Below, piece after piece: positions 1 to 64,000 of a DNA stretch of 64,000 nucleotides. The stretch lies in IMG/VR virus record IMGVR_UViG_3300019487_000319; one strand, written 5' to 3'. Positions within the stretch are counted from its first letter, which is position 1, and each line of letters starts with the position of its first letter. This stretch comes from a virus. Made by a program: the position numbers and the translations under genes. Under the pieces are notes generated by a model that saw only the letters and a program-made list of their open reading frames with translations, made no database searches and was not told the origin of the DNA.

Positions 1-165
1 ATTAATAAAGACACTAAAAAATCATTCGGAGAATTATACAGAGATACTATATTAAAACTTGAAAAATTAAAATCAATGGGTTACAATGTAAAATACATTT
101 GGGAAAATGATTGGAAAAAATTTCAGTGTGGAATAGATAAAAAGATTAAAATACAGAATATTTAA
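1..165 (+). CDS. 3' end of an endonuclease-like gene (Vsr/PD-(D/E)XK-type homing-endonuclease tail); the 5' end lies outside the window
   Basis: Frame 1 is open from the window edge to TAA at 163-165 and ends ...LEKLKSMGYNVKYIWENDWKKF. A similar tail (IRLLHIFEYHWIKNK) follows the nuclease core of ORF 46783-48339. Confidence 0.4.
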   Translation: MNKDTKKSFGELYRDTILKLEKLKSMGYNVKYIWENDWKKFQCGIDKKIKIQNI

Positions 166-166
166 A

Positions 167-901
167 ATGAAAATACTGGCATCTACGCTCAATCATAATT
201 TACCGGAGCTAACAGACAACTTGACAGAACAACTTAGACGTTCAAAATTTACTGATTATGAATTGATGATTGTAGATAATGGCTCTAAGGAACCGTTGGC
301 TAAATCCACGACTCATGTTTCTCCTGAGAATACTTTCTTCGGTGGAGGAGTAAATCTTATTCTGGATTACTTTCTTAATGATACCAACCATGAATATCTA
401 TACATTTTCAATAACGATTTGATATTTCATGGACATGGATTCCTAGAACAATCCGTTAGAGAAATGGAGGCTGCTGGTGCAGACGTTTATTCACCATCAG
501 TAATCAATATGTCTCTTGACCAATGTGCATGGAAACAAATGCATTGTTGGGGAACGGGAGGAACAAGAGAAGTGAAGTGGATAGATTTTCAATGTCCAAT
601 ATTAAGTAGAAGATTGTGTCAACACATAAAAAGTTACCCTGACCAACTTGTGTATGGATGGGGTGTGGATTTTTATACCGGAATGGTGTGTCAACAATTG
701 GGATTCAAAACCGTCGTGTCTGATGCCAATTCTATAGGTCATTTAAATTCCCAAACTTTAAAACTTAATAAGGTAAACATCGGATTAAATGATTTTTGTC
801 AACGTGCCGACGCAAATATGTTTGCATTTTTTAACAGTCAACCAGAACTTACCTCACTATTTCATCATTACAGAGAGTGGGCTAAAAATTATACATTATG
901 A
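167..901 (+). CDS. glycosyltransferase, GT2-like (GT-A fold)
   Basis: 244-aa ORF with YELMIVDNGSKEPL and IFNNDLIF (DxD-like), as in family-2 GTs. It is the first gene of a tightly packed plus-strand sugar operon and overlaps the next ORF by 4 nt. Confidence 0.55.
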   Translation: MKILASTLNHNLPELTDNLTEQLRRSKFTDYELMIVDNGSKEPLAKSTTHVSPENTFFGGGVNLILDYFLNDTNHEYLYIFNNDLIFHGHGFLEQSVREMEAAGADVYSPSVINMSLDQCAWKQMHCWGTGGTREVKWIDFQCPILSRRLCQHIKSYPDQLVYGWGVDFYTGMVCQQLGFKTVVSDANSIGHLNSQTLKLNKVNIGLNDFCQRADANMFAFFNSQPELTSLFHHYREWAKNYTL

Positions 902-1530
902 AATTACTTACCGAAATAGCTAGAAATCACAAAACTGATAAAGGAGAAGAAGGACACGTTTATACCGAAGTCTATGATGATTATCTTTTACCAATAAGAT
1001 TAAAGGAGATGAATTTTCTTGAAATAGGTGTATTCGACGGAGAATCTATGAGAATGTGGAAAGAATATTTGCCTAATGCGAATATTATTGGTTTGGATAT
1101 TAATCCTGAATGTAAGAAACATGAAGGAGAGAAAAACAAAGTTTATATAGGTTCTCAAGTAGATGAAATGGTTTTATGGAAGATTTTTAATGAAAACAAA
1201 CCCATTTCAGTTGTAATTGATGATGGAAGTCATCGATGGGATCACGTTATTAGAACTTTTGATATGGTATTTCCTTTATTGGCACCAGGCGGCTTATACT
1301 TTGTTGAAGATTTACATACTTCTTACGCAGGCGACCCTTGGGCCGCAGGTTCAGAGACGGCTATCAATTATCTGAAGGGATTAATTGATGATGTTAATCT
1401 TCGTGGTAAATCTTTTATGGGATTGAAGGAAGTTGCCGGAAAACCATTATCATACAATGAACGTTGTATTGAGTGGGTTCATAATTACAAAAGCCTAATG
1501 GTTATTAAGAAGCGTCAAGAATCACTATGA
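898..1530 (+). CDS. class I SAM-dependent methyltransferase (TylF/CmcI-like, sugar O-methyltransferase type)
   Basis: FLEIGVFDGESMRMW (SAM motif I), IIGLDINPE, VVIDDGSHRWDH and APGGLYFVEDL. It overlaps both neighbouring ORFs. Confidence 0.6.
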   Translation: MKLLTEIARNHKTDKGEEGHVYTEVYDDYLLPIRLKEMNFLEIGVFDGESMRMWKEYLPNANIIGLDINPECKKHEGEKNKVYIGSQVDEMVLWKIFNENKPISVVIDDGSHRWDHVIRTFDMVFPLLAPGGLYFVEDLHTSYAGDPWAAGSETAINYLKGLIDDVNLRGKSFMGLKEVAGKPLSYNERCIEWVHNYKSLMVIKKRQESL

Positions 1531-2351
1531 TAAGTTGTGAATTCCACGGAAGACTAGGAAACAATATGTTTCAAGTCGCTGCGGCCGCGGCTTTAGCAAA
1601 AAAAGTCAATGTGGAATTTTCTGTACCAAAATACATGTTAGCAGGTCATAGAGGATCACTTCCATCCGACCTTAATGGTTTTGATTATCCATATAATTAT
1701 CACAATGATTCTGATGTAGAACATCATGAAAAAATCGGAGAGAAGGATTCCAAATTTACTGATTTGCCTATAAGGGATAACATCAAACTTTGTGGATTTT
1801 TTCAATCCAGCAAGTATTTTGATGATATTCGTGAAGAGTTGATTCAAAAATATTTTAAACCAGCAGATTGGGTATTGAAACTCTCGGAGAAATATAAAGT
1901 AAGTGATAAAAGTCTCGGAGTATGTGTAAGACGAGGCGATTATTTGATGTTACAACACAATCATTGTGTATTATCTCCAGAATTTTACCAAAATACCTGT
2001 TCTGATGTTGTTTCTAATGAGAGTATTGATTCGGTATATGTATTTTCCGATGATTTTGATTGGTGTGCTGATGTATTTAGTGAAATATCGCCCATATTTG
2101 TCAAGGATGATAAGTTTGTTCAAATGTATTTAATGACACAAATGAAACATATCATACTGGCTAACTCGACCTTTTCTTGGTGGGGTGCCTATCTCAACAA
2201 TAAAGGAGGTCGAATTTATTTTCCCGACCCTTGGTATGGCCCGGCCAACGATAATATAGATGTCAGTGGTTTGATTCTTCCTAATTGGAGAGTAACTAAA
2301 CACGAAAGAACAATTCAATCATATCTGCAACACGAAGCATTGAAAGGATAA
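1527..2351 (+). CDS. GT11-type (alpha-1,2-fucosyltransferase-like) glycosyltransferase
   Basis: Three GT11 signature blocks are present: N-terminal HGRLGNNMFQ, central VCVRRGDY, and C-terminal LANSTFSWWGAYL. Confidence 0.7.
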   Translation: MISCEFHGRLGNNMFQVAAAAALAKKVNVEFSVPKYMLAGHRGSLPSDLNGFDYPYNYHNDSDVEHHEKIGEKDSKFTDLPIRDNIKLCGFFQSSKYFDDIREELIQKYFKPADWVLKLSEKYKVSDKSLGVCVRRGDYLMLQHNHCVLSPEFYQNTCSDVVSNESIDSVYVFSDDFDWCADVFSEISPIFVKDDKFVQMYLMTQMKHIILANSTFSWWGAYLNNKGGRIYFPDPWYGPANDNIDVSGLILPNWRVTKHERTIQSYLQHEALKG

Positions 2352-3062
2352 ATGAAATTAGCAATATGTCTATCCGGCCAACCAAGATTGTTTGATGTCG
2401 CCTACGAATCGTTAAAGCGATTTTACTTTCCAAAGTATGAGTGTGATGTATTCATTCACACATGGAAGGATTCGAACTATAATTCTCAGTTCTCAAATAA
2501 AGTCGTCTCGAATTCCGAAGACCTTCATGGAAATTATATCAAACTGTTCAAACCTAAAAAGGTTATGATAGAAGACCAGATTGTATTCGATAAGACCGGT
2601 ATCTCAGACCCTATATGGGGATGTAAGTTAAATTCGGTATTATCTATGTTTTACTCTGTTCAATTGTCCAACAAACTAAAATGTAAATTTGAACGAGAGA
2701 ATGATTTCAAATATGATTACGTAATGAGAATTAGAACGGATTTGTCATTACACCGACCAATTATTCCGGAAGAAATTCTTCCAAAACACATTGGTTTATT
2801 TAATTGGACTCAGGATTCCGAATATAATGAAAGAGGATTTTCGGATGTATTCTCTGTCGGACCATCAGATTTAATGGATGTATATTCTAATGCTTTTGAT
2901 TCCTTACATCACTATCTATATACGGATAATACATGGAATTTTCATGATTCCAGATTAAGAAACGAATATTTGTTACGAAGACATTTAGAAGTGAATCAAA
3001 TCTCCGTTCAACGATTTCATCATTTAGATGCACAAGACCCTAGTTTCGGAATAGTAAGATGA
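2352..3062 (+). CDS. hypothetical protein of the sugar operon (possible transferase)
   Basis: 236-aa ORF that starts 1 nt after the previous stop and overlaps the next ORF. N-terminus is MKLAICLSGQPR. No motif I can assign. Confidence 0.45.
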   Translation: MKLAICLSGQPRLFDVAYESLKRFYFPKYECDVFIHTWKDSNYNSQFSNKVVSNSEDLHGNYIKLFKPKKVMIEDQIVFDKTGISDPIWGCKLNSVLSMFYSVQLSNKLKCKFERENDFKYDYVMRIRTDLSLHRPIIPEEILPKHIGLFNWTQDSEYNERGFSDVFSVGPSDLMDVYSNAFDSLHHYLYTDNTWNFHDSRLRNEYLLRRHLEVNQISVQRFHHLDAQDPSFGIVR

Positions 3063-3979
3063 AAACAGACATTATAATTCACGTTTTGCCGTTTGAGATT
3101 GATAGATTTGAATATCAAATACTAGAACTAAAAAAGTGCAGTTCCTTATTGAATACTGACGACCAAATAATTATTGATGCAACATTGAATATCAATGATA
3201 TGTTAATCGATTGGAAAAATTCATCCATTCCTAAAGATTTCTTTATTGACCGATTTCTTCATCTCAAAAATCTATGTGATTACGCCGAATGTGTATTTGA
3301 TGTGGATGATAAGGAAAAATGTCTAGGTATAAACGCCAAGAGAAGAAACAGTATTAGGGAACGAGCAGACAAGTGTGACTCGTTTTTGTATCTGGATAAC
3401 GATATGGTCTATCCACATCATGCTTTAAGATATGCATTAGATGCAGCAAAATTGGTAAATACAGAATATTACCTTATCTCTCCACAATCCACCCAACTAT
3501 GGGATGATTCGTGGAAGGTATTGGTCAATGATTCATATTCGAATGTAGGATGTGATAAAATCACAGAACAGAATCCATTTGAAGTCTGTTCAAGAGTATA
3601 TGGAGATATTGAAGTTGTTCCTGTAGATGGATTCAAATTCGGTGGTGGATGGTTTAATTTATTTTCATCCAAACTATTATCTTATACCGATATTCCTGAT
3701 GAATTGGGAGGATATGGATTAGATGATATGTATGTTATGCAGGCGTGCCAAATTATGAAAAGCTTCGGTATGCCCGTTCAACAGTATATATTAAAAAATC
3801 TTGTGGTAACGCAAAATTACCGTTATGGTTATCACATGCAGGATGTGTATAAGAAGTTTATACCATTCATAAATAAGAAAGAAATGTTCATAACCAATGC
3901 AAAGAACCATTATCAAATGGTGATTCAAAGATTTTGGGAGAAATGTAAACATGATATCATTCATAATCCCTACTCGTAA
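3059..3979 (+). CDS. hypothetical protein of the sugar operon
   Basis: 306-aa ORF, translationally coupled on both sides. Has an LYLDNDM (DxD-like) segment but no confident family assignment. Confidence 0.45.
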   Translation: MKTDIIIHVLPFEIDRFEYQILELKKCSSLLNTDDQIIIDATLNINDMLIDWKNSSIPKDFFIDRFLHLKNLCDYAECVFDVDDKEKCLGINAKRRNSIRERADKCDSFLYLDNDMVYPHHALRYALDAAKLVNTEYYLISPQSTQLWDDSWKVLVNDSYSNVGCDKITEQNPFEVCSRVYGDIEVVPVDGFKFGGGWFNLFSSKLLSYTDIPDELGGYGLDDMYVMQACQIMKSFGMPVQQYILKNLVVTQNYRYGYHMQDVYKKFIPFINKKEMFITNAKNHYQMVIQRFWEKCKHDIIHNPYS

Positions 3980-5195
3980 TAATTTGCCTTACGTAAAGAC
4001 GGCAATTTCTAGCATTCGAAAATTTTATTTGGGTGCAGAAATCGTATTATTAGATGACAACTCTACCGATGGAACTGATAAATGGGTTAGCGAAACTTAC
4101 GACCCACATCTTACATATTATAAAAACGAAGGCAGACAAGTGGGACACACCGTTCTCTATGATATCGGTATTAAAATGTGTAAACATGAAATCTTCTCAA
4201 TATTTCATGCCGATATGATTTGTGGGCCTAATTATGTTGAAAATCTTCTTAAACATTTGAAGCCAGAAGGTGTAATTTCAGCAACAAGAATAGAACCACC
4301 GTTACATCCTCCCGGAAAAGAAAAAATTGTGATGGATTTCGGCATGTATCCCGGGGATTTTAAACAATCCGAGTTTATTACATTTTGTCGTGATTCCCAA
4401 GAGAATTCGTCTAATAAGGATGTAACGACAAGGGGTATATTCGCACCGTGGGCAATGTATAAAGAAGATTTCCTAAAAATCGGCGGGCATGATTCTTTGT
4501 TTTCTCCATTCCCATACGAAGATTCCGATATATTTCAACGTTTTATTTTAGCCGGATACAATATCAAACAAAGTCGTGATTCTTTTGTTTATCATTTTAC
4601 ATGTCGTGGACACAGATGGACAGAACAAGTTCAAAAAGATGATAACTTCTATAAGTTATGTTGTGCAAAAAACATGAATCACTTTATACGAAAGTGGGGA
4701 AGCTGGATAGAAAACGACGAGTTATGTTATCCAGTTATCAAACCATTCTACAACATCGGATTTGTGGTTACAAATTGCAATCTCCAATTACTCGGTGCAT
4801 TGGAACCTTGGTGTTCTACCATCTCATGTGATTGTCCAGAATGGGAATCTTACATCAAACAAGTTCAATCAGGAACTCCATTCGACTTAAAAAAGAGGGT
4901 GTTTTATAGGTCGGCTGAAATCAAGAATGACATAATTGTTCATTTTGATGCTTCGCAGTTGACACAAGAAAGATTCACATTCCTTACTCAATTACCAAAA
5001 ATACTTTTGGATAGTGGAGATTTGGGAGAAATGAAATTCGACATATTTACGTTCTTCATAAAGAGAATGCCAAGGTTGGAGTCATTGTTGATTCACAATA
5101 ACAATGAACTCTATCGTTCACGATTAATTGAAATTCCGGTGACCGACGAATATTACACCAACGAATTATTTAGAGTCTTTCAAAATACCAAGTAA
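3951..5195 (+). CDS. glycosyltransferase family 2 with an extra C-terminal domain
   Basis: MISFIIPTRNNLPYVKTAISSI...VLLDDNSTDGT...FHADMI is a classical GT2 N-terminus. About 180 further residues are of unknown function. Confidence 0.7.
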   Translation: MISFIIPTRNNLPYVKTAISSIRKFYLGAEIVLLDDNSTDGTDKWVSETYDPHLTYYKNEGRQVGHTVLYDIGIKMCKHEIFSIFHADMICGPNYVENLLKHLKPEGVISATRIEPPLHPPGKEKIVMDFGMYPGDFKQSEFITFCRDSQENSSNKDVTTRGIFAPWAMYKEDFLKIGGHDSLFSPFPYEDSDIFQRFILAGYNIKQSRDSFVYHFTCRGHRWTEQVQKDDNFYKLCCAKNMNHFIRKWGSWIENDELCYPVIKPFYNIGFVVTNCNLQLLGALEPWCSTISCDCPEWESYIKQVQSGTPFDLKKRVFYRSAEIKNDIIVHFDASQLTQERFTFLTQLPKILLDSGDLGEMKFDIFTFFIKRMPRLESLLIHNNNELYRSRLIEIPVTDEYYTNELFRVFQNTK

Positions 5196-6135
5196 CGGTG
5201 TCTTTTAAAGCTTTGTCGAATGGTGTGTGTTCAATCTTACCAAACGTGTGTTCAAAATCTGTGGTGTCGATTGCATATCTAAAATCGTGACCTTTTCTAT
5301 CTTCTACGAATTGTATTGATTTTTCTGGGTCTTTATTACACAATACACAGAGTTTTTTGACCAGGTCAAGATTTCGGATTTCATTATTTCCACCAATCAA
5401 ATACTGGCCTCCTGGCTGTCCACGTTTTACAACTTCCCAAACACACTTACAATGGTCATCGACGTAAATCCAATCTCGAATGTTTGTTCCTATTCCATAA
5501 ACAGGAACCGGTTCGTCGTTCTTCAGCTTCTTAATTGCTAGAGGAATAAGTTTTTCTGGATATTGTCTTGGACCAAAGTTATTTGAACAGTTGGTTATCA
5601 TGACAGGAAAATTGTGTGTTCTATAGAATGATTTACACAATAAATCCGATGACGCCTTCGAAGCGGCATACGGTGAATTTGGATGGTATGGAGAACGTTT
5701 TGTAAATGGCAAATCACCATCACCTAAATCACCAAACACTTCATCGGTGGAAATGTGAATGAATCTTACATCTGTTCTTCCTTTCCATAATTCCAAGAAA
5801 GTATTCAATAGAGTGAAGGTTCCGTTGATATTGGTTGTAATGAACGATTGGCCGGATTCTATCGACCTATCCACATGTGATTCAGCAGCAAAATGAACAA
5901 TTGTGTCGATGTTATATCGTTCGTATATTGTCTTCAGAAGAGATACGTCATTTATGTCTCCTTTGTAAAACTCATATCTATTACGAAGAACAAAATAGTC
6001 AGGTAAATTTTTGTGGCTTGCTGCGTAGGTGCATAAGTCAAGATTCACCACTAATTCCACTTCATCCTTTTTGGCCAAGAGATGAATAAAATTGCTACCG
6101 ATAAAACCAAGTCCCCCCGTGCAAAGTATTCTCAT
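5170..6135 (-). CDS. rmlB: dTDP-glucose 4,6-dehydratase
   Basis: MRILCTGGLGFIGSNF (Rossmann GxxGxxG), ISTDEVFG, YAASKASSD (YxxxK) and a DDHC block. Typical size of 321 aa. Confidence 0.9.
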   Translation of the reverse strand: MRILCTGGLGFIGSNFIHLLAKKDEVELVVNLDLCTYAASHKNLPDYFVLRNRYEFYKGDINDVSLLKTIYERYNIDTIVHFAAESHVDRSIESGQSFITTNINGTFTLLNTFLELWKGRTDVRFIHISTDEVFGDLGDGDLPFTKRSPYHPNSPYAASKASSDLLCKSFYRTHNFPVMITNCSNNFGPRQYPEKLIPLAIKKLKNDEPVPVYGIGTNIRDWIYVDDHCKCVWEVVKRGQPGGQYLIGGNNEIRNLDLVKKLCVLCNKDPEKSIQFVEDRKGHDFRYAIDTTDFEHTFGKIEHTPFDKALKDTVTWYFERL

Positions 6136-6335
6136 ATATTTTTAAATTCTTTTCTAAGTTGTTTAATAGATTTATTGAATTTTGCGTTGCACTTTTGTGA
6201 ACAAAATTTAGTTTTTATTATATTTTCTGTTCCTTCTTTTTTGAATAATTTTTCACAAAAATCACATCGAATCGAAAAAATAAACACATCAGTATTTATT
6301 TGACTCTTTCTTAGGAATATCTTATTCAGTATCAT
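6132..6335 (-). CDS. small CxxC...CxxC zinc-ribbon-like protein
   Basis: 67-aa ORF with CDFCEK...CSQKC. Its stop overlaps the rmlB start by 4 nt. Confidence 0.4.
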   Translation of the reverse strand: MILNKIFLRKSQINTDVFIFSIRCDFCEKLFKKEGTENIIKTKFCSQKCNAKFNKSIKQLRKEFKNI

Positions 6336-6415
6336 CCATCATACATATCATTTTAAATTCCGACCCACCAATAATAAAAATACGCTTGTATCATACAATT
6401 TCTATTTATTGCAAT

Positions 6416-6763
6416 ATGACACTGTTATTAATTTTATCCTGTTTTATCGCAATATTTTTACTTGCTTGGTTCAAATCCGATTTCATTATTGAATACGGAA
6501 AGTTACTGGGATTATCCAAGTTATTAAAACTTCGTGAATATAAAATGAAAAAATTGGAACATGCTAATCCCGTTCCAACATATACTCAATTCTTGAGAAT
6601 GACTTATGATAACTTCTTCGTTAAATTGATTACTTGTCCTATTTGCTTAGCCATTTGGTTATCAATCATCGTAGGAATATTCTATCATCTATCTACTTTT
6701 ATTCCTGTCATTTGTATAATGTCTTTGATATTTTACGGAATTTGTAGAAAACTATTAACTTAA
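6416..6763 (+). CDS. small integral membrane protein (DUF1360-like CPxC..W motif)
   Basis: The ORF track starts at a TTG (6386). The first ATG gives MTLLLILSCFIAIFLL. There are three hydrophobic segments and LITCPICLAIWLS. Confidence 0.45.
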   Translation: MTLLLILSCFIAIFLLAWFKSDFIIEYGKLLGLSKLLKLREYKMKKLEHANPVPTYTQFLRMTYDNFFVKLITCPICLAIWLSIIVGIFYHLSTFIPVICIMSLIFYGICRKLLT

Positions 6764-6764
6764 T

Positions 6765-7055
6765 ATGGATGTCCGTGGCGTTGGTGCGTTCTTTTATTTT
6801 TTAACCAGCAATGGATTAAATGGAGTGAGTCCAGATACGAACGCATTTATAGTATGTGTTGAAGAATATAGCCGTCTTTGTGCATGTGACAGTCCTGAAT
6901 TTAGAGAGTCTAAACAAAATAATTGTAGAGCACTCTACGAAACATGTATATCTCGGTCGGATGGATTAAAATCTATATTCTTATCCAAGACACAAGGAAA
7001 CAGGATTACTTTTTATTCCGACCACGGAAAAATACTAAAAACTTTTTCTCGTTAA
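6765..7055 (+). CDS. hypothetical protein (weak call)
   Basis: 96-aa ORF starting 2 nt after the previous stop. Cys-rich with no recognisable motif. It fills the convergent gap. Confidence 0.25.
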   Translation: MDVRGVGAFFYFLTSNGLNGVSPDTNAFIVCVEEYSRLCACDSPEFRESKQNNCRALYETCISRSDGLKSIFLSKTQGNRITFYSDHGKILKTFSR

Positions 7056-7321
7056 TTTCCGTCTTCTGGTTTAACATCAAATATATCCGATGGAAGTTCG
7101 GAACCATCAGGTAGATGCAATTTTCCATTTTTCAATTGTTCCTTGCCAGCTTCAAGTGTTCCTAAAACTACAGCCGCACCTGGGTCATGAGTCATATAAG
7201 ATAAGAAAGTAAGAAGGTCATAATCTACCTTTTCTCCATTATGAAACATAACTAATACTTCACAATCATCCATATCTTCGGGATAACGTGTTAATGCTTT
7301 TTTAAGATAACCTAATTTCAT
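7052..7321 (-). CDS. hypothetical protein
   Basis: 89-aa ORF that starts 2 nt after the upstream minus-strand gene ends. Confidence 0.5.
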   Translation of the reverse strand: MKLGYLKKALTRYPEDMDDCEVLVMFHNGEKVDYDLLTFLSYMTHDPGAAVVLGTLEAGKEQLKNGKLHLPDGSELPSDIFDVKPEDGN

Positions 7322-7322
7322 A

Positions 7323-7589
7323 TTATTCGTATTTCTTTGTTTCGCCTTGTTTGAAATTTTTGAACATGACTTTCCCTTCTGCGGCTAAAATCAACATTTC
7401 ATCCAGTTCTTGAATTAAATCATTCCTTTGTATATTCAAGATATTAGTTTTCCTCGTTGCATCAGCCACATCTTTGTCTGTCTTTGACTTATCTCTCTTC
7501 AATTCTTCGAGATGCCAAATTTTTAGGTTTACTATTCCGAGTTGGTCTATTAAATTCCCGAATGATACATTCATAGTTTTTCTTTCCAT
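7323..7589 (-). CDS. DUF4254-like protein
   Basis: LIDQLGIVNLKIWHLEEL ... NILNIQRNDLIQELDEML ... FKQGETKKY resembles, from memory, the C-terminal half of DUF4254. That family often sits next to glycosyltransferases. Confidence 0.45.
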   Translation of the reverse strand: MERKTMNVSFGNLIDQLGIVNLKIWHLEELKRDKSKTDKDVADATRKTNILNIQRNDLIQELDEMLILAAEGKVMFKNFKQGETKKYE

Positions 7590-7655
7590 ATACCGAAATA
7601 ATTTGTCTCGGAATATAATTTGTTATCTACTCTAAAAATCCCATATATTAATTTT

Positions 7656-8885
7656 TTAATCATTTCCAATGACTTTAAATTGTGGGCATGGAACAATAAA
7701 TTTACCACCAGCTTTTATGTAATCTGATTCTCTTTTTATAAATTCCGACAAAAAATGCCACGGGAGTATAAGTAAATAATCAGGTTTAGCTTTTCTCATT
7801 TCATCTTCCGAAAAAATTGGTATATTGGTTCCAACCGTCTTCAACCCCCACTTATACGGGCTTCTTTCGGCCATACCATCAATCAGTGTATGATCCAAAC
7901 CAAAATATTGTAACAACGTGTTTCCCTTGGTAGATGCACCATATCCCCACACCGTCTTTCCGTTAACTTTTTCAGTTTTAACAAAATCAACAACTTGTTT
8001 CTTTAGATTTTCTATTTTGTAATAGAAACTTTCCCAAACAACTAATTGTTTATCACCGACATGTCCATTGATCTTTTCATGAAACAACAGAGACTCCATT
8101 CTGAAAAGACAAACGTCTCTGTATGGTTGAGTTGAAAAGTTTTCTGTTTTAAACGTATCCTTTACAACGTATATTCTGAACGACCCACCATTTACATCGT
8201 TCAATTGACAATCTATAACTCTAAATCCATTTGACTCAAGAAGGTTTTTCATATTAGTCAATGTATAGTAGTAAATGTGTTCGTGACAAATGTTATCAAC
8301 TGCCACTTGATGAATCATAAGTGGTGTGTAACTCAATTGCAAAACAAACAGACCATCATCATCCATAACGTTATATACATCTTGTAAAAATGGATTTGGA
8401 TTATCCAAATCATAAAACATTGCTATACACGTCACTACTTTTGCTTTAAGATGGCCGAATTTTTGACTTCTATATGCTTTTTCACTAAAGTAATCTTGAA
8501 CAATAACATTTGCGTGGGTTTCGGATTCTTTCTTAAATGTATCATCGGCGGGGTCTATTCCGATTCGGATTATATTATCATCCAAAAAGCTTAAAAGAGT
8601 CCCATCGTTACAAGCAATATCCAACCATACATCATTTTCTTTTAGATTAACTAAACCACAAATCGAATGAACTATAGACTTTAGTTCATTTTTCATGGTG
8701 GCATTAATTCCGGAACGATACCAGTATCTTCCATACATAGTATCCAATGGTGCAGGCTTTTCTAGTCTGACCGCCCCTAAATTATTATCATAAACAAGTT
8801 TTATTTCTTGTTTAGGATGTGCTGTTTGACCTTCTTTAATAAAGTCAGACACATGTAATTCTCCGAGTGTAAATAATTCTTTCAT
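7656..8885 (-). CDS. NDP-hexose C-methyltransferase (TylC3-like)
   Basis: SAM-binding WLDIACNDGTLLSF plus the C-terminal C-methyltransferase block VWGYGASTKGNTLLQYFGL...PDYLLILPWHF...GGKFIVPCPQ. Confidence 0.75.
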   Translation of the reverse strand: MKELFTLGELHVSDFIKEGQTAHPKQEIKLVYDNNLGAVRLEKPAPLDTMYGRYWYRSGINATMKNELKSIVHSICGLVNLKENDVWLDIACNDGTLLSFLDDNIIRIGIDPADDTFKKESETHANVIVQDYFSEKAYRSQKFGHLKAKVVTCIAMFYDLDNPNPFLQDVYNVMDDDGLFVLQLSYTPLMIHQVAVDNICHEHIYYYTLTNMKNLLESNGFRVIDCQLNDVNGGSFRIYVVKDTFKTENFSTQPYRDVCLFRMESLLFHEKINGHVGDKQLVVWESFYYKIENLKKQVVDFVKTEKVNGKTVWGYGASTKGNTLLQYFGLDHTLIDGMAERSPYKWGLKTVGTNIPIFSEDEMRKAKPDYLLILPWHFLSEFIKRESDYIKAGGKFIVPCPQFKVIGND

Positions 8886-8886
8886 A

Positions 8887-9738
8887 TTACCAAATCCAAT
8901 TCTTTAAACATTCTTCCAACGATTCATGAACTTCTTTCATTTCTAATCCAACACTTTTTAATTTATCGGTATTCAACACCGTATTTGACCTTGGTGCCCT
9001 CACCATCGAATTAAATTGTTCCAAACTTTCGAAATATTGAAATTCCTTTTCTACTTTTAGCGTTTTCTTTATCATTTCTACAACTTCAGTTGTTGTGATT
9101 TCGCCTTTATTGGTTACATTATATATTCCAAACGGAACCTTGTTTTGTAGGGAATCCAAACACACCTTTACGTATTCTTTTTTATTTGATAAGGAATTCT
9201 TAACATTTAAAAGTGTGTTGTATCTTAACAATTTAGAAATGTAGTTTCTTTCATTGTTTCTTTCTTCAAATGGAATTCTCAATCTCCAAATGTATTTATC
9301 AGGCAACTCACTCAACATTTCTTCTCCTAATGCTTTCGTTCCACTGTAAAAACTACATGGTTGATTTTTAAAGGAAAAATTCGGTTCATCTTCCTCGGTA
9401 AATCCTCCATCTTTATATCCATTGTATATACAGCCCGATGAAACATGTCCCAACACTATGTTTTTTCTTGCACATAAAGTGGCTAATATTCTAGGAAATA
9501 CTACATTACCTGATAATGTTTCTGATTTAGCATCCTCACACACATCTACATTTGGTTTTCCGGTGTATCCAGCACAATTGATAATAGTGTCTATTTTAAA
9601 TGTAGATATAAATCTATCAATCTCATCGATATTTGCATCTATTGCAGACATTGGATATGACCCTATTCCACGACCTGCTAATTGTCGTTGAAATTCATGT
9701 CCTATATATCCACTAGACCCAAATAATAAAACTTTCAT
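8887..9738 (-). CDS. NAD(P)-dependent sugar-nucleotide reductase (RmlD-like dTDP-4-dehydro-6-deoxyhexose reductase)
   Basis: MKVLLFGSSGYIGHEF (Rossmann), SSGCIY and FYSGTKALGE (YxxxK). It is 283 aa and sits between the C-methyltransferase and rmlA. Confidence 0.7.
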   Translation of the reverse strand: MKVLLFGSSGYIGHEFQRQLAGRGIGSYPMSAIDANIDEIDRFISTFKIDTIINCAGYTGKPNVDVCEDAKSETLSGNVVFPRILATLCARKNIVLGHVSSGCIYNGYKDGGFTEEDEPNFSFKNQPCSFYSGTKALGEEMLSELPDKYIWRLRIPFEERNNERNYISKLLRYNTLLNVKNSLSNKKEYVKVCLDSLQNKVPFGIYNVTNKGEITTTEVVEMIKKTLKVEKEFQYFESLEQFNSMVRAPRSNTVLNTDKLKSVGLEMKEVHESLEECLKNWIW

Positions 9739-10598
9739 ACCAATCTCTCTAAGTAACTTTTATAATCACTTTTTGGTAGGCTTCCTACCGATTCCTTAAA
9801 TTGTTCTTTAGAAATGAAACCATTTACTAAACATGATTCTTCATAACATCCAATCATTATTCCCTGTCTTTCTTGGACAGATTGAATGTATGCTGATGCT
9901 TGAAATAATGTGGCTGGGGTACCGGCATCCAACCATGCTGTTCCTCTTTCCATAATTTTGGCTGTTAGTGTTCCTTCTTGCATATACATTTTTAACAAAT
10001 CCACTATTTCTAACTCCCCTCGTGTGGATGGCCTTAATGTATTAGCAAAATTAGAAGCCATTCCATCAAAATAATACAGACCCGGTATAGCATATTTACT
10101 CTTTGGTTGTATTGGTTTTTCTTCTAAAGAAATAACGTTACCCATTTTATCGAACTCAACTACACCATAAGCTCTTGGATTATTAACTTCGTATCCAAAC
10201 ACCGACGCTCCTTTTGGTGGAGTTATAACATATTTGTATTTATCAGGAGGTTGAATATTTCCATGAAATATGTTATCTCCGAGAATCAAACAGGAGGGTT
10301 TTTCTTCCAAGTAATCCTCAGCAATAATTAATGCCTGAGCTAATCCTTTTGGTTGGTCTTGAATCGCATATTGTATGCACAATCCCCATTTGTTTCCGTT
10401 TCCTAATAAGTTTTTGTAAAAATCAATGTATTGAGGGCTTGTTATCAATAATATCTCTTTTATTCCGTTATTGATTAAAGTGGTCAACGAATAATAGACC
10501 ATCGGTTTATCATATACAGGCAATAGTTGTTTATTAACCATTGTTGTCAATGGATATAATCGAGTTCCTGACCCACCTGATAAGATTATGCCTTTCAT
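9735..10598 (-). CDS. rmlA: glucose-1-phosphate thymidylyltransferase
   Basis: MKGIILSGGSGTRLYPLT...KQLLPVYDKPMVYY...PKGLAQA...LGDNIF...EKP..PKS.YA..GLYF. Canonical RmlA blocks at 287 aa. Confidence 0.9.
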   Translation of the reverse strand: MKGIILSGGSGTRLYPLTTMVNKQLLPVYDKPMVYYSLTTLINNGIKEILLITSPQYIDFYKNLLGNGNKWGLCIQYAIQDQPKGLAQALIIAEDYLEEKPSCLILGDNIFHGNIQPPDKYKYVITPPKGASVFGYEVNNPRAYGVVEFDKMGNVISLEEKPIQPKSKYAIPGLYYFDGMASNFANTLRPSTRGELEIVDLLKMYMQEGTLTAKIMERGTAWLDAGTPATLFQASAYIQSVQERQGIMIGCYEESCLVNGFISKEQFKESVGSLPKSDYKSYLERLV

Positions 10599-10850
10599 TT
10601 ATTTACTTTGATGATTTTGATTTAAATAATTAACAATTTCATTTACCAATTGATTACATCCTTCTTCGGATTCTAATAAAGCCAGATCGCCGTCGGTGAG
10701 GCCAAATACAAACACCTTTCCGAGAGTCCACACAGCAAGTTCAACATCTGTATCCTTACATGTAATAGAATGACTTCCAGTAAATGATTCCCCCATTGCT
10801 TTCAGGGGAAACGTTTCATTAAGTAGTTTGAATAGATGTCTGGTTTTCAT
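10599..10850 (-). CDS. hypothetical protein
   Basis: 83-aa ORF immediately upstream of rmlA on the same strand. Confidence 0.5.
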   Translation of the reverse strand: MKTRHLFKLLNETFPLKAMGESFTGSHSITCKDTDVELAVWTLGKVFVFGLTDGDLALLESEEGCNQLVNEIVNYLNQNHQSK

Positions 10851-11589
10851 TTTTGTTTAATCTTTCTTTCCAATTCCACACAAGAGGTTTTACAAACATT
10901 ATCTTTTGTGGTGATTTAGTTATTATGTATTCTTTTCCTTCGTCGTATCCATACTTCTCAAGAGCAGCTTTTGGGTCTTTTCTTGCTAATTCTCCCCTAG
11001 CTCCTGTTTCCTTTTTCCATAAACCCAATGGGCCTTTTCTAATAGAATTTCCTGATGTCTTTCCTACTTCTATCCAATTAGATGCACGGTATATCGCACC
11101 GTTTCTTAATTTCTCTCCATTATATTGTTCTACTCGTTCCGGTTGAACATAGGTTTCTATCATCAGTAACGGTTGATTATACTTCTCTTTCCATCTTTTT
11201 GCACCTTGTATGGATAATTGTTTTAAAACCATACTTCCGGTATTTTTTATGGTTATATTCTTTTGAATGAAACAACAACGAGAATTGTTTGCTAACATTC
11301 CTAAATTCTTGATTCTAGTTTCTTTATCCCATCCGATATAGTCATCTCGACAGGATATAGCAATAGTTGCAGAAGATAAGCCGATGGCTCCTATGTGATT
11401 ACCGGATTGAGTTTCGTAGATTAACCATCGTATGTTTCTGGTAGGGGAATCAGTATATTTTACGTAAGAATGGTATTTATCAATAGTTTCTCTGAATAAT
11501 TTGTTCTGTTCCGGAGAGGAACATTCTACTAAAAATACCGGCGTTTTTACAGTATCAGAGTAATCAAATATGGACAAAGAAAAAGACAT
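10819..11589 (-). CDS. DUF4338-family protein (Druantia DruA-type domain)
   Basis: Ordered blocks CRDDYIGWDKETR, LANNSRCCF, KNTGSMVL, LLMIETYVQPE and NGAIYRASNWIEVGKTSG match the DUF4338 consensus as I recall it (RD.%IGW / nNsRFL / N.aS / ETFVD / G.cYrAaNW..vG.T.G). Confidence 0.65.
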   Translation of the reverse strand: MSFSLSIFDYSDTVKTPVFLVECSSPEQNKLFRETIDKYHSYVKYTDSPTRNIRWLIYETQSGNHIGAIGLSSATIAISCRDDYIGWDKETRIKNLGMLANNSRCCFIQKNITIKNTGSMVLKQLSIQGAKRWKEKYNQPLLMIETYVQPERVEQYNGEKLRNGAIYRASNWIEVGKTSGNSIRKGPLGLWKKETGARGELARKDPKAALEKYGYDEGKEYIITKSPQKIMFVKPLVWNWKERLNKNENQTSIQTT

Positions 11590-11645
11590 ACATATAACCG
11601 TTTCTACGTTAATATGTATGTCCGAAAAACTAAAAACGTTTTATT

Positions 11646-12326
11646 TTAAACCGTAACTATTCCGCTATTTACTCTTAACATTGGGCATTTTGATAAACAA
11701 AGACGGGTGGTATCTATCATATATTGGTCTTTAGATATAGCTGCCAATTCAATAGAAGGGTCGCTCATACGAACATCTTCCCATTCTAATCTATAATCTG
11801 ATTTATATCTTACCAATGGGTCGTTCTTTGCTTCTTCTGCATTAGGGGCGTCATCAAATACTTGTTCTCCCATAAAACCTCTATGGAATTTAGAAAGGTG
11901 GAGAACCCAACCCTCCCAATTTTTATGAAGCCAATCTGCTTCATTTGGAAATCTTACATCCGAAACGAAAAATACCTTTTGAGATTTGGGGGAATCGTTC
12001 TGATGTTTTTTATATTCGGCCCTTAACACATCATCAACTTTCTTAATCCATATATCCGGGTCAACATTTTCTCTCATTCCACATCCTATCCACACCAAAC
12101 CCGGTCGAATGACTTTTTTCTCGTCAGTATTATCGGTAAAAGCCGAGATACCAAACAATTGTTGACAAACGGGGTCTGCTAATTTTTTTAATTCATCGGC
12201 AAAAGCAAGTTTTCTAACTTCATAACCTTCTTCCTGTAAAATTGATGATGCAATTTTACAAAAAGTATCCTTACCACATCTAGCATATCCAGAAATCCCT
12301 ATAACTGTAAAATTTTTGTTACTCAT
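11646..12326 (-). CDS. deoxynucleoside monophosphate kinase (T4 gp1-like P-loop kinase)
   Basis: FTVIGISGYARCGKDT (compare T4 gp1 LSGVKRSGKDT), a later FFVSDVRFPNE block, and similar length and architecture. Confidence 0.6.
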   Translation of the reverse strand: MSNKNFTVIGISGYARCGKDTFCKIASSILQEEGYEVRKLAFADELKKLADPVCQQLFGISAFTDNTDEKKVIRPGLVWIGCGMRENVDPDIWIKKVDDVLRAEYKKHQNDSPKSQKVFFVSDVRFPNEADWLHKNWEGWVLHLSKFHRGFMGEQVFDDAPNAEEAKNDPLVRYKSDYRLEWEDVRMSDPSIELAAISKDQYMIDTTRLCLSKCPMLRVNSGIVTV

Positions 12327-12338
12327 AATAATTTCCTT

Positions 12339-12866
12339 TCAACTTTCTCCATTTAATAAAACATTTTCTATTTCTTTGTCGTTTAATCCATATCCTTGGC
12401 AAATATTAACCAATTCTTCCATTCCGCCTTCAAGATTTATTAACATAAATACATATTCATTCGCACGATCGACAGAAATATCAAATTTTTTAGAAACTAA
12501 ATTCAATAATTCTTTGTTAAACTTGTCTTTTTTCGATTTTACCCACGGATAAAATTTTCTATCAGGTTGAACCAATGTAATTAACAGTGTATAGAATTGT
12601 TCCGATGGAATAATATCGAAATATTTGAATAACCATGCCATATCTTCGATGTAATTTGGATTCATGGATATTGCTCTCAGAAGCATGAAGTGAGAAAAAT
12701 TCTTCTTATCGAATTCTGATAAATTTTTATAATAGTTCGGGTCTTGGATTTCCTTAATTTGTTTGACGTGTTCAAACAAACTCACGGGCTTAATCTTTTC
12801 CATCGACTGGTCTTCCGAATCTTGACAATCTTTCGATTTTTTGGGCTCTTTGAGCTTTCTTTTCAT
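12339..12866 (-). CDS. possible clamp-loader small subunit (T4 gp62-like); otherwise hypothetical
   Basis: FSHFMLLRAISMNP...YTLLITLVQPDRKFYPWVKSK...FDISVDRANEYVFML resembles the gp62 pattern as recalled. Alternative start at Met22 (12803). No gp44-like partner is in the window. Confidence 0.35.
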   Translation of the reverse strand: MKRKLKEPKKSKDCQDSEDQSMEKIKPVSLFEHVKQIKEIQDPNYYKNLSEFDKKNFSHFMLLRAISMNPNYIEDMAWLFKYFDIIPSEQFYTLLITLVQPDRKFYPWVKSKKDKFNKELLNLVSKKFDISVDRANEYVFMLINLEGGMEELVNICQGYGLNDKEIENVLLNGES

Positions 12867-13059
12867 ACAATGTTAATTTTGATAACAATCCTGCTTGTGT
12901 AGATTGTAATGTATTTTGGTTTTTTGATAGTATAACGACATTCTCTTCCGATTTAGTTACTCTATTTTTTAACCAACGATATCTTTTTTCACAAAAAACT
13001 ATATATCCTGATACCAAAGAAACCACCAACAGTATAATTAGATATGTTATTATAGACAT
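12790..13059 (-). CDS. N-terminally membrane-anchored coiled-coil protein
   Basis: MSIITYLIILLVVSLVSGYIVF followed by a charged helical region. Its 3' end overlaps the next ORF's upstream start. Confidence 0.4.
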   Translation of the reverse strand: MSIITYLIILLVVSLVSGYIVFCEKRYRWLKNRVTKSEENVVILSKNQNTLQSTQAGLLSKLTLYEKKAQRAQKIERLSRFGRPVDGKD

Positions 13060-13103
13060 GATTATGATTATAATAGTTTATCGACAAACAATCTCAATAT
13101 TTT

Positions 13104-14312
13104 TTAACGTCCCACATCGTTAAAATATATCTGTCTAGCTTTTTCATAGGACATTCCACTCATATCTCCATAAAAGAGTTTCGTAGAGTTGAGCGGACCT
13201 GATGATTTTAATTTCTTATATCGTTCTATGGCTTTTGGTCGCCACCAATCCAATATGGCTTTTGTATCATACTGAAACAGTGGTTTCAAAATCAAATCCT
13301 TTTCTTCGATTTTATTTGATAGAAATTCTTTTGTGTTTTCGTAAAAACAAGAATAATATACACCCCGCTCAAATCCATGAACATAGTTAGATGATTTGAT
13401 TTGAGCAGAATCGAATATCATATTTATGACTCTTAATTTAGCTCCTGTAACAGGACCAGAAACATCTTCCTTCTGTGTCATCTTTTTCTCATATTCAGAT
13501 GATTTGTTTATCTTAATCCAATCATGCCACTTCTTATAAATTTTTTCTTCAGGTTGAATGGCAATCTTGCCGGCCGACGTTCCGCATTTATGCCACCATT
13601 TTAAACTATTATACATGGAGAATGAACCATAAAGGCTTGTCGTCGTCATTCCTACTAAAACAGAATCATACGTCCGTTTCCAAGCATCTCTGACTACTTT
13701 GGAAACTACCATTGCAGCGGATAACTTTCCTCCTAAGAATGGATAACCAAATGGTTGAGTAGAAACAATCGTTGTTCCAATTGCTGAATTAACTAATTTT
13801 CCTTCCTTGAGTTTATTATCCATTGACCATCCAATATAATTGTCTCTATCTCCAATGGAAATTACATCACTGGCAATTGAACATATTCCTAAGATTCTTG
13901 GATTATCAAGATTTCCATCATGGATCCAAAACTTCATAAATCTACCAGGTGCCTGATTAAATTCGGCAGAACTACAAAAATAACGAAGTGTGGTCCACAT
14001 TTTGTCATCTTCTTCGTTATCTATCAATTGAATTGTTGGAACCATGTTTTCAATTTCTTTTATGGTTCGTTCTTCATCCATGATATCTTCTGGTGCCCAT
14101 ATTTTTGCCTTGGCTACGCCAGCACGATTAAGGTGAGAATTCATAGCCTTTCTATCAGATATTTCTTCCCATTTTTTTCGAAAAGTAAATTCCTCAACAC
14201 TCAATGATTTAAGATAATCCATATTTTCTATCAACTTCCTTGTTTCTACATTAAGGTTAAATGAAGCTTGGGATGGTGCTGACTCAAAAAATATATCCGA
14301 TGTATCTGCCAT
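13104..14312 (-). CDS. DUF4338-family protein, long form (402 aa)
   Basis: GRFMKFWIHD...ILGICSIASDVISIGDRDNYIGWS...NSAIGTTIV...GGKLSAAMV...VLVGMTTTSLYGSFSMYNSLKWWHKCGTSAGK. Same block order as 10819-11589, but highly diverged. Confidence 0.6.
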   Translation of the reverse strand: MADTSDIFFESAPSQASFNLNVETRKLIENMDYLKSLSVEEFTFRKKWEEISDRKAMNSHLNRAGVAKAKIWAPEDIMDEERTIKEIENMVPTIQLIDNEEDDKMWTTLRYFCSSAEFNQAPGRFMKFWIHDGNLDNPRILGICSIASDVISIGDRDNYIGWSMDNKLKEGKLVNSAIGTTIVSTQPFGYPFLGGKLSAAMVVSKVVRDAWKRTYDSVLVGMTTTSLYGSFSMYNSLKWWHKCGTSAGKIAIQPEEKIYKKWHDWIKINKSSEYEKKMTQKEDVSGPVTGAKLRVINMIFDSAQIKSSNYVHGFERGVYYSCFYENTKEFLSNKIEEKDLILKPLFQYDTKAILDWWRPKAIERYKKLKSSGPLNSTKLFYGDMSGMSYEKARQIYFNDVGR

Positions 14313-14317
14313 AAGGA

Positions 14318-14346
14318 ATTTTATCTCTATAAAAAGAGAAAGTCAA
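14318..14346 (-). promoter_or_regulatory. sigma70-like promoter TTGACT-N17-TAAAAT ending 5 nt before the ATG of 13104-14312 (would give a leaderless mRNA)
   Basis: The minus strand reads TTGACTttctctttttatagagaTAAAATtccttATG. The -35 is at 14346-14341 and the -10 at 14323-14318. Confidence 0.45.
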
Positions 14347-14368
14347 CATATCATACTATTTATTATAT

Positions 14369-14659
14369 ATGCAATTCAAAAAAATAAATCCGGCGATGTT
14401 GGTGTATCATTACTTTCAAAGATCGCCCAGTGAATTTGTTTTATTTGATGATGAAATGGATTTACCTATTATTTACGGTAGTCGAAATCTCGTCGATTCT
14501 ACCGTTAGGAAACTTTCCTCTTCTGTAACGATTATTTATTACAAAAGAGATAATTCTGAGAAGGCCGCATTTAAGAGAAACGTTATATACAAAGGTAAAA
14601 AACCAGAACCTTCACTGAAGCCAACCATTGAAGTTGAAAGGGTAAAACCTAGCCCTTAA
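14369..14659 (+). CDS. hypothetical protein (isolated plus-strand ORF)
   Basis: 96-aa ORF in an otherwise minus-strand region. No motif. Confidence 0.35.
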   Translation: MQFKKINPAMLVYHYFQRSPSEFVLFDDEMDLPIIYGSRNLVDSTVRKLSSSVTIIYYKRDNSEKAAFKRNVIYKGKKPEPSLKPTIEVERVKPSP

Positions 14660-14823
14660 AGTTCTAACAAAATATCGAATTCACACTTACTGAATCGTTC
14701 TTCATCCATGAAAGCTATTTCCGTATCGATTTCATCTTCATCAAGACTTACTTTGACGACCTTCTTGGTTTTTAGATCGAAAACCCCACATATATGAACC
14801 GGTATTTTTTTTGATTTCGGCAT
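14656..14823 (-). CDS. possible small ORF (55 aa) below the ORF-track cutoff
   Basis: Hand translation gives MPKSKKIPVHICGVFDLKTKKVVKVSLDEDEIDTEIAFMDEERFSKCEFDILLEL*. It is co-oriented with its neighbours and fills a 200-nt gap. Confidence 0.25.
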   Translation of the reverse strand: MPKSKKIPVHICGVFDLKTKKVVKVSLDEDEIDTEIAFMDEERFSKCEFDILLEL

Positions 14824-14855
14824 ATATGTGGGGAATTTTCGTTCACCGATGATTA

Positions 14856-15290
14856 TTACACGGTGACAGGCTTTGTGACGGAAACAACCGGCGTAGGAGT
14901 TGTTGGAGCCGGAGCCGGAGTCGAAACGGGGGCCACGGTCATAACATTGACGAGCTTCGTTTGGTCATCTAATTGAATTCCGGCAGACTTGGCAGAATCC
15001 AAAACCGATTGAAGAACGGGACGCATAGCGAACACCAAACAAGGACGGCCTTTGCCTGGATTGGTTGTGCCAATGACGCCGACCGTCTTTTCACTGTCGA
15101 TTGCCTTCTTTAGTCGAACACGAAGAGTAATCGGTACGAAATCAGGGTTTAAATTAAAAAGGTCTTTTATCGTAAAATAAACCGAAGCCGAAGGCCAGAC
15201 GACCGTGAGGTTCGTGTTATTTTTTCTTTGTGTCTTCTTCGTCGCGGGAGAAGACGTTACTGTGTTTGTTGTGTTTGTTGTATCATTCAT
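14856..15290 (-). CDS. hypothetical protein with a Pro/Thr/Ala-rich C-terminal tail
   Basis: 144-aa ORF ending in STPAPAPTTPTPVVSVTKPVTV. It is preceded by a promoter-like site. Confidence 0.55.
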   Translation of the reverse strand: MNDTTNTTNTVTSSPATKKTQRKNNTNLTVVWPSASVYFTIKDLFNLNPDFVPITLRVRLKKAIDSEKTVGVIGTTNPGKGRPCLVFAMRPVLQSVLDSAKSAGIQLDDQTKLVNVMTVAPVSTPAPAPTTPTPVVSVTKPVTV

Positions 15291-15339
15291 AATGTGTTTT
15301 TATACTTTTTCTGTATTCCTCCTGTGGAATTACAGGTTT

Positions 15340-15368
15340 ACTTTAACGTAAACAAATAAAATTGTCAA
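15340..15368 (-). promoter_or_regulatory. sigma70-like promoter TTGACA-N17-TAAAGT
   Basis: The minus strand reads gggTTGACAattttatttgtttacgtTAAAGTaaacc, in the gap upstream of 14856-15290. Confidence 0.45.
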
Positions 15369-15378
15369 CCCATTTTTT

Positions 15379-17649
15379 TCATACCTTCTTTAAAAAAAGT
15401 CCGTTCATCGTTTTTGCAATCTGCCCAACCTGCGTAACATCAATCATACTAGCGTCTTTTCCATACATTGAACGGAATTGTTTTTCCGTTGTTTGGGTCG
15501 CCATTCCTAAAAATCCACCGAAAGCATTTACACTTTTATAATCCGATTCTATAAAATAACTCAGTATTTTAATACCATGTGACCGCATAATATTAACCTG
15601 ACGTTTGGTGTGTTTCACAGCTTCTTCACCACCATAAGAAAATCCTTTTCCACCGCCGCGGTCATAAAAACAATAACACGGTTCACCGTCTGAAATGTTT
15701 ACGAAGTAATGGTCTTCTCCATTGGATCGTTTATTTATTACACAATCCGTCATGATTGCTTCAAAGGCCAATCCTTCAGGAGTTGCACCACCAGCTTTCA
15801 AAAATGGAAAAATCTGGCGTATCTTACTTGGTTTATCAACTTCTGAATCATATATGATAACAATATATGGAAGACTTGCCTTATCCATATCATGTGTTGT
15901 ACGAAGAGAAACCGACACATGTAAATTTTGAATCATCGAACATGCTTGACACAATGCTGCCAACAGTGTCATCGTAGGCAACCATTTTGTACTACAATCC
16001 ATCGAACCACTGGCATCCACCGAAATATGAAGTTTGGCTGTATTAAACTGGTCCATCTGAATCTTATAAAAGAGATTTTCTACTCCTGCACCAAACTCCG
16101 CTATAATTCTTTTTTCTAATTTACCGGAAGAGCGTCTAATATATTTAATGATGTTGGTTTCATTTCTGATTTGAAGTTTTCTTCCCAATCTTTTACCCAT
16201 AGCAATACCCTTCATTATTGCTTCCAAATTTTCTTTATTAGGTTCAATTCCACCTAATGCTATTCCGGGAGATTCTTCATGTGTAGAAAGAGGAAAGATT
16301 TCCTTTCCAGAAAACAATAACGATTTTGTCAGATTTTTTACAACGATACAATCGACTTTTCTTATGACTCCTTCAGAATTTTCTGGACTAAAATGAGCAT
16401 GAGAAATATGAATTCCTGATTGTTCAACGATTTCTAAAATCTTAGCTCTTTCGGCCGTCAAGGTTTCCTTTACCGAATCAAAATCATTCATTAACATTTC
16501 TTTCGTCTGTTCAAAATGTTTTTGAATTTTATCTCGTTGTGATGGGGTGAATTCACTTAAATCACCACGAGGGTCATCTTCCGTAGTCTTACCATCTTCA
16601 ATTTTTTCGGCTTGAGTAGGCATGCCTCCCAATACGTCCTCAATTGATTCAGATTCCGACTCTGCCAACTTTTCTTTTTCAGATGATGGTTCACCGGTTT
16701 TTTCTTCTTTATTTTCGGAATGTTCTCCGGATTTGCTTATTTGTGTCGCGGACGGATCATCTTTATTCCCATCAGGTTCATTAGATGGTTCATTAGAATT
16801 ACCACTCAACACATTTTTTATCTGCTTAATTGTAGAATTGGCTCCACCACCGTTATTGGCTTCTTTTTTCTTTTTATCGATTGCATCTAATATCATTTCG
16901 ACAATTTTGAATGAGAGAGTCATTCTATCCGATGTAGTCTTTTCTCTTAAAATGGTTGATATATCGAATAAAGCATTTATCTTTCTTAATTCCGGCAAGG
17001 CATCTAAATCAGTCGCGGGATTGGTCAAATATATGATTCTATATTCGTAGGATTCCAAATTATTGAGACGATATCCCTTCGATTTAAGCGTTGCACTTAT
17101 TGCTTTGGAATTCCAAAGCTTATCATACAATGCTTTATAATATCCTCGGTATCCGGGACATGTTTTGAAGGCATAGGCATCAATATATCTGTCTTCGACA
17201 ACATTGAACATCATTTTACAAAAGTGAGCTACTTCTTCTTTTGTGACTCGCTTTTCTTTGCCCTTCTTATACAGTTCCGATGGAATCTTATTCCAAATAG
17301 ACCTAAATATATTAAAATCCGTTTTAACGATGTGCATTGATTCGTGTAATGCTAATCCGACACACCAATCAAAGTCGGATTTTTTTCTAACGGAAGCTGA
17401 CAAAAAAACAGTTTTTCCATCGGTTGCTCCGGTACTTCCGGCAGGTAAATATTTAACAGGTATGGATGGGTTTGTAGCAATGGATACAAAGTTAGAAATG
17501 ACTTTTCGATACGATGCCAATAAAATTAAATCCATTGTAAATAACTTACCCTCAGTTGTGGTTTCTTTATCATGATTTATATAATCATCGATAGACGTGC
17601 CGTCCAACCAGAAATCGGAATAACACGTATCTTTATCTACAACATCCAT
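15379..17649 (-). CDS. CobT-like VWA-domain protein (N-terminal HExxH region, acidic linker, C-terminal von Willebrand A domain)
   Basis: LALHESMHI (HExxH, aa 102-106), a long Glu/Ser/Lys-rich linker, and the MIDAS-type HISVDASGSMD motif. It lies directly upstream of an AAA+ partner. Confidence 0.7.
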   Translation of the reverse strand: MDVVDKDTCYSDFWLDGTSIDDYINHDKETTTEGKLFTMDLILLASYRKVISNFVSIATNPSIPVKYLPAGSTGATDGKTVFLSASVRKKSDFDWCVGLALHESMHIVKTDFNIFRSIWNKIPSELYKKGKEKRVTKEEVAHFCKMMFNVVEDRYIDAYAFKTCPGYRGYYKALYDKLWNSKAISATLKSKGYRLNNLESYEYRIIYLTNPATDLDALPELRKINALFDISTILREKTTSDRMTLSFKIVEMILDAIDKKKKEANNGGGANSTIKQIKNVLSGNSNEPSNEPDGNKDDPSATQISKSGEHSENKEEKTGEPSSEKEKLAESESESIEDVLGGMPTQAEKIEDGKTTEDDPRGDLSEFTPSQRDKIQKHFEQTKEMLMNDFDSVKETLTAERAKILEIVEQSGIHISHAHFSPENSEGVIRKVDCIVVKNLTKSLLFSGKEIFPLSTHEESPGIALGGIEPNKENLEAIMKGIAMGKRLGRKLQIRNETNIIKYIRRSSGKLEKRIIAEFGAGVENLFYKIQMDQFNTAKLHISVDASGSMDCSTKWLPTMTLLAALCQACSMIQNLHVSVSLRTTHDMDKASLPYIVIIYDSEVDKPSKIRQIFPFLKAGGATPEGLAFEAIMTDCVINKRSNGEDHYFVNISDGEPCYCFYDRGGGKGFSYGGEEAVKHTKRQVNIMRSHGIKILSYFIESDYKSVNAFGGFLGMATQTTEKQFRSMYGKDASMIDVTQVGQIAKTMNGLFLKKV

Positions 17650-17652
17650 AAT

Positions 17653-18627
17653 TTAGAATTTATGGGTTTTTAACCCTCCCTTTTTTCCCTTGATAGGATT
17701 AGGTGCGGCAGAAGCATTGGTATCAATATATTTCTGAACCAATTGTTTGATATAAAGTCTTTCGGATTCCGTTCCGCCATCTTTATCAAACATTGGATAG
17801 ATGGATAATTCTGCTAACTCTTTAAGAGAAAATCCGTCAATAACCATCTGAGCCATTTCAATAACAATACCGGTGGGAATGAATCGGGAAATAGGAGCGT
17901 CGTCTAATTTAGCCTGTTTCTTTGTATCATGTGAAATATTACAAATATCATTGAAGTAGTCCTTGTTTTCTTCAAAATCATTTTCAAATAAAATTTTCAA
18001 TAACTTCATCTCTCCGTCAAAATCCAACGGTTCCATTTCAACGATGACCGGAAATCGACGAGACGTGGCTTCATCGATGACTTTCGTTGCGGTATATTGT
18101 AATCCTATGTTTGTAGTAGAAACAAACGTAATACTGGTAGGAATCTTGATGATTGAGGATTCTACTGATTCATCCAACCGTAAATATCTTTGTGTAGAAT
18201 CCAAGACCGGCATCAATATATTCCAAGCATCATGATGTCCACGAGAAAGTTCATCTAGTAGAATTACTGCATTCTCAGTTTGTATTGCTCTAACAAATTC
18301 CGATGGATTAAATATCGTTCCTTGCTCTTTTTTGAATGTGGTATTTCCAATAAGTGTTGCCCGGGCATCTTGTGTAGAACCAAGATTGAAATAGAAGAAG
18401 GGTCTATTCAATGCTTTTGCGACGGATTGAGCGGCTTTGGTTTTTCCGCATCTTGTCGGTCCTACTATTAAAACGTTTCGACCTCGTAACACTGCCCATA
18501 CCAAACCCTTCCATTGTGTTTCGTCTATAATCAAATCCTTTGGAATTAAAGACTTGGAATCAGTAAGCATTTGCGTAACATCTACGTTTGACATATCGTT
18601 GAGAATGGAGTTTTTCATTACCTCCAT
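17653..18627 (-). CDS. CobS/MoxR-type AAA+ ATPase
   Basis: Walker A is VLIVGPTRCGKTKAA and Walker B is VILLDELSR. At 324 aa it is adjacent to the VWA protein, as in CobS/CobT and MoxR/VWA pairs. Confidence 0.75.
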   Translation of the reverse strand: MEVMKNSILNDMSNVDVTQMLTDSKSLIPKDLIIDETQWKGLVWAVLRGRNVLIVGPTRCGKTKAAQSVAKALNRPFFYFNLGSTQDARATLIGNTTFKKEQGTIFNPSEFVRAIQTENAVILLDELSRGHHDAWNILMPVLDSTQRYLRLDESVESSIIKIPTSITFVSTTNIGLQYTATKVIDEATSRRFPVIVEMEPLDFDGEMKLLKILFENDFEENKDYFNDICNISHDTKKQAKLDDAPISRFIPTGIVIEMAQMVIDGFSLKELAELSIYPMFDKDGGTESERLYIKQLVQKYIDTNASAAPNPIKGKKGGLKTHKF

Positions 18628-18656
18628 ACTATTCCATACTTTTTATACAATGTCAA

Positions 18657-18688
18657 GAAAGAAAAAACGTGTTGTGAACCAACACGTT
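18657..18688 (-). terminator. rho-independent terminator after 18706-19209
   Basis: The minus strand reads AACGTGTTGgttcaCAACACGTT (9-bp stem) followed by TTTTTCTTTCTT. A TTGACA box follows immediately. Confidence 0.6.
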
Positions 18689-18705
18689 CTATATTAGAAA
18701 GCGAA

Positions 18706-19209
18706 TTAAGCTACCGGTGCAGTAGGGGCCGGTGGTGTTGCGGCTGCCGGTGCTGGTGTAGGTTCACCCGTAGGAATGGTATCGGATTCGTAACGAGCCA
18801 TTCTCTCAAGAATATTTTCAAGTTTTTCATATTCAGGAAACTCTGAAAATCTCGATTGAATTCCTTCTCCATTGTTTGCATTTTTTACTGTTCTAACAAA
18901 AATAACAGGCATCGTATGAGACGGAGAAAAATAAACACTTTCTACTACATCAATATCATTATCCGTAATATAATGTCTCGTGTATGCATGATGATTGGCA
19001 TCCCATTTGAATCCGAATAATTCCAATGAATCTAAGTGGAGTTGTTCTGTAGCCTGCTGACCATCGACGATTTGGGGGACAGGGAATTTCATTTTCATAA
19101 ATCCCAATTCCTTCAACGTCTCAATTTGGTCTTCGGTAAAAGCATCCATTCCTTTCAATACTTCACGAATGGTTTCTTTTATTAATGCTTTAATCTCATG
19201 TTTTTTCAT
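18706..19209 (-). CDS. hypothetical protein with a conserved N-terminal leader (candidate virion-internal protein)
   Basis: 167 aa. The N-terminus MKKHEIKALIKETIREVL is shared with the next two genes. The tail is PT/A-rich. Confidence 0.55.
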   Translation of the reverse strand: MKKHEIKALIKETIREVLKGMDAFTEDQIETLKELGFMKMKFPVPQIVDGQQATEQLHLDSLELFGFKWDANHHAYTRHYITDNDIDVVESVYFSPSHTMPVIFVRTVKNANNGEGIQSRFSEFPEYEKLENILERMARYESDTIPTGEPTPAPAAATPPAPTAPVA

Positions 19210-19210
19210 A

Positions 19211-19477
19211 TTATTTCTTGAATCCTAATCCGGCCACGTCACCTATTCCAGCTATGAATTTTCCGATCTTATCACTCCAATTAGCATTTCGTGCAGACCT
19301 CCATCCGTGTTTAAATCCAGCTTTAAATTCTTCAGACATGTGTGAATAGTCTCCGGCTTCTCCCTTTAGATGGTCGTTCATTCCTTGTCTAAATCCTTTT
19401 TTGTATTCGTTGGATTTTCCAGATAAATCAGTAGTAATTATCTCTTTAATGACTTGTTTAAGTTCATCCCTCTTCAT
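19211..19477 (-). CDS. hypothetical protein with a conserved N-terminal leader
   Basis: 88 aa, N-terminus MKRDELKQVIKEIITTDL. Confidence 0.55.
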   Translation of the reverse strand: MKRDELKQVIKEIITTDLSGKSNEYKKGFRQGMNDHLKGEAGDYSHMSEEFKAGFKHGWRSARNANWSDKIGKFIAGIGDVAGLGFKK

Positions 19478-19481
19478 ATCA

Positions 19482-20270
19482 TTATTTTAATTTAGGTGTT
19501 TTCTTAGGATTTACTACCAATTTTTTATCAACCTTATGTTTCAGAGGCTTGACTTTGTTCTCAGTTTCCTTGAAATCTCTTTGGTGCTTGATATCCTTTT
19601 CATCTACCGTTTTCATTGGTTGATTTGGCTGGTCTTCATCCTTTTTGACTGCCTTCTCATTGTAATCTTTTTCATCGTTTTTGGTGTCGCCGACTTCTTT
19701 TCTTTTTGGCTTATTATGTTGTGGCAAATCACTCTTGTCTGATTTATCTTCCAAATGGTTCATCGCCTTTTCTCTTGCTTGGTCCACCTTCGTATCCTCT
19801 ACATCTTGGAAATTAGCTTTTACAAAATTCTTTACTTGTTCCCACGTCAAGGCTATGGCACGAACTCGGTCATCGAGATTTACCATTGCTTCAATGTTGA
19901 ACATGTCTTCGGCAGTTTGAGAAATACGAACACGGAGTAGCGGCTTTGCATCTACATTTAAATCGTTATGGTCATCCCAATAAACCAAAAAATCTTTATC
20001 AATTTCTTTTACAATTTTACTAAGTTGATCCATCATTTCGGCTCTAGTTGCATCCAATCGTTCGTTACCCGTTTTCTTATATCCCTTATCGATGGTTTCT
20101 TTTTCTTCTTTGGTTGGTTCGGGTTTTGTTACGTTGGTTATTTCAGATAAAACCTTCTTGACAATTTTTCGTAACGACTCCTTGACAACTTGTTTTTTAG
20201 ACGTGGCTCTCTCGGTTAGGACTTCATCCCAAGATTCTCTTACAAGTTTTTTTAATTGGTCTTTATTCAT
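19482..20270 (-). CDS. hypothetical highly charged protein with a conserved N-terminal leader
   Basis: 262 aa, N-terminus MNKDQLKKLVRESWDEVL. The remainder is Lys/Glu/Asp-rich. Confidence 0.55.
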   Translation of the reverse strand: MNKDQLKKLVRESWDEVLTERATSKKQVVKESLRKIVKKVLSEITNVTKPEPTKEEKETIDKGYKKTGNERLDATRAEMMDQLSKIVKEIDKDFLVYWDDHNDLNVDAKPLLRVRISQTAEDMFNIEAMVNLDDRVRAIALTWEQVKNFVKANFQDVEDTKVDQAREKAMNHLEDKSDKSDLPQHNKPKRKEVGDTKNDEKDYNEKAVKKDEDQPNQPMKTVDEKDIKHQRDFKETENKVKPLKHKVDKKLVVNPKKTPKLK

Positions 20271-20304
20271 ATTTATCTCCGATATGAGTATAAATATTAC
20301 AAAG

Positions 20305-21078
20305 TCAACTAAAAAACGGATTTTCGGTCTTATTATCGACTTTGATTTCCTCTATTTGTTCCTTATAGATAGTATCTTTTGGATAGGGTAAAAATGGGTG
20401 TTTTAGATTGGCTAATATTTTCTTCTTTTCGACCTTATTTCCCAATAAATACACATATCGATGTTTGGTGGATTCTTTTTTCCTCCAGAACGTTTTACCG
20501 ATGGTCTTTTTCAAATGTTCTACGTTATGAGAACCATAAGTGGAAAAGGCGGTTCTTGAATGCATCCATTTATACGGTGGCCCGATTTCTGAAATAGAAT
20601 AATTAGGCATTAAAGCTAATGAAGAATTCCCTTGATAGTAAAATCCTGAAGCCTGATAGATGGTTCCTCTGTGACCTTGTTCATTATCAGCATAACTTAT
20701 TACGGCTTTAACGTTAGGAAGATGCTTTGTCAACATCGATAAAGTCTTTGATATACAATAACTTTCTATATTTTTGCCGTATCCATCATAAATGACTAAT
20801 CGGGTTAATTCCGTAACTTGTTCCAAGGTTATGAGTGGAGATATAGATTCGGCTGCACTTCTTCCAACCGGGCCGCCGTAGATGACTGTTCCGATTAATT
20901 TTTCCTCATTGCCTTCAATGAATTGGGAGGGAGTTTTTGTATTAATGAAGATACCAAAAGCCACATCACATAGGGTCCATTTGTGACTATAATGATTTTT
21001 TTCGACAAATGATTTACCTATATCTTTAGGAATTACCCGTATTGACACGAGTGATGTATCGACATAACCTTCTTCCAT
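20305..21078 (-). CDS. Mom-like acyltransferase-fold protein (candidate DNA-base-modifying enzyme)
   Basis: FVEKNHYSHKW, AFGIF, IGTVIYGGPVGR, ELTRLVI..GYGKNIESY and VISYADNEQGHRGTIYQASGFYYQG. This block order is that of the phage Mu Mom family as I recall it. Confidence 0.6.
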   Translation of the reverse strand: MEEGYVDTSLVSIRVIPKDIGKSFVEKNHYSHKWTLCDVAFGIFINTKTPSQFIEGNEEKLIGTVIYGGPVGRSAAESISPLITLEQVTELTRLVIYDGYGKNIESYCISKTLSMLTKHLPNVKAVISYADNEQGHRGTIYQASGFYYQGNSSLALMPNYSISEIGPPYKWMHSRTAFSTYGSHNVEHLKKTIGKTFWRKKESTKHRYVYLLGNKVEKKKILANLKHPFLPYPKDTIYKEQIEEIKVDNKTENPFFS

Positions 21079-21092
21079 AACTTCTTTTAAAG

Positions 21093-21389
21093 TTACACCA
21101 GTTTGGATTCCAACAAAAGATTTTTTAATTCGGTTTCGTTTTTATATATTACCAGCTTAATGTGAGGGTGGACGCTTTGGATATAATTCTTTAAAAACGT
21201 TGTTAGTGAAACCGACCCGTTCTGATGAATGAATCCTATACTACATGCATCTACTTTACCCATATTTACATCCAACAAAAAACTTTTATAGTCGTTATAT
21301 GCATTTGTTACACATTTAACAGAGGATATTGTTGATTTTACATTGTTTTTTTCGTCGAAGATGAAAGCTTTTAATTTTGGAGTATTCAT
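21093..21389 (-). CDS. hypothetical protein
   Basis: 98-aa ORF, co-oriented with its neighbours. Confidence 0.5.
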   Translation of the reverse strand: MNTPKLKAFIFDEKNNVKSTISSVKCVTNAYNDYKSFLLDVNMGKVDACSIGFIHQNGSVSLTTFLKNYIQSVHPHIKLVIYKNETELKNLLLESKLV

Positions 21390-21394
21390 TGTTG

Positions 21395-21763
21395 TTACTT
21401 GTTTTCCAACTCGGAAATCCGGGTTTTTTGACGAAGAATTTCTTCTTCATTGATAGAGTTTTGTTTGTTAAGGAGAGTGATTTCTCCCTCACAACGTTCC
21501 AATAACTCTTTAGTATGAGTGAGTTCAATAGTCATCGACTCAATTTTTTTCTTATACTCCGAAACTTCTTCTTGAGACTTTTCTAGTTCTTCCCAAATTT
21601 CCTTCCTCATTTGAGCTTCCGCATTAGTCACCGACTCTATTGCTCTTACCTGCATATCCGTCATTAGTTTCATCTGTTGTAATCTAACTCGTTTATTAGC
21701 AATAAAATACGTAACAATCATTGTTATTAGAGCCGGTATAATCGTTGCTAATAATTCCATCAT
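21395..21763 (-). CDS. N-terminally membrane-anchored coiled-coil protein
   Basis: MMELLATIIPALITMIVTYFIA followed by a heptad-like charged region. Same architecture as 12790-13059. Confidence 0.5.
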   Translation of the reverse strand: MMELLATIIPALITMIVTYFIANKRVRLQQMKLMTDMQVRAIESVTNAEAQMRKEIWEELEKSQEEVSEYKKKIESMTIELTHTKELLERCEGEITLLNKQNSINEEEILRQKTRISELENK

Positions 21764-21833
21764 ATAAGAAATCGCCCACCTTATGTGGACTCATATTATA
21801 AATATGATTGGGTTTTTCTAAAACTATAAAGAA

Positions 21834-24800
21834 TTAAGATTTTGGTTTGATTTCGCAAACATCATTGCTGCAAAACCTTTCTACGTCCGCTTCTTCGTGT
21901 TTTATTCCTTTAAACCTCACAGGTTTTAATTTAGAGGATAGTTCATCGTAAGTTTCAATAGAAATGGTTTCGTAGGGCATCTGTTCGTATGCACCCTTTT
22001 CTGTAATAGGCAAAAATGAAATACCTTTTAGTTGATATTGATAGAAATTTAAAAGATGTTTGATTTGGTTCGCTTCATCCTTTCTAAAAGAAATGGTACA
22101 TGAAACTTGATTGTCTGCCCAATATCTTTGTAAGAACGCTGCCAGTGCAGCTTGTTCCCATATACTTACATCTTTAACTGGTCTTAGATTATCACCAATC
22201 TTGACAGGAATTTCTACAACAACAGTGGTATCTTCCGACCCCTTACAATCTTCGATGTGATATCCGGCTTCTTTTAATGGTCCAACTAAATCACTATATT
22301 TTGAAAGTCGCATTCTCCTTATGTAACAAACATTTTCTGGAAAATGAACGCCGGGGGTCGCACCGGCGACCAAACTCACCGTTCCACTTGGTTTGATAGA
22401 AGTCTTCTTTATACTTTTTGGTATGGCTAACCAATCGGAATATACTTCATCATAATACTCAATTTTTTTGTATCCCTTTTCGCACCATGTTTTAAATTCG
22501 TCTATTCCACGGTTAGCTAAAAATTGAACTATACCACTCATACTACAACCTATTCTTCTATTTCTTAACATTACTCTATTAGTTTCCGGCCAATGAGTTT
22601 GACCCAACGTCACTGTCTTGGCATACAAATATGCATATTTAAGTGTAACGAGAAAATCATCAAGATTTTCATGATTATTTGGGAATGTTTCAACTAAGCA
22701 GCATAATTCATAGCTTTCCAATGATTGTTCGAGACAATTGATTATTATAATCCCATCTACTTGATTATCAGAAACTTGTGTAATAATTGAATAATTATAA
22801 TTATCATCTACTGTAATGTTATATACATCTTCTTTTTCTGATAAAAATGTCACCGATTTAACTCGATGATTGTATCCTTTTTCTTTTTCAATTAATTCTT
22901 TGTAGCTTTTTAGAACGTAAGGATTTTCGGTTTTAAGAGATTCTGGATTTCTTATTCTAAAAGAAATTTTTCTATTTCGGCATTCTCTTTCCCATTCTTT
23001 CTTTAAAGGATTCCTATCCAAAGATTGTTTCAAGTCTTTGAATATCATAATTTGTTGATGTAATGTGTCTCTTTGTTTATTCTCAAAGTGGATCTTCTGC
23101 CCCTCTTTTCTAAATTTGATTTGTCCTTCGTGTTTATTTTGACATGAATGTGAACAAAATACAACATGGCGACTTCCCCAAGATACTATCATTTCATCAT
23201 TACATGTAATACATTTCTTCTTTGCAAACATTCGTTCGTTTACCCAAACTGTTTCTAAATCTGTCTTTTTTGATTGTTCTATATAGTATTCTTTATCCCA
23301 TTCTTTTTTATTTTTTTTCATTTTTGATGAATATAGTTCTCTACATTCGTCAGTATGAGAATTGGACAATCTTTTTAAATACTCTACATCTTTGCATCTT
23401 TCTTTCGTTTTTTCTCCAATTAATTTTTTCGATTCTTCCGTATGTTGTCTTCCAAACATAGGATTGTTTTCTCCTTGATTATCGTGGTCAGCATGAAATT
23501 TACAATGATCCTTAAATGTCATTAATTCTAGGTTATCTATAGAATTATTTAATCCATTATAATCTTTGTGATGAACAACTATTCCACCTTTACACCACCC
23601 ATTTGATTTCGATTCATTATATAGTTCGTTCCATTTTTCTGGATTGTGAAATTTAACAATTAAACGATGTTCCATTTCTCTTTTCCTTTTTACATCATTT
23701 GTATCCATGCTTACAATATAATATTTATTAGGATTATCCTTAAACATCTTTTCTTTTCTTTTTTGAAATCTTGGAAGAGAGTCTCCAATTTTTAAATCTT
23801 TAGCACGACACGTTTCTCCATTTAATAAAATCATTTTGTGGTCTGGAGTGACTCTTAATTTTCCTCCTTCTTCAAATTCTATTTCTACCAATTCTGCATT
23901 TTCTCTAGTCTTTCTTGGATTTCTTCCCCACTTTATTTCTACCATTCCACTTTTATTCATAGAATATACTGCAACATCATTTCCTTCTTCTGCTAATTCT
24001 TTTATAGAAACTGCATTTCTTCCGTCTGCAACTGCAATGAGAGTGTCTCCGGTTAAACAAGGATTACCCCCTTCAACCCGATGGTCTTTGTGGTCCATTC
24101 CATTATTCATCCTTGAATATCCTTTCATATTTTCCAACCAAGCATATCCCGGCTCACCATTTACTTTAGTTCTCTCGGCAGCATTGGAATAATCCATTCC
24201 CAAATCACAAAAGATAGAATTGTTTGATGTCCATCCATATTCAGACCGATGTGGATTCTTTTTATAATTTTTTAAATCCAAATATTCTTCTGAGTTGTAG
24301 TCACCAAATACAATTTCAGCCGTTCTTCTTACATTTCCAGCAACAACACACTTTCCAATAAGATTCATAACATCAACAATAGTAGTTGTTGTTATTAGGT
24401 GTCCTACATTTTTATCAAAAATTACACGAAGGGTTTTATGAAGTTCAATCAAGGGTTGAGAACCGGATGAAACACCACCGAACCCTTTAATTGGTTCGCC
24501 CGCGGCTCTTATTAATGAATAATCGAAATGAACTTCCTTGGTTTCAAGTAGATAGGATTCGATTAAAAGTTTTGTTGATTCGACCCAACCCTCTCTCGTA
24601 TCAGCAATTTTATAAATATTGTCGGGTGATGGGCTTGGTTTCCCTACTTTAATTTTCCCTGACCCTTTACAATCAAATCCAACACCAACACCCAACATTG
24701 ACATATCCATCAAAAAACAGAATGATTTTGACACATCCTCTTTTATGGTTGAGGTCGAAACGAATGCACAGTTATTTAGTGCGGCATATAAATGTCTTTC

Positions 24801-25133
24801 TTCGGTTATGGGGCTTCCCATCGACCACAATCCTCTTCCGGGAGGAAGAAATTTCATATTGAACATTCTATCATACATCTCTTGGGCAGATTTTTGAGCC
24901 TTTATTGAATTCCATCCAAGTTTATGTTGTTCAATCCATACCTTTTGCATGTTGAACGTTCCTTCTACTACTCGTTGAATTGTTTCCCACCATCTTTCAT
25001 TATCTCCATTGGCTTTCAAACGGGAGTATGTTCTTAAATAAACTAATGCACCTAGTCCATTGAATCCGAACGGTGGTTTTTGTCTTTTATATTTATCGAG
25101 GAAGCTATCAGTCAGCCGAAATTTACCATCCAT
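21834..25133 (-). CDS. nrdJ: class II (B12-dependent type) ribonucleotide reductase precursor, interrupted by an intein
   Basis: RTYSRL...ERWWETIQRVVEG at the N-terminus and a C-terminal Cys pair (CSNDVCE). The active-site motif GGNP/CLEQSLESYELC is split by 441 aa. The exteins total 658 aa. Confidence 0.85.
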   Translation of the reverse strand: MDGKFRLTDSFLDKYKRQKPPFGFNGLGALVYLRTYSRLKANGDNERWWETIQRVVEGTFNMQKVWIEQHKLGWNSIKAQKSAQEMYDRMFNMKFLPPGRGLWSMGSPITEERHLYAALNNCAFVSTSTIKEDVSKSFCFLMDMSMLGVGVGFDCKGSGKIKVGKPSPSPDNIYKIADTREGWVESTKLLIESYLLETKEVHFDYSLIRAAGEPIKGFGGVSSGSQPLIELHKTLRVIFDKNVGHLITTTTIVDVMNLIGKCVVAGNVRRTAEIVFGDYNSEEYLDLKNYKKNPHRSEYGWTSNNSIFCDLGMDYSNAAERTKVNGEPGYAWLENMKGYSRMNNGMDHKDHRVEGGNPCLTGDTLIAVADGRNAVSIKELAEEGNDVAVYSMNKSGMVEIKWGRNPRKTRENAELVEIEFEEGGKLRVTPDHKMILLNGETCRAKDLKIGDSLPRFQKRKEKMFKDNPNKYYIVSMDTNDVKRKREMEHRLIVKFHNPEKWNELYNESKSNGWCKGGIVVHHKDYNGLNNSIDNLELMTFKDHCKFHADHDNQGENNPMFGRQHTEESKKLIGEKTKERCKDVEYLKRLSNSHTDECRELYSSKMKKNKKEWDKEYYIEQSKKTDLETVWVNERMFAKKKCITCNDEMIVSWGSRHVVFCSHSCQNKHEGQIKFRKEGQKIHFENKQRDTLHQQIMIFKDLKQSLDRNPLKKEWERECRNRKISFRIRNPESLKTENPYVLKSYKELIEKEKGYNHRVKSVTFLSEKEDVYNITVDDNYNYSIITQVSDNQVDGIIIINCLEQSLESYELCCLVETFPNNHENLDDFLVTLKYAYLYAKTVTLGQTHWPETNRVMLRNRRIGCSMSGIVQFLANRGIDEFKTWCEKGYKKIEYYDEVYSDWLAIPKSIKKTSIKPSGTVSLVAGATPGVHFPENVCYIRRMRLSKYSDLVGPLKEAGYHIEDCKGSEDTTVVVEIPVKIGDNLRPVKDVSIWEQAALAAFLQRYWADNQVSCTISFRKDEANQIKHLLNFYQYQLKGISFLPITEKGAYEQMPYETISIETYDELSSKLKPVRFKGIKHEEADVERFCSNDVCEIKPKS
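22737..24059 (-). mobile_element. intein (441 aa) carrying an HNH homing endonuclease with a NUMOD3-like motif
   Basis: It begins with Cys1 (CLTGDTLIAV, codon TGT at 24059-24057) and has block B RVTPDHKM. The HNH region is VVHHKDYNGLNNSIDNLELMTFKDHCKFH, followed by GENNPMFGRQHTEESKK. It ends VYNITVDD...GIIIIN, followed by the +1 Cys (codon at 22736-22734). Confidence 0.85.
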
Positions 25134-25260
25134 AATTATTCATCTTTTCAATTTTTAATTCAGTATTGACTAATAATTATTTTGCTAAATACAATTAGTT
25201 CAAGAAATTATTTATTACCAAAAAATATTTATTGGCGTTTACTTTTTCTGAAAAGTACTA

Positions 25261-26673
25261 TCAGTTGAAATCATCATCGCTAGGAATTTCTGCTTCGTCT
25301 AACGACTTATTTTTCTTAATTTTATTCCACTGGTCCCTAAGAACATTTTTAACTGTATCTTCGGCACTGCTCATCTTTTGTTGAACTTCGATTCCTTCTC
25401 TCGTAGCGGGGTCAAACACTTGAATGTTTCCGTTAGATGAATCAAATATTGTTGGGAATGTCAAACCATCGGCACCGAAACGATTCTTCATTATATGAAT
25501 TCTTGCCGTCCCGGAGGCTTTGTCTTCCATTTTTCTTGATAAAGATAAAATTAAATCTCCGGTCATAATTTTTCTATAAGAATCGGCTACATTATGAGCT
25601 TGGATGACATCTTCTTCATGTGAAGAACGATTAGATTGAGATGCCGTCCAAATAGGAATCTGAAGTTCACCGGCAACGGCACGGAGTTCTTCATAGACAC
25701 TACCGGCTTCAGAATATGAGTTAGAATTCCTTTCAGCTGTCATTGGTCTTAATAAGTCCGCATAATCTACAACAGCCATATCAATTTTTTCTCCGGTTAA
25801 CATTTGAATCCTCTCAATGTGAGTCTTTAAATTATGAGGAGCAATGGTTTTCATTGGAAAATACTTAATAAAAAGTTTTCCAGTAACCTCGGCAATCTTT
25901 TTCTTAACTACATCAACATTCTTTCTTATACTTTGAAAGTCAATTCCTGTGAAGCAGGCATCATATCTTAATCCGACATAATTTTCATTTAATTCCAAGG
26001 TAAAGTGAACAACGTTTTTACCTTTCTTCATTGCCTCGGCACCTAATCTAGCCAATACCCATGATTTACCCGAACCAGCAGGAGCCACTATAAATGCTAA
26101 TTCACCCTTAGCCAAACCACCATCACAAACTTGGTCTATAATATCCCATCCAGTTGGAACTGTGTCTCTAGCCATTTCACTCATACGCTTTTCAACGTCT
26201 TCAAAATAAACGTGGCCCAGATTTCTTTCGGTTCCAGCCTTCAAGGCTTCATCAATGACGACTTTTATGTTTTCGTATTGTCCCTGTTTTAAATAATCCA
26301 CCGAATTAAGAATAGCGTTTTTCAATTTTTGATTTTTGCAAAATTCCAAAAAGGTTTCTTTTACAAACTTTAAATCAGTATCGTTTATCTTACTATAAAC
26401 CAACTTCAACTGGTCTATTGCTGACCGTTTTAATACTTCATTCTCTATTGAATCGGATTTTATTTTGAATACGTTAAGTGTAGGAATGTCTTTGTATTGC
26501 ACAAAATATTCCTTCGTGGTTTCAACTATCCATTTATTTGCATCGGTTTCCCAATATTCTACATTGAGAATGTCGAAAATTCGTTCCAAAAATAATCGGT
26601 CTGAAGTCAATGCTGTTACGCATTTGGTTTGAAATTCCTGTCCAAATTTCTTGAGATTATCTATTTCTGCCAT
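25261..26673 (-). CDS. replicative DNA helicase (DnaB / T4 gp41 family)
   Basis: Walker A is FIVAPAGSGKSW and Walker B is DMAVVDYADLL. IWTASQSNR is also present. 470 aa. Confidence 0.8.
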   Translation of the reverse strand: MAEIDNLKKFGQEFQTKCVTALTSDRLFLERIFDILNVEYWETDANKWIVETTKEYFVQYKDIPTLNVFKIKSDSIENEVLKRSAIDQLKLVYSKINDTDLKFVKETFLEFCKNQKLKNAILNSVDYLKQGQYENIKVVIDEALKAGTERNLGHVYFEDVEKRMSEMARDTVPTGWDIIDQVCDGGLAKGELAFIVAPAGSGKSWVLARLGAEAMKKGKNVVHFTLELNENYVGLRYDACFTGIDFQSIRKNVDVVKKKIAEVTGKLFIKYFPMKTIAPHNLKTHIERIQMLTGEKIDMAVVDYADLLRPMTAERNSNSYSEAGSVYEELRAVAGELQIPIWTASQSNRSSHEEDVIQAHNVADSYRKIMTGDLILSLSRKMEDKASGTARIHIMKNRFGADGLTFPTIFDSSNGNIQVFDPATREGIEVQQKMSSAEDTVKNVLRDQWNKIKKNKSLDEAEIPSDDDFN

Positions 26674-26892
26674 ACTTTATTCTTTCTATGTTATTGATGT
26701 ACTGTATCATCCGTACCTTTGGTGTAAACTTAAAATAACCTCGGATGATGAGGATATTGATTTGTATTATGTAGAAGTACTTTTTACATAAATGTCCCTG
26801 TAATTTTATTTTGACTTTTTTGTTTTTGATGATACTTATATTATGAAATCGCCTGTAGAGGCGCTCAACAATTAAAAGAAAGAGATAAGATT

Positions 26893-27771
26893 ATGAACTA
26901 TCCAGATATTAACATTCTAGTCAACGGCAACCGTTGCAAATTCTATTACCACGAAGGAAAAACATACATTGAGGCTAAACATGGCTCTGAGTATGAAATT
27001 GAAATTAAAAATACCGGCTGGGGTCGTATAGAAGCTGTGTGTTCCGTTGATGGACTTTCCGTAATGACCGGAAAAAGTGCGGACGAAAAAGAAAATGGAT
27101 ACGTAATTGACGCGTATCATCCTCTAAGAATCAAGGGATTTAGATATTCTAATGACCATGTAGGTTCTTTTAAATTCGAGTTAAAGGAAAATTCCTACGC
27201 AGCTTCTAAAGGAAAGAAAGCCAAAAGAAATTGTGGTGTAATTGGAATTCGTTTGTTTGAAGAAGAACAGGAGCCTGTTCTTCTTCCGACTGTATGGATA
27301 AATCACATTTATCATCATGATGATTTTAATCCAAAACCATATACAAAACCTTATAAACCATATTGGGATGACAATATTACATGGTGTGGAACGAATTCTT
27401 TGGGTGGAAATTTTAGTACAACTCATGAAATAAACCTATCAGGATTAAATTCATCGGTATCTACAAAAGGTTTGTCAGTACAGCCTATGAAATCTTGTTA
27501 TGATGCTAATGTTCTTCGTTCGGTTGAACAAAAAGCAAAAAAACAACCAAAGGGATTTGATATGGGTACAGCATGGGGGTCTAAAAAGGAAAGCAAGGTT
27601 GTCACGGTATCATTCAACCGTGGCTCTATGGGATTCTCTACGGATATCTATTATGCAAGTCGAGACTCATTGATTGAAATGGGGGTGCCTATTGAAAATC
27701 ATACAAAAGTCGTGGCACCAAAAAGTTTTCCTGGTGGATATGCCCAACCGCCTAAAGGATGGAACGGATAA
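26893..27771 (+). CDS. hypothetical protein (stand-alone plus-strand transcription unit)
   Basis: 292-aa ORF with the RBS-like aaagaaagagataagattATG. It is followed by a strong hairpin terminator. No recognisable motif. Confidence 0.6.
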   Translation: MNYPDINILVNGNRCKFYYHEGKTYIEAKHGSEYEIEIKNTGWGRIEAVCSVDGLSVMTGKSADEKENGYVIDAYHPLRIKGFRYSNDHVGSFKFELKENSYAASKGKKAKRNCGVIGIRLFEEEQEPVLLPTVWINHIYHHDDFNPKPYTKPYKPYWDDNITWCGTNSLGGNFSTTHEINLSGLNSSVSTKGLSVQPMKSCYDANVLRSVEQKAKKQPKGFDMGTAWGSKKESKVVTVSFNRGSMGFSTDIYYASRDSLIEMGVPIENHTKVVAPKSFPGGYAQPPKGWNG

Positions 27772-27787
27772 CTAAGTTACAAAATAC

Positions 27788-27820
27788 AAAAGCCTCCGGA
27801 TTTCTCCGGAGGCTTTTTTA
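27788..27820. terminator. bidirectional rho-independent terminator
   Basis: aaaaGCCTCCGGAtttcTCCGGAGGCtttttt: a 9-bp GC-rich stem flanked by an A-run and a T-run. It sits between the converging ORFs 26893-27771 (+) and 27818-28003 (-). Confidence 0.75.
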
Positions 27821-28003
27821 GTCTTCATAAAGTGGTCCCCATTCACCTGGCTCTATTTTTTGATAGGCAATTATTCTTTTTACGACTTTTGGTTTTAGAG
27901 AGTCTTCTTTTTTTGCTTCCTGCATCTCTCCGAATTTTTCCATCCTTTGTTGACCTTTTTTATCGGCTTCTTTTTCTTTGTCGGTCTTTTTTCTTCTGGG
28001 CAT
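27818..28003 (-). CDS. small Lys/Glu-rich hypothetical protein
   Basis: 61-aa ORF whose ATG lies inside the 3' part of the upstream ORF, in another frame. Confidence 0.4.
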   Translation of the reverse strand: MPRRKKTDKEKEADKKGQQRMEKFGEMQEAKKEDSLKPKVVKRIIAYQKIEPGEWGPLYED

Positions 28004-28191
28004 GATATCACCACCGTTTCATACAGTTCTTTGTTCAACTCCGTTTCGAGGTATCTCTTCAATAATTTTTCAGTTTTTGGATTGACTTCAACGTGAAGTT
28101 TTTGTTCTAATTCACACGTCCATTTACCCTTTAGTTTTTTTCCCCGTTTGGTTATAGGAGCAGAAACAAATTGAAAAGTAATAGTTTTCAT
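27895..28191 (-). CDS. hypothetical protein
   Basis: The preferred start MKTITFQF... forms an ATGA overlap with the stop of 28188-29264. The Lys-rich 3' end overlaps 27818-28003. Confidence 0.45.
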   Translation of the reverse strand: MKTITFQFVSAPITKRGKKLKGKWTCELEQKLHVEVNPKTEKLLKRYLETELNKELYETVVISCPEEKRPTKKKKPIKKVNKGWKNSERCRKQKKKTL

Positions 28192-29264
28192 TCTCTGACA
28201 TAACCATCTAACTTCATGAAGCAATCATTTGCCCATGTTTGATAGTTTGGAATATTATTCCACAACTTGTCTTCGGTTATTAACTTTGAAAACTCGAATC
28301 GATTCAACTTTGTGATGGGTTGGTCTAATGTATCCTTGACATGTAATTGAGCAAAAGTTTGTAATTGAGTATCATGCAATTGCATCAACTCATAGTTTCT
28401 ACTAAGAATAGATTCGGCGGTCTTGATATTTTCATATATCTTCCAGTCGTGTTCAGGATTTTGACACAATTGTAACAAGTCTTGTGTGGTAAGTTTCTTT
28501 TCATCCTTCAACTGAGGAAACGCTTTCAACAACGTTTTTAGACCACACCCTCTGACGCCAGGAATATTATCTGACACATCTCCATCCAAGGCTCTATATA
28601 AGGCGAAATTAATCGGATGAATACCGTATTCATTTACTACTTCGGCCGGGCCGTAAAGCTTCTTCTTTGTTGGACTCCACACCGTAACACGTTCGTTGAT
28701 TAATTGTAAAAAGTCTTTGTCTGAGGACATAATACAAACATCCCAATCTTTGAAATGTTCCACCGAACAATATGCAATTGTATCGTCGGCTTCTACATTA
28801 TCAAGGGATAAAATATTTACAGGCAAAATTTGCAAATAGGAAACGGTTCTTTGAAGTTGTTTCTTTAGATTCTTTTCTTCTTCGTTCAATCCTTCTTCGG
28901 TATTTTCATACGCCCGATTTAAACGAATTTTTGTTTTTCTTTTATCTTTGTATTCAGGATAAATTTTACGTCTTTTAAGTGATCCACCGGGACCGTCAAA
29001 GATGATAACACATCGGTCCGGTTGTGTTAATTTTAATGCATAACCTACACTTTTTAAAAATCCGGATATTCCTCCTGTGTGGACACCATCTTCATTCATA
29101 GCAGGAATTGCAGCAAAACACCGTAAGAAAGTATTGTATCCATCTACAAGTAGTACCTTCTTACGAATAGAGTTAGTTAAACCATTTGATTGTGCTTGAG
29201 TTTTGGAATCCTTAATGTTTTCCCAGATGGAAAATAGCTTACCCTTTTGTGTCCCATCCATCAT
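28188..29264 (-). CDS. 5'-3' exonuclease / flap endonuclease (T4 RNase H-like)
   Basis: KKVLLVDGYNTFLRCF, VIIFDGPGGSLKRRKIYPEYK, EADD, SSDKDFLQL and DVSDNIPGVRGCGLKT (H3TH). These are the PIN-like FEN blocks. Confidence 0.8.
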   Translation of the reverse strand: MMDGTQKGKLFSIWENIKDSKTQAQSNGLTNSIRKKVLLVDGYNTFLRCFAAIPAMNEDGVHTGGISGFLKSVGYALKLTQPDRCVIIFDGPGGSLKRRKIYPEYKDKRKTKIRLNRAYENTEEGLNEEEKNLKKQLQRTVSYLQILPVNILSLDNVEADDTIAYCSVEHFKDWDVCIMSSDKDFLQLINERVTVWSPTKKKLYGPAEVVNEYGIHPINFALYRALDGDVSDNIPGVRGCGLKTLLKAFPQLKDEKKLTTQDLLQLCQNPEHDWKIYENIKTAESILSRNYELMQLHDTQLQTFAQLHVKDTLDQPITKLNRFEFSKLITEDKLWNNIPNYQTWANDCFMKLDGYVRE

Positions 29265-29267
29265 AAC

Positions 29268-30437
29268 TTATTCGTCAGATACTTCCTTTCCTGCAATTTC
29301 TGAATCCTCGTCGTTGGTTACAGTAACGTCTTCGTCGATTTTACTGTTTGGGTCCCTGTATTTCATTATATAGGAATTACAGATTACTCCGTAAACCTTC
29401 TGTTTGAAGTCAGCGTCTGTGTTAACCTTTTCAACGAATTCTCTGGTAGTAAGTCTGAATGACTCTTCTCCTATATCAATGGTATATGCGCCACTTGCGG
29501 CCTTTGCATGTCCATTTTCCTTCAACCAATCAAGCCAGCTGGCAAGGTCTTGAATACCAGAATCAAAGAAGATACTGAAATCAGCAGTTCTTTGCGGCGG
29601 TCCCATACGATTCTTTACCACTTGGGCTTTACACTTATTTCCTATAACATCATCGCCCTTCTTGATTTTACCAAGGTTGCTCAAACGAACACGAACCGAA
29701 CAGTGATATGCAAGTGATTTTCCACCACTTACTACATATTTATCACCAAATGCCATGGCAGCCATGTTCATACGAAGTTGGTTTGTAAATACAATCAATA
29801 CTCTCTGTTTTCCAATGAGATTAGTAATCTTTCTCATGGCCTTGGAAATAATGATTGACTTGGATGTATTGTATCCGTCCTTGCCGTGTTCCGATTCCAT
29901 TTCGGTTTCACAACTAGCAGCGGCCACGGAATCAACCACGATGGTTAATATACGGTCGCTATTAGATTTACGGATAGTACCAATAATGTGTTCCATATAA
30001 GCAAAAATCTCTTCAACCGTTGTAAGATTGACGTATGGACACGCACCAAGATTAACGCCGATTGCCTTCCAAAAATCAGGAGCAGCGGCGGTTTCGGTAT
30101 CAATCATTACACCAATGCCGCCTTTCTTTTGGGTGTTAGCGATAATGTGAGCAGCAATAAGGGATTTTCCTGACCCCTCCAAACCATTTAATTCAACCAT
30201 TCTTCCAACCGGCAAGCCGCCGTCGGCACGATTAGAAATAGCTAAATCAAGTAATGTGGAACCAGTAGATATCCAATCGGTAATAACCGATGGGTCTTCT
30301 TGGTCGTCTAAGAAGAAGGCGACCTTACCACCTTCTTTGTTTAATTTATTCAACGAATCAACTAACAAATCGGCTAATTCATCACGTCCGACTTTATCAG
30401 TAGTGGACACGACTGATCCTTTTTCTCTTTTCTTCAT
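29268..30437 (-). CDS. RecA/UvsX-family recombinase
   Basis: GGLPVGRMVELNGLEGSGKS (Walker A), TIVVDSVAA (Walker B) and an FTNQLR block. It is adjacent to the SSB gene. Confidence 0.8.
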   Translation of the reverse strand: MKKREKGSVVSTTDKVGRDELADLLVDSLNKLNKEGGKVAFFLDDQEDPSVITDWISTGSTLLDLAISNRADGGLPVGRMVELNGLEGSGKSLIAAHIIANTQKKGGIGVMIDTETAAAPDFWKAIGVNLGACPYVNLTTVEEIFAYMEHIIGTIRKSNSDRILTIVVDSVAAASCETEMESEHGKDGYNTSKSIIISKAMRKITNLIGKQRVLIVFTNQLRMNMAAMAFGDKYVVSGGKSLAYHCSVRVRLSNLGKIKKGDDVIGNKCKAQVVKNRMGPPQRTADFSIFFDSGIQDLASWLDWLKENGHAKAASGAYTIDIGEESFRLTTREFVEKVNTDADFKQKVYGVICNSYIMKYRDPNSKIDEDVTVTNDEDSEIAGKEVSDE

Positions 30438-30457
30438 AATGATATCTTTCTAATAAT

Positions 30458-30487
30458 TCTGAAAGGGAAGTCTTTTCAGACTCCCCG
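30458..30487 (-). terminator. possible terminator after the SSB gene
   Basis: The minus strand reads GGGGAGTCTgaaaAGACTTCCC (one mismatch) followed by tttc. The T-tract is weak. Confidence 0.3.
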
Positions 30488-30504
30488 TTTCAGTTTATTT
30501 ATGA

Positions 30505-31434
30505 TTAACTGTTGAATAACTTGTCAAACGCTGAATTAAACTCAGTAACACTGGCTTTTGCGGCCGCTACAGCGGTAGGCGACTTTGGAGTGGTTACAGG
30601 AGACTTTGTTTGGCTGGGAGTGGAAACCGTTGGTGCGGGTTCTTCCACTTGAGCTTCTACAGACGTTGATTCGATTTCTGGTGTAGCCTCGACAGCCGTT
30701 TCATCGGTTGAGTCCGTTGTTTCGGTTTCAGTAGAACCATCAGTTCCGTCTTCACGCTTCTTTAGATACTCTTCGAGATTGTTTTTCAAATCGTCGTAGG
30801 TAGCTACTTCATAGACTTCAAGAAGGTTTGGTTGTTTCTTGAGAATGTTTTCAACAAGTGATTTTGCGTTAGGCAACTTCGTATCAATGACCGGACAAGG
30901 ACGAGGCTTTGGGAGAATTGAAGTGTCAGGATATTGTTTTCCTGCAACCGACTTACATTCTACAACCATATCAAATCCATTTGAAACGTCTGTGATATCA
31001 CCGTAATCTGGTTCCGACATAAATCCAAGCAATTGCTTGTAAACCGTCTGTCCAAAACCCCAGAAACGAACACCCTTATCTTCTTCTCCACGAACGATTA
31101 CGGGAACATAGGTTCGAAGTTTAGGTTCAAGGTTTCTTCCCAATCTCCATTGGTCTTTATCTCCACTCTTCTTTAAGTGGTCGGATAATTCTACAACCGG
31201 GTCAGGTTGATTAAACGTAGCTGGACTCAAAAACGTCTTGTTGTTTAGTCCGTAATGGAACTTTAATTCCACGAAAGGATTTTCTGGTTGGTGTTGGTAA
31301 GGAACAATACGTACAACATACTTTCCTTTATCCTTTTCAGGCTTCCAGATAAATTGTTTGGTTTTGGAGGATTTCTCGTTTTTCTTGTCCAGTTGTTGGA
31401 GACGAGCTTTAATTGCGGCTAAGTCAATAGGCAT
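30505..31434 (-). CDS. single-stranded DNA-binding protein (T4 gp32-like)
   Basis: DLAAIKARLQQL...FIWKPEKDKGKYVVRIVPY...FVELKFHYG...RTYVPVIVRGEEDKGVRFWGFGQTVYKQL...GFDMVVECK parallels the gp32 blocks. The tail is acidic then PT-rich. Confidence 0.8.
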   Translation of the reverse strand: MPIDLAAIKARLQQLDKKNEKSSKTKQFIWKPEKDKGKYVVRIVPYQHQPENPFVELKFHYGLNNKTFLSPATFNQPDPVVELSDHLKKSGDKDQWRLGRNLEPKLRTYVPVIVRGEEDKGVRFWGFGQTVYKQLLGFMSEPDYGDITDVSNGFDMVVECKSVAGKQYPDTSILPKPRPCPVIDTKLPNAKSLVENILKKQPNLLEVYEVATYDDLKNNLEEYLKKREDGTDGSTETETTDSTDETAVEATPEIESTSVEAQVEEPAPTVSTPSQTKSPVTTPKSPTAVAAAKASVTEFNSAFDKLFNS

Positions 31435-31540
31435 AATTTTTTAATTGTTTAAATGTTTAATTAGTAATTCAATCGTTAACTCAATAAGTTAATTCTTGGT
31501 TACTAATACATATAAACCTTACCGCCTAAAGATTCAATTC

Positions 31541-31945
31541 TCAACTTATAATATCAAAAATTTTTATCGGAATAATTTTAACGGAAATTTCGTTTGTTAT
31601 AATCAGAGAATTTTGATACAACGACCAATTCACGGAAAACTTTTTATCAAACACACCATTATTTTCGTCTTCAATCAATCGATTCATTGCGTTCAATGTG
31701 TAAAGAGTGTTCGTTAATTTTTTTCTATGAATAGAAATTGTGTCGTGTAATTTATTTTTAGATTGATTTTCTTGGATGCCTATCACGTTGTAGGTAATGA
31801 ATATCTCTTTTGGAGAAATAGTATTCAAGAACACAAAAAATTTTCCATCATCGGATATTCTATAAAACCGTTTTATTTCTTCAATGGTTTTTTCGAATGT
31901 AGTGTCTGTGGAAAACGTACATAATAACTGTCGTTTTTCATTCAT
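31541..31945 (-). CDS. hypothetical protein
   Basis: 134-aa ORF, co-oriented with its neighbours. Confidence 0.5.
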   Translation of the reverse strand: MNEKRQLLCTFSTDTTFEKTIEEIKRFYRISDDGKFFVFLNTISPKEIFITYNVIGIQENQSKNKLHDTISIHRKKLTNTLYTLNAMNRLIEDENNGVFDKKFSVNWSLYQNSLIITNEISVKIIPIKIFDIIS

Positions 31946-31949
31946 AGAA

Positions 31950-32636
31950 TTAACTCTTTGGATGATTTTTTAATGCATCCAAGATATATTGTGGGCCATT
32001 ATTTTCAATCCACGTTGATACCTCTTGTAACAATGAATCATCGGATTGTAAAATCTTTTTTATTACCGTCGAGTCCGCTTTTTTCTCTGCCGAACTTTTT
32101 GGTTCGGGTGGAGGGAGTTTAGTTGGTTCTGGTTCAGGTTCTGCGGCCGGTGCATCAACCGATACAACATTAGTAGGAGCAGGTGCTTCTGGAGTTGCAG
32201 GCACTTCTGCTGGTTTTTCTGAAGCCACAGAAGAAATAGGTAACGATGTTGTTGGTGGTTTTTGTTCTGCACCGGGAGAATCTTTTGGAGGTTCTTCTTT
32301 TGTTGGTGTTCCGCCCTCTGGTGGTTGTCCGAATAAATTAGTTTGCGGTGCCGGCTTCTTTTCAAAATGAGTTCCACGCTGAATGGCACGTTGTTTATAT
32401 TCTGGTGTAGGAAAGGTTACTAAAAGACCGTCTTTGTTGTATGCTTGACGTTCTGGATATTTTCCCTCAAGAACCTTATTGGAAAACTCTACAACTTCTT
32501 TGGTAGGTATTCCTTTTTTGGTTAAATAATCACGTAATGCCTCCATGTGTTCATTACAAGAAATTTCAAAAACACCATCTTTAACACGGGGGTCAACACT
32601 TACTTGGTTAAGAATCTTTTCTATAATCGTTGTCAT
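31950..32636 (-). CDS. hypothetical protein with a long Pro/Glu/Ala-rich linker
   Basis: 228 aa. A structured N-terminal domain, then PAPQT...EPEPEPTKLPPPEPK, then a short C-terminal domain. Confidence 0.55.
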   Translation of the reverse strand: MTTIIEKILNQVSVDPRVKDGVFEISCNEHMEALRDYLTKKGIPTKEVVEFSNKVLEGKYPERQAYNKDGLLVTFPTPEYKQRAIQRGTHFEKKPAPQTNLFGQPPEGGTPTKEEPPKDSPGAEQKPPTTSLPISSVASEKPAEVPATPEAPAPTNVVSVDAPAAEPEPEPTKLPPPEPKSSAEKKADSTVIKKILQSDDSLLQEVSTWIENNGPQYILDALKNHPKS

Positions 32637-32681
32637 AACTTGTCGCTATGACTATAAATATTCAAATAAATTCGAAAACCC

Positions 32682-34064
32682 TTATAATTGTATCTGTTTT
32701 ACTTCGTTGTAAGAATCTCCGACATATATCTTTAATGGGAATCTATCTCCCATTTTCATAATTGATATAATGTCATTAAGTGTGTTGGCTCCATCGTCCT
32801 TACAAAAATCAAATAATATAGAATCATACGTATATAATACCGTTTTTGTTTGCTTATCTCTCAAATACTGATTGATTTGTTTTAACGATGTCATCGCAAT
32901 TTCAGTTTCCGTCGCTTGAAGAATATAATTAAACAACTTACTCGGATTTGGGTCGAGAACGTGTTGATTCGTAATTCTCCGTTTAAAAATTGGTGTCAAT
33001 ACAAATCCATTCGATAAGAAAAATTCCCAATTAGTTTTTATAAAATTATCTAAGTTTTTCAAATATTTTATGGTTCTATATTCATCTTCTACTCCACCAT
33101 AAAGTTGTCTAAAAGTTAATGTTTTTGATTCATCCATTTCATATTCAGATAATTCTTTTTTCTTAAAATACAACTCTCCCAAATATCGATAGATATCTAC
33201 ATCGATGGATAAATTGAATTTTGTTAAGTGACAAATAATTCGAGGATGGAATGCGGAATAGTCAATTAACACCATTTTTCCATCTTTTCCAAATCTTGAT
33301 TTAAAACACGACCTTACACCATTTTCTTTATTCAGAGCAGCATAGTTAACATTTTGAAATCTGTTGCTAGGTCTTCCTGTAGAAGTGTAGATGTTGTATT
33401 GACTATAAACCATATCTCCTTTATACACGTCTGCATTTTCATGAAATTTGTTAAAACATGTTTTGTTTACATAGATTCCATTTTCTTCTAATTCTGATAA
33501 CGTTTCGATAATGATTTCATTCTCTTTATCATAACCATCATCCTTTTTACAGTTTGGAATCGATTCAAAAAACACTGTACACATTTTATCAAATAATTCC
33601 TTATGTTTCAAAATTGGTATTGATTGATTTGCATCTTTCTTTGTTAAAGATTTTATCAATTTATGTGCAGCAGTTTCGTATTGAGATTCTTCGACCATTT
33701 TATTTTCCGACAAAAATATTAATAAATTTATATCATTTATAGATGGAAGTCTTATTTGTTGTATCGTTGACTTTTTATCAAATGCCCATCTTGATTTAGT
33801 GACTCGATTCAAATCAAAAATCAGTTTGTCTTTGTCTGTAAGTATTTTTCCATCGGGATGAGAAATAGATACGTTATAAGTTTTTTTGGTCGAGACATCT
33901 TTTACTAATACAACTGATGTGGGAGATTGTGTCGGATGGACATGAGGATTTCTCGGAATGGCTTGAATGATTACACCATGACCTTCAATCTCCGATAAAA
34001 ATCGATTATACTCTTCCACCGAATTCATTATCAGTACACTACTTAAAGGGTGAGGTAGTGTCAA
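32682..34064 (-). CDS. family A DNA polymerase, short and divergent (polymerase domain)
   Basis: Motif A-like is MVLIDYSAFHPRI, motif B-like is SKTLTFRQLYGG, and motif C-like is VLYTYDSILFDF. Only 460 aa. The likely true start is Met13 (MNSVEEY). Confidence 0.7.
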   Translation of the reverse strand: MTLPHPLSSVLIMNSVEEYNRFLSEIEGHGVIIQAIPRNPHVHPTQSPTSVVLVKDVSTKKTYNVSISHPDGKILTDKDKLIFDLNRVTKSRWAFDKKSTIQQIRLPSINDINLLIFLSENKMVEESQYETAAHKLIKSLTKKDANQSIPILKHKELFDKMCTVFFESIPNCKKDDGYDKENEIIIETLSELEENGIYVNKTCFNKFHENADVYKGDMVYSQYNIYTSTGRPSNRFQNVNYAALNKENGVRSCFKSRFGKDGKMVLIDYSAFHPRIICHLTKFNLSIDVDIYRYLGELYFKKKELSEYEMDESKTLTFRQLYGGVEDEYRTIKYLKNLDNFIKTNWEFFLSNGFVLTPIFKRRITNQHVLDPNPSKLFNYILQATETEIAMTSLKQINQYLRDKQTKTVLYTYDSILFDFCKDDGANTLNDIISIMKMGDRFPLKIYVGDSYNEVKQIQL

Positions 34065-34076
34065 TTTTTATTATAC

Positions 34077-36683
34077 TTACAAGAGTCTGGTCTTTATGTA
34101 TTTGGTCAACGGAAGAAGCCCGGCTTGAATGGTCGTTTTCCATTCTCCACTCTGTAATCCATGAGTTACATTTACAACTCGAAAGATAATATTTTCTTCA
34201 CTGTATGGTTGTGGTAGGTTTCTAACTAAAAAGTATTGAAATGTTCTTATTCCGCCAATTCCCGAAATAGTCAGTTCTAAAGTTATGCCGGGTTGTATTC
34301 CGCAGTATCGTTGATTCTTTTCTTCATTACCATCATCAAATGTTGACCGAAGAAGTTTTTGTTGACCTGATGGAAGAACGAGTTTTATAATTTCTCCATT
34401 ATCGAGAGTCATTTGTAGGGTGTCAATACTGTTGTCGTTGATAGTGTGTAGTCCCTTTATTATATCTCTCATTTGTTCTTTGGCATATTTTTCTTGTTCT
34501 GCATCTGTTCCAGCGCCGTTTCTTGGTTTTAGGTCTTGTGCAAACACCAAATCTTTGAATTGATAGTTTAGTAAATCCTCTTTATCAGTCAATGAAGCCT
34601 TGGAGCCTGAATTATTAGAACCACCGTATATCGCTCTCGTGGCTTGGGCATCGGATAATTGTGGTCTAAATTTCAAAGACTCAATAAAGCTGTCGGCATC
34701 ATAATAATCAAACGTATAAACCTTGTTCTCAATAGTCTTATTATTTAAGTTAATATAATTCTTATCTACAATGGTCATCTGACCTTCGGCTTCTATCAAG
34801 GATAAATCCCAAAATCCATCAACCGACTTCATCAACAAATCAAGTATTTTTGTATAAATGTCTTGATAGGTTTTTACCGATTCATCATCTATTATATTTT
34901 TAAACGATTGAAAACTTATATAAACGTTTGTTAGCAGTCCGGAATAATCCTTTTCCACAATTTGATTATTATACAAACGTCTTTCCGTTTTTGCTGGAAA
35001 ACTAAATGACCTATTTCTGTCTTCTTCATTAGCTGATGTTCCACCCAAAATGTATCTATTTACATTTATTACGTCATCCAAATTTATTCGGAAACATTTA
35101 TTTTCAGGTGTTTGATAATAAACTTGTCGAATTTTTTCGTCGGCCGGAGATAAGTTAGTTATAGCTTTTCTTTTTGCTAATTGATACTGTTTGTAATATT
35201 CGTTATTTTGTTGTGGATTTTTGATTGCATCATTACCACTGTATTTTGTTAACCCCTGTGTTCCCATGTGGTATTTTGGTGCCTGATAGTTAGGAATCAA
35301 AACATTTGGGTCACAGGAAATCATGTTTGGATGACCACCTATAATTGATGTGGTTATATCCACTTTAAATGGAGGGATGTCTCCTGTTCCAGGAAGATAG
35401 GAAAAATAGTTCAATATATCAACTATCAATCCCATGTTTATCCATAACTTACTTAGGTCTTTTGTTTCTGTGGCGTCAAAATCATATTTCTGTGGGTCGC
35501 CTAAACTTTGTGCTTGTGGAGTCAAGAAATTTGCATACTCACCCTTTTCCCTACCAGTGAATATCCCTCGAATATAAGACATCTTAGCATCCTTTAAGAA
35601 ATTAACCTTCTCTCTTAATCTTTCTTTCTTTTGGGTGTCAGTTTCGCCTGGTAAATTTGAAAACTGTGATAAATCTCCCTTTTCCAAAGCAAATAAATCA
35701 GCCAATATAGAAGCAAATGGTCTTTTTGATGTTCCTGAATAATTAGCAAAGAAATTCGTTATAGAATTTCGGTCGTTAATATTAATATTCTTTAACAGTT
35801 TGAAATTAGTGAACATACTTGATTGTTTCTCTTCAAGGTTCACAAATGTCTTTATTCCTTGTAATATTCCTGGTCCCTCTTTATCTCCCGGTGTTGTGGA
35901 ATTGATTATTAATGCACTATTCTTTGTGAGGCCGGAATAGAGTTTGTCTTTGGATGTTATTTCCGTGGAACAGATAATCTTACTTCCTTCGACCGTCCAA
36001 TTAAAATTAGTAACAATTCCATATACAACTTCATAATTACCTTTTGATAAGATAGAACTATTATATAGGTCTGTTGTATCCTGAAATAATCGTTTCATGT
36101 TGGAAAGATCTTTTATATCCACCAATGAAATTGGATTAAAATGATTCCATCCAAACTCTAATAGAATTGTTATTCCAGGCACCAAAAAATATGGAGTAAG
36201 ATACTCTAGTTGTTTAGGGGAAAAACAAACCCACTCCACTGTTGCACGTCTGAATAGTTCTTTTTGAACAGTTACGTCTATTTTGGAAATTTCGGGGGTT
36301 CCGGTGTGAATAGGGTAATCACTGTTTCTAATATCTTGGTCTAGGGTATGTGGAGAACCGTCTGGTTGATACCCTATTATTTGTCTGTATTTACTATTTC
36401 CTCCATTTGGAATAAAGCCGTACGTTTGGTCATATCCTTTTCCACCAAACAATACAAAACGAGGTTTGTTCTTACTTAAAGACCCTTCACTATTTGAACA
36501 CATTCTGGCCCAAGAAACCATTGGCCCTTTATATTTTGACCAGTCTCCGGTTGCTAAATCCCATCCGCCTGCAGTATCATTTTTTACATAATTCAGTCCC
36601 CTACTCAATTTTCGTCGATTGAGTTCTTGTTGGATTTCAGTTGGTAAATTATGAGGAATCCAAGGAATGAATGGTATAGGCAT
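34077..36683 (-). CDS. putative tail hub/baseplate structural protein
   Basis: 868-aa ORF in the tail module downstream of the tape measure and LysM genes. Assigned by position only. Confidence 0.5.
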   Translation of the reverse strand: MPIPFIPWIPHNLPTEIQQELNRRKLSRGLNYVKNDTAGGWDLATGDWSKYKGPMVSWARMCSNSEGSLSKNKPRFVLFGGKGYDQTYGFIPNGGNSKYRQIIGYQPDGSPHTLDQDIRNSDYPIHTGTPEISKIDVTVQKELFRRATVEWVCFSPKQLEYLTPYFLVPGITILLEFGWNHFNPISLVDIKDLSNMKRLFQDTTDLYNSSILSKGNYEVVYGIVTNFNWTVEGSKIICSTEITSKDKLYSGLTKNSALIINSTTPGDKEGPGILQGIKTFVNLEEKQSSMFTNFKLLKNININDRNSITNFFANYSGTSKRPFASILADLFALEKGDLSQFSNLPGETDTQKKERLREKVNFLKDAKMSYIRGIFTGREKGEYANFLTPQAQSLGDPQKYDFDATETKDLSKLWINMGLIVDILNYFSYLPGTGDIPPFKVDITTSIIGGHPNMISCDPNVLIPNYQAPKYHMGTQGLTKYSGNDAIKNPQQNNEYYKQYQLAKRKAITNLSPADEKIRQVYYQTPENKCFRINLDDVINVNRYILGGTSANEEDRNRSFSFPAKTERRLYNNQIVEKDYSGLLTNVYISFQSFKNIIDDESVKTYQDIYTKILDLLMKSVDGFWDLSLIEAEGQMTIVDKNYINLNNKTIENKVYTFDYYDADSFIESLKFRPQLSDAQATRAIYGGSNNSGSKASLTDKEDLLNYQFKDLVFAQDLKPRNGAGTDAEQEKYAKEQMRDIIKGLHTINDNSIDTLQMTLDNGEIIKLVLPSGQQKLLRSTFDDGNEEKNQRYCGIQPGITLELTISGIGGIRTFQYFLVRNLPQPYSEENIIFRVVNVTHGLQSGEWKTTIQAGLLPLTKYIKTRLL

Positions 36684-36684
36684 A

Positions 36685-37437
36685 TTACACCCACTCCTTT
36701 CCAGAAATGACTTCTACAAATTTACCGAATTTTTCTTTGTATCTTATAAACATCATAGGCTTAATTTTTTCAATAATTCTTTGTTGTCTCACTTCGTCTC
36801 GTTTTTTAATCGACAAGACTTCGTGTTTTGGTTCGTCATACTCAAATATAATGTTTCTTTCTTTATCATAACCATCTACAAAATATCCATATATTTCTAT
36901 TTCTCCACCGTTCATTGCGTGTTGAAGATTCCATCCTTTTTCTTTATTTATATTATCTATGAATCCACAAGCAATTGGATTATAATTTTTTTGTGATGGT
37001 AATAATCTTTTATTTTGTAAATCTTTAATTGTGGCAAGTCTGAGTTTATATTTTGTTTCTTCTGTGTGATGTTTTCCCCTCATAAATGATACTTTTCCAA
37101 ACATCGGATTGTTTTTTCCCATTTTTTGTAATGATAATTTTCTTTTTACTTCATCATTTCTTTTCGTTCCTTTTTTTGCACAAGAATTACACCTTACATC
37201 TCTATATTTCATGGCACTATTCCTCGATACGTATGTCATTATATCGTTACAAGAAGGACATCTTTTACACCAATTTTCATTTAAAAAGAAAATGAAATCC
37301 ACCATTTTTCTTTGTTTTTTACCTCTACATTTATAACATAAAGAATTCTCGATAATAGCTTTATTTAAAGATAATTTACAAGAATAAATTTGTTCTTTAT
37401 CACACACAGGACATAACTTTTTATATATTAAATTCAT
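36685..37437 (-). CDS. free-standing homing-endonuclease-like gene (Zn ribbons + NUMOD3 motifs + C-terminal nuclease-like domain)
   Basis: CPVCDK..CYKCRG and CPSC..CNSC, GKNNPMFGKVSFMRGKHHTEETKYKL (two NUMOD3-like repeats), and IYGYFVDGYDKERNIIFEYDEPKHE. It is wedged between tail genes with 1-4 nt junctions. Confidence 0.55.
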   Translation of the reverse strand: MNLIYKKLCPVCDKEQIYSCKLSLNKAIIENSLCYKCRGKKQRKMVDFIFFLNENWCKRCPSCNDIMTYVSRNSAMKYRDVRCNSCAKKGTKRNDEVKRKLSLQKMGKNNPMFGKVSFMRGKHHTEETKYKLRLATIKDLQNKRLLPSQKNYNPIACGFIDNINKEKGWNLQHAMNGGEIEIYGYFVDGYDKERNIIFEYDEPKHEVLSIKKRDEVRQQRIIEKIKPMMFIRYKEKFGKFVEVISGKEWV

Positions 37438-37733
37438 GATTTATTTAAATTATGAAATTCTGTTATTATAGATGAAATATTAGTAGGCACACGAAGTTGA
37501 AGACCCGGCTCGATACTCATTCTTCCTTTTCCGATGTTGTTAGCTAAAGCAATTACCCACCACAAAGTAGGGTCATTATAAAATTTAAAAGCCAATGTAT
37601 CAAGATAATCTGCTTCTCCCGATATCAATATAATATCCGACTCTTGTGGAGTTATGACAGGGTATTCTGTGGTTTTATATACCCTTTTCCCATCAAATCG
37701 TTTTTCTACTTGAGTTGATTCGTAACGTTTCAT
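37434..37733 (-). CDS. LysM-like tail protein (P2 gpX-like position)
   Basis: 99 aa. DYLDTLAFKFYNDPTLWWVIALANNI...IEPGLQLRVP resembles a LysM motif. It follows the tape-measure-proximal gene. Confidence 0.55.
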   Translation of the reverse strand: MKRYESTQVEKRFDGKRVYKTTEYPVITPQESDIILISGEADYLDTLAFKFYNDPTLWWVIALANNIGKGRMSIEPGLQLRVPTNISSIITEFHNLNKS

Positions 37734-37735
37734 GA

Positions 37736-40090
37736 TTATATTATTGACTTACCGGCCTTTGCTCCGGATGTAGTTGGAAGTTTAGTTGGGTCTTGTGAAT
37801 CTTGAGCAGGAAGTCCTGGTTCTTCTCCTGCCGGACTACGATTAACATCTACATCAGAACTAGGATTTGATTCTTCGACGTTAATTCTCTTGGATACATC
37901 CAATGTGGTTCCTGTGTCTCCATTATACTCCACCATATTTTTATGAAATTCCGTTGGCTCTGGTAAGAAAGGAGTATTTTTATCTGATGGAATAAACACA
38001 TTGTTTATATAATCATCCGTGAATGGAGCGTGACCAAAGTTTGCATTACCCACTATTGCACGATCTTTTTCTAAGACATCACATGTTACAGCAATTTCCA
38101 CTTCCCTAGGAAGTTGTGCGTAGTTTTTTCCAACCATCTTCGACCTTATAGATTTATTTAAATAATTCCATTCCTCTAATGGATTATTGATTTCATTCAT
38201 CGTTTCCCACGAAGCATCGTCTGGTATGTTTATGTTTACACTCTTTAATACAATCGGTTGAAATTTGTATAAATCACCAATCGTTACCATGAACATTGGA
38301 GGAACAATAAATCTATTGAATGCGTCCGGTCCTCCTTTTTTAGTGTAATTGGATGGTTTTACTGCACCAGCCATATAATTGATTTTTCTCCAAGTAGGAA
38401 GAAGTTCCTTAATACTATTAACAACCACATTAAATGTAAATGATAGGGTTCTGCTATATCCACTGTATGTATAAACTTGATCGGCACGGCCAATAAATCT
38501 TAATTCATCCCAAAATGCTGTACCACCTTCCGATATACCCTTGACGGTTGCTCTAAACGGAATGTATTTTTCATTAACAATATCATAAAAATAAAATGCA
38601 ATAATGTCATCGTGATATGGTTTCCACTCAGTCCACCCAGCGAAATCATCCAAAGGTATTTTTTCTTTGGATTGCCCATTGTTGGAAAGTATTCTGTCTT
38701 TTCCTATTACGGATATTCTATTTAATCCATCCGATTTATTTGTTGTTGAAAACTTTTGATTAAACGCTGTTAAATTATTTTCCAAAGTCCTAGTATGAGA
38801 AAAATACTCTCGTTGATATCCTTGGTTCGAACCAATTTTGTTATATCCCATACTTGTAGGGTCAGTATTAGGTAATGATATTGCCCTACTTCCTTGATTA
38901 ATTACTGTTTCGTATCTGGCATACTTTAATCCATCTATAACGTCTTTTAATGTTTGATTAATCTTCTTGACTGCATCTATTTTTGGATTATCCATCTTGG
39001 TTTCCCAAAATCGATTATTTGGTCCTGGCCTTTCAGAAGAATATCTGGAATAATTAACTAGAATGTCAGAATTTGTAAATTCTCCATCATCTACCCTCTT
39101 TACATACTGTGCATATTTTGTTAGTTCACTCGTAAGGTCGTATCCTGTATTTGAACCCTTTACGGTGACTCCGGTGAATCCTATATTTATAGGAATAACG
39201 GCCCATACTCCACCGGCCATAGGTATAAGTTTGGAACGATTAGTCACGTTTTGATTGTTTGATGCGAACCAAGATTGAATCAATGGTATTCTATTAGATT
39301 GAACCATTAATTCATAGGCTTTTTCATCGGCTCTAAATTGATTTGATGGTGGAATTAAATTGGTTGTAGCAAATAAGGATTTCATTGCATTCTTCATTGA
39401 CTCGAATAGGTTTTGAATTCCTCTACCTGATACTGTTTTTGGCCAACTGGTTTGTAATTTATAATATGCCTGTCCTGCATTTGGCGATCTAATTAATCCT
39501 CTTCCACCCGTGACGGCCTCTCTTGATAAAGCATTCACACCAACCGTAGATAATGGTGTTCCGGTTGTTCCGGTTAATAAACCAACAACATCTATGTGTC
39601 TAGTAACTCTTGGTGCCAACCCTAAAGTAGCCGGTTGGCCGACGGATAACATTACAGACAATGGATTGTAAATTCTCGTTTCTGGATAAGGTTGTAATAA
39701 TTGTAATGCTCCTTGTTTAACATAAAACATTACACCATCCGGAGATATGGAAAACTTACCTATACGAACTAAGTCGTTTAGTGTTGATTGAATTGGGGCC
39801 GCACGAGATTCAATAAATTTAAATGGTCTTGGTAAATCTCCAACGAATGTCCTATTTCCTTCTCCGGGATATTTGTAAATAAATGGTTGTTTATTTGGTA
39901 GAAAATTCAACAAAGAATCATGATCTGTATATGGAGAAAATTTACGATATAGATTTTCTGAATTTGCATTAAATAATAAACTAATTTTTCCCGGTTGTGG
40001 CCCTAATGGATAATTAGGGGGTACATTTTGTACAAGCGGAGGGAATCCCTGTAATGGGGCTATCGCATCTATTCTGTTATTATCTGCCAT
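37736..40090 (-). CDS. putative tail/baseplate structural protein
   Basis: 784-aa ORF immediately downstream of the tape measure gene. Assigned by position only. Confidence 0.5.
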   Translation of the reverse strand: MADNNRIDAIAPLQGFPPLVQNVPPNYPLGPQPGKISLLFNANSENLYRKFSPYTDHDSLLNFLPNKQPFIYKYPGEGNRTFVGDLPRPFKFIESRAAPIQSTLNDLVRIGKFSISPDGVMFYVKQGALQLLQPYPETRIYNPLSVMLSVGQPATLGLAPRVTRHIDVVGLLTGTTGTPLSTVGVNALSREAVTGGRGLIRSPNAGQAYYKLQTSWPKTVSGRGIQNLFESMKNAMKSLFATTNLIPPSNQFRADEKAYELMVQSNRIPLIQSWFASNNQNVTNRSKLIPMAGGVWAVIPINIGFTGVTVKGSNTGYDLTSELTKYAQYVKRVDDGEFTNSDILVNYSRYSSERPGPNNRFWETKMDNPKIDAVKKINQTLKDVIDGLKYARYETVINQGSRAISLPNTDPTSMGYNKIGSNQGYQREYFSHTRTLENNLTAFNQKFSTTNKSDGLNRISVIGKDRILSNNGQSKEKIPLDDFAGWTEWKPYHDDIIAFYFYDIVNEKYIPFRATVKGISEGGTAFWDELRFIGRADQVYTYSGYSRTLSFTFNVVVNSIKELLPTWRKINYMAGAVKPSNYTKKGGPDAFNRFIVPPMFMVTIGDLYKFQPIVLKSVNINIPDDASWETMNEINNPLEEWNYLNKSIRSKMVGKNYAQLPREVEIAVTCDVLEKDRAIVGNANFGHAPFTDDYINNVFIPSDKNTPFLPEPTEFHKNMVEYNGDTGTTLDVSKRINVEESNPSSDVDVNRSPAGEEPGLPAQDSQDPTKLPTTSGAKAGKSII

Positions 40091-40099
40091 ATTCTATAA

Positions 40100-42481
40100 T
40101 TACGTTATACGAGGATTATTGACCCCATATCCATTCTTAAATTTAGTAGTTCGGTCTGTCTGAGAAGATAACAATTGACTATCCAAGTAAACAACGGAAG
40201 AAATTCCTCCATTCAACATATCTTTTCTCAAAGCACAGATTTCATCGTATATTAATTTAAATGTATCTGGCTGTTCGGATTTGTTGTTTCTTACACCTTC
40301 TGTAGAAGCATTGTTGAATCCTACTGATATATCCCTTAGTTTATCAAATTTTACATCAGGAATAGAATTTATAGCAATAGCCAAATCCTTTAACGCACTT
40401 GTTAAACTGACTACTTGAATTATTGTTCCTGCCAAACTTAAAGATTGAAGGTCTTTGAAACCGTTGACTACAATTTGAAATCCGTTAGCAAAATTTTGTA
40501 TTGCCTTAGATGCAATCCACATTGCTGCTGAAAATGGAATTAATGATGCACCTAATGCTGCAATAGCCAATGCTCCCAATCCTATTAATGGAAGAATTGG
40601 TCCAAGAACTGCGGCACCAATAGCCAATGCAGTTATACCGGCCGCGGCTATAAAGAATGTCTTCCATTCTACTCCATTCATCAATTTCATAGCAAAAGCA
40701 AATGGAATCAATGCAGCACTAAGAGCTAATACACTAAACACACCACGTAATACCGATGGATTCCCCATTGCTTTTAATCCACTAGCAGTTCCTTGTAGGA
40801 ATCCTCCCAATCCTTTACCTATACCGGCACCTATACCAGCAAAGAATTTTCCTAATCCAAAAAATATTGCTGCAAGTCCTCCCACTAAAACTATACCAGC
40901 GGCAATTCCAGCTACCCATTTATTCGTATTTAAGTTTATCCAATTTAGGGTATTAGCTATCCCTCCCAATACAGTATCAATAATAGGAAGAAATATTTCT
41001 GCAACTCTTTGAGTTAGTGCTTTCCATGATTGTTGAATCGATTCAATTCTAGCACTATTGTTTTTTATCATTAACGTATGTTTTTCACTCTTAGCTTCAA
41101 GTTCTGCACGCTTTGCTGTAGCTCGTGTTAGGTCTTCGTAAATTTTAAGTTGTTTTCTTATCTCCGGGTCTGAAGACTGACGTATTTTTTGCATTTCTCT
41201 ATCAGCTTGAAGTATTCTACCAACTTCATCGGCTGATTTACCCAATGCTTCAGCAACGGCACGTTGTTGGAATGGATCTAATTGTTCAAAACTTGTTTCT
41301 TTTGCAATTCGAAGTATTTCAGAATTCAATCCTTTTATATCTTTTCTGTATGCTAACTCTCTCGCAGTTTGTAAATTAATACTTTGTCCAAGTAATACAC
41401 TGGCTTCCATTTCACTTCTTACAGAAGATGTAAAATCAATTAATTTTTCTGCTGAGCTTGCCGCCGAACTTAAACTCGTTCCCAATCTTTTTGCTTCTAC
41501 AGCAGCTTTAGCTATCTCAATTGGGGAACGAGACATGAATGCAAAATGTGATTTCGTTGCACTTGAAATGTCTTTCATTACATCGTCAAGATTGGTTCCA
41601 GCTGCTCTTGATAATCTAGCAGTGAATAACAACATGTTCTCTTGCATCTTGGATGTACTTCCAGCAACGGAAGACATGTTCTTTAAAAATTCGGCAGAAG
41701 ATGCCGATGTGATACCCAATTGTTGACTCATCAACGACATGGTTTCACTTACACTCTTACTGGATACAAGGGTTGTTCCGAACGCATCGGCCATAGCCTG
41801 AACAGATTCATAAACATTTCTAGCAGTCACTCCTACAGCACCGAGGGTAAAGTGTATATCTCTTGTATCCTTATCTATGATTCCAGTAAACTCTCTGGTT
41901 ATACCCATACTTTTTCTGAAATCAGCTGCAGCTTTATCTATTTCATTAAATACATCCAGAATAAATTTAAACAATGAAACCGCTAGGGTTATACCAACTA
42001 AAATTGGTCCACCCTTACTCCACAACCTAGAATACTCAGAGAAAGATTCTTTTAACTTAGAAAACCCTAAAGCATCAGCGACATATCCCCTTGAACGTTC
42101 AGCGGAAAGTTTGGCGTATTCTTGTGACATCGATTTAATCGTGTCTCGATGATCCATTAACGCATTAAGTTGTCTCGTTAATTCATTAGATTCTGCGGCA
42201 GTTAGTGCCCTACCCATTGTTCTTAATTGATGAATTCTTTGGTGGGCTTCCATCGATGCCCTCAATCGTTCCTGAATATTGATTTCAATAGCTGATAATT
42301 TTTGTTGTGTGGTGAGTTGTTCTTCTTGGATGGATTTAATGATACCTTGTTCTACACCATGCATCTTTAAGAACCTACTTTGAATTTCTAAGGAACGTTC
42401 GATATTCTTGAAATTCTGTAATACATTGAGACTGGCATCTTGATAAGCCTCTAATGTTTTTTTGTCTAGGTTTTCCGGCAT
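40100..42481 (-). CDS. tail tape measure protein
   Basis: 793 aa. Long coiled-coil segments and a central Gly/Ala-rich multi-pass hydrophobic region (GIAAGIVLVGGLAAIFFGLGKFFAGIGAGIGKGLGG...). It lies between the chaperone-like ORFs and the baseplate genes. Confidence 0.75.
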   Translation of the reverse strand: MPENLDKKTLEAYQDASLNVLQNFKNIERSLEIQSRFLKMHGVEQGIIKSIQEEQLTTQQKLSAIEINIQERLRASMEAHQRIHQLRTMGRALTAAESNELTRQLNALMDHRDTIKSMSQEYAKLSAERSRGYVADALGFSKLKESFSEYSRLWSKGGPILVGITLAVSLFKFILDVFNEIDKAAADFRKSMGITREFTGIIDKDTRDIHFTLGAVGVTARNVYESVQAMADAFGTTLVSSKSVSETMSLMSQQLGITSASSAEFLKNMSSVAGSTSKMQENMLLFTARLSRAAGTNLDDVMKDISSATKSHFAFMSRSPIEIAKAAVEAKRLGTSLSSAASSAEKLIDFTSSVRSEMEASVLLGQSINLQTARELAYRKDIKGLNSEILRIAKETSFEQLDPFQQRAVAEALGKSADEVGRILQADREMQKIRQSSDPEIRKQLKIYEDLTRATAKRAELEAKSEKHTLMIKNNSARIESIQQSWKALTQRVAEIFLPIIDTVLGGIANTLNWINLNTNKWVAGIAAGIVLVGGLAAIFFGLGKFFAGIGAGIGKGLGGFLQGTASGLKAMGNPSVLRGVFSVLALSAALIPFAFAMKLMNGVEWKTFFIAAAGITALAIGAAVLGPILPLIGLGALAIAALGASLIPFSAAMWIASKAIQNFANGFQIVVNGFKDLQSLSLAGTIIQVVSLTSALKDLAIAINSIPDVKFDKLRDISVGFNNASTEGVRNNKSEQPDTFKLIYDEICALRKDMLNGGISSVVYLDSQLLSSQTDRTTKFKNGYGVNNPRIT

Positions 42482-42524
42482 AAATCACTATATTACTATT
42501 ATAAATAGTGTCTATGTCTGTCTT

Positions 42525-42734
42525 TTAGAACGGTTTTGCGATAACTTTTTTTGGCTTTTTATCATCGGGTTGTGCTTCTTTTTCTTTTTTCATTTGTTCT
42601 AACAACCATTTTGTATAAAAAAATCTTAATGGGACAGGTAGTGCATATACTTCATCATGAGTAAATGCACCATTTGAATGATATGCTAAAGAAATAATGT
42701 CCGAATGAATTCGGACTTTATCTTCAGGTTTCAA
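42525..42734 (-). CDS. small ORF upstream of the tape measure; possible frameshift extension or second tail-assembly-chaperone product
   Basis: It has no ATG (the ORF track starts at a TTG) and no SD. It overlaps the end of 42724-43557 by 11 nt in the +1 frame. Confidence 0.4.
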   Translation of the reverse strand: MKPEDKVRIHSDIISLAYHSNGAFTHDEVYALPVPLRFFYTKWLLEQMKKEKEAQPDDKKPKKVIAKPF

Positions 42735-43557
42735 TGTCAGGCCATAGAAAGGAAGCTCCCAATGGGATATCTATCCTCCTTTCATGGTCGCATCGTTCAC
42801 ATGTAAAATCAAAGGTCAAATCGATATTTGGAATAACTTCTTTCATGTGTTTTCTTAATGCTAAACTATCTTTTGATAAGAAATCTTGTTCAATAAACTT
42901 TCTAATGATTGCCTTGTCGGCATTTCCATCTACCGAAGTTATAACATATTTTAAACGAGTAGTTAAATCGTTATTAGATTCTTTGTTTATTTTCTTTAGA
43001 TTTTTTAATTCTTGTTCTATGGAAAGTTCATCAACTTGATTCAATAACTTGAATGTAAGCTTTTTCTTAGAATGAGGCAATTCATACGAGAATTCATTCA
43101 CTCCTTCTACCACGTTATCAAGGTTTACTTCTTTATTGCCGATTTCACTTAGGTTTATTTTTACTTTGTTTTCCTCTAAGCAATTTGGACATTTTATAGA
43201 AACAGGGTATTCATCTCCATAAGCTAAACGTCTTACTGCAATTAGTATTGCATTTTTATCTTGTGCAAATATTTCAGCAACTTGAACTGCTTTGTCAACC
43301 AATAGAGATTCAATAAGTTTATCTAATACTGTTCCCTTCCTAATTAACTCTTGGTTGGCTAATATATCTTCTTCCTTTGCGGTCATCTGTTTTAATTCAA
43401 TTACACCTGACGATAGTGGATGACCTTTAGGGTATAGTTTTCCCTTTGTAGGAAGTGGAACCATTTCAGTTGGATACTTTGTAACTTCTTTTGTTGGTGT
43501 TGAAACTGGTGGATTCATACCACCTGGCCTTCGTAACGGAATTACTTCATCACTCAT
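42724..43557 (-). CDS. putative tail assembly chaperone-like protein with two CxxC pairs
   Basis: 277 aa with CPNCLEE...CERCDHE. It occupies the gpG/gpE-equivalent position just upstream of the tape measure. Confidence 0.4.
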   Translation of the reverse strand: MSDEVIPLRRPGGMNPPVSTPTKEVTKYPTEMVPLPTKGKLYPKGHPLSSGVIELKQMTAKEEDILANQELIRKGTVLDKLIESLLVDKAVQVAEIFAQDKNAILIAVRRLAYGDEYPVSIKCPNCLEENKVKINLSEIGNKEVNLDNVVEGVNEFSYELPHSKKKLTFKLLNQVDELSIEQELKNLKKINKESNNDLTTRLKYVITSVDGNADKAIIRKFIEQDFLSKDSLALRKHMKEVIPNIDLTFDFTCERCDHERRIDIPLGASFLWPDIET

Positions 43558-43576
43558 AATATTAACCTATCATTCA

Positions 43577-43589
43577 ATTAATATATAGG
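43577..43589 (-). promoter_or_regulatory. conserved box CCTATATATTAAT, 19 nt upstream of the ATG
   Basis: An identical 13-mer is found at 62777-62789, 17 nt upstream of the tail-fibre ATG. Confidence 0.35.
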
Positions 43590-43611
43590 GGAATGTCCAA
43601 ATTTTTCGTTA

Positions 43612-44559
43612 TTATATTTGACCCGAAATCCGTTTGTTTAATTCCTGTCTTTGCTTTTCAAGATCAGGTATAACATCTCTTCTCATTCTCTCTACATCCC
43701 TTTTCTTGTAGTCAAGTTCTTTTTTCTTTGTAGCTAAATCTCTTTCAGTGGCTTGTTTTTCTTTTTGTGCATTAATTTTAGCTTGTGCAGTATCTTTAGC
43801 TCTTTGTTCCGAACTGTAATCAGGTTCATCCAATCCAATCTCTATCCCACTAGGCGTTGCAGATAGCGGAGGATCACCCATTAATTCCAAAATACATTCT
43901 CTTACTAAATTAGTAATGTATTCTTTCATATCAGGTTTAGAGGGCTTAAAATTTACATCTTGTGAAGAAAATTTATCTACCAAGAGTCTAAAAAGGCTTG
44001 GGTCGAACCAACCGAATACCCATTGAAAGAATTTTCTTTTATTGTCTTCGGATTGTGTTTTTGCTCCTAATGCGTTTCTTATATCGGTAGAGTTTACTTC
44101 CTTCCCATCTACCTTAGCATCTTCTACAAAGATGACATATCCATGTTTTCTTCCTACTTCCATGTTGTTTTTATTTGATTCGTAAGGTTGAAAATATGAC
44201 TCTGTTCCCTTGCCTGTTAACCACACTTCTTTTCCGTTTTTTTGTCCAACGGAAATTATAAATCTAGGTTTATCTTTGTTGCTGACAGCAAATACAATTG
44301 CAGCATCAGGATATTTTTGAACAACTTCAACCGGAGAATATCCATTTTTTACTTTGATAACATGACTTGAAGGGATTCCATGTTTTACCCATATTGCTTC
44401 TTTTTCTGCAAAGGATAAAGGAAAATGAGTCGGCTCTACTTTATCCGAAGAAACAATAAATGTATCAGGACCAACCACACTTTTTAATTTGTTATAAATA
44501 GACAAATGTCCTTTATGTGGTGGTTGAAATCGTCCGTTGTATATTCCTATTGTTTTCAT
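43612..44559 (-). CDS. nucleotidyltransferase of the cytidylyltransferase/NMNAT superfamily with a C-terminal coiled-coil extension
   Basis: IGIYNGRFQPPHKGHLSIY is the (H/T)xGH motif in a GxFxPxHxGH context. The C-terminal third is Lys/Glu-rich. Confidence 0.55.
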   Translation of the reverse strand: MKTIGIYNGRFQPPHKGHLSIYNKLKSVVGPDTFIVSSDKVEPTHFPLSFAEKEAIWVKHGIPSSHVIKVKNGYSPVEVVQKYPDAAIVFAVSNKDKPRFIISVGQKNGKEVWLTGKGTESYFQPYESNKNNMEVGRKHGYVIFVEDAKVDGKEVNSTDIRNALGAKTQSEDNKRKFFQWVFGWFDPSLFRLLVDKFSSQDVNFKPSKPDMKEYITNLVRECILELMGDPPLSATPSGIEIGLDEPDYSSEQRAKDTAQAKINAQKEKQATERDLATKKKELDYKKRDVERMRRDVIPDLEKQRQELNKRISGQI

Positions 44560-45341
44560 TATGACACGTAATTCGTGAGTTCATATCTTCCAGTAGGCAT
44601 TCTGTAAATGCTTATATGGAGATATTTCTTGGTCGGCTTGCCCTTATATTGTAAAAGTTTGTAATGGGTATCCTTATGTTGTTCATATCCAATGCCACCA
44701 TACATATATGGTTGACGAATACCGTATTTGTCGGCTTCGCTTTGTTTATGTTCACTTGGGTCAATAACAATCTTGTTACTTTCAATGAACTGTTCAACCG
44801 CTGCTAGTGTTTCAGAAAGATTTTCGTAGAAGGGTTTATTTGTTTCAGTGACCGGGTCTTTCTCAGGTTGTGGTTTAATTATTGCATGACTATAACCCAA
44901 ATTTTCTCTAATTAAAGACTTGATGATTTCTTTCAATTCTTCTACGGATATTTTTGATTCTCGGATATCAGCCCAAGTGAGTCTATCAGGACCATTCGTT
45001 TCATAGTCGCCGATTCCTTGATCATCATCGTAGTGATATCGAGATGCTTTAACATATCCTTGTATGTTTCCCACTTCGTAAAAATTGTAATTGGCTTGGG
45101 CCACATCTTTTGCTACTTGATCTACATCTTCCTCAGTTTCTAAATCCATTCTTCCTTCACCATATTCGTAACGAATAAATAAAACTTCATCGCCTTGAAC
45201 TCTTTTTTCCACGGCAATCCATTGATAGTTGTTTCCTTGAGTTGGGTAAAACGCAATGAATTCGCCTTCTTTAATTTTATAAATAAGACCTAAAATGTCA
45301 TCTGGCGATTTTGACGGAAGTGGCTTAATTTCTCTATTCAT
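44559..45341 (-). CDS. hypothetical two-domain protein
   Basis: 260-aa ORF with an internal EELKEIIKSLIRENL segment between its two halves. Confidence 0.55.
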   Translation of the reverse strand: MNREIKPLPSKSPDDILGLIYKIKEGEFIAFYPTQGNNYQWIAVEKRVQGDEVLFIRYEYGEGRMDLETEEDVDQVAKDVAQANYNFYEVGNIQGYVKASRYHYDDDQGIGDYETNGPDRLTWADIRESKISVEELKEIIKSLIRENLGYSHAIIKPQPEKDPVTETNKPFYENLSETLAAVEQFIESNKIVIDPSEHKQSEADKYGIRQPYMYGGIGYEQHKDTHYKLLQYKGKPTKKYLHISIYRMPTGRYELTNYVS

Positions 45342-45371
45342 ATCACCATATAAATATGTTACATATCTTCT

Positions 45372-45405
45372 AAAAACAAAAAAGCCGTCCGTCAGGACGG
45401 CTTTG
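45372..45405 (-). terminator. rho-independent terminator after the sHSP gene
   Basis: AGCCGTCCgtcaGGACGGCT (8-bp stem, extendable by A-T pairs). The minus strand continues TTTTTTGTTTTT. Confidence 0.7.
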
Positions 45406-45419
45406 TTATATTTTGTTAA

Positions 45420-45902
45420 TTACCTCACTTCTATTTGTTTAACTGTATCCGTCTTTGGAGTCGGCTTTACCTTGTTGAGAGTAATTTCTAATATTCCATT
45501 TTCAAATTTAGCAGATACGTTGTTTTTATCAACATTCTCACCTAGGGAGAATGAACGACAAAAAGACGACCGTTTCAATTCCTTATGGATATATTTGTGT
45601 TCTTTTGTCTCAATGGATTGTTTTTCCCCTTTAATTCTAAGGACATTATCTTCTACTTCAACTAATACTTGTTCCTTTTTAAGACCTGGAACCTCTGCTT
45701 CAATAACCACTTTATCCAATTCATCTCTTATATCAACTTTTGGATAAGACCCTTTTCCAAAAAAATCCACTCCGAAATTTGAATGTAATTCCGGAAAGTT
45801 ATCGTTGAAGAATGTTTCAAATAGTGAAGAGAATGGAGTTAAAAACTCATCTCTATTTAAGGATGGAACCGATGTATTGTATCTAACTAATGAATTTTTC
45901 AT
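45420..45902 (-). CDS. small heat-shock protein (Hsp20/alpha-crystallin family)
   Basis: PKVDIRDELDKVVIEAEVPGLKKEQVLVEVEDNVLRIKGEK...FCRSFSLGENVDKNNVSAKFENGILEITL is a canonical alpha-crystallin domain. Confidence 0.85.
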   Translation of the reverse strand: MKNSLVRYNTSVPSLNRDEFLTPFSSLFETFFNDNFPELHSNFGVDFFGKGSYPKVDIRDELDKVVIEAEVPGLKKEQVLVEVEDNVLRIKGEKQSIETKEHKYIHKELKRSSFCRSFSLGENVDKNNVSAKFENGILEITLNKVKPTPKTDTVKQIEVR

Positions 45903-45978
45903 AATTGACCTTTCTTTTAATAACGTTTTAGTCTATTAAACGATTTACCCTCACAAGAAGCGTAAACCTTATCAGAAT

Positions 45979-46006
45979 ATATATAGAGTAAAAATAAGGT
46001 TTCAAG
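45979..46006 (-). promoter_or_regulatory. promoter candidate upstream of the sHSP gene: exact CTTGAAA (-35 of sigma32 type) with a CTATATAT -10-like box 13 nt downstream
   Basis: The minus strand reads aaCTTGAAAccttatttttactCTATATATattc. It can also be read as a sigma70-like TTGAAA plus TATATA. Confidence 0.35.
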
Positions 46007-46089
46007 TTATTTTATTCAGATAAAATTCAATGATGGATGTTGTTTTTAACTCCATTCTTAAACTCTTTATTGTCTATTGAACATGTGAT

Positions 46090-46134
46090 TATAAAAACGA
46101 AAACTCTCTACTACTAAAACAAGCAGTAGAGAGT
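46090..46134 (-). terminator. rho-independent terminator after the tail tube gene
   Basis: The minus strand reads CTCTCTACTgcttgttttagtAGTAGAGAG (9-bp stem) followed by TTTTCGTTTTTAT. Confidence 0.6.
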
Positions 46135-46166
46135 GTCCCTTAATAGGATTATTAGGCAGTATATAA

Positions 46167-46658
46167 TTAAAACTGTAGTATGGCGTAGTCGTACGACAAA
46201 GTAAGTGTAATTCCGAGTGGGTCGCCATTGTTCGTCCAGTCTAGGGTCTGGAAATCGGCATTAGTGATGAATGCACCTTTCAATGTCCATTCCTCAACCT
46301 TATCACCGACTGGTCCAAGGACATTTATGGTTATGTCCTTTTTATAGAAATCTTGATATCCATCACGGCCAGTAACCGATTCGTGAGAAAGACGAATCCA
46401 TTCCATTACAGCTTGGGCACCGGATGGAACAACTGGGTCATAAAGTTCAGCAGTAATTTCGTTCCAAATCGTCTTTCCTTTGTAGTATCTTTGAAGGTTG
46501 ATGTGGTCGAGGGCCTTGCGTTCGCTAGTTGGCTTTGGTCGGTCACATTTCTTCAAAATGAACGATGGGATACCATCGACATACATGATGAAACGATTTT
46601 GTGTTTTTGTTTCGAAGGCCGTCCAGAATATCTCATTGGAATTTAGTAAATCTGCCAT
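46167..46658 (-). CDS. tail tube protein (T4 gp19-like)
   Basis: 163 aa. FIMYVDGIPSFILKKCDRPK...NEITAELYDPVVPSGAQAVMEWI...WTLKGAFITNADFQTLDW...ITLTLSYDYAILQF matches the gp19-type pattern. Its context is the tail module. Confidence 0.7.
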   Translation of the reverse strand: MADLLNSNEIFWTAFETKTQNRFIMYVDGIPSFILKKCDRPKPTSERKALDHINLQRYYKGKTIWNEITAELYDPVVPSGAQAVMEWIRLSHESVTGRDGYQDFYKKDITINVLGPVGDKVEEWTLKGAFITNADFQTLDWTNNGDPLGITLTLSYDYAILQF

Positions 46659-46694
46659 AAAATTATCTTTCTTTTAATGTTTTATAATCCAACA

Positions 46695-46707
46695 CTAATA
46701 TAAATAT
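46695..46707 (-). promoter_or_regulatory. conserved box ATATTTATATTAG (late-promoter-like), 36 nt upstream of the tube gene ATG
   Basis: The plus strand reads ctaatataaatat. The identical 13-mer is at 52208-52220, with near-identical copies at 58114-58127, 45346-45357, 51811-51822, 54734-54746 and 42496-42508. Confidence 0.4.
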
Positions 46708-46782
46708 ACATCAAATAATAATTTGATTTTTTTTGTATTCGATTCTTAATTATTGTTACTGCGTTTGAACCAATGGATCAAT

Positions 46783-48339
46783 ATGAATAAAGAACCGATT
46801 ATTAAAAAATGTGAAGTCTGTGATAAGGATTATGAAATTCCACATCGAAAAAGGAGCAAAGCGTCTCAACGGAGATTTTGTTCTAAGTCATGTTCTAATA
46901 GAAGTCCCGATGTTTTAGAAAAAATACAACGTAACAAGTTACTTACATATAGGAAAAAATATGGCGTGGATCACCCAATGAAAACCAAAGAAGTTGTTTC
47001 TAATTTTAAGTCATCTATGAAGGAAAAATATGGGATAGAACATGCTTTACAGTCGTCGATTTTTTTACAAAAATCCAAAGATACTAAATTAGAAAAATAT
47101 AGTGATGAAAATTTTAATAATGTAGAAAAGATGAAAAAAACATGTTTGGATAAGTATGGTGTAGAAAATTATGTTTTAACAGATGAGTATAAGGAAAAAA
47201 CAAAACAGACTTGTTTAGAAAAATACAACGTAGAATTTCCTTCACAAGCAAATTCATATAAGGAAAAATACAAAAATACAATTTTTGATAGATTTTTATC
47301 ATCTGGAAGATTCGATAATTTTACTCCATTATTTGATATAAAAGAATACAACGGTGTTCTTAAAAATAAAAAATATGAATTTAAATGTGATAGATGTGAT
47401 CAGACAGTTTTGTGTAATTTAAATGATGGCAGGTTTCCATTTTGTTTCAAATGTGACAAAGATGACGCTTCATACGGTCAAAAGGAAATATACGATTTCT
47501 TAAAAGAAGAATTGGGAAACGATGTAACAATTTTAACAAACGAACGAACTATTTTATATCCTAAAGAAATAGATATTTATATACCTTCATTAAAACTAGC
47601 CATCGAATTCAATGGAACATATTGGCATTGTGAATTAACAGGAAATAAAAATAAAACGTATCATCTTAATAAATCAAATAAATGTATATCTAAAGAAATT
47701 CGTTTACTTCATATTTTTGAATACCACTGGATAAAAAATAAAGAAATAGTGAAATCTATATTAAGAAATAAAATAAATGTTACAAAAAATAAAATATATG
47801 CTAGAAATTGTTTTATTAAATCCGTAGATATGCATGATTGTATCGAGTTTCTTGACAACAATCACATTCAGGGACGTGATAAAAGTAGTTTTAAATACGG
47901 ATTATACTATGATGATGAGTTAATATCCATTATGACTTTTTGTAAATCCAGATTTGATAAAAAATATGAATATGAAATGTCACGTTTTTGTAATAAATTA
48001 AATCTATCTGTGATTGGTGGATCATCCAAACTTTTTAGTTATTTTATTAACAACCAAAATCCAAAATCTATAGTGACATACTGTGATAGAAAATATTTTG
48101 ATGGTTCTGTTTATAGTAATTTAGGGTTCACCTTTGTAGGCCATACACCACCAAATTATTATTATGTTAATCAAGAACACACTGAATTATTTAATAGAAT
48201 GTCTTTTCAAAAACACAGACTCCAGAAAAAATTATTTTCCTTCGATAAAAATCTATCTGAGTGGCAAAATATGAAAAATAACGGATTTGATAGAATATGG
48301 GATTGTGGAAACTCTAAGTGGGTATGGAAGATAAATTAA
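46783..48339 (+). CDS. three-part homing-endonuclease-type protein: KYG repeats + Vsr/PD-(D/E)XK-like nuclease + Mom-like acyltransferase-fold domain
   Basis: First ATG at 46783 (MNKEPIIKKCEVCDK). There are four ~25-aa repeats (KKYGVDHPM / EKYGIEHAL / DKYGVENYV / EKYNVEFPS). The nuclease core is KEIDIYIPSLKLAIEFNGTYWH...LLHIFEYHW. The C-terminus is FLDNNHIQG..YGLYY..EMSRF..VIGGSSKLF..IVTYCDRKYFDGSVYSNLGF. Confidence 0.6.
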   Translation: MNKEPIIKKCEVCDKDYEIPHRKRSKASQRRFCSKSCSNRSPDVLEKIQRNKLLTYRKKYGVDHPMKTKEVVSNFKSSMKEKYGIEHALQSSIFLQKSKDTKLEKYSDENFNNVEKMKKTCLDKYGVENYVLTDEYKEKTKQTCLEKYNVEFPSQANSYKEKYKNTIFDRFLSSGRFDNFTPLFDIKEYNGVLKNKKYEFKCDRCDQTVLCNLNDGRFPFCFKCDKDDASYGQKEIYDFLKEELGNDVTILTNERTILYPKEIDIYIPSLKLAIEFNGTYWHCELTGNKNKTYHLNKSNKCISKEIRLLHIFEYHWIKNKEIVKSILRNKINVTKNKIYARNCFIKSVDMHDCIEFLDNNHIQGRDKSSFKYGLYYDDELISIMTFCKSRFDKKYEYEMSRFCNKLNLSVIGGSSKLFSYFINNQNPKSIVTYCDRKYFDGSVYSNLGFTFVGHTPPNYYYVNQEHTELFNRMSFQKHRLQKKLFSFDKNLSEWQNMKNNGFDRIWDCGNSKWVWKIN

Positions 48340-50357
48340 ATCTTTTGGTCAATAAAGACCTCCAAGTGGTCAAGGGCATATCCTTTTGATAATCGGTTTG
48401 GATTCATTCCTTGAGATTTTGCATCCGTGGCCATCTTATGTAATTCCTTCTTGAACGCTTCCCTAAAGGTTGCCATATCGGTTTTAACCCACTCATTTTT
48501 TCTATCTAACACGTTTTCTTCCTTAACGTGACTTCCGAGATGATGCCAAATCGGTCCACTATAAGAGAATTTCTTTCGATAGTCGTTATTGTATAAGAAT
48601 GATGTATATTTTTCATCATAATCTATATCATCGTCATCATTGAATCCTTTATTTTTCCTTGAAAATGACCACGCACCGTTTGGTTTGTCTGTCATCGATA
48701 GATAGTCAGGGTGTTTGTTTGTTATTACATTTCCATTCTTGTCTCTGATGTAAGTAATTCTTTGTCTCTGACCCTTTCCTCGTTTCTTTGGGTCAACAAA
48801 TTCACTACCACCTAACAACAATTTTTCAATATACGGCCAGACAAAAGCGTAAATTCCCCTCTTCGATGGAGGTCCATGAAATGTGGTAGGCGGTCCTTTG
48901 TATCCTTTTTGTTTTGTTAAACTAAGACCACCAAAAGTAACAAACTCCATTTTTTTATCTTTAAATGGATTATGTTTTCCTTCAGCAACTTTTCTACCCC
49001 ACGTTATGTATGGGTCATGCATTCTAAATTTATCCATATCTGACATGTGCATTGACGAACGGTGTTTTACTATATTTTTACCTGTTTTTGTTTTAATCCA
49101 ATCTGACACTGAATCTTTTACATCGGAACTTGGATTTCCCCACCAAAAAATAAAATCAGAGTCTTCTCTCCATCTATCATCATTCCTATTATATCCTGGA
49201 ACCTGCTGATGCGTCATAGTTTCACTATCTGATGATATAGCTTTTACATGTAAATCATCATCAACTAGACCAATCCATATACGTGTTCCTTTTGATTCTT
49301 TGTAAAATGATTTTTTGTATTCTGGATGTTTTAAATCAAATGCAGCATCTTTTGGATGTGGAATTAAATACTCTTCCGGAGTATATTTTTTCTTTATGGT
49401 TTTTGAATATTTAGGGTTTTCTTCTCCTGATAAATTAAACTGAACGATGGTAGGGTCAAGGACTGTTCCATCTTTTAATTCTATCCAAGTATGTTGATGT
49501 CTTCCTTGTCTAATAATATAACCTTCTACAACCCAAAAATCTTTCATACCCCTTTTTATTGCCTCTTCTGAAAATACTTTAGTAAATTCCATACAAACAC
49601 CAGATTTATCACAGTGTAATTTATCAGAGACTTCTTTAGCTAAATCGGTGTAATTTTTTTTTAAATCTACTGATTCTTTTAATGTAACTTCTTTATCATA
49701 TAACTGATTAGTTGCATCTTTTAATCTCTTTAAGTCACCAAAATTACGAAGAGCTTTAAACACAATGTTTTCGTTACTAAATTCCCCCTCTTTATTAAGT
49801 CCAGATTCACGATAAGCGGTTATTGATTTCATTAATGATTTCAATTTATCAACATCTTCCGTCTCGATAAATTTTGTTATTTGATCTTTTAACTGATGAT
49901 ACTTCTTTTTAATTTTTTCTTTATCTAATTCTATGTTTTCTCTTTTTGGTTCCTGTATCCATTCATCATGTAAAATAGAATAGATTCCTATGGATCTATT
50001 TGTGTCAGCAATATCTTGAAGATACACTTCAACTTTATGACCTTTAATGTCAATATTTTGGTGTTGAGTATTCCACTTAAAACCAAAATTATCCATTATC
50101 TTTCTTAGGTATTCTGGATTTATTTTCTCCTTGGAAGCATCAACTAATATATGAAGGTCTATATCACTTGTTGGGGTCCAGTTATAATTTGCTGCCGAAC
50201 CTAAAAAGTAAATATCTTGAATACCACCTTTAAGGTCCGTGGAATCATAAAAGTCCTTGGAGATTTTTAATAATCGTTTGCGAATCTCCGGTTTGAGTTT
50301 CATATCCTCATTCCAAAGATTCGGGTCTAACGTTTTATTGTAAACCCTAAGTTTCAT
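48336..50357 (-). CDS. multidomain protein: Pol-beta-type nucleotidyltransferase + transglutaminase-like Cys protease fold + unknown C-terminal domain
   Basis: YFLGSAANYNWTPTSDIDLHI is the GS-x(n)-DxD NTase motif. GVCMEFTKVF...GRHQHTWIELKDGTVLDPT gives the C...H.W.E...D(P)T transglutaminase-core pattern. 673 aa. Confidence 0.55.
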   Translation of the reverse strand: MKLRVYNKTLDPNLWNEDMKLKPEIRKRLLKISKDFYDSTDLKGGIQDIYFLGSAANYNWTPTSDIDLHILVDASKEKINPEYLRKIMDNFGFKWNTQHQNIDIKGHKVEVYLQDIADTNRSIGIYSILHDEWIQEPKRENIELDKEKIKKKYHQLKDQITKFIETEDVDKLKSLMKSITAYRESGLNKEGEFSNENIVFKALRNFGDLKRLKDATNQLYDKEVTLKESVDLKKNYTDLAKEVSDKLHCDKSGVCMEFTKVFSEEAIKRGMKDFWVVEGYIIRQGRHQHTWIELKDGTVLDPTIVQFNLSGEENPKYSKTIKKKYTPEEYLIPHPKDAAFDLKHPEYKKSFYKESKGTRIWIGLVDDDLHVKAISSDSETMTHQQVPGYNRNDDRWREDSDFIFWWGNPSSDVKDSVSDWIKTKTGKNIVKHRSSMHMSDMDKFRMHDPYITWGRKVAEGKHNPFKDKKMEFVTFGGLSLTKQKGYKGPPTTFHGPPSKRGIYAFVWPYIEKLLLGGSEFVDPKKRGKGQRQRITYIRDKNGNVITNKHPDYLSMTDKPNGAWSFSRKNKGFNDDDDIDYDEKYTSFLYNNDYRKKFSYSGPIWHHLGSHVKEENVLDRKNEWVKTDMATFREAFKKELHKMATDAKSQGMNPNRLSKGYALDHLEVFIDQKI

Positions 50358-50365
50358 TAACTTTA

Positions 50366-51310
50366 TTATTGAACACCTAAATAGCGTTCTGCATTAGCTA
50401 ATGACTCTTCATGACACGATGGGCAAAGAGTAGAAGATGTACCTGGATTTATTTTCTTTCCACATTTCATACATTTTCCGGTTTTTATAGCCAGTTTAAC
50501 CTTTTCTTGATGGTCATCTTTTTTATCTTCCTGAAGTTCATTATGCATTTTCAGTAATTCATCTGATAGTTTCTTAATCAATTCTAAATCTTGAATCACT
50601 GCTTGTTTACGATGAATACCTACCTGAGCAACACGATTTATATCTTTTATCAAATTAATTTCATGTTTTTCACTGTAACCATGTTCTTGTTCATGATCTT
50701 CGTTAATTATTTCACATAAAATACTAAGAATGTTTTCTTTTAATTTTGATGTAATTTCATCAGGCTTGCTACTAATACCATATTCTTTTCCCTTTGGCTG
50801 GGCACCCCAATAATGTAATTTTCCATGTTCTTCATTAACCGGAATGATATTAAGTTGTGGGTGTTTGGATTGAATTGCATCCATTTTTGTAGGATGTTGT
50901 GTAAATATCATTGCATCCTCTACTGATGGTTCATAACCTTTTTTAGTCAAATATTTACCATCTAATTTTCTTTGAACAATGTAATTCTCTCCACTTATTT
51001 CATTTTCCATTAAACCTAATTCTTTTTTACCATACATGGATGCGTATGCCGATTTTAGATCAACAGGAGAAGGTTTACCATCTATACGAAAATTTTTATT
51101 ATCTAATGGAACGTTATTTCTGACTTCAGGTTTCCCATCAGGCATTTGAACCGTAACGGTTGCTGTCTTTCCATCTTTACTGGGTTCGATGGTTAAAACC
51201 TTAAATGTTTTTGGTTGAAGACCTGTGGTCACGAGGGTTATCTTTGAATAGGTTTGTACACCCTTTGTATCCTTATCACCGCCACTTGTTATTTGAGATG
51301 TAGATATCAT
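50366..51310 (-). CDS. hypothetical protein with a C-terminal zinc ribbon
   Basis: 314 aa, ending CMKCGKKINPGTSSTLCPSCHEE. Confidence 0.5.
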   Translation of the reverse strand: MISTSQITSGGDKDTKGVQTYSKITLVTTGLQPKTFKVLTIEPSKDGKTATVTVQMPDGKPEVRNNVPLDNKNFRIDGKPSPVDLKSAYASMYGKKELGLMENEISGENYIVQRKLDGKYLTKKGYEPSVEDAMIFTQHPTKMDAIQSKHPQLNIIPVNEEHGKLHYWGAQPKGKEYGISSKPDEITSKLKENILSILCEIINEDHEQEHGYSEKHEINLIKDINRVAQVGIHRKQAVIQDLELIKKLSDELLKMHNELQEDKKDDHQEKVKLAIKTGKCMKCGKKINPGTSSTLCPSCHEESLANAERYLGVQ

Positions 51311-51810
51311 ACGTATTGACTTAAAATTTTTATTGTTTCTCGGGCAGACTTATGCAATATGCCGGTGCCACCCTTGTTATTCCATTCAGTAATAACGACC
51401 TCTGTATCATCTATAATTATATCTCCAGGCCTCGAATACTCTTGTTTTTTATGTTTGTTTGCAACTAAAATGATGTCCGATTCTCTGAGATTAGGTATAT
51501 TTTTTCTTAACCAACTATGTTTACCTCTATAAACCCCATTATTCCTTTCATTCTCCTTCCCCATAGCACTTAATATTTTAACAATCATGAAGTTAGAATA
51601 AATATAATTCCACATATCCTTGGAATAAGGCAACCATTCTAATTCCGAAAAAAACCTTTCTACCCCATGTTTTCGTATTTGAACCCATATAGGGTCATCA
51701 TCGTTAAAATAATAATTCATTCTTTTTCCGGTAGTTTTTTCTACACCGGAGTCGAAGTCTGCTAAGACTCCATCCATATCGACATAAATAATTTTATTAA
51801 CATCACTCAT
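51307..51810 (-). CDS. HAD-superfamily 5'(3')-deoxyribonucleotidase-like protein
   Basis: IIYVDMDGVLADFDSG is the DxDxV/T motif I in the NT5C-type context. 167 aa. Confidence 0.7.
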   Translation of the reverse strand: MSDVNKIIYVDMDGVLADFDSGVEKTTGKRMNYYFNDDDPIWVQIRKHGVERFFSELEWLPYSKDMWNYIYSNFMIVKILSAMGKENERNNGVYRGKHSWLRKNIPNLRESDIILVANKHKKQEYSRPGDIIIDDTEVVITEWNNKGGTGILHKSARETIKILSQYV

Positions 51811-51862
51811 GAGTATAAATATAAAGAAAGATATATAAGAAATTGACGGAAGTTTTTTTGTT

Positions 51863-51990
51863 CTGTACTTTAGAGCGTCGAGCGAAACAATGAGCGATAG
51901 CGAAGTGAAGCGACGGGCTCGATAGATACAATAAAGAAATAATTAGTACTGATCTTAAAAGATCAAGAATAAAGTACTTTAAAAGTACAG
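51863..51990. other. structured intergenic element: a 9-bp inverted repeat enclosing a locally GC-rich (A)GCG(A) repeat block and GTAC palindromes
   Basis: CTGTACTTT (51863-51871) pairs with AAAGTACAG (51982-51990). Inside are gagcgtcgagcgaaacaatgagcgatagcgaagtgaagcgacgggctcga, tgatcttaaaagatca and aaagtacttt. Confidence 0.3.
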
Positions 51991-51993
51991 TAC

Positions 51994-52197
51994 TCAGTAA
52001 GGATGTATCCTCACAGGATTTTTTAAAATCTTACTTCCGATTTGTCGAACAAATGATGGATACTCTTTAGAGTCAATTTCTGTCCATGCGTGGGATGCAC
52101 TCCAGGGTTGTCCGTAGTCATGCCCACTAGAAACATGCGACAGATTTTCGTCATCATATTCTACAAAAACCGGCGTTATATCAGATGATTTTTTCAT
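51994..52197 (-). CDS. hypothetical protein
   Basis: 67-aa ORF preceded by an ATATTTATATTAG box. Confidence 0.45.
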   Translation of the reverse strand: MKKSSDITPVFVEYDDENLSHVSSGHDYGQPWSASHAWTEIDSKEYPSFVRQIGSKILKNPVRIHPY

Positions 52198-52207
52198 AAA
52201 CTCTCAT

Positions 52208-52220
52208 CTAATATAAATAT
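52208..52220 (-). promoter_or_regulatory. conserved box ATATTTATATTAG, 10 nt upstream of the ATG of 51994-52197
   Basis: The plus strand reads ctaatataaatat, identical to 46695-46707. Confidence 0.4.
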
Positions 52221-52245
52221 CAGGAAATAAAACCAATCGAAGAAC

Positions 52246-52887
52246 TTAATAGGTAAATTTCTTAAAAACAGAATACGGTTTATTCAAAGCTTTTAAGGCA
52301 ATTTCTACTTCTTTAAGACATTCATTTATTCCTCCACCTGTCAAAACAATATTGTTATATTGTTTCAAAAAATCCATCAAATCAGGAATATGAACACAGT
52401 CGGCCGCTGCCTGTAATAATGTATAAACTTCTTTCTTATCTATACGTCTATACTGTCTTAAATATTTTGCCCACATTTCTCTATCCATATCTCGTGAATC
52501 ACGAATGTTATTTTCATACATGAATCTTACAAAGTTAGCGACAGAATCTTCATCAATACTGTTATCCATACAATACCTAAAGAAAGCATAACCCTTATCG
52601 TAGAAAATTGAGGTATCTAAAACACTTTCGTCTAAAGCGTTGTCTAATAACCACGTCTTATAGTCTTGTTCGGACACCATTCCCATTGTGTCTTCTCCAT
52701 TATACAAGAAAATAATTTTGTAAGCTTCGTTATCTATACTGTTTAACCACTCACACCATTCGTGAGGTTTAAAAAATATTCCACCTTCATATTCTGGTTG
52801 AATATCAACATTCATTATAACTTTTCCCGAAAAAGATTCTTCTATTATAATGGATTTAAGAGAAGTCATTATAATTTTTTCCCTCAT
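52246..52887 (-). CDS. possible isochorismatase/nicotinamidase-fold hydrolase
   Basis: MNVDIQPEYEGG (compare VDxQNDF), FYDKGYAFF (Lys block) and IVLTGGGINECLKEVEIAL (nucleophile Cys block) occur in the D-K-C order of cysteine hydrolases. There is a large insertion, and the call is from pattern only. Confidence 0.35.
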   Translation of the reverse strand: MREKIIMTSLKSIIIEESFSGKVIMNVDIQPEYEGGIFFKPHEWCEWLNSIDNEAYKIIFLYNGEDTMGMVSEQDYKTWLLDNALDESVLDTSIFYDKGYAFFRYCMDNSIDEDSVANFVRFMYENNIRDSRDMDREMWAKYLRQYRRIDKKEVYTLLQAAADCVHIPDLMDFLKQYNNIVLTGGGINECLKEVEIALKALNKPYSVFKKFTY

Positions 52888-53350
52888 TATTTAAATCAAT
52901 GATTCTTTTTATTTCATTACCAGAATGTTGAATCAATGCTTTTAATCCAAAATGTAATGGATGTGGCCATTGTCCATATTCTACCCATTTATATTTGTCC
53001 GTTTCCCAATTTAAACGGGGGTCAAATTCGTCATCAACAATGGCCAAAAAATTATGATATTTAAATCCAGATTGTTTATCTTCATAAACATAAAGAGGAA
53101 TAAGTTTTTCAATGATTCCTCTATATCCTACTTCTTCAGTGGCTTCTCTTTTTACAGCCTTAGCAGGATTTTCACCTGAATCTATAGCGCCGCCCCACAC
53201 TCCCCAAGTCCCTGGTTGTAACACCATCATAGAACGGAGTGGTAACAATAACCTACCAGTGGTTTTCGCCATAAAAATACATCCAGCACCCTGTTTTCCC
53301 CAGAATCCGGTTCTTGATAAGGCACCACCATGTAGTTCGTCGTTACTCAT
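52856..53350 (-). CDS. Nudix hydrolase
   Basis: The Nudix box is GGAIDSGENPAKAVKREATEEVGY (Gx5Ex7REUxEExGU). Confidence 0.8.
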   Translation of the reverse strand: MSNDELHGGALSRTGFWGKQGAGCIFMAKTTGRLLLPLRSMMVLQPGTWGVWGGAIDSGENPAKAVKREATEEVGYRGIIEKLIPLYVYEDKQSGFKYHNFLAIVDDEFDPRLNWETDKYKWVEYGQWPHPLHFGLKALIQHSGNEIKRIIDLNNEGKNYNDFS

Positions 53351-53352
53351 AA

Positions 53353-54732
53353 TTAAACATCTTCTATTTTTGTAACCCTATTCCAAGGTATTATATCACA
53401 GGAATAAATTTCATATCCTACACCAGAAGAATATAATTCCAATCCTTCGGTATTTATAGTTAAAATAACAAGAGGTTCATCCTCGTCAAATTTATCAGAA
53501 AGCCAGTTCATCAAGGCATCTTCAAGTGAAGCTCTATCATCAAAGAGATACACAGCTTTTGAACAAAATTTGGCAGGTCTATCGGGTTTAGGCAATATAC
53601 CATTAATTTTCATATTTGGTATATTCTTTTTTGGGGTTACATGATATACCACTTTAGGTTGAACAGTGATATTTTCTGCCACTAAATCTTTCCAACTACC
53701 AACCACATCTTGATCCCAATATAACACTTCAATTATATTTTTGTGTTTAAAAAATGGATGATTATAAATAAACTCTTCTGTCTTGGGATTATGATGTAGG
53801 GTGGATTCTTTTGTATCGTCTGTAACAAGAAGAGAAACATTATCACCCTCCACATACACCAACAAACAAACATAATTGTTATCTACCTTGTTTTTTAAGA
53901 ATTTCCTGACTTGATAATGATATGCTTTATCTCTATCCCAACCATAAGCATTGTTACCACTTAAAATTAATCCATATTGGTCATATTTAGTTATTTCTTT
54001 TATTTCTCTTGGTGTAGGATTTATAAAAACTTCTACATAATCCGACTTACCTGCTAAATTACTTTCAAATGAATCAAGAAATTTTTCTGATATGGTTCCA
54101 GTATTTACTATTCCCTTAGCCTGATAATCTCTTATGTCATCTAACGTAGATTCACCACCCTCAACGAACCAATGAGCCATAGAACCTAATCCATGAATAA
54201 AATTTAAAAGTTGGTCTATTTTTAAGAGTTGGCCTTCCGGAGTGTGTTCCAATTCCACAGATTTAGCCATTTTATATAATGTTCTACTTCTATCGCTGTA
54301 TCTTCCGTTCCCACCGGAACCAATTTCACCAAAATTTCTAACTAACTTAGAACCAGATTTATCTGAAATAAAAGTGAACCATCTTTCCCATTCTTCCTCG
54401 GTAATATCTTTATAATTCTCCTTTTCAAAGAAGCTATCTGCTAATACACCATCTTTTATATCACTGTTTATAAATAACTTAGATATCAAAACTCTTAAAA
54501 TATCCCATATCTTTTTTAAGGAAGATTCATCTACACGTCCATATTTTGCAAACTTCGCCCATATTAATTTTAAGTCTCTAGCAGGTACAAGTTTCCAAGA
54601 CTGATGTTTTTGACCAGAATGAAATTCAGACTTAACATCTTCTAAGATATCAATCCAATCATCATCGATAGTAGCATGTATTGATTCAACAATACATTTA
54701 TCTATTATCTTTTGAAGTTTTGATACTTTCAT
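53353..54732 (-). CDS. hypothetical protein; the C-terminal ~110 aa carry an H-Y-E-like (ADP-ribosyltransferase-type) motif order
   Basis: 459 aa with N-terminal leader MKVSKLQKIIDKCIVESI. The C-terminus reads VVYHVTPKKNIPNMKINGILP ... AVYLFDD ... GYEIYSCDIIPWNRV. Confidence 0.55.
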   Translation of the reverse strand: MKVSKLQKIIDKCIVESIHATIDDDWIDILEDVKSEFHSGQKHQSWKLVPARDLKLIWAKFAKYGRVDESSLKKIWDILRVLISKLFINSDIKDGVLADSFFEKENYKDITEEEWERWFTFISDKSGSKLVRNFGEIGSGGNGRYSDRSRTLYKMAKSVELEHTPEGQLLKIDQLLNFIHGLGSMAHWFVEGGESTLDDIRDYQAKGIVNTGTISEKFLDSFESNLAGKSDYVEVFINPTPREIKEITKYDQYGLILSGNNAYGWDRDKAYHYQVRKFLKNKVDNNYVCLLVYVEGDNVSLLVTDDTKESTLHHNPKTEEFIYNHPFFKHKNIIEVLYWDQDVVGSWKDLVAENITVQPKVVYHVTPKKNIPNMKINGILPKPDRPAKFCSKAVYLFDDRASLEDALMNWLSDKFDEDEPLVILTINTEGLELYSSGVGYEIYSCDIIPWNRVTKIEDV

Positions 54733-54898
54733 ACCTAAATAAATATCAATTTCTAAAACGTTTATTTACGAGAATTTGCCAGAAAGCCGCGGTCCTTTAG
54801 GGAGTGGAGTAAATCAGAATGCCAATAATCTCCGTGACATTCTATGATTTTATTTAATGAAGGTAAAATCCTCTTTTCTTTTGTGTCTAATTTAACTG

Positions 54899-57800
54899 TT
54901 ATGCATTCGGGAAAGACGCACCGCTTGGAAGTACATTAAAATCAAGAACAATGAATTCTGCGGTTCTCGTTGGCTTAATGAAAATCTGACCATAGAGAAT
55001 GTTTCTATCAACAATGTCGGCTGTGTTGTTTTCTTCATCCATTTTAACGAAGAAAGCAAACAAACCAGAACGTTGTTGAACCGATTCCATGTAAGGGTTA
55101 ACAATGCTCAAGAATTTGTTTCTAGTAGCAGCTGTATTTTGTTCAAATACCAAGAATTTCGATGTAGAAGCGATAAACTTCTTCAAGTTAATCAACAATC
55201 TACGAACGTTAATTCTATCCAAAGCAGATGCATCGTTTTGTAGAGTCTTTTGACCCCAAACAACAACACCTTGACCTGGGAAGGCAGCAATTGGATTAAC
55301 CTTACCATCATACAGAGTGTCACGTTCTTCGTGAGTAGTTCTATCAGTTACCTGAATTGCCGTTGGGATACCACCACGGTTCAAACCAGCAGGAGCGAAC
55401 CATTCAGCAGCAACCTTGTCGTTAGCAGCATAAACTGCTGGAAGAACAACAGATGGAGGAACCGTTACAACTTTGTTAGTGTTTGTATCAAGGATTTTAA
55501 CCCAAGGATAATAAGCACCGGCGTAGTTGGTATCGTAAGCGGCAGCGTCAGACACAACTTCATCAATCTGACCGGCTGTTGGATTTCCATCATCAACATA
55601 CAAATCCATGATGAAGAAACAATCTCCACGAGCTTCACACATATCAACAACACGTCCGGTGACGTATGGGTGATGTTGGTGAACAATACCTGGAACCACA
55701 ATTAAGTTAATATCGAATTCATCGGAATTTCCTAAAGCGGTGATTGCTTGGTTATAAGCAACCGAACCAGCAGATGAAACCGTAGTACAATCTAATCCTT
55801 GGGTGTTACCAGGTATAATATCTCCACCCACATTAATTGCTGTGGCTGGTGATTGACCATCGAAACCACCTTGGAAACCAACAATGAATTTACGCATCTT
55901 GACGTAAGTGGATTCGTTAGCAGCATCGAATTCGGATGGTACAACGTTACTTCCACTTAGGAAAGAACCAATACCAACACCACCGATTCTGTAATCGTCA
56001 TCCAAAGCGAACGGAATGTTTCTTCCGATAGAACCGTAAGAACCAAACTCAGGCAATGGAGCAAAATATTCCTTATTATCGTCAGATGAACCAATTCCGG
56101 TTGAAGAAGTTGGATACAATCCAGCGAGTTCTACGTCCGCTCCGGTAGGAGCATCATCAAACGTCACGCCGGACGGATATTTGCCAGGATTTAGACCATA
56201 GACTGAAGCTTTGGTGTACTTCATAGCAGGAATCCAATGTCCAGCGCTAGAATTCATAGGAACTGTTAGAGCTTCGAATCCGTAAGGAATTGCTGTTTCA
56301 GGAAGAACCGAATCAGACATTTCGATACGAATATGTTTGCTGTTGTTGGAATACGTTCCAAATTCAATAATCTTACCCTTGAAATCAATGTAATCATATC
56401 TATCACCAATTCTACGAGCAATAAAGTTTGAAGAATTTGGGTCAAGATTTAAGTTATTGAATTGTTCAAGAACAACCGGACGTTTATCGGTATCACTCCA
56501 CCTTCTCAAAGTAAGAGTGAATGAACCCCAATCACTTCCAGGAACAGTTCCAGCCAATTTTACGTTACTAATTTCAATCTTGAACTGTTTGTTCATGATT
56601 GTTCCATCAGCTAACGTATGAACACGGAACAAACGGAATCTCGTTGGGTCTTGACCGGACTGCCAAGGAGCAATCTTTTGTGATAAGAACCAAGGAGTGA
56701 TAGCGTTAGTAATAGAAAATTCACTGTCTCCATTTGTCAAATCATCACTGAATTCATCGGTGAAGTTGAGTGGATCACCGGTGAATTGAGAAGCGTCTGG
56801 AAGAGCACTTCCAGAAACAAACCACTCGGTTCTATTACCATAAATTTCTGCAATAGCATTATTGAACACTTTATACAAGTAAGCAGCCTCAATTTTTTGA
56901 CCAGTCACTTGTAAGTCAGGGTCACCGACAGCAGCATTTAATCCGAATACATTCGTGATATATTTATTACTGGATGGGTTCAATGAGAATTGATATGTTC
57001 CAATAGTAGTCGAACTGTTACTGTTTTTCAACGTTAAGTTGAAATCGGAAGTGATATCCGAAGCATTAGTGTTTGCACTAGCGGTGATTAGTGAAGAATT
57101 CAAGAATCCCGGAGCAATTAAATCATTTATTCCACCAAACAAGGTATCATTCAATACTGCTAAGACTCTCAAATCCACAGTTGAACCGGATGACCACAAG
57201 TTTGTGCAAGGATCGAATGTTGGTTGACCATTTGGTGTGAAGTTACCATTGTATCTACCAAACGAACCGGATAGAACACCAGCCAATTGAATTGTTGGAG
57301 TTCCACAAGAACCAGTCGAAGTATAGAACGAACCACTGATTAGGTGAATAGATAAGAACGGAGCCGCACCACCGTTGTTGAAATTCAACGTCACATCATT
57401 AGCGAAAGAACCTGAAAATGTTCCGGCTGCAATTGAAGCAGAAATACTTGAACCAGTGTACCATGAGGCCGAAGGAGACGTTAATGTAGTAAAGCCCAAA
57501 CTAATGGTTTGTCCAGAATACAATACAGAACCACTTTGAGACGTTTTTGATAATAATGCGTTGTCCGCTGCTTGAGATTGGAACGTTACTGTTACCGATG
57601 CTGAATTCATCGTTAATATATTTGATGAGATGGAAACGCTTTGACTAAATTGTGCTCCGATAGAACCAGATAGAGTAATAAATGAACTACCTGATATTAA
57701 AGCACCAGCAGAACCGTGACGATTCCAAGTTCCTTTTACTGCCCAAAGAACAAATGGGTAATTTTGTTTATATCCAGTCAAACCACCTACACGACACACC

Positions 57801-58069
57801 GTTACAAGACCACGTTCTTTAAGGTATTCAGCGGCAGTATAAGGACCGTAATATACACCATCCGGAACACCGAATTGAGCTTGAAGTTCATTAATATCGG
57901 TAATTAGCTTAGGTGAAAATGCCGGACCTTTTGCGAATGGTGCCACAACAACGGCACCAATGTCAGCAACACCTTGTGCAATACCTGATTGGTCATTCTC
58001 ACGGGTAAATACACCAGGACTCACTATTCTGTCAACTGGACTAAATCTTCCACCTTCTTGGATCGGCAT
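54899..58069 (-). CDS. contractile tail sheath protein (unusually large)
   Basis: The N-terminus is SPGVFTRENDQS...VVVAPFAKGP. The C-terminus is YYPWVKI...VPPS...AAFPGQGVVVWGQKTL...ALDRINVRRLLINLKKFI...VFEQN. A strong SD (AGAGGAAAC) precedes it. A ~400-aa Ser/Gly/Thr-rich insertion is present. Confidence 0.85.
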   Translation of the reverse strand: MPIQEGGRFSPVDRIVSPGVFTRENDQSGIAQGVADIGAVVVAPFAKGPAFSPKLITDINELQAQFGVPDGVYYGPYTAAEYLKERGLVTVCRVGGLTGYKQNYPFVLWAVKGTWNRHGSAGALISGSSFITLSGSIGAQFSQSVSISSNILTMNSASVTVTFQSQAADNALLSKTSQSGSVLYSGQTISLGFTTLTSPSASWYTGSSISASIAAGTFSGSFANDVTLNFNNGGAAPFLSIHLISGSFYTSTGSCGTPTIQLAGVLSGSFGRYNGNFTPNGQPTFDPCTNLWSSGSTVDLRVLAVLNDTLFGGINDLIAPGFLNSSLITASANTNASDITSDFNLTLKNSNSSTTIGTYQFSLNPSSNKYITNVFGLNAAVGDPDLQVTGQKIEAAYLYKVFNNAIAEIYGNRTEWFVSGSALPDASQFTGDPLNFTDEFSDDLTNGDSEFSITNAITPWFLSQKIAPWQSGQDPTRFRLFRVHTLADGTIMNKQFKIEISNVKLAGTVPGSDWGSFTLTLRRWSDTDKRPVVLEQFNNLNLDPNSSNFIARRIGDRYDYIDFKGKIIEFGTYSNNSKHIRIEMSDSVLPETAIPYGFEALTVPMNSSAGHWIPAMKYTKASVYGLNPGKYPSGVTFDDAPTGADVELAGLYPTSSTGIGSSDDNKEYFAPLPEFGSYGSIGRNIPFALDDDYRIGGVGIGSFLSGSNVVPSEFDAANESTYVKMRKFIVGFQGGFDGQSPATAINVGGDIIPGNTQGLDCTTVSSAGSVAYNQAITALGNSDEFDINLIVVPGIVHQHHPYVTGRVVDMCEARGDCFFIMDLYVDDGNPTAGQIDEVVSDAAAYDTNYAGAYYPWVKILDTNTNKVVTVPPSVVLPAVYAANDKVAAEWFAPAGLNRGGIPTAIQVTDRTTHEERDTLYDGKVNPIAAFPGQGVVVWGQKTLQNDASALDRINVRRLLINLKKFIASTSKFLVFEQNTAATRNKFLSIVNPYMESVQQRSGLFAFFVKMDEENNTADIVDRNILYGQIFIKPTRTAEFIVLDFNVLPSGASFPNA

Positions 58070-58113
58070 ATAAGTTTCCTCTCTTTAGTTCTTTAAACGT
58101 CACGTTTATTTAA

Positions 58114-58127
58114 CTAAATATAAATAT
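58114..58127 (-). promoter_or_regulatory. conserved box ATATTTATATTTAG, 44 nt upstream of the sheath gene ATG
   Basis: The plus strand reads ctaaatataaatat, a one-base insertion relative to the 13-mer at 46695 and 52208. Confidence 0.4.
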
Positions 58128-58162
58128 GTCATATTTTTTCAAAAGATAATTCAATTTATTTT

Positions 58163-58747
58163 TTAATTTATATATTTTCTCCACCCTTTATATTGACGAT
58201 ATCTACCCTTATTCACTCCATACATTCCACCCTCATTTAACTTATTTTCCCTACAAAATGATTTTAAATTACGAATTGAAACGACTTCACCAGAAGTAGA
58301 TATAAATCTATGGATTTTTGATTTGGAGTCGGACATTTTCTTCTTGGTTTCCGACGAAAGTTTTTTACCATAACTGGGATTTTTATTTCCCGTTCTTAAC
58401 CTCGATAACAATTTTTTGGTTTTTTTCGACAACCTACGACCCCTAGGGGAAGGTGGTTTGGATGATAAAAAATTAAAATTATAGTATTTCTGTGGTTCCA
58501 CCGAAGCATTAGTTAGATAGAACTGTTCGATTAAAAGCAGAAATGGTTCAAAACACGTTTCTATTACCTTAAATTCAAAATTCTCTTCACCGTGTTTATT
58601 CCATGCGTTTTGAAGATAGGGGTTTTCGTGTATCCCCTTTTTTAACTTCCACCTATGTTTGTAAAACCTTACATCCGTGTTATTCGAAGACCCAACATAT
58701 ATCTTACCGTCAATTCGGTTTACTATATAATAAATCCCACACATCAT
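58163..58747 (-). CDS. GIY-YIG homing endonuclease with a NUMOD3-like DNA-binding motif
   Basis: CGIYYIVNRIDGKIYVGSS...RFYKHRWKLKKGIHENPYLQNAW..GEENFEFKVIE is a GIY-YIG core. It also has GNKNPSYGKKLSSETKKKMS. Confidence 0.8.
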   Translation of the reverse strand: MMCGIYYIVNRIDGKIYVGSSNNTDVRFYKHRWKLKKGIHENPYLQNAWNKHGEENFEFKVIETCFEPFLLLIEQFYLTNASVEPQKYYNFNFLSSKPPSPRGRRLSKKTKKLLSRLRTGNKNPSYGKKLSSETKKKMSDSKSKIHRFISTSGEVVSIRNLKSFCRENKLNEGGMYGVNKGRYRQYKGWRKYIN

Positions 58748-59022
58748 CTCTTATCTGGAACGAAAACCCCTTCATTTAGGTCGAGAGAACCCTCACCATA
58801 TTTTTTAATTAATTTATCAATTAACTCGTTTTCAGATTTTTTAAGACCCTCCCAATCATCTCTTAATGTCTGTTCCTTGTTTGTAACATTTTTTATAAAT
58901 TCATCCACTTGCATCTTTTCAAGATATAAAAGACCCATTTCAAAGGTTTTACTCTGAAACTTGTCTCTCAAAAGCTTGACTTCAACAAGCTCACTATCGG
59001 TCATTTTCATTGGCTCTGGCAT
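58744..59022 (-). CDS. small coiled-coil protein downstream of the tail-fibre gene
   Basis: 92-aa ORF that overlaps the GIY-YIG ORF by 4 nt. Confidence 0.5.
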   Translation of the reverse strand: MPEPMKMTDSELVEVKLLRDKFQSKTFEMGLLYLEKMQVDEFIKNVTNKEQTLRDDWEGLKKSENELIDKLIKKYGEGSLDLNEGVFVPDKR

Positions 59023-59060
59023 AACTTTTACTTTCTACGTTTTTACATATATCTTTCAAA

Positions 59061-62000
59061 TTATCTCAATCGAATATATTTAATCGAAGTTAAACTACTT
59101 GATACGACACCACGAGCAGCTGTTACATTTCTCGCAAAAATAGAAGCACTCACGGAACCCGTAACTGTCGTAACATTAGATAAATAGAAATAAACCTTAG
59201 CATTGGTAGCAGGTACATTAGCCATAGGTTCGACGGTTATATCTATATTATTTGTTGTATTTCTTAATTTGGCCCTTACTTCATCTCCTGACGTAGTACC
59301 AACAATTTGAACCATAGCTGTTACCTCGTATGTTCCGGCACCAGGTAATAGAACATCTGTATCACCTTGACCAAAATCCACACGAGCAGAAGTTTGCGTC
59401 AAAGAATAATTCGTTCCAGACCCAGTTACACTACTACATGTAATCAAAGAACAATAAGATGCCGAACCAACAATAGGCCCTTCAAAATAATTTGTATTAT
59501 CTGTTCCTAATTGATATACACCAAACTGCCCCGCGGCGTTAGAAGCAGAAGTTCTATTGATATAAACACCGTATGAAGCAGAATGTGCAACATTTGTTTC
59601 TACAAAAAATCCTGAAGCACTTACGATTGTACCCCTAGAACCAACATTTCTAATTATTGAATTAAACCCTTTTGCATTTATTATTGTACTACTAAATGGA
59701 TTGTTAGTAATAAATCCCTGCATGTTTGTTTGATAACCTACTGAACTTGTTACTGAACAAGACTGATTCAACGTCATTACGGAATTTGCTCCATACACTA
59801 TTGGGAATACTCTTGTTGTTCCTGTTAATGTAGTAAATAAACTTAATGCAGTAATATCACTAGTGATATCTACTGTGTTTTGCAATCCTACCGTGCAACC
59901 TATTTGTGCTCCTATTGCATCTGTATAACTTCCCGTTGTTCCGTTTGTTGATGTATCAGTTTCTACAAGAATGGTTCTAGGAAACGAGGATTGGGAATTC
60001 CTCATAGTAACCTGAAAGAATGTGCTTGGATTTAAAGTACCTAGAGAAATTCTTCCCGTTGATGAAATAGACATCCATCTGTTTTGATTAGCCACAAATG
60101 TTAACAAATTATTGTCTAAAGTTCCCATTGTAGCAGCCGCACCAAAAGAATTCCCGCCTTGTAAAAACGCATTGGAATCTGGTGTCAACTTACTAGCACT
60201 AATAGAATAAGATGATGTAACAGAATTATTTGACCAACTAGATGTTCCGAATAATGTTCCGGTGATTGGACCACGGAAAAAATTATGATCTGAGGTACCC
60301 TCTTGCCATATTCCATACGTGGAAGAAGCGGTTGCTGGATTTAAAAATATCCCGTATGCAGTATCATTTGCTTCATTAAATTGAACAAATAAACCTACAC
60401 TATTACTTACGTAGTTAGCAAATTTTCTACCATCAACATAATAATGATAAAGATTTCCCAGGCTTCCGCTGCCTATAAAATTAGTTTGAGCTGAAAATCC
60501 ATGAGCCGTAGTTGCACTACCAGTGTTTTGAATTTGTGTTATACCCTGTACACCTATCATTAAACTGGCACTCTGATTCCCCTGTATATTAGACCTAGCA
60601 TCTATAGCCGTAGCATACTGTGACGGAGCTGCATTATTTGAAATAGTAGAAACAATAGCGGCACCAACAAATCGTGTACCGTGAGAGTTGGGAGCAACGG
60701 TTATACTCATTCCTTGAGAAAATCCTGAACTTCCCGTTCTAGCATTAGATATACTAACGGCATCAATAGATGCGGTATCTACTTTAGAAACATAAAGGTT
60801 GGCAACAGGATTTGCACCTATACCTACCCATCCAGAACCAGTAGGTTGTATCGTAACCGCTGTGGTATTATTTACCTCTAATTGAAGTGCATTATTATCA
60901 TTCGTTCCTAAAATACCGGCGGCACCAAAAGAATTACCATCCTGAATAAAGGCATTGGAATCTGATGTTAATTTACTAGAGGATACTGCGTATGATGCAC
61001 TAACTGCATTACTAGATGTTCCAAATAAGGATGCTGTAGCATTACCGTTTAAAAAGCTAGAACTTATTGAATTATTTGACCACGAAGATGTAATTTGATA
61101 TGTCGAACCTGTAAACAGTGTAGTTCCCCCCTCACTACTAGGAGAAGATAAGGCAAACGATGCAGTTAAAGCATAAGAAGAACTCACTGCATTACTAGCA
61201 GTACCAAACAATGAAGCAGTGGCATTACCATTCAAGAAGCTGGAGCTTATTGAATTATTAGCCCATGAGGATGTAATTTGATAAGTCGAACCAGTAAATA
61301 ACGTGGTTCCGCCGCCGGCACTCGGTGATGTCAAAGCAAATGAAGCTGTAAGAGAATATGATGAACTAACTGCATTACTTGACGTACCAAATATTGACGC
61401 AGTGGCATTACCATTCAAGAAGCTGGAGCTTATTGAATTTCTCGAATTATTTGCCCAAGAAGCCGTTCCCTCCAAACTTCCACTTTGTCTTACAAATACA
61501 CCCGTTCCTACTCCTGTATATTCTGCTGATGTTAAATGATAATACTCATTAACCTGTCCACCCTGTAGATTAGATAATGCATTGTGATCCGATGCTGGGG
61601 ACGGAGTAAATAAAGTAACAAATGTAGAATCTATTTCTGTTGCTGATGATGCTCCATTTGCTACTATTATTCTTCCTATTAATATAGACAGTCCGGTTTG
61701 TGGAGATAATACATTAGGTAGATTAGCTGGCGGCTGCGACGCCACAGCCTGAAACAAAAGGTAATTACCTGTACCTAATACAACGTAGGTATCCCCACTA
61801 GAAACAGACCTATAAACGAAATTCACCGCATACCTAGTGCCGAAACCGGACAAACTAACTAAATTTGTTCCATCATCATATTGAGTATTGTTGTATTGTG
61901 TAGTTAAAGAACTTGTCCACTCTCCCCCAACATGAAAAAAGAATCGATATGGTGTAGTAAATGTATTTGTAGAAGCGATATCAATCGATGTCGCTCCATA

Positions 62001-62759
62001 CCACACTGTTCCTGATGTGGCTGTTATATATCGGGAACCACTTTCCCCGAGTGCTAATCCAGTTTCCCAAGCAAATCTCCATGTTCGGATGAATCGTTTA
62101 TTGAGCTTATTTCCCATTCCGAATGCCAAATCATCAATGGTAATATATTCAAAAGAATTATAAATAGTTCTATTTATAGTTGCAACGGTAATGATATTTG
62201 TTCCTGTAATTCCTGCTCGATTATCCAGTATATCAAATCGGGGATTGCCGCTATTATAGTCCGCAACTATAAAATAGGTACTTCCTGTCATTGATGCGCT
62301 TAGGGATGCACTCTGAAGGAAATAATTCTTTAGAGTTCCATTCGCTGTAGGTGTGTCAAACAACTGAGCGGAAGCAGAAGATACTAAAATGATGTTACCT
62401 GTTAATTCAAGAGTTGGTTGGTTAGTTAATCCTGCATTAATCAATAATACCGGTCCAGGAATAATGTGAGAAGATGATAATGCATACGATGCCGACAACG
62501 ACGTAGGTGAAAACGTAGAGTATGATGATGAAATAGATAAACTTGATGTCGTGGAGAAACTAGATGATACAGAAATTAAAGTATTACTTGAAGTACCAAA
62601 AAGAGACGATGTTATAGATGTAGCATAAATATTTCTCCAATTTAGAGAAGAAGAACCAAAGTCAAAAGCATTATTAACCGTTGGTATCAAAGATCCCGAA
62701 CGGTTTAATACGTTCCTTTGTAAATTATCTCTATAAGATGCTGTATTTACATTCGACAT
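59061..62759 (-). CDS. large tail fibre protein with internal tandem and dispersed repeats
   Basis: 1232 aa and Ser/Thr/Asn/Gly-rich. The N-terminal FDFGSSSLNWRNIY motif is shared with the next fibre gene. Three tandem ~61-64-aa repeats are present. Confidence 0.65.
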   Translation of the reverse strand: MSNVNTASYRDNLQRNVLNRSGSLIPTVNNAFDFGSSSLNWRNIYATSITSSLFGTSSNTLISVSSSFSTTSSLSISSSYSTFSPTSLSASYALSSSHIIPGPVLLINAGLTNQPTLELTGNIILVSSASAQLFDTPTANGTLKNYFLQSASLSASMTGSTYFIVADYNSGNPRFDILDNRAGITGTNIITVATINRTIYNSFEYITIDDLAFGMGNKLNKRFIRTWRFAWETGLALGESGSRYITATSGTVWYGATSIDIASTNTFTTPYRFFFHVGGEWTSSLTTQYNNTQYDDGTNLVSLSGFGTRYAVNFVYRSVSSGDTYVVLGTGNYLLFQAVASQPPANLPNVLSPQTGLSILIGRIIVANGASSATEIDSTFVTLFTPSPASDHNALSNLQGGQVNEYYHLTSAEYTGVGTGVFVRQSGSLEGTASWANNSRNSISSSFLNGNATASIFGTSSNAVSSSYSLTASFALTSPSAGGGTTLFTGSTYQITSSWANNSISSSFLNGNATASLFGTASNAVSSSYALTASFALSSPSSEGGTTLFTGSTYQITSSWSNNSISSSFLNGNATASLFGTSSNAVSASYAVSSSKLTSDSNAFIQDGNSFGAAGILGTNDNNALQLEVNNTTAVTIQPTGSGWVGIGANPVANLYVSKVDTASIDAVSISNARTGSSGFSQGMSITVAPNSHGTRFVGAAIVSTISNNAAPSQYATAIDARSNIQGNQSASLMIGVQGITQIQNTGSATTAHGFSAQTNFIGSGSLGNLYHYYVDGRKFANYVSNSVGLFVQFNEANDTAYGIFLNPATASSTYGIWQEGTSDHNFFRGPITGTLFGTSSWSNNSVTSSYSISASKLTPDSNAFLQGGNSFGAAATMGTLDNNLLTFVANQNRWMSISSTGRISLGTLNPSTFFQVTMRNSQSSFPRTILVETDTSTNGTTGSYTDAIGAQIGCTVGLQNTVDITSDITALSLFTTLTGTTRVFPIVYGANSVMTLNQSCSVTSSVGYQTNMQGFITNNPFSSTIINAKGFNSIIRNVGSRGTIVSASGFFVETNVAHSASYGVYINRTSASNAAGQFGVYQLGTDNTNYFEGPIVGSASYCSLITCSSVTGSGTNYSLTQTSARVDFGQGDTDVLLPGAGTYEVTAMVQIVGTTSGDEVRAKLRNTTNNIDITVEPMANVPATNAKVYFYLSNVTTVTGSVSASIFARNVTAARGVVSSSLTSIKYIRLR
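60950..61465 (-). repeat. in-frame tandem repeat (~183-192 nt unit, about 2.7 copies) inside the tail-fibre gene
   Basis: The unit is SSWANNSISSSFLNGNATASLFGTxSNAVSSSYxLTASFALxSPSxxGGTTLFTGSTYQIT. The Trp codons at 61457, 61265 and 61082 are spaced 192 and 183 nt apart. Confidence 0.8.
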
Positions 62760-62776
62760 AGATGTTATAAAATGAT

Positions 62777-62789
62777 ATTAATATATAGG
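62777..62789 (-). promoter_or_regulatory. conserved box CCTATATATTAAT, 17 nt upstream of the tail-fibre ATG
   Basis: The plus strand reads attaatatatagg, identical to 43577-43589. Confidence 0.35.
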
Positions 62790-62807
62790 TAATTCCTAAA
62801 ACATTTA

Positions 62808-63737
62808 TTATGCTATTGAACAAGATCCCATAATATCATATACCAATATGGCACTAGGAATATCATAATTTCCAGAAAGAATAAATTGTAAACCAAAATT
62901 AGCACTTCCTGTAGCAACACCAGGGTCAAATATCTGTGATGAAATTGTCCGTCCACCAGCGTTATTATTAGTTTCATTTATAATAACGCCCGGTTGAGTA
63001 GAGGCAGTATCAAACGTTCCTTTCTGTAAAAGGAAATCAGCAACATATCCAATAGGTCCAACTCCCGGCCAAGCATTACCACAGATAGATAATTTTATAT
63101 AAGCACTTTGATTTGCTGCTAAACTAATCGTCAAAGCATTTGTATAAGATGATGTCGTTAAAGAAATTGTCTTAAATCCTCTTTGTGTATATTGATTGAA
63201 TAATACCGATGCTGTATTTGATAAATTAGAACTGCCAGCTGATGTAGCAAATAAAGCAAAACTTGAAGATAATGCATTTACTGAATGACTTGATGTTAGA
63301 GAATTAATTGCGTGACTTGCAGTTAAAGCATTTACCGCATGGCTAGAGGATAGAGACCCGATGGCATGAGACGCTGTGATTGCCCAACTTGCGGTAACTT
63401 GATAAGTTCCTGGAATAAGATAGGAAGCCGTATAAGCACTTGTTGCAAAGGATGACGATGTTGCGGTTTGGGAATGAACGGCATTACTTGCGGATTGTGC
63501 CCAACTTGAAGTAATAGCATACGTTCCTGGTATTAAATAAGATGCCGTGGCAGAAGTTGCAACACTTCCACTAATCTGTCCTGTTACAAAGACACTTTGA
63601 ACAAAAATATTTCTCCACTGCAAACTCGAAGTACCTAAATCATAAACTTGGTCTTGGGCCGGATTTAACGAACTCGAAAATCTCGACGAAGAAAGTGGTA
63701 TGTTATTTGAAAAAATTGGTCGATTTACATTTGCCAT
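62808..63737 (-). CDS. tail fibre paralogue
   Basis: 309 aa. N-terminal motif YDLGTSSLQWRNIF and an internal duplication TASYLIPGTY(A/Q)(I/V)T(S/A)SWA. The C-terminal ~70 aa are homologous to the next ORF. Confidence 0.6.
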   Translation of the reverse strand: MANVNRPIFSNNIPLSSSRFSSSLNPAQDQVYDLGTSSLQWRNIFVQSVFVTGQISGSVATSATASYLIPGTYAITSSWAQSASNAVHSQTATSSSFATSAYTASYLIPGTYQVTASWAITASHAIGSLSSSHAVNALTASHAINSLTSSHSVNALSSSFALFATSAGSSNLSNTASVLFNQYTQRGFKTISLTTSSYTNALTISLAANQSAYIKLSICGNAWPGVGPIGYVADFLLQKGTFDTASTQPGVIINETNNNAGGRTISSQIFDPGVATGSANFGLQFILSGNYDIPSAILVYDIMGSCSIA

Positions 63738-63751
63738 ATTTAACCTTTATT

Positions 63752-64000
63752 TTATAAAATTGAATTAATTTCCCCTCTTATCTCATACGCTATTATAGCA
63801 TTATTGAAATTAAAATTACCCTCTACAATGTATTGAATAATAATATCCGCTGCACCAGCTACAGGTCCAGGGTCAACAATCTGTGATAAAATTCTTCTTG
63901 CACCTTTATTATTGTTATCTTCTCTAATAATTACGCCGGGTTGAGTTTCGGTATCTGTCAACGTTCCTTTCTGAAGGAAATATTCCGATACATAACCAAC
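63752..64000 (-). CDS. 3' part of a third tail-fibre paralogue (continues beyond the window)
   Basis: The frame is open to the window edge (VGYVSEYFLQKGTLTDTETQPGVIIRE...). This aligns with IGYVADFLLQKGTFDTASTQPGVIINE... of 62808-63737. The TTG start in the ORF track is an artefact. Confidence 0.55.
   Translation of the reverse strand, partial: VGYVSEYFLQKGTLTDTETQPGVIIREDNNNKGARRILSQIVDPGPVAGAADIIIQYIVEGNFNFNNAIIAYEIRGEINSIL

Follow-up and report, generated by a model that had tools for sequence, protein, structure and literature searches.

The window analysed here, a 64,000-nucleotide stretch of IMG/VR virus record IMGVR_UViG_3300019487_000319, contains an ORF next to phage replication genes that raises two questions: does it encode an enzyme of the phage Mu Mom family and, if so, would this enzyme modify DNA in the way that Mu Mom does? 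Working from the letters alone, the original prediction had recognised in this ORF the block order of the Mom family and had proposed that the gene and some of its neighbours confer a DNA hypermodification capacity whose chemistry need not be that of Mu.

Family assignment of the ORF

20305..21078, minus strand: Mom-family GNAT gene, ATG start, 257 aa, pI 9.1

All the sequence blocks on which the original prediction was based are present in the 257-aa ORF and in the order described: EKNHYSHKW at residues 26-34, the Gly-rich block GTVIYGGPVGRS at residues 63-74, ELTRL at residues 90-94, and ISYADNEQGHRGTIYQASGFYYQG, which spans residues 127-150. The Pfam family PF25680 (Mom), whose curated cut-off is 27.1 bits, matched the ORF with 147.7 bits (E 4.6e-43) over profile positions 3-202 of 202, and PHROG 1384, "Mom-like DNA modification protein", matched it with an E value of 1.6e-46. 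When PDB sequences were searched with phmmer, Mu Mom (8bv8_A, E 2.8e-6) was the sole significant match. An AF2 model was built from 30 relatives (mean pLDDT 83.9) and used in Foldseek, the check that had been proposed for the Mom assignment. The two 8bv8 chains of Mu Mom came out on top (E 2.3e-12 and 6.8e-12), and ordinary GNATs began with SpeG at an E value of 1.8e-5; Mu Mom thus outscored them by seven orders of magnitude. FemX and TacT were not among the top Foldseek matches. A placement of the protein among the GNATs that acetylate proteins or small molecules, the outcome named beforehand as speaking against Mom, was looked for and not found. Because Mom ranked first in Pfam, in PHROG, in the PDB sequence search and in Foldseek, we conclude that the protein does not group with such acetyltransferases, and we are nearly certain that it is a genuine member of the Mom family. 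The PADLOC/DruA models gave no match to the Mom gene itself. Current Pfam would label the gene automatically, and its plain annotation is Mom-like DNA modification protein.

Residues compared with Mu Mom

In double-stranded DNA, Mu Mom moves glycine from Gly-tRNA(Gly) onto the N6 of adenines that stand in an SAS context (PMC13219725, 2026); a rearrangement on the base then turns this glycyl adduct into N6-carbamoylmethyl-adenine (PMC13219725). This result superseded an earlier model based on acetyl-CoA and iron (PMC7261163). The picture of Mu Mom given in the original prediction predates this glycyl-transfer result of 2026 (PMC13219725). According to the same study, R111 and S124 of Mu Mom are essential, S124A being catalytically dead; activity was not detectable for R151A, was drastically lowered in H58A, Y59A, Y159A, W181A and W48A, and was greatly reduced in D149A. 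Removal of the HTH-like insertion (residues ~175-209) abolished activity, and the basic N-terminal arm (residues 1-33) may help tRNA binding (PMC13219725).

The counterparts of these elements in the window protein are listed below. The diverse representatives are 75 full-length metagenomic Mom proteins sampled around the window protein.

20989..20994, minus strand: H29-Y30, corresponding to Mu H58-Y59; invariant in 120 of 120 close relatives, present in 74 of 75 diverse representatives
20800..20802, minus strand: R93 (in ELTRL), corresponding to Mu R111; 75 of 75 diverse representatives
20761..20763, minus strand: S106 (in KNIES), corresponding to Mu S124; 71 of 75 diverse representatives
20641..20697, minus strand: signature SYADNEQGHRGTIYQASGF, residues 128-146; aligned to Mu Mom without gaps
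20464..20601, minus strand: basic insertion, residues ~160-205; counterpart of the Mu HTH-like insertion 175-209
20377..20388, minus strand: PYPK, residues 231-234; common to the C-terminus of Mu Mom

The window protein and Mu Mom are 25% identical in the alignment. The seven residues required for full activity of Mu Mom are conserved: the equivalents of H58, Y59, R111, S124, D149, Y159 and W181 are all kept and are invariant in 120 of the 120 closest relatives. Two of them, D131 (Mu D149) and Y141 (Mu Y159), are contained in the signature SYADNEQGHRGTIYQASGF, and the latter Tyr was found in all 75 diverse representatives. In the alignment the insertion carries W171 (Mu W181) and H173 (Mu H183), both of which are conserved. 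Two short helices (residues 174-181 and 186-193) are present in the insertion of the AF2 model, and the region of residues 160-235 has a pI of 10.0.

Several features set the window protein apart from Mu Mom. Glu133 replaces Mu R151 (Glu in 119 of 120 relatives), a charge reversal that is aligned without gaps inside the strongest motif, and H136 replaces Mu R154 (His in 120 of 120). The original prediction had allowed for a chemistry unlike that of Mu, and this caution is borne out by these two replacements in the branch, R151 by Glu and R154 by an invariant His. Also according to the alignment, the 33-residue basic N-terminal arm of Mu Mom is absent, the window protein beginning at about Mu residue 34, and so is the dimer residue W48, whose position is occupied by Asp and is variable. 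After PYPK the window protein continues with an acidic tail of 23 residues that Mu Mom does not have.

Two motif classes of Mom proteins

An exhaustive HMMER scan of 1.84 billion cluster representatives identified 1962 clusters at E <= 1e-3. The consensus of the signature in the 75 diverse representatives was SYADPxxGHxGxIYQATNWxY. The His of GH-x-G was present in 74 of these 75 proteins, Mu being the outlier, and the position equivalent to R151 was variable among them (S, E, N, A and others). The Mu-type set consisted of five sequences chosen by their similarity to Mu: Mu itself, Pseudomonas JD024, Arthrobacter Maureen, Aeromonas AsFcp_1 and Methylophilales Melnitz. All share SFAD-x-R-x-G and lack the His, and R151 was retained in four of the five, counting Mu. 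Since its motif differs from that of the Mu-type sequences, we assign the window protein to a "His-type" branch (SYAD-xxx-GH-x-G). Judged by these motifs, the His-type branch is distinct from the Mu-type branch, which is the sole one characterised experimentally. Two randomly picked metagenomic Mom homologues were reported to be active in vivo (PMC13219725). We found no published activity that is attributed to a His-type member. The clade of the window protein carries G145 where most His-type proteins have Asn.

Gene neighbourhood and predicted expression

The context described in the original prediction, that is, T4-like replication genes, two DUF4338 genes and a dNMP kinase, was found as described. 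Apart from the DUF4338 genes, which are treated below, the relevant features are the following.

25261-26673, minus strand: DnaB-like helicase, upstream of Mom
21834-25133, minus strand: class II ribonucleotide reductase, upstream of Mom; the gene is interrupted by an intein with HNH and NUMOD3 motifs
21774..21790, minus strand: terminator-like hairpin at the upstream end of the six-gene Mom unit (consensus scan, weak)
21093-21389: small ORF of 98 aa, upstream of Mom without overlap
19482..20270, minus strand: Lys/Glu-rich gene, 262 aa, conserved neighbour directly downstream of Mom
18664..18690, minus strand: terminator-like hairpin with an 11-bp stem that closes the six-gene unit before MoxR (consensus scan, weak)
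11646-12326, minus strand: dNMP kinase (PHROG 139, E 1.2e-24; weak Pfam DNMK match)

Genes for a 5'-3' exonuclease, a UvsX/RecA homologue and gp32 are also located upstream of Mom on the same strand. Elsewhere in the window there are genes for tail sheath, tail tube and a T4-type baseplate; these tail and baseplate genes confirm that the window derives from a T4-like myophage. Downstream, the 262-aa Lys/Glu-rich protein is 45% identical to the C-terminal half of a 529-aa protein encoded at the same position in one of the related loci described below (L003). No Pfam or PHROG family matched it above threshold; its sub-threshold match to Pfam DUF6459 had an E value of 0.0012 and 19.6 bits against a cut-off of 27 bits. 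This gene is followed by a MoxR-type AAA ATPase and then by a 756-aa protein with the vWA-type metal-site motif VDASGSM. A clamp-loader subunit gene is situated further downstream, beyond the long DUF4338 gene.

The Mom gene forms part of a co-directional run of six small genes that is bracketed by the two terminator-like hairpins. A Com-like regulator was not found: the upstream ORF at 21093-21389, which is not conserved in relatives, has just two Cys residues, and no ORF with four Cys is present upstream. Because of the six-gene unit between the hairpins and the lack of a Com regulator, the sequence suggests that Mom would be expressed together with the replication genes and not as a guarded late gene. 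Such unguarded expression would be tolerable in a strictly lytic phage. A promoter scan returned 34 sites, where 32.4 were expected, which is the level of chance. The tRNA gene search of the window gave none; this is neutral, as a host tRNA would serve. SAS trinucleotides, the target context of Mu Mom, gave observed/expected ratios of 0.79-1.01 and thus no clear signal.

Distribution and synteny

A word-indexed search retrieved 549 homologues of the window protein with identities of 60-90%, mostly 60-68%, and lengths of 255-260 aa. This constant length together with the 549 homologues at 60-90% identity indicates purifying selection. Across 30 relatives at 60-83% identity, 63 columns were invariant. 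A protein identical to the window protein is also encoded on a contig of 340,916 bases.

Five further loci (L002-L006), which encode either the same protein or a relative with at least 64% identity, were compared with the window. They lie on contigs of 61, 105, 215, 267 and 269 kb, and the largest contigs that carry these proteins reach 365 kb. In all five the gene order is gp32, UvsX, exonuclease, DnaB, ribonucleotide reductase, small ORF and Mom, followed by a downstream block that, again in five of five, consists of the Lys/Glu-rich protein, the MoxR AAA ATPase, the ~756-aa vWA protein and the long DUF4338 (DruA) gene. Four loci also have the short DruA gene further along, three of them with the clamp-loader subunit gene between the two DruA genes; the sequence of L005 stops before this region. 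In one relative a second Mom-family gene, of 409 aa, is present two genes downstream of Mom. At least nine further contigs, paired by equal size, were common to the match lists of Mom and short DruA, from which we infer that the two genes co-occur on them. Together, these results show that Mom is a syntenic core gene of uncultivated, very large T4-like phages with contigs of 105-365 kb.

Megablast of the 15-27 kb region against 50,697 phage records revealed no near-identical DNA, and among isolates Mom was matched best by Polaribacter phage P12002L (42% identity). In all, 303 phage records have a Mom-like gene that is annotated or can be detected. Among these, Klebsiella RaK2 (346 kb), AsFcp_1 (221 kb) and Melnitz (141 kb) are large myophages, and cyanomyovirus S-SCSM2R has been reported to carry a Mom-like gene (PMC12801897). 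Since they have already been recorded in large myophages, Mom genes in T4-like or jumbo phages are not new as such.

Two DruA/DUF4338 genes near Mom

13104..14312, minus strand: long DruA/DUF4338 gene, 402 aa (Pfam DruA E 2.2e-19; PADLOC DruA1 E 5.9e-18)
10819..11589, minus strand: short DruA/DUF4338 gene, 256 aa (Pfam DruA E 5.1e-25; PADLOC DruA1 match)

Both DruA genes are located 6-10 kb from the Mom gene. DUF4338 has previously been called a GNAT domain (PMC10853773). DruA-like proteins have been noted before in Synechococcus phages; we found the long DruA in Pelagibacter myophages and in T4-like Synechococcus phages, and tblastn of the short DruA against isolated-phage records gave no match. 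The two DruA proteins are homologous, as hhalign aligned them with a probability of 96.7%, and the N-terminal half of the short DruA matches the PHROG of the long one.

The C-terminal half of the short DruA matches a different family, the Mom-like PHROG 1384 (E 3.1e-5). The hhalign comparison of a diverse Mom profile against the short-DruA family gave an E value of 4.5e-5 with a probability of 69% over 185 columns, in which the His of HY, the catalytic Arg, the Ser and the motif G-x-IY-x-A-x-NW were in register. Foldseek searches with the AlphaFold model of the short DruA (pLDDT 82.5) pointed in the same direction. Mu Mom 8bv8 was the top match in the PDB (E 7e-6), the next GNAT having an E value of 1.3e-4; among the BFVD viral structures the Mom of Salmonella phage FSL SP-031 ranked third (E 4.2e-8), and generic GNATs lay near 2e-4. 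The similarity depends on the method by which it is sought. BLASTP of Mom against the short DruA was not significant, nor was a shallow profile of the Mom clade, the diverse Mom profile being the only one to reach significance. This diverse profile was not significant against the long DruA at the profile depth used. The sequence profile of the short DruA had no meaningful match in the PDB, so the link between Mom and short DruA needs fold or profile-profile methods. We regard it as moderately supported that the short DruA is a GNAT standing between the families DruA and Mom.

These findings bear on the proposal, made in the original prediction, that the neighbours of Mom argue for hypermodification. 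The part of it that concerns the DUF4338 genes has become stronger, since the short DruA is Mom-like, and the dNMP kinase adds little. As evidence for hypermodification the kinase is weak, being a routine T4-like gene. Relatives carry a MazZ-like domain (dGTP_diPhyd_N) in the neighbourhood of the dNMP kinase. A Druantia system was also considered for the two DruA genes and was ruled out: the DruA-domain matches are not accompanied by DruB-E partners, and no DruE-type helicase, DUF1998 or other Druantia component was detected among the scanned window ORFs of >= 90 aa.

Proposed function and alternatives

We consider it probable that the window protein is an active Mom-family GNAT that acylates a DNA base after replication and in this way counteracts restriction. 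Family membership, the fold, the seven conserved residues and the synteny are shown here; the DNA substrate, the tRNA donor and the anti-restriction role are features that we infer by analogy. An enzyme acting on freshly replicated DNA would be in keeping with the location of Mom, whose neighbours serve replication and nucleotide metabolism. By analogy with Mu Mom, the basic HTH-like insertion would bind double-stranded DNA, and the target base, most likely adenine, would be flipped out. An activated donor, most likely an aminoacyl-tRNA, would then give up its acyl group to the exocyclic amine; were glycine donated, as in Mu, the adduct would be expected to rearrange to N6-carbamoylmethyl-adenine. 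DNA that has already been replicated would be modified within a short sequence context, and the modified phage genome would be shielded from host restriction and other nucleases. The 25% identity, the replacement of R151 by Glu and of R154 by His, and the missing N-terminal arm and W48 weigh on the other side.

A more specific reading is that the protein is an exact functional copy of Mu Mom, with Gly-tRNA(Gly) as donor and N6-carbamoylmethyl-adenine as product. We hold this to be possible but doubtful. R111, S124, D149, Y159, H58, Y59 and the insertion are kept, and two random metagenomic homologues were reported to be active in vivo (PMC13219725); however, R151 has become Glu, R154 has become His, the basic N-terminal arm is gone, and the Mu-type homologues form a separate motif class in which R151 is present in four of five. 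The charge reversal at the R151 position and the GH-x-G His, found in 74 of 75 representatives and absent in Mu, would be easier to understand if the protein were a Mom-fold DNA modifier with another chemistry, using another aminoacyl-tRNA, an acyl-CoA donor or another base. According to the authors of the Mu Mom study, the donor and acceptor specificity of GNATs is not readable from structure (PMC13219725), which leaves room for such a departure. This reading, too, we hold to be possible but doubtful, since the rest of the active site matches that of Mu residue for residue and positive evidence for a particular alternative donor is lacking.

It is also conceivable that Mom is merely a family name here and that the GNAT acts on a non-DNA acceptor, be it a protein, a metabolite or charged tRNA. 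Only a single branch of the family is characterised, and the tRNA-using GNATs TacT and FemX do have non-DNA acceptors (PMC13219725). Four results make this improbable: the proposed DNA-binding insertion is conserved and basic, R111, thought to touch the adenine substrate, never varies, ordinary acetyltransferases match the structure far less well, and the gene lies within the replication module in every relative examined. That the gene is a decaying or inactive remnant is hardly credible. Nothing except the loss of R151 speaks for decay, and the 63 invariant columns in 30 relatives, the constant length and the syntenic position contradict it.

The preferred reading, an active, DNA-acylating Mom-family GNAT, can be extended to the DruA genes. 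Any joint function of Mom and the DruA genes is speculation. In its fullest form, which we think rather unlikely, the three Mom/DruA GNATs of the replication module would jointly install one or more base acylations of a non-Mu kind, possibly dependent on charged tRNA, and the DruA of type I Druantia would, like Mom, acylate nucleic acids. If true, this three-enzyme reading would give the unexplained DruA of Druantia a testable activity.

What places the locus above the routine is the combination of a His-type Mom, its status as a fixed core gene, and adjoining DruA GNATs of which one bridges DruA and Mom. The chemistry of Mom was solved in 2026 for the Mu-type branch alone, and one of the residues essential in Mu is different in the His-type branch. 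The lineage is therefore suited to asking whether the DNA adducts of Mom-like enzymes are of one kind or of several, and also whether the DruA of Druantia acts on nucleic acids.

Comparison with known systems

With Mu Mom (8bv8) the window protein shares the GNAT fold, the HTH-like insertion, the catalytic residues, the C-terminal PYPK and its basic character. The two differ in genetic setting. Com is a translational activator whose gene overlaps the start of mom in Mu; the window gene has no such overlapping zinc-finger regulator. Moreover, mom is the last, tightly regulated late gene of Mu, whereas the window gene belongs to a replication cluster.

Among other phage proteins, the His-type members of PHROG 1384/PF25680, for instance that of P12002L, share the signature, a similar length and the architecture with the window protein. 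Lower-identity Mom-like matches were obtained in Bacillus SerPounce and Riggi, Listeria A511 and Staphylococcus Twort-like phages, which are grouped here by match rather than by motif. The window clade is found on much larger T4-like genomes than the other His-type Mom-like proteins. Of the large myophages, AsFcp_1 and Melnitz have a Mom of the Mu type, unlike the His-type window protein, and in RaK2, AsFcp_1, Melnitz and S-SCSM2R the Mom gene occupies another genomic position than in the window phage.

FemX and TacT resemble the window protein in having the GNAT fold, and they use the 3' end of a charged tRNA, as has been proposed for Mom (PMC13219725). Their acceptors, in contrast, are peptidoglycan precursors or a tRNA-bound amino acid, and they lack the HTH-like insertion.

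The two DUF4338 neighbours in the window exceed the Pfam threshold of the DruA family of type I Druantia (DUF4338, PF14236). In type I Druantia, DruA occurs together with DruB-D and the DruE helicase. The short DruA of the window shares the His, the Arg, the Ser and G-x-IY-x-A-x-NW with Mom, yet belongs to a different Pfam family.

Motif classes of the Mom family and a second family member in a relative

Across alignment A4 and loci L001 and L007-L010, the Pfam Mom family as a whole separates into two motif classes. The Mu-type class, which includes the characterised Mom enzyme, has the motif SFAD-x-R-x-G and retains R151, the residue essential in phage Mu, whereas the His-type class has SYAD-xxx-GH-x-G, found in 74 of 75 diverse full-length representatives. 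The GH-x-G signature is present also in a second Mom-family protein, encoded in one relative (L005, a 215-kb contig of NCBI assembly GCA_902731595.1) by the following gene:

L005:11680-12909, second Mom-family gene (409 aa), two genes downstream of the Mom orthologue

DUF4338/DruA genes, sugar cluster and nucleotide genes

Two DUF4338/DruA genes and a sugar cluster are encoded in the window:

167-10598, ten-gene sugar cluster
10819-11589, minus strand, short DUF4338/DruA gene
13104-14312, minus strand, long DUF4338/DruA gene

In the ORFs that were scanned, no other Druantia components were found alongside the two DUF4338/DruA genes. The short one encodes a GNAT protein whose closest neighbours, by both profile and structure, are Mom proteins, and it gave no tblastn match among 50,697 isolated-phage records. 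The long gene also occurs in Pelagibacter and T4-like Synechococcus myophages. The sugar cluster encodes two family-2 glycosyltransferases, one family-11 (fucosyl-type) glycosyltransferase, two methyltransferases, one of which is of the sugar C-methyltransferase type, a sugar dehydratase/epimerase that depends on NAD, and enzymes resembling RmlD and RmlA. The cluster could have a role in surface-glycan glycosylation or in that of DNA.

Two relatives at 64% identity (L003 and L004) carry notable genes at 1618-2349, 6412-6873 and 19292-19711. These relatives encode an N6/N4 DNA methyltransferase adjoining the exonuclease, an ordinary GNAT acetyltransferase preceding the reductase, and a MazZ-like dGTP diphosphohydrolase domain flanked by the clamp-loader gene on one side and the short DruA gene on the other. 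The position of the MazZ-like domain corresponds to that of the dNMP kinase in the window. Farther along the window lies another group of genes:

43612-53350, auxiliary gene region

Encoded here are a cytidylyltransferase-like protein, a small heat-shock protein (Hsp20), a 673-aa protein whose N-terminal domain is a nucleotidyltransferase of the polymerase-beta type, the 5'-deoxynucleotidase NT5C and a NUDIX hydrolase.

Putative homing elements in the reductase and polymerase regions

21834-25133, minus strand, class II (B12-dependent) ribonucleotide reductase
32682-37437, minus strand, polymerase-region ORFs and endonuclease-like gene
36685-37437, minus strand, free-standing NUMOD3 endonuclease-like gene within the polymerase region

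The reductase is split by an intein of ~415 aa containing HNH and NUMOD3 homing-endonuclease motifs; in relatives it is ~885 aa long and uninterrupted. In the polymerase region, a 460-aa ORF matches phage DNA polymerases over its C-terminal part only, and the adjoining 868-aa ORF has no family match. Together with the NUMOD3 gene, these ORFs suggest a polymerase gene that is split or invaded by a homing endonuclease.

Genes downstream of Mom

15379-18627, minus strand, MoxR-type AAA ATPase, then 756-aa vWA-motif protein
19482-20270, minus strand, Lys/Glu-rich protein (262 aa), directly downstream of Mom

The Lys/Glu-rich protein has no above-threshold Pfam or PHROG family; the protein is conserved in this position, and in L003 its counterpart is 529 aa long, with 45% identity over the C-terminal half. 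The ATPase/756-aa protein pair, also downstream of Mom, is kept in all relatives examined. Its 756-aa member contains a long acidic linker as well as the metal-site motif of vWA type, VDASGSM. The pair is reminiscent of the CobS/CobT-like pairs of marine myophages.

Follow-up and report, generated by a model that had tools for sequence, protein, structure and literature searches.

A variable gene interval with a conserved NT5C-nucleotidyltransferase core separates the tail sheath and tail tube genes of an uncultured jumbo phage

Tail Genes Flanking the Interval

The window, defined here as the whole 64,000-nucleotide stretch of viral DNA that was analysed, contains the following tail genes. 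Its source is an uncultured jumbo myovirus with a contig of up to 341 kb.

54899..58069 (-), tail sheath (1056 aa), bounding the interval upstream
46167..46658 (-), tail tube gene, 163 aa, gp19-type, downstream anchor of the interval
42724..43557 (-), baseplate-hub protein, 277 aa, a conserved anchor (Pfam T4_baseplate 7e-18; phrog_150 5e-18)
40100..42481 (-), tape-measure protein, 793 aa (phrog_167 2e-6)

The sheath ORF matches Pfam Phage_sheath_1 (1e-12) and Phage_sheath_1C (2e-8), both above cut-off, and a PHROG search places it in phrog_23 (5e-72). It is 83% identical to its orthologue in L003, the closest relative. The tube matches phrog_4542 (1e-21) and Pfam Phage_T4_gp19 (8e-6), the latter at 26.1 bits, just below the 28.2 cut-off. 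Its identity to the gene at the tube position is 52-60% in phages Mel-JY01 (60%) and immuto, the only cultured relatives of the jumbo-phage clade, and its synteny with the hub and tape measure is kept in both. That gene is annotated as tail tube in Mel-JY01 and in the RefSeq record of immuto, and as tail completion protein in other immuto records.

The sheath and tube are separated by 8240 nt (46659-54898). A first-pass annotation had proposed this split, and its coordinates and both gene identities agree with the Pfam and PHROG matches, the cultured-phage identity, and the conserved synteny. The interval holds seven same-strand genes, counting ORFs of at least 65 aa, rather than the nine first announced, and one opposite-strand homing endonuclease. 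The gene previously called a chaperone is the baseplate hub.

Genes of the Interval

53353..54732 (-), 459-aa protein of unknown function in three segments, with an N-domain (aa 1-215) and a C-domain (aa ~355-459)
52856..53350 (-), Nudix hydrolase, 164 aa (Pfam NUDIX 1e-12; phrog_1198 4e-26)
52246..52869 (-), 207/213-aa protein of a large uncharacterised family, a cassette missing in the closest relative
51994..52197 (-), 67-aa ORF, preceded at 10 nt by an exact ATATTTATATTAG box
51307..51810 (-), NT5C, HAD-family 5'(3')-deoxyribonucleotidase-like protein, 167 aa, part of the putatively ancient core
50366..51310 (-), 314-aa protein inserted between NT5C and the NTase, with a zinc-ribbon-like CxxC...CxxC motif at its C-terminus
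48336..50357 (-), 673-aa protein with a Pol-beta-type nucleotidyltransferase (NTase) in its N-terminal 225 aa, this N-terminus being the other part of the core
46783..48339 (+), free-standing homing endonuclease HE528, 518 aa from ATG, or 528 aa from a TTG at 46753

Most of these genes overlap or abut one another and are not autonomous units.

The 459-aa protein has no match in Pfam, PHROG, NCBIfam, or PADLOC, and only 10 homologues were found. In relatives, a member of this family invariably occupies the first or second position downstream of the sheath. Its C-domain contains conserved H..Y..E positions.

The Nudix and HAD deoxyribonucleotidase names given earlier are both borne out. The Nudix protein retains an intact box (GX5EX7REUXEEXGU) and is 82% identical to its L003 orthologue, with a dN/dS of 0.10. 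NT5C scores 37.3 bits against Pfam NT5C (cut-off 24.8), matches phrog_2643 (3e-28), and contains a DMDGV motif of the DxDxV type.

The 213-aa family has 937 homologues at 56-83% identity, no Pfam domain, and three invariant positions (D22, K92, and C184). An AlphaFold model (pLDDT 84) has no significant PDB or BFVD match. Its highest-probability structural matches include the cysteine hydrolases 8rkz and 2b34, with E of at least 0.02 and TM of at most 0.40. In the secondary structure of the model, D22, K92, and C184 lie at the strand ends that carry the triad in isochorismatase-like hydrolases. The label "isochorismatase-like", used previously for this gene, found no support in Pfam and only these non-significant matches among structures.

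Homologues of the 67-aa ORF hold the same position in 11-16 related loci (dN/dS 0.15). The 314-aa protein is rare, forming a cluster of 3 members in 3 loci (dN/dS 0.25). Its description as a zinc-ribbon protein stands as far as the C-terminal CxxC...CxxC motif is concerned, and the Pfam zinc-ribbon matches are weak (E 0.01-0.8).

The 673-aa protein matches Pfam NTP_transf_2 (24.1 bits, cut-off 21) and phrog_36119 (8e-46), and its NTase residues G53, S54, D65, and D67 are invariant. A structural model (pLDDT 91) is best matched in Foldseek by the ANT(9) adenylyltransferase (3.7e-4) and the CD-NTase CdnD (8e-4), with MNT structures also among the matches. An inserted segment that is missing in L003 spans residues 228-357 and shows a C..H..D pattern; an uncharacterised C-terminal part of 320 aa follows it. 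The former name "NTase/transglutaminase" is therefore half retained, since no profile support for a transglutaminase was found in this protein.

Genes between Tube and Hub

A second insertion, of three genes and 2.6 kb, lies after the tube and before the hub, as the first-pass annotation had described.

45420..45902 (-), small heat-shock protein (sHSP), 160 aa, a moron-like cassette (Pfam HSP20 7e-24)
44559..45341 (-), 260-aa ORF of unknown function, with orthologues in L028 and L029
43612..44559 (-), cytidylyl/adenylyltransferase-like protein, 315 aa, with a GRFQPPHKGH motif (Pfam CTP_transf_like 1.5e-6)

A promoter/terminator scan gave the sHSP cassette a sigma-70-like promoter match and a terminator of its own (45381-45404). 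The cassette is present in 2 of 107 loci and is missing in the closest relative, as an indel against L003 and L028. The 260-aa ORF has no Pfam or PHROG family match. Cytidylyltransferase-like clusters (NMNAT-like, c32, and c18) lie downstream of the tube in approximately 50 loci, including most clade members. The 315-aa protein had been called NMNAT-like, which is not confirmed: NMNAT models match residues 1-70, the region of the N-terminal HxGH motif, and score far under the curated cut-offs. Its best, weak matches in PDB and NCBIfam are all NaMN/NMN adenylyltransferases.

The island enzymes would have nucleotide-handling roles. A more specific reading, possible although doubtful, is a late-expressed nucleotide- or NAD-related pathway for counter-defence or salvage. 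The Nudix, the NMNAT-like protein, a nicotinamidase-like 213-aa protein, NT5C, and an H-Y-E-like 459-aa domain would then rebuild or divert NAD+ or signalling nucleotides that host immunity depletes or uses. The profile-confirmed Nudix and NT5C favour this, as do the 315-aa protein's NaMN/NMN adenylyltransferase matches, the invariant residues and cysteine-hydrolase matches of the 213-aa family, and the resemblance of the NTase to small-molecule adenylyltransferases and CD-NTases. The domain fusions described below argue for a single pathway, and freshwater Flavobacterium jumbophages reportedly carry NAD-salvage islands with NMNAT-Nudix and NAMPT (PMC13573597). On the other hand, NAMPT, Adps, and Namat homologues were not found among the island proteins, and PADLOC and NCBIfam returned nothing specific. 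The NMNAT models cover only the HxGH region far below cut-off, the isochorismatase similarity is non-significant, and an ADP-ribosyltransferase-like reading of the 459-aa C-domain was made by eye only. This functional sub-hypothesis is compatible with the layered architecture proposed below.

Upstream Boxes and Terminators

58115..58127 (-), ATATTTATATTTA box, 45 nt upstream of the sheath start
52208-52220, coding strand, ATATTTATATTAG box, 10 nt before the 67-aa ORF
51814-51821, TATTTATA box upstream of NT5C
46695..46707 (-), ATATTTATATTAG box with core TATTTATA, 36 nt before the tube ATG, taken as a promoter element
46103..46134 (-), terminator-like hairpin with a 13-bp stem and T-run, just after the tube stop codon
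45349-45356, TATTTATA box upstream of the 260-aa ORF
42496-42508, CTATTTATAATAG box upstream of the tape-measure gene

Two exact copies of the 13-mer ATATTTATATTAG are present on the coding strand. With two mismatches allowed it is not enriched (10 found, 8.5 expected), and the real signal is the 8-mer TATTTATA near start codons. Against a background of 0.03 per 100 nt, the 100 nt upstream of the gene contain TATTTATA at the tube in 68 of 92 loci, at the tape measure in 51 of 66, at the sheath in 30 of 44, at NT5C in 21 of 45, and at the 67-aa ORF in 8 of 11. Nine of the 15 coding-strand copies in the window lie 4-50 nt before a start codon.

The TATTTATA box is a putative promoter. Some copies are as little as 4-19 nt from the start codon, which for a promoter would imply transcripts with almost no leader. 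Some island genes share the box of the tail genes and are therefore probably expressed together with them. The split may be tolerated because the sheath, tube, and tape measure each have their own conserved TATTTATA box and the tube its own terminator. The term "late operon" is too loose for this arrangement, as the tail genes have individual upstream boxes and replication genes follow on the same strand without a break.

Conservation of the NT5C-NTase Core

In one monophyletic clade, each of the 68 members that could be assessed has NT5C and the NTase immediately upstream of its tube gene, and 24 loci encode the two as a single fused protein. An NT5C homologue is found upstream of the tube in 71 of 91 loci. 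In a neighbour-joining tree of the tube, the 68 NTase-bearing loci all fall in one clade of 78 leaves, and the 12 loci with adjacent sheath and tube all fall outside it. The constancy and fusion of the pair point to one ancient acquisition; ancestral adjacency of sheath and tube was deduced from outgroups and this simple tree of a 163-aa protein.

Worth noting is that domain fusions connect four island proteins (459-aa, 213-aa, NT5C, and 673-aa). The NTase is fused to the 459-aa family in L087 and L093, and in P0006, P0008, and P0009 the 459-aa N-domain (aa 1-215) and the 213-aa family form one protein. In L118 and L119 such N-domain/213-aa proteins are encoded immediately downstream of the sheath. 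Within the window's subclade the backbone recurs in the order 459-aa family, Nudix, 67-aa, NT5C, NTase, an arrangement also found in L120 and L121, where the sheath-tube gap is 10.2 kb. Since fusions link several backbone genes to the core, the genes may form one nucleotide-handling enzyme module rather than random cargo. Island genes have dN/dS of 0.10-0.25, versus 0.06-0.08 for tube and sheath, with dS close to saturation. Their divergence from L003 is of the same order as that of the flanking sheath and tube.

Some members of the NTase-bearing clade lack a sheath gene near the tube, so NT5C-NTase may be tied to the tube and not to the sheath-tube gap. An unlikely extension of this is that the pair and the cytidylyltransferase-like gene serve the tail tube itself, by modifying the tube or tape-measure protein or by being packaged with the tail. 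A functional tie would explain why NT5C-NTase never leaves the tube gene. It would also suit the strict adjacency of the pair to the tube where the sheath lies elsewhere, the cytidylyltransferase-like gene directly after the tube in approximately 50 loci, the TATTTATA box that the pair often shares, and the relationship to MNT-type nucleotidyltransferases, which AMPylate proteins. However, adjacency may persist by descent alone, and these proteins are without structural-protein features. Members of the NTase family are also found outside tail-gene neighbourhoods: in cyanophage S-CRM01, where primase and RNR genes are adjacent, and in Lak megaphages.

Homing Endonucleases

58163..58747 (-), GIY-YIG/NUMOD3 homing endonuclease, 194 aa, immediately upstream of the sheath

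HE528 matches phrog_3339 (5e-127), phrog_559 (7e-100), and Pfam DUF7487, in agreement with the opposite-strand endonuclease first noted at the tube-proximal edge. It is convergent with the 673-aa gene and adjoins the tube's putative promoter. G+C in its gene (47001-48000) is 24.8%. Homologues are cleanly present or absent at the tube-side site among relatives, with exact boundaries in L080 versus L078 and L039 versus L038. In the latter pair, identity is 98.5% in the left flank but falls to 88.7% on the tube side. Many loci carry genes of this family downstream of the sheath or on either side of the tube. They are found in relatives down to 50% tube identity and also in the distant megaphage LR756508. 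The 194-aa enzyme matches Pfam GIY-YIG and NUMOD3, and phrog_314 (4e-30). It is absent in L003 and L005-L010, and present in L004, L011, and L020. Cutting by these putative enzymes, with co-conversion, may drive the turnover of the region.

Variability across Relatives

Gene-order strings were compared for 107 loci. The tube loci were the best-scoring 80 of more than 600, a sample biased to relatives of the window. The sheath-tube gap ranges from 45 nt to approximately 9 kb across 106 related loci (58-8956 nt in the 33 loci measured), with 10.2 kb in a further assembly. It holds 0-10 genes, of 36 families in 34 loci. The tube-hub interval is also variable (0-9 genes, 41 families in 77 loci), while the hub-s69 junction and that of the tape measure with its next gene are tight. 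Sheath and tube are adjacent in the distant relatives Mel-JY01 and immuto and in 10 metagenomic loci (among L022-25 and L098-106). Gene order is thus not invariant, and the sheath-tube site is a plasticity hot spot, with the tube-hub gap as another.

Against L003, single-gene boundaries are clean for the 213-aa gene (52270-52876 in the window versus 1 nt), the sHSP, and the GIY-YIG endonuclease. Clean presence and absence of the endonuclease and single-gene cassettes show ongoing turnover. The first-pass view of a hot spot for cargo acquisition is upheld for the variable site and not for a unit of recently acquired cargo, given the clade-wide core, subclade-wide backbone, fusions, and G+C that is typical outside the endonuclease gene.

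It is very improbable that the interval is a single island which one recent horizontal transfer brought in between sheath and tube. In favour of this, the genes form an unbroken block in one orientation with an endonuclease at one edge, and Mel-JY01 and immuto lack the whole of it. Its conservation is nonetheless nested, with only single cassettes differing from the closest relative, its genes have diverged from L003 to the same order as sheath and tube, and, apart from the endonuclease gene, its G+C (0.30-0.345) barely departs from the window average. That the split is an artefact of misassembly or wrong assignment can be dismissed: the tube's Pfam gp19 score is slightly below the gathering threshold, but both PHROG matches are strong, the cultured-phage identity and synteny agree, and the identical protein and gene order recur in independent JGI, ENA, and Logan assemblies, so that the order is not a product of misassembly.

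Proposed Assembly of the Interval

The preferred reading, to which we give a probability of roughly three in four, is a lineage-specific plastic region built in layers: an ancient core, an accreted backbone, and ongoing cassette and endonuclease turnover. The common ancestor of a large uncultured clade would have gained NT5C and the Pol-beta NTase between sheath and tube genes that had until then been neighbours, and the two would since have remained directly upstream of the tube, often fused. The window's subclade would have accreted genes in the order 459-aa family, Nudix, 67-aa, NT5C, NTase, giving what may be one nucleotide-handling enzyme set under purifying selection. The cassettes now turning over would be the single genes for the 213-aa protein, the sHSP, and the 314-aa protein, together with the single-domain insert of the 673-aa protein. 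Free-standing homing endonucleases would have invaded repeatedly, one family at three sites flanking sheath and tube, and the GIY-YIG enzyme upstream of the sheath would be part of this invasion.

Comparison with Known Systems

The genome plasticity seen here is of a known kind, with hyperplastic regions, morons, and free-standing homing endonucleases as precedents. The enzyme module itself is uncharacterised.

Morons are autonomous promoter-gene-terminator units between late genes of lambdoid and other phages (the Hendrix/Juhala concept). The sHSP cassette is similar in its sigma-70-like promoter match and terminator, its position between a terminator and the next gene, and its absence in the closest relative. 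Unlike morons, most island genes overlap or abut, some have the phage's TATTTATA box, and the core appears ancient.

T-even phages contain free-standing homing endonucleases (seg/GIY-YIG and mob/HNH genes) that undergo intronless homing with co-conversion of flanking markers. The ORFs here likewise lie in intergenic spacers between conserved genes with exact presence/absence boundaries, raised divergence on the presumed target-gene side, and low G+C. HE528 differs in belonging to another large family (~500-650 aa; phrog_3339/559, DUF7487) found at three sites around sheath and tube in relatives down to 50% tube identity, and its cleavage and homing are putative.

The g15-g18 hyper-variable region lies inside the structural module of marine cyanomyoviruses and is one of the T4-like hyperplastic regions (Millard et al. 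2009, as summarised in PMC2984593). It is likewise a fixed site in a conserved virion-gene block, next to the sheath gene, with few to ~14 accessory, mostly metabolic genes whose content varies among related phages. The present region differs in lying between sheath and tube with a second gap between tube and hub, in belonging to an uncultured jumbo-phage clade, in its invariant and often fused NT5C and NTase core in all members, and in the homing endonucleases at its edges.

The NAD-salvage islands and NAD+ reconstitution pathways (NMNAT-Nudix with NAMPT) reported from freshwater Flavobacterium jumbophages (PMC13573597) resemble the present locus in clustering a Nudix and an HxGH-motif adenylyltransferase-like gene in a freshwater-type jumbo phage. 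Here, no NAMPT was found among the island proteins, the NMNAT assignment of the 315-aa protein misses curated cut-offs, and the tube lies between the Nudix and adenylyltransferase-like genes, which are separate and 8 kb apart. NT5C and a Pol-beta NTase, the conserved core at this locus, lie outside those pathways.

The Sheath-Tube Interval

The tail sheath and tail tube genes are separated by 8240 nucleotides, at 46659-54898 in the window. The first-pass annotation had claimed this separation and both gene assignments, and all three hold. Both genes have profile matches, and the tube is further identified by synteny and by its identity to the Microcystis phage Mel-JY01 protein. The features of the region are as follows.

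Features of the sheath-tube region of the window
58163-58747, minus strand, GIY-YIG/NUMOD3 homing endonuclease, immediately upstream of the sheath
54899-58069, minus strand, tail sheath, 1056 aa (PF04984, 48.6 bits, cut-off 31.4; PF17482, 34.7 bits, cut-off 26.9; phrog_23, 5e-72)
53353-54732, minus strand, uncharacterised protein, 459 aa
52856-53350, minus strand, Nudix protein, 164 aa
52246-52869 or 52246-52887, minus strand, uncharacterised protein, 207 or 213 aa
51994-52197, minus strand, 67-aa ORF
51307-51810, minus strand, NT5C/HAD nucleotidase, 167 aa
50366-51310, minus strand, 314-aa protein with a C-terminal CxxC...CxxC pattern
48336-50357, minus strand, 673-aa protein, the N-terminal 225 aa of which are a Pol-beta nucleotidyltransferase (NTase)
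46783-48339, plus strand, homing endonuclease HE528, 518 aa (phrog_3339, 5e-127; phrog_559, 7e-100)
46167-46658, minus strand, gp19-type tail tube, 163 aa (phrog_4542, 1e-21; PF06841, 26.1 bits, just below the cut-off of 28.2)
Downstream of the tube, minus strand, in order: small heat-shock protein (sHSP), 260-aa ORF, cytidylyltransferase-like gene, baseplate hub, 69-aa ORF, tape measure

The tube-position protein is 60% identical to that of Mel-JY01 and 52% identical to that of Flavobacterium phage immuto. The gene is labeled tail tube in Mel-JY01 and in the RefSeq record of immuto, and tail completion protein in other immuto records. The order tube-hub-tape measure is kept among relatives, with the tube at a conserved position before the hub and tape measure.

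Nine same-strand genes had been attributed to the island, and only seven ORFs of at least 65 aa were found. The sole extra candidate is a 42-aa ORF with a TTG start (51803-51931), which is unconvincing; it weakly resembles an overlapping ORF of the closest relative (locus L003), but only because the DNA is conserved there. The 183-nucleotide spacer between the 67-aa ORF and NT5C (51811-51993) contains two short coding-strand palindromes, AGTACTTTTAAAGTACT and GATCTTTTAAGATC, before a copy of the upstream box TATTTATA described below. The opposite-strand endonuclease-type gene at the tube-proximal edge is confirmed by its phrog_3339 match. A second, smaller insertion had been proposed between the tube and a chaperone gene. 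The sHSP, the 260-aa ORF, and the cytidylyltransferase-like gene are present, but the "chaperone" matches Pfam T4_baseplate and the PHROG baseplate-hub profile.

Contigs as long as 340,916 bp encode the exact 459-aa protein, and an independent Logan assembly has the identical gene order. The stretch therefore belongs to a jumbo phage and is not a misassembly.

Variability among Related Loci

A near-identity (megablast) search of 45000-59000 against GenBank phages gave no match, and the best GenBank tube match is 60% identical. By this search, the clade has no cultured or deposited member. A literature search found no publication on phage Mel-JY01. For comparison, 104 related loci were taken from IMG/VR, the window proteins were mapped onto them, and all ORFs were clustered.

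The distance from sheath end to tube start takes many values among the relatives, from 58 to 8956 nucleotides, and reaches 10.2 kb in one further assembly. Between sheath and tube there are 0-10 genes, drawn from 36 families (34 loci), and between tube and hub there are 0-9, drawn from 41 families (77 loci). The junctions between the hub and the 69-aa ORF and between the tape measure and its next gene are tight. Both gaps beside the tube are therefore plasticity hot spots. Gene order is thus not invariant, and the alignment with related genomes proposed in the first pass bears out a variable interval.

Sheath-tube adjacency is the usual state in myoviruses and among the best-conserved adjacencies of contractile-tail phages. 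The two genes are adjacent, 45-200 nucleotides apart, in Mel-JY01, immuto, and loci L022-25 and L098-106 (tube more distant). Adjacency is parsimoniously the ancestral state here.

Acquisition of the whole island as a single horizontally transferred unit was considered and rejected. The G+C content of the island is 0.30-0.345, near the window average, with the endonuclease gene (0.248) as the exception, and conservation among relatives is nested and layered rather than all-or-none.

Some members of the clade no longer have the sheath gene anywhere near the tube. No sheath gene is present in loci L041-L049, L052, L053, L056, L059, L064, L068, L070, L073, L076, and L077, where the order is u92-NT5C-NTase-(homing endonuclease)-tube. 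A walk along a 37.7-kb contig (IMGVR_UViG_3300034021_000409; loci L044, L112, and L116) that covered about 15 kb upstream and 22 kb downstream of the tube found no sheath homologue. The sheath-less tail operon begins with a glycosyltransferase and four ORFs of no assigned function.

The NT5C-NTase Core and Its Fusions

In one clade, every locus that could be assessed has homologues of NT5C and of the NTase N-domain (phrog_36119) directly upstream of the tube. The tube loci sampled were the best-scoring 80 of more than 600, with a bias towards relatives of the window. In a neighbor-joining tree of tube proteins, all NT5C-NTase loci (68/68) fall within a single clade of 78 leaves, and all loci of the adjacent type (12/12) fall outside it. 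The other ten leaves are cut contigs, except L040, where a few genes separate the upstream NTase from the tube. In 24 loci, a single fused protein of 385-389 aa contains both NT5C and NTase. The smallest inserts, composed of sheath, small ORF, NT5C, NTase, and tube, are 1.76-1.82 kb. The pair appears to be one old acquisition that has since been fixed.

Further fusions link this core to the uncharacterised families. L087 and L093 encode an NTase joined to segments of the 459-aa family. In P0006, P0008, and P0009, the 459-aa N-domain is fused to the 213-aa family, and these fusion genes stand directly after the sheath. No direct similarity exists between the 459-aa and 673-aa proteins; they fall into one cluster because fusion proteins bridge both. 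A subclade repeats the backbone order 459-aa family, Nudix, 67-aa ORF, NT5C, NTase. The cytidylyltransferase-like gene follows the tube in about 50 loci.

Locus L118, which carries a fusion of the 459-aa N-domain and the 213-aa family, also has, at 1-2802, an 847-aa PolyA_pol+HD gene (CCA-adding-enzyme-like) and a 2'-5' RNA ligase gene. Both are on the opposite strand, a short way upstream of the neck and sheath block, and look like an RNA-repair-like pair.

Measured against their orthologues in L003/L028, the closest relative (83% identity in the sheath), the island genes have dN/dS values of 0.10-0.25 and the tube and sheath 0.06-0.08, with dS near saturation. These values suggest that the island genes are under purifying selection.

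Enzyme Assignments

The Nudix assignment is secure (PF00293, 48.7 bits, cut-off 21.1), and the GX5EX7REUXEEXGU box, GGAIDSGENPAKAVKREATEEVGY, is intact. All NCBIfam equivalogs for Nudix substrates score far below cut-off. The deoxyribonucleotidase-type HAD call likewise agrees with the NT5C profile (PF06941, 37.3 bits, cut-off 24.8; phrog_2643, 3e-28) and with HAD motif I, DMDGV, at residues 11-15. The sHSP assignment was also confirmed.

The 673-aa protein had been described as an NTase/transglutaminase, of which the N-terminal Pol-beta NTase stands and the transglutaminase does not. The NTase matches Pfam NTP_transf_2 (24.1 bits, cut-off 21), and G53, S54, D65, and D67 are invariant in 40 homologues. 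Its AlphaFold model (pLDDT 91) retrieves the ANT(9) adenylyltransferase (3.7e-4), the CD-NTase CdnD (8e-4), and also MNT in Foldseek. No subfamily can be assigned, and the profile-versus-PDB search gave weak matches only (GLD-2, URT1). Residues 228-357 have no transglutaminase Pfam match at E <= 10. They contain a by-eye C..H..D pattern only (GVCMEF, HTWIEL, LDPT), in a segment that is inserted relative to L003.

An NMNAT-like label for the 315-aa protein encoded downstream of the tube was not upheld, as only the HxGH region matches, far below cut-offs. Against the NCBIfam NMNAT models (cut-offs 112-449 bits), the protein scores 13-21 bits, over residues 1-70 only; the match to NadD in the PDB has an E value of 0.012 and covers residues 2-43 only. 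The protein does belong to the superfamily (Pfam CTP_transf_like, 28.9 bits, cut-off 21).

The 213-aa (or 207-aa) family is a large, strongly conserved, uncharacterised phage family, with 937 homologues that are 56-83% identical. The window member gave no Pfam match even at E <= 10, nothing relevant in the profile-versus-PDB search, and no significant PDB or BFVD match in the structure search (E >= 0.02; model pLDDT 84). The best E value in Foldseek is 0.02, and cysteine hydrolases are among the highest-probability matches (8rkz, probability 0.85, TM 0.39). The invariant residues D22, K92, and C184 are at positions compatible with an isochorismatase-like triad, and the isochorismatase-like call was not confirmed. 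Some family members have an extra PF18905 domain, and one source labels a member "MmcQ/YjbR".

A small mobile domain with invariant H, Y, and E (vYHVTp..N...I...G..P / aVYl / yEi) occupies approximately residues 355-459 of the 459-aa protein. It is also present in P0002, as a free 151-aa ORF in LR756508 (L109, 10947-11402), and fused to an NTase-like N-terminus in P0010. As a by-eye lead, the C-domain of the 459-aa protein may be an ADP-ribosyltransferase-like domain of the H-Y-E type. PADLOC and NCBIfam scans of the island proteins returned nothing specific.

Homing Endonucleases and Cassette Turnover

The window differs from its closest relative by clean cassettes, listed below.

Cassettes of the window and the length of the corresponding sequence in L003/L028
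52270-52876, 213-aa gene: 1 nt
58070-58743, GIY-YIG gene: 228 nt
44801-46167, sHSP region: 530 nt
49288-49673, residues 228-357 of the 673-aa protein: 15 nt

The HE528 gene lies in the intergenic spacer between the NTase gene and the putative tube promoter, and the lowest G+C content of the window (24.8%) is in the endonuclease stretch. The closest relative of the window also has this gene; presence and absence are seen in the homologues of other relatives. In the NTase-tube spacer, L080 has an insert of 1564 nucleotides where L078 has 9; the insert is exactly the endonuclease gene, and the flanks are 89-90% identical. L039 has a 1595-nucleotide insert relative to L038, with a left flank of 98.5% identity and a tube-side flank of only 88.7%. 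Co-conversion around a cut site would produce such an asymmetry. HE528 homologues occur at three sites: downstream of the sheath, in front of the tube on the opposite strand, and downstream of the tube. As an intergenic family member whose homologues show precise presence and absence, HE528 can be classed as a putative free-standing homing endonuclease.

In mixed infections, the seg and mob enzymes of T-even phages cut genomes that lack the endonuclease, and repair copies the endonuclease together with neighboring DNA. Cutting by homing endonucleases followed by co-conversion would drive the gene flux at this locus.

The GIY-YIG/NUMOD3 gene upstream of the sheath is present in L004, L011, and L020 and absent from L003 and L005-L010. 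L120 and L121 have an Endonuclease_7 gene in its place. The 1099-aa ribonucleotide reductase ORF of the window (21834-25133) contains an HNH-endonuclease-like segment at residues ~460-680, which is probably an intein or in-frame endonuclease insertion and so a third selfish nuclease in the window.

Locus L109 (LR756508.1, 203000-222000), from a distant 484-kb uncultured megaphage, has two sheath paralogues (617 and 824 aa) on either side of a u92 homologue. Next come two tandem HE528-family genes, four small ORFs, and the tube, after which lies another, third gene of the HE528 family. The 7.3-kb sheath-tube gap of this megaphage is an independent split. Its content is otherwise different and includes a small ORF related to the 459-aa C-domain.

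Upstream Elements and Transcription

The first-pass annotation had assigned 13-mer boxes to several internal genes. Exact copies do precede the tube and the 67-aa ORF, but the 13-mer is not enriched when two mismatches are allowed. The enriched element is the coding-strand 8-mer TATTTATA, the background of which is 0.03 per 100 nucleotides.

Loci with TATTTATA within 100 nucleotides upstream of the gene
Tube: 68/92
Tape measure: 51/66
Sheath: 30/44
NT5C: 21/45
67-aa ORF: 8/11

Nine of the 15 coding-strand copies in the window are 4-50 nucleotides before a start codon. The 8-mer, often preceded by A or C, is a conserved upstream element throughout the lineage (L001-L106), including the cultured phages Mel-JY01 and immuto. 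The distance to the start codon is sometimes only 4-19 nucleotides, as would be expected of very short leaders. The T4 late promoter, TATAAATA, was considered as the identity of the box. The coding strand reads TATTTATA, its reverse complement, and the box is therefore not that element in the right orientation.

A strong terminator-like hairpin follows the tube stop codon, and another follows the sHSP gene. Each tail gene thus looks like a separate transcription unit, and so inserted genes need not disturb expression. Island genes with TATTTATA are probably co-expressed with the tail genes. The sHSP gene is a candidate moron, an autonomous insert with its own promoter and terminator: it is absent from L003/L028, and by consensus scans only it has a sigma-70-like match at 46005-45976 and its terminator at 45404-45381. 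Most other island genes abut or overlap, without terminators.

The island had been presented as a hot spot for cargo acquisition inside a late operon. The hot spot stands, but the insert is layered rather than a unit of cargo, and "late operon" is too strong, because the same strand continues into replication and recombination genes and RNR. Directly after the tail genes, 25261-37437 encodes a 460-aa DNA polymerase piece, whose profile matches are confined to the C-terminal part, along with SSB, a UvsX-like recombinase, an exonuclease, and a DnaB-like helicase. The polymerase may be split.

Functional Reading and Comparison with Known Systems

The most economical reading of the gene content, as predicted from sequence, is a nucleotide-handling multi-enzyme module. 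A role of this module in NAD metabolism or counter-defence is an attractive, more specific proposal. NAD-salvage islands have been reported in freshwater Flavobacterium jumbophages (PMC13573597), but neither NAPRTase nor NAMPT was found among the island proteins, which do not include the NAMPT and NMNAT combination of an NAD+ reconstitution pathway of the NARP2 type. This role is considered unlikely.

A broader reading of the module is that NT5C-NTase, often fused, together with the 459-aa, 213-aa, Nudix, and cytidylyltransferase-like proteins, forms an undescribed multi-enzyme nucleotide pathway that is expressed with the tail genes and welded to the tube, its accessory parts being shuffled by homing endonucleases aimed at the sheath and tube genes. 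This is tentative, with a probability of roughly 0.3. Such a pathway may serve in counter-defence against nucleotide- or NAD-based immunity, or in nucleotidyl modification of virion components. Its genetic tie to the tube gene may be as old as the large, wholly uncultured jumbo-phage clade itself.

Even the sheath-tube junction, then, can be opened and can long serve as a docking site for accessory genes. Three features would account for the opening here: a promoter box for each structural gene, the fixation of an old insertion, and selfish endonucleases on its flanks. A caution for annotation is that an "island" within a structural module may be an old, coherent set of enzymes rather than newly acquired cargo. 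Judged by fusions and synteny, the phrog_36119 NTase (649 homologues), the 213-aa family (937), and the 459-aa family may be one functional unit.

Morons are well known, as are free-standing homing endonucleases that lie between conserved genes. Variable accessory genes within a structural module are described for the g15-g18 hyperplastic region of marine cyanomyoviruses (PMC2984593). Both that region and the present one are plastic regions in a structural module, whereas the present one is at an unusual junction, between sheath and tube. Given the known hyperplastic regions, morons, and endonucleases, the finding is a new instance of known plasticity. Distinctive here are the clade-wide, often-fused NT5C-NTase core tied to the tube, the fusion network joining three uncharacterised families, and the departure of the sheath in part of the clade.

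Follow-up and report, generated by a model that had tools for sequence, protein, structure and literature searches.

What does the gene at 46783-48339 encode, which runs against its neighbours beside a tail tube gene, and what does a nuclease gain there from a partner domain resembling the DNA-modifying enzyme Mom? The window, i.e. the whole stretch of 64,000 nucleotides analysed (IMG/VR record IMGVR_UViG_3300019487_000319), holds the gene on its plus strand as an uninterrupted frame of 518 aa, and a protein identical to its product is already recorded in the protein collection. A preliminary description of the sequence had taken it for a mobile endonuclease carrying its own base-modifying or self-protection module. 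It had also counted three plus-strand genes downstream of 7.1 kb, and our count of ATG-initiated plus-strand ORFs of at least 90 aa that overlap no minus-strand ORF gave exactly the same three (14369-14659, 26893-27771 and 46783-48339). The ORF listing likewise agreed that the last of them is the sole such gene between 34 and 64 kb. Pfam and PHROGs searches with the other two ORFs returned nothing usable. The features of the locus are as follows.

46167 to 46658, minus strand: tail tube gene (T4 gp19-like; Pfam Phage_T4_gp19 E 8e-6, weak, at 26.1 bits below the 28.2-bit gathering cutoff).
46659 to 46782, no strand: divergent intergenic region from the Hef start to the tube start, holding the right-hand cassette edge.
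46783 to 48339 (stop included), plus strand: gene very probably encoding a Hef-type free-standing homing endonuclease (open frame, PHROG 3339, U5 Hef BLASTP).
46783 to 46905, plus strand: N-terminal Zn ribbon, residues 1-41 (C10, C13, C33 and C37 invariant; zf-FCS E 9e-4, weak).
46906 to 47307, plus strand: five KYG-type helical repeats (DUF7487), residues about 42-175 (Pfam E 2e-23, AF2 helices).
47308 to 47472, plus strand: linker and second Zn ribbon, residues 176-230 (C202, C205, C221 and C224 invariant).
47473 to 47784, plus strand: Vsr-like / EDxHD nuclease, residues about 231-334 (D264, E275, N277, H282, Y293, H294, K297).
47785 to 48336, plus strand: Mom-family GNAT domain, residues 335-518 (H361, R401, S414, D435, K437, Y444; insertion at about 462-502).

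The evidence argues strongly for a free-standing homing endonuclease of the Hef type, a member of the Vsr-like EDxHD family, as the gene product. The PHROG 3339 family, named "homing endonuclease", covers the whole 518-aa protein (E 9e-127, residues 8-516), and BLASTP with U5 Hef gave E 3e-50 with 32% identity over residues 108-510, which span the nuclease and C-terminal domains. More than 3785 homologues were found, and all 120 of the 120 listed align over at least 89% of the query. By tblastn, annotated Hef or Hef-like homing endonucleases were matched in 421 phage records, with 31-42% identity to the members from cultured phages. Searching NCBIfam with the protein yielded no match, phmmer against PDB sequences nothing meaningful, and Megablast of the 40-52 kb part of the window against cultured phages no match. 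Hef-like examples within PHROG 3339/559 include RaK2 hef, Acinetobacter phage 133, the Campylobacter CP220/CP81 group and F-LimIII/VII/VIII/X of Dickeya phage LIMEstone1. The EDxHD assignment of Hef-type enzymes goes back to Taylor et al. (2011; PMC3239194), and hef of the T-even phage U5 is cited in a review as an endonuclease cutting nrdB (PMC2988022). F-CphI was considered as a further relative and rejected: its motif is of the Endo VII type, and the enzyme is classed in another family (PMC6083498). Hef enzymes themselves are not a new family, and the three-domain plan is the standard architecture of published Hef/EDxHD homing endonucleases; the annotation that is warranted, a routine one, is that of a Hef-type homing endonuclease (EDxHD) whose GNAT domain is Mom-like.

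Both strings by which a Vsr-like nuclease core had been recognised, IDIYIPSLKLAIEFNGTYWH and HIFEYHW, were found, at residues 263-282 and 310-316. The fold assignment was right as well, the best structural matches of the domain model being 3r3p, Vsr and a DUF559 protein. Foldseek ranked 3r3p (I-Bth0305I) first (E 5e-4, TMt 0.72, 23% identity) and returned Vsr 1cw0 at E 5e-3, while in a VIA-wide search with the nuclease model 3hrl, Vsr (1cw0) and 3r3p scored Z 11.6-11.7, above all other PD-(D/E)XK folds. Searched against PDB, the family alignment profile also matched 3r3p (E 0.0025), in an alignment that brings catalytic positions into register: D196, N208 and H213 of I-Bth0305I pair with D264, N277 and H282, while E170 has no aligned partner. 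Among 45 homologues D264 and H282 are found in every member, E275 in 44, and either N or D occupies position 277 in 44; the column aligned to the catalytic D222 of I-Bth0305I holds His294, invariant across the Hef clade. Position 315 is His in the 518-aa protein, a replacement unique to it (E315H), and Glu in 42 of the 45 relatives. These two departures weigh against the homing endonuclease reading. Pfam models matched among the same homologues were MTES_1575 (18 members), PvuRts1I_N (7) and Vsr (3). The truncated ORF at 1-165 had been said to end with the same nuclease tail. It does carry a Vsr-type motif, IWENDW (IFENEW in the family), but the match is weak (p 2.5e-4 over 26 residues) and BLASTP of this ORF against the 518-aa protein returned nothing; the ORF, clipped by the contig end, finishes without a GNAT domain and matches in PHROGs, weakly, only a family of unknown function.

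Upstream of the nuclease, the KYG repeats of the preliminary description are present, but their number had been put at four of about 25 aa; the sequence has five, each of about 19-24 aa, beginning near residues 58, 82, 104, 123 and 146, three of them KYG(V/I), one KYS and one KYN. The Pfam match to DUF7487 spans residues 55-170 and recurs in 45 of 45 family members, and the AF2 model places helices at residues 42-60, 69-83, 92-106, 114-125, 134-148 and 157-173. With a mean identity of 42.5% these repeats rank among the family's most variable parts, and they are presumed to form an extended DNA-binding region. The second Zn ribbon region appears as two beta hairpins in predicted models.

Mobility is supported by comparison of the locus across related phages, in which the gene is not universal: at one fixed site some carry it and others lack it. 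Across 72 informative related viral contigs, many of them near-duplicates, the NTase-tube junction holds a Hef gene in 29, is empty in 30 (intergenic 56-116 bp) and shows another arrangement in 13. The tube tree calls for at least seven gains or losses of Hef, at least four of which are forced by well-supported branches. In a close comparison, contig L012, with an empty junction, differs from the occupied L014 and L010 by a clean 1.6-kb indel, homology restarting some 15 bp before the tube ATG. Flank identity is mosaic: L012 is 98% identical to L010 in the left flank and 86% in the right, and 89% and 97.5% identical to L014, respectively. Seventeen of the 42 right-flank mismatches of the close pair fall within the first 86 bp, and the first 80 codons of its tube proteins hold one difference, I24L. 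Mismatches between empty and Hef-bearing relatives gather within roughly the first 90 bp of the tube gene; the tube ORF columns most linked to Hef status are nt 9-40, and the tube gene of the window bears T9 and A30, both alleles linked to Hef. The 5' end of the tube gene is the likely candidate for target and co-conversion zone, a placement that we infer from linked polymorphisms confounded by shared ancestry. These junctions are unusually clean natural "before and after" sites, and they point to a candidate target within roughly the first 40 nt of the tube gene. The GC content of the Hef gene, 26.8% when the window has 35%, is a further point for mobility, as is the Hef-like gene that LIMEstone1 carries beside its own tail-tube gene (PMC3296691).

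Homing at this site could proceed as follows. In Hef-less genomes the Zn ribbons and the KYG repeats, the latter variable, would recognise a target at or near the tube 5' end; the nuclease domain would cut this candidate target during mixed infection, and recombinational repair from the Hef-bearing genome would copy in the 1.6-kb cassette along with a short stretch of flanking DNA. Target-site substitutions are the ordinary route by which homing endonuclease genes avoid self-cleavage, and the Hef-bearing genome would probably escape cutting mainly through its substitutions at the tube 5' end, nearly all of which are synonymous.

It is very unlikely, in our estimate, that the gene is instead a decaying or domesticated copy, immobile and not yet deleted. 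Such a copy might look like this one in four respects: it is single in the 250-kb record, so that within-genome evidence of spread is absent; its E315H is unique; its GC content is low (26.8%, the window having 35%); and the nearest relative has a Hef only 52% identical despite a tube gene 84% identical. Decay is at odds, however, with a full-length open frame in which the four Zn-ribbon cysteine pairs and the consensus residues of the nuclease and GNAT domains are intact, and with an AF2 model that is confident throughout the protein (mean pLDDT 89.6).

The C-terminal domain had been likened to Mom, and by sequence comparison and predicted structure it is related to Mu Mom: it has a GNAT fold (pLDDT 93-97 in the AF2 model), its best Foldseek match in PDB is Mu Mom (8bv8, E 2.3e-6), and the Mom-specific Arg is invariant. 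Structural alignments of residues 339-518 with many GNATs have Z 12-13.5 and rmsd 2.5-3 Å. Among the VIA matches listed, Mom (Z 12.6) gives the longest alignment, 157 residues, other GNATs there reaching Z of about 13 over 121-142 aligned residues. Between strands of the model lie additional helices (472-499), which may correspond to the HTH-like insertion between the last two strands of Mom, judging by a comparison of alignment lengths. The motif blocks held to be common with the Mom-like ORF at 20305-21078 (minus strand; full Pfam Mom match, E 5e-43) are real, if weak in sequence: BLASTP of the 518-aa protein against this ORF reached only E 0.1, hhalign of the GNAT domain with Mom gave E 0.002 and aligned NH.., E..R. 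and.Y.D...G..Y...GF, and reciprocal HMM searches gave colinear matches at about 1e-6 to 1e-7 per sequence. The Pfam Mom family (PF25680) did not match the 518-aa protein at E ≤1 and matched 4 of 45 homologues (best E 2.6e-4), and its label is precomputed for many short fragments of the Hef GNAT domain and for 16-26% of members in the nearest ESM Atlas clusters. Because PF25680 is matched so patchily, we regard the Hef GNAT as a divergent sister group and not as a core Mom member.

Mu Mom is a Gly-tRNA-dependent DNA adenine N6 modifying GNAT. The residues required for its activity (H58, Y59, S124, D149, R151 and Y159) were compared with the family alignment. Of the Mom-type residues in the 45 homologues, H361 is found in all and D435 and Y444 in 44 each; at position 437, 40 have R and five K, the 518-aa protein being one of the five. 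Position 362, equivalent to Y59, is Ile or Leu instead of Tyr. At position 414, matched to S124 by its equal spacing from the Arg, 40 homologues have Ala and four Ser, again including the 518-aa protein. A further residue, R111 of Mu Mom, is conserved in Mom homologues and not across GNATs (PMC7261163); its equivalent R401 is present in 45 of 45 homologues, and hhalign pairs EMSRF with ELTRL. With 57.5% identity and 20 invariant columns the GNAT is the best-conserved domain of the family, and its function should therefore be independent of the target.

Three readings of this function have to be weighed. Our best guess is a DNA-engaging module that would flip, and perhaps acylate, an adenine near the cut. 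The domain may instead be a non-catalytic relic serving as a dimerisation platform, a general DNA clamp or a base-flipping reader, an interpretation that we find credible and rate somewhat short of even. Mu Mom is itself a dimer. The substitutions speak for a relic, the essential Ser having become Ala in most members and the essential Asp having become Asn in U5 Hef, and so do the seven of 45 family members that match a PvuRts1I-like nuclease model. Furthermore, self-immunity appears to be sequence-based, and a double-strand cut requires two active sites, I-Bth0305I acting as a dimer (PMC3239194). Yet the 20 invariant columns, among them the Mom-specific Arg and, in the active-site cleft, the acidic and Tyr residues, amount to more conservation than a scaffold normally requires, and the xxGG(A/S) loop before helix 3 resembles in sequence an intact GNAT cofactor-binding loop.

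Another reading, put forward in print for jumbo-phage Mom-nuclease fusions, is a single-chain "restriction-momylation", and the cut-and-protect idea was published with those fusions in 2021 (PMC7824862, section 3.4.7). The Mom-like domain would mark the phage's own DNA by acyl- or aminoacyl-transfer to adenine, and the nuclease would attack unmarked DNA of the host or of a co-infecting phage; such a system does not conflict with homing and may operate on top of it. We consider it possible, though rather improbable. It agrees with the high conservation of the GNAT, with the presence of equivalents of the critical Mom residues (H361, R401, D435 and Y444) in 44-45 of 45 relatives, with the Ser414 retained in the 518-aa protein and with the probable Mom-type insertion between the last strands. 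It agrees poorly with the aliphatic residue at the Y59 equivalent, with the Asn of U5 Hef at the D149 equivalent and with the separate full-length Mom gene that the phage already has. Moreover, we know of no report of a modified base in Hef-carrying phages. The Ala at the S124 equivalent in 40 of 45 relatives counts against it too, S124A inactivating Mu Mom (PMC13219725). In addition, self-protection by modification is somewhat weakened by the clustered, mostly synonymous target-site substitutions of Hef-bearing genomes, since changes of this kind beside the insertion would be superfluous if modification protected the site.

In its most general form the catalytic reading would make Hef-type homing endonucleases, that of 46783-48339 included, two-enzyme selfish elements whose GNAT covalently modifies adenine in DNA; this we advance tentatively, as a doubtful proposition. 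Because the xxGG(A/S) loop looks canonical, acyl-CoA rather than charged tRNA is a possible donor. If the proposition is true, cutting and marking are coupled in one chain, and a widespread class of DNA-modifying enzymes is hidden among genes annotated only as nucleases, in a family with thousands of members. The cited papers on homing endonucleases and the one on DNA modification deal with the same proteins, and neither side cites the other.

Among known systems, U5 Hef and the Hef-like enzymes resemble the 518-aa protein most: their nuclease and GNAT domains align with it in full length, KYG-type repeats lie upstream of the nuclease, and the genes are free-standing between conserved genes. 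The Hef-like F-LimVIII gene of LIMEstone1 also adjoins a tail-tube gene (PMC3296691). U5 Hef differs in lacking the second Zn ribbon, in having Asn where the 518-aa protein has D435, and in its target, nrdB as opposed to the presumed tube gene; the Ser at the S124-equivalent position, kept here, is absent from most Hef relatives. I-Bth0305I shares the nuclease fold and the active-site layout at D196, N208 and H213, its D222 being His294 in the Hef clade, but it is intron-encoded, uses NUMOD/HTH motifs for DNA binding and lacks a GNAT domain, whereas the 518-aa protein is the product of a free-standing gene and carries one. Mu Mom (8bv8; PF25680) shares with the Hef GNAT the fold, probably an extra insertion before the last strand, and the colinear motif blocks with R401, H361, D435 and Y444; it differs in the S124 equivalent, Ala in most Hef relatives, and in the Y59 equivalent, aliphatic in Hef, and it is a free-standing protein, the Hef GNAT being fused to a nuclease. 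The single-chain Type IIG/IIL enzymes (MmeI, BpuSI) and PvuRts1I/AbaSI, in which a PD-(D/E)XK nuclease is joined to a base-flipping modifier or reader, offer an analogy only, and the fusion of an SRA-like domain to a Vsr-like nuclease in PvuRts1I/AbaSI is the analogy for a non-catalytic GNAT. Their partner domain is a methyltransferase or SRA-like where that of Hef is a GNAT, and they are defence enzymes where Hef is a mobile homing gene; the homology that we claim is that of the nuclease fold.

The open frame at 46783-48339 on the plus strand encodes a protein of 518 aa (P0001), a new, divergent addition to the Hef/EDxHD family of homing endonucleases, which was already known. Over its whole length P0001 matched PHROG 3339 "homing endonuclease" (E 9e-127), and tblastn found its relatives in 421 phage genomes, cultured or assembled, under the labels Hef, Hef-like or EDxHD homing endonuclease, commonly in multiple copies per genome (9-11 places in Campylobacter phages, 5 in PA5oct-like phages). 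A metagenome protein collection held more than 3785 homologues, the 120 listed all aligning over at least 89% of the query; among the matches listed, P0001 is at most 65% identical to anything on record. A TTG upstream of the ATG would add 10 residues, but the starts in our alignment of 45 homologues (A1) cluster near the ATG. At 26.8%, the GC content of the gene falls below that of the window (35%) and that of the adjacent tube gene (42.7%). The features discussed here are the following.

Features of the window
1-165 (+): truncated ORF
14369-14659 (+): ORF in the minus-strand block
20305-21078 (-): Mom-like ORF
26893-27771 (+): ORF in the minus-strand block
45903-46166: tube-hsp20 spacer, 264 nt
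46167-46658 (-): tail tube gene, T4 gp19-like
46783-48339 (+): Hef gene
48336-50357 (-): ORF of 673 aa beside the Hef gene

As the preliminary description had it, the Hef gene is the sole plus-strand ORF between 34 and 64 kb, counting ORFs of at least 90 aa that are free of minus-strand ORFs; beyond 7.1 kb there are three. The other two, 14369-14659 and 26893-27771, gave no Pfam or PHROG family, with a sub-threshold DUF7918 match for the latter (E 0.009), and might be inserted or mobile genes too.

From A1 and an AlphaFold2 model (mean pLDDT 89.6) we derived a five-part layout. The KYG-type repeats described earlier as four units of about 25 aa are present, but as five shorter ones with more varied cores; the region corresponds to Pfam DUF7487 (E 2e-23) and was found in all 45 family members.

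Domain layout of P0001 (residues; characteristics)
Zn ribbon: 1-41; C10, C13, C33 and C37 invariant
Five helix-loop repeats: ~42-175; 19-24 aa each, cores KYG, KYS or KYN
Second Zn ribbon: 176-230; C202, C205, C221 and C224 invariant
Nuclease: 231-334
GNAT domain: 335-518

The proposed Vsr-like/PD-(D/E)XK nuclease was borne out by profile and structure. Against PDB, the A1 profile matched the catalytic domain of I-Bth0305I (3r3p, E 0.0025), with D264, N277 and H282 aligned to D196, N208 and H213. When residues 176-338 were modelled separately (pLDDT 81), Foldseek ranked 3r3p first (E 5e-4, TMt 0.72) and placed RAP domains and Vsr next; in an independent all-against-all structure search a DUF559 protein, Vsr and 3r3p led at Z 11.6-11.7, clearly outscoring the remaining PD-(D/E)XK folds. 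Unlike I-Bth0305I, the Hef clade has an invariant His (His294) in the D222 column, and residue 315 is His in P0001 alone and Glu in 42 of 45 relatives. The "bacteriophage Hef type homing endonucleases" had already been assigned to the EDxHD family by Taylor et al. 2011 (PMC3239194).

The suspected mobility is supported by the same locus in related phages. We fetched 80 viral contigs whose tube protein is 67-89% identical to that of the window, placed the neighbouring genes by tblastn, and counted junctions in the 72 with enough sequence upstream. The site was occupied in 29, with Hef divergent from the tube gene and lying between it and a Pol-beta NTase-like gene as in the window, and empty in 30, with the NTase-like gene directly beside the tube gene across a 56-116 bp spacer; the remaining 13 were arranged differently. 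A maximum-likelihood tree built from the tube proteins requires at least seven changes between occupied and empty states, at least four of them forced by well-supported branches. Moreover, six relatives (L009, L035, L041, L061, L065, L071) have another Hef-like gene, their second, on the downstream side of the tube gene; in L065 it stands between tube and hsp20. Both sides of the tube gene are thus homing-endonuclease hot spots, and the tube-hsp20 spacer of the window might represent a site that is empty or scarred. In the window the N-terminus of the 673-aa ORF is of the Pol-beta NTase type (Pfam NTP_transf_2, E 5e-5); in most relatives this part forms a gene of its own, about 230 aa long, directly beside the tube gene. 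The segment 46676-49693, comprising Hef and the C-terminal ~440 aa of this ORF, has no counterpart in the Hef-less contigs L006-L008, and these two elements are common only to the window and L003; the ~440 aa may be cargo travelling with the Hef cassette or the result of gene fusion.

One tightly related group comes close to an ideal comparison. Over the first 80 codons, the tube proteins of the empty L012 and L013 differ by no more than one residue from those of the occupied L014 and L010, and L012 differs from L014 and L010 by a clean indel of ~1.6 kb that ends on the right ~15 bp upstream of the tube ATG. In the flanks, L012 and L010 are 98% identical on the left and 86% on the right, L012 and L014 89% and 97.5%, and within the cassette L010 and L014 are 99-100% identical in the N-terminal part and 84-95% in the nuclease and GNAT part. 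This mosaic identity indicates recombination breakpoints at and inside the Hef gene. In the right flank of L012 and L014, 17 of 42 differences fall within the first 86 bp; within the first 80 codons the sole difference between their tube proteins is at residue 24 (I/L), thus the coding differences are nearly all synonymous. A comparison of unique tube genes, 21 from occupied and 26 from empty sites, gave nt 9, 19-21, 30, 35 and 40 of the tube ORF as the columns most tied to the state (A30 in 100% of the occupied genes and 27% of the empty ones; the window has T9 and A30). These columns are only a pointer to a putative target and co-conversion zone, since shared ancestry inflates such associations.

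We propose that in genomes lacking Hef the variable Zn-ribbon and KYG-repeat region would recognise a target where the tube gene starts, that the Vsr-like domain would cut it there, and that repair would bring in the Hef cassette plus a short tract; Hef-bearing genomes would be immune mainly through sequence. The architecture, folds, conserved residues, homology to U5 Hef, and presence or absence together with junction-proximal substitutions were established here; the mechanism itself is inferred.

The C-terminal domain adopts a GNAT fold, and its proposed likeness to Mom, the DNA adenine-modifying enzyme of phage Mu, was upheld. With the whole-protein model, Mu Mom (8bv8) was the top PDB match in Foldseek (E 2.3e-6), followed by ordinary GNAT acetyltransferases; on structural re-alignment the GNATs scored Z ~13 and Mom Z 12.6, the latter over 157 residues spanning 339-518, the longest among the matches listed. 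Support from sequence is weak but consistent: hhalign against the window's Mom-family alignment gave E 0.002 with NH.., E..R. and.Y.D...G..Y...GF aligned, reciprocal HMM searches were colinear, Pfam Mom touched 4 of 45 homologues, a Mom label is precomputed for many fragments of the Hef-type GNAT domain, and the ESM Atlas clusters nearest to it consist of viral proteins ~190-198 aa long labelled Mom, some clusters bearing a canonical GNAT label. The key residues of Mu Mom (PMC13219725, PMC7261163) were transferred from Mu through the protein P0121 to P0001 and scored in the 45 homologues.

Equivalents of Mu Mom key residues (Mu; P0001; state in homologues)
H58; H361; 45/45
Y59; I362; Ile or Leu, Tyr not kept
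R111 (Mom-specific Arg); R401; 45/45
S124; S414 (putative, placed by its spacing from the Arg); Ala in 40/45, Ser in 4 including P0001
D149; D435; 44/45
R151; K437; Arg 40/45, Lys 5
Y159; Y444; 44/45

Given this mixed conservation, the domain is a divergent sister of Mom and not a core member. Family members share on average 42% pairwise identity in the repeats, 50% in the nuclease and 57.5% in the GNAT domain, which also holds 20 of the 38 invariant columns of A1; being conserved above the nuclease, it is neither a decaying appendage nor a target-specific reader. That it is an active DNA modifier, a reading already in print, would fit the conserved Arg, His, Asp and Tyr equivalents but seems to us less likely than not, as most members have Ala in place of the essential Ser, Asn occupies the position of D435 in U5 Hef, and self-immunity seems sequence-based. 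Besides this reading, a non-catalytic base-flipping or DNA-clamping module and a dimerisation platform are live options too. The Hef-type GNAT domain also makes up the whole of many proteins of 180-280 aa, some from long contigs (P0252, 218 aa, 152-kb contig; P0241, 283 aa, 85-kb contig); these might be free-standing forms or split Hef genes.

The Mom-like ORF 20305-21078 exists as first described; it encodes a clear Pfam Mom protein (E 5e-43) and lies on the minus strand. It keeps H29, Y30, R93, S106, D131, Y141 and W171 as equivalents of Mu key residues, but has Glu133 at the essential R151 position. This stand-alone gene is widespread in the phage group (549 homologues, the 120 listed being 59-90% identical). 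The ORF 1-165 is cut at the contig start, the window being the initial 64 kb of a record of 250,813 bp. The nuclease tail it was said to share with Hef is recovered as a weak Vsr-type fit to the Hef nuclease profile (p 2.5e-4, IWENDW vs IFENEW), but paralogy with Hef is not demonstrable: the ORF ends 12 residues past this tail (YIWENDW) without a GNAT domain and has a weak Pfam RAP-domain match (E 0.036). Judged by these matches, it is plausibly another, shorter Vsr-like nuclease.

The Mom-like domain of the Hef family has already been noted in print. Iyer et al. proposed that the nuclease attacks other DNA and that momylation shields the phage itself, and counted five Mom-nuclease enzymes in PA5oct (PMC7824862); the term "homing endonuclease" is absent from that paper, and Mom is unmentioned in the Hef passages of the homing-endonuclease papers. 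The two sets of papers treat the same proteins. The role of the Mom-like domain is a question for the whole family and is not specific to the locus 46783-48339. The prototype Hef of phage U5, described in PMC2988022 as a unique endonuclease cleaving nrdB, aligns with P0001 over both the nuclease and the GNAT domain (E 3e-50), and in LIMEstone1 a Hef-like gene adjoins the tail-tube gene (PMC3296691), as in the window.
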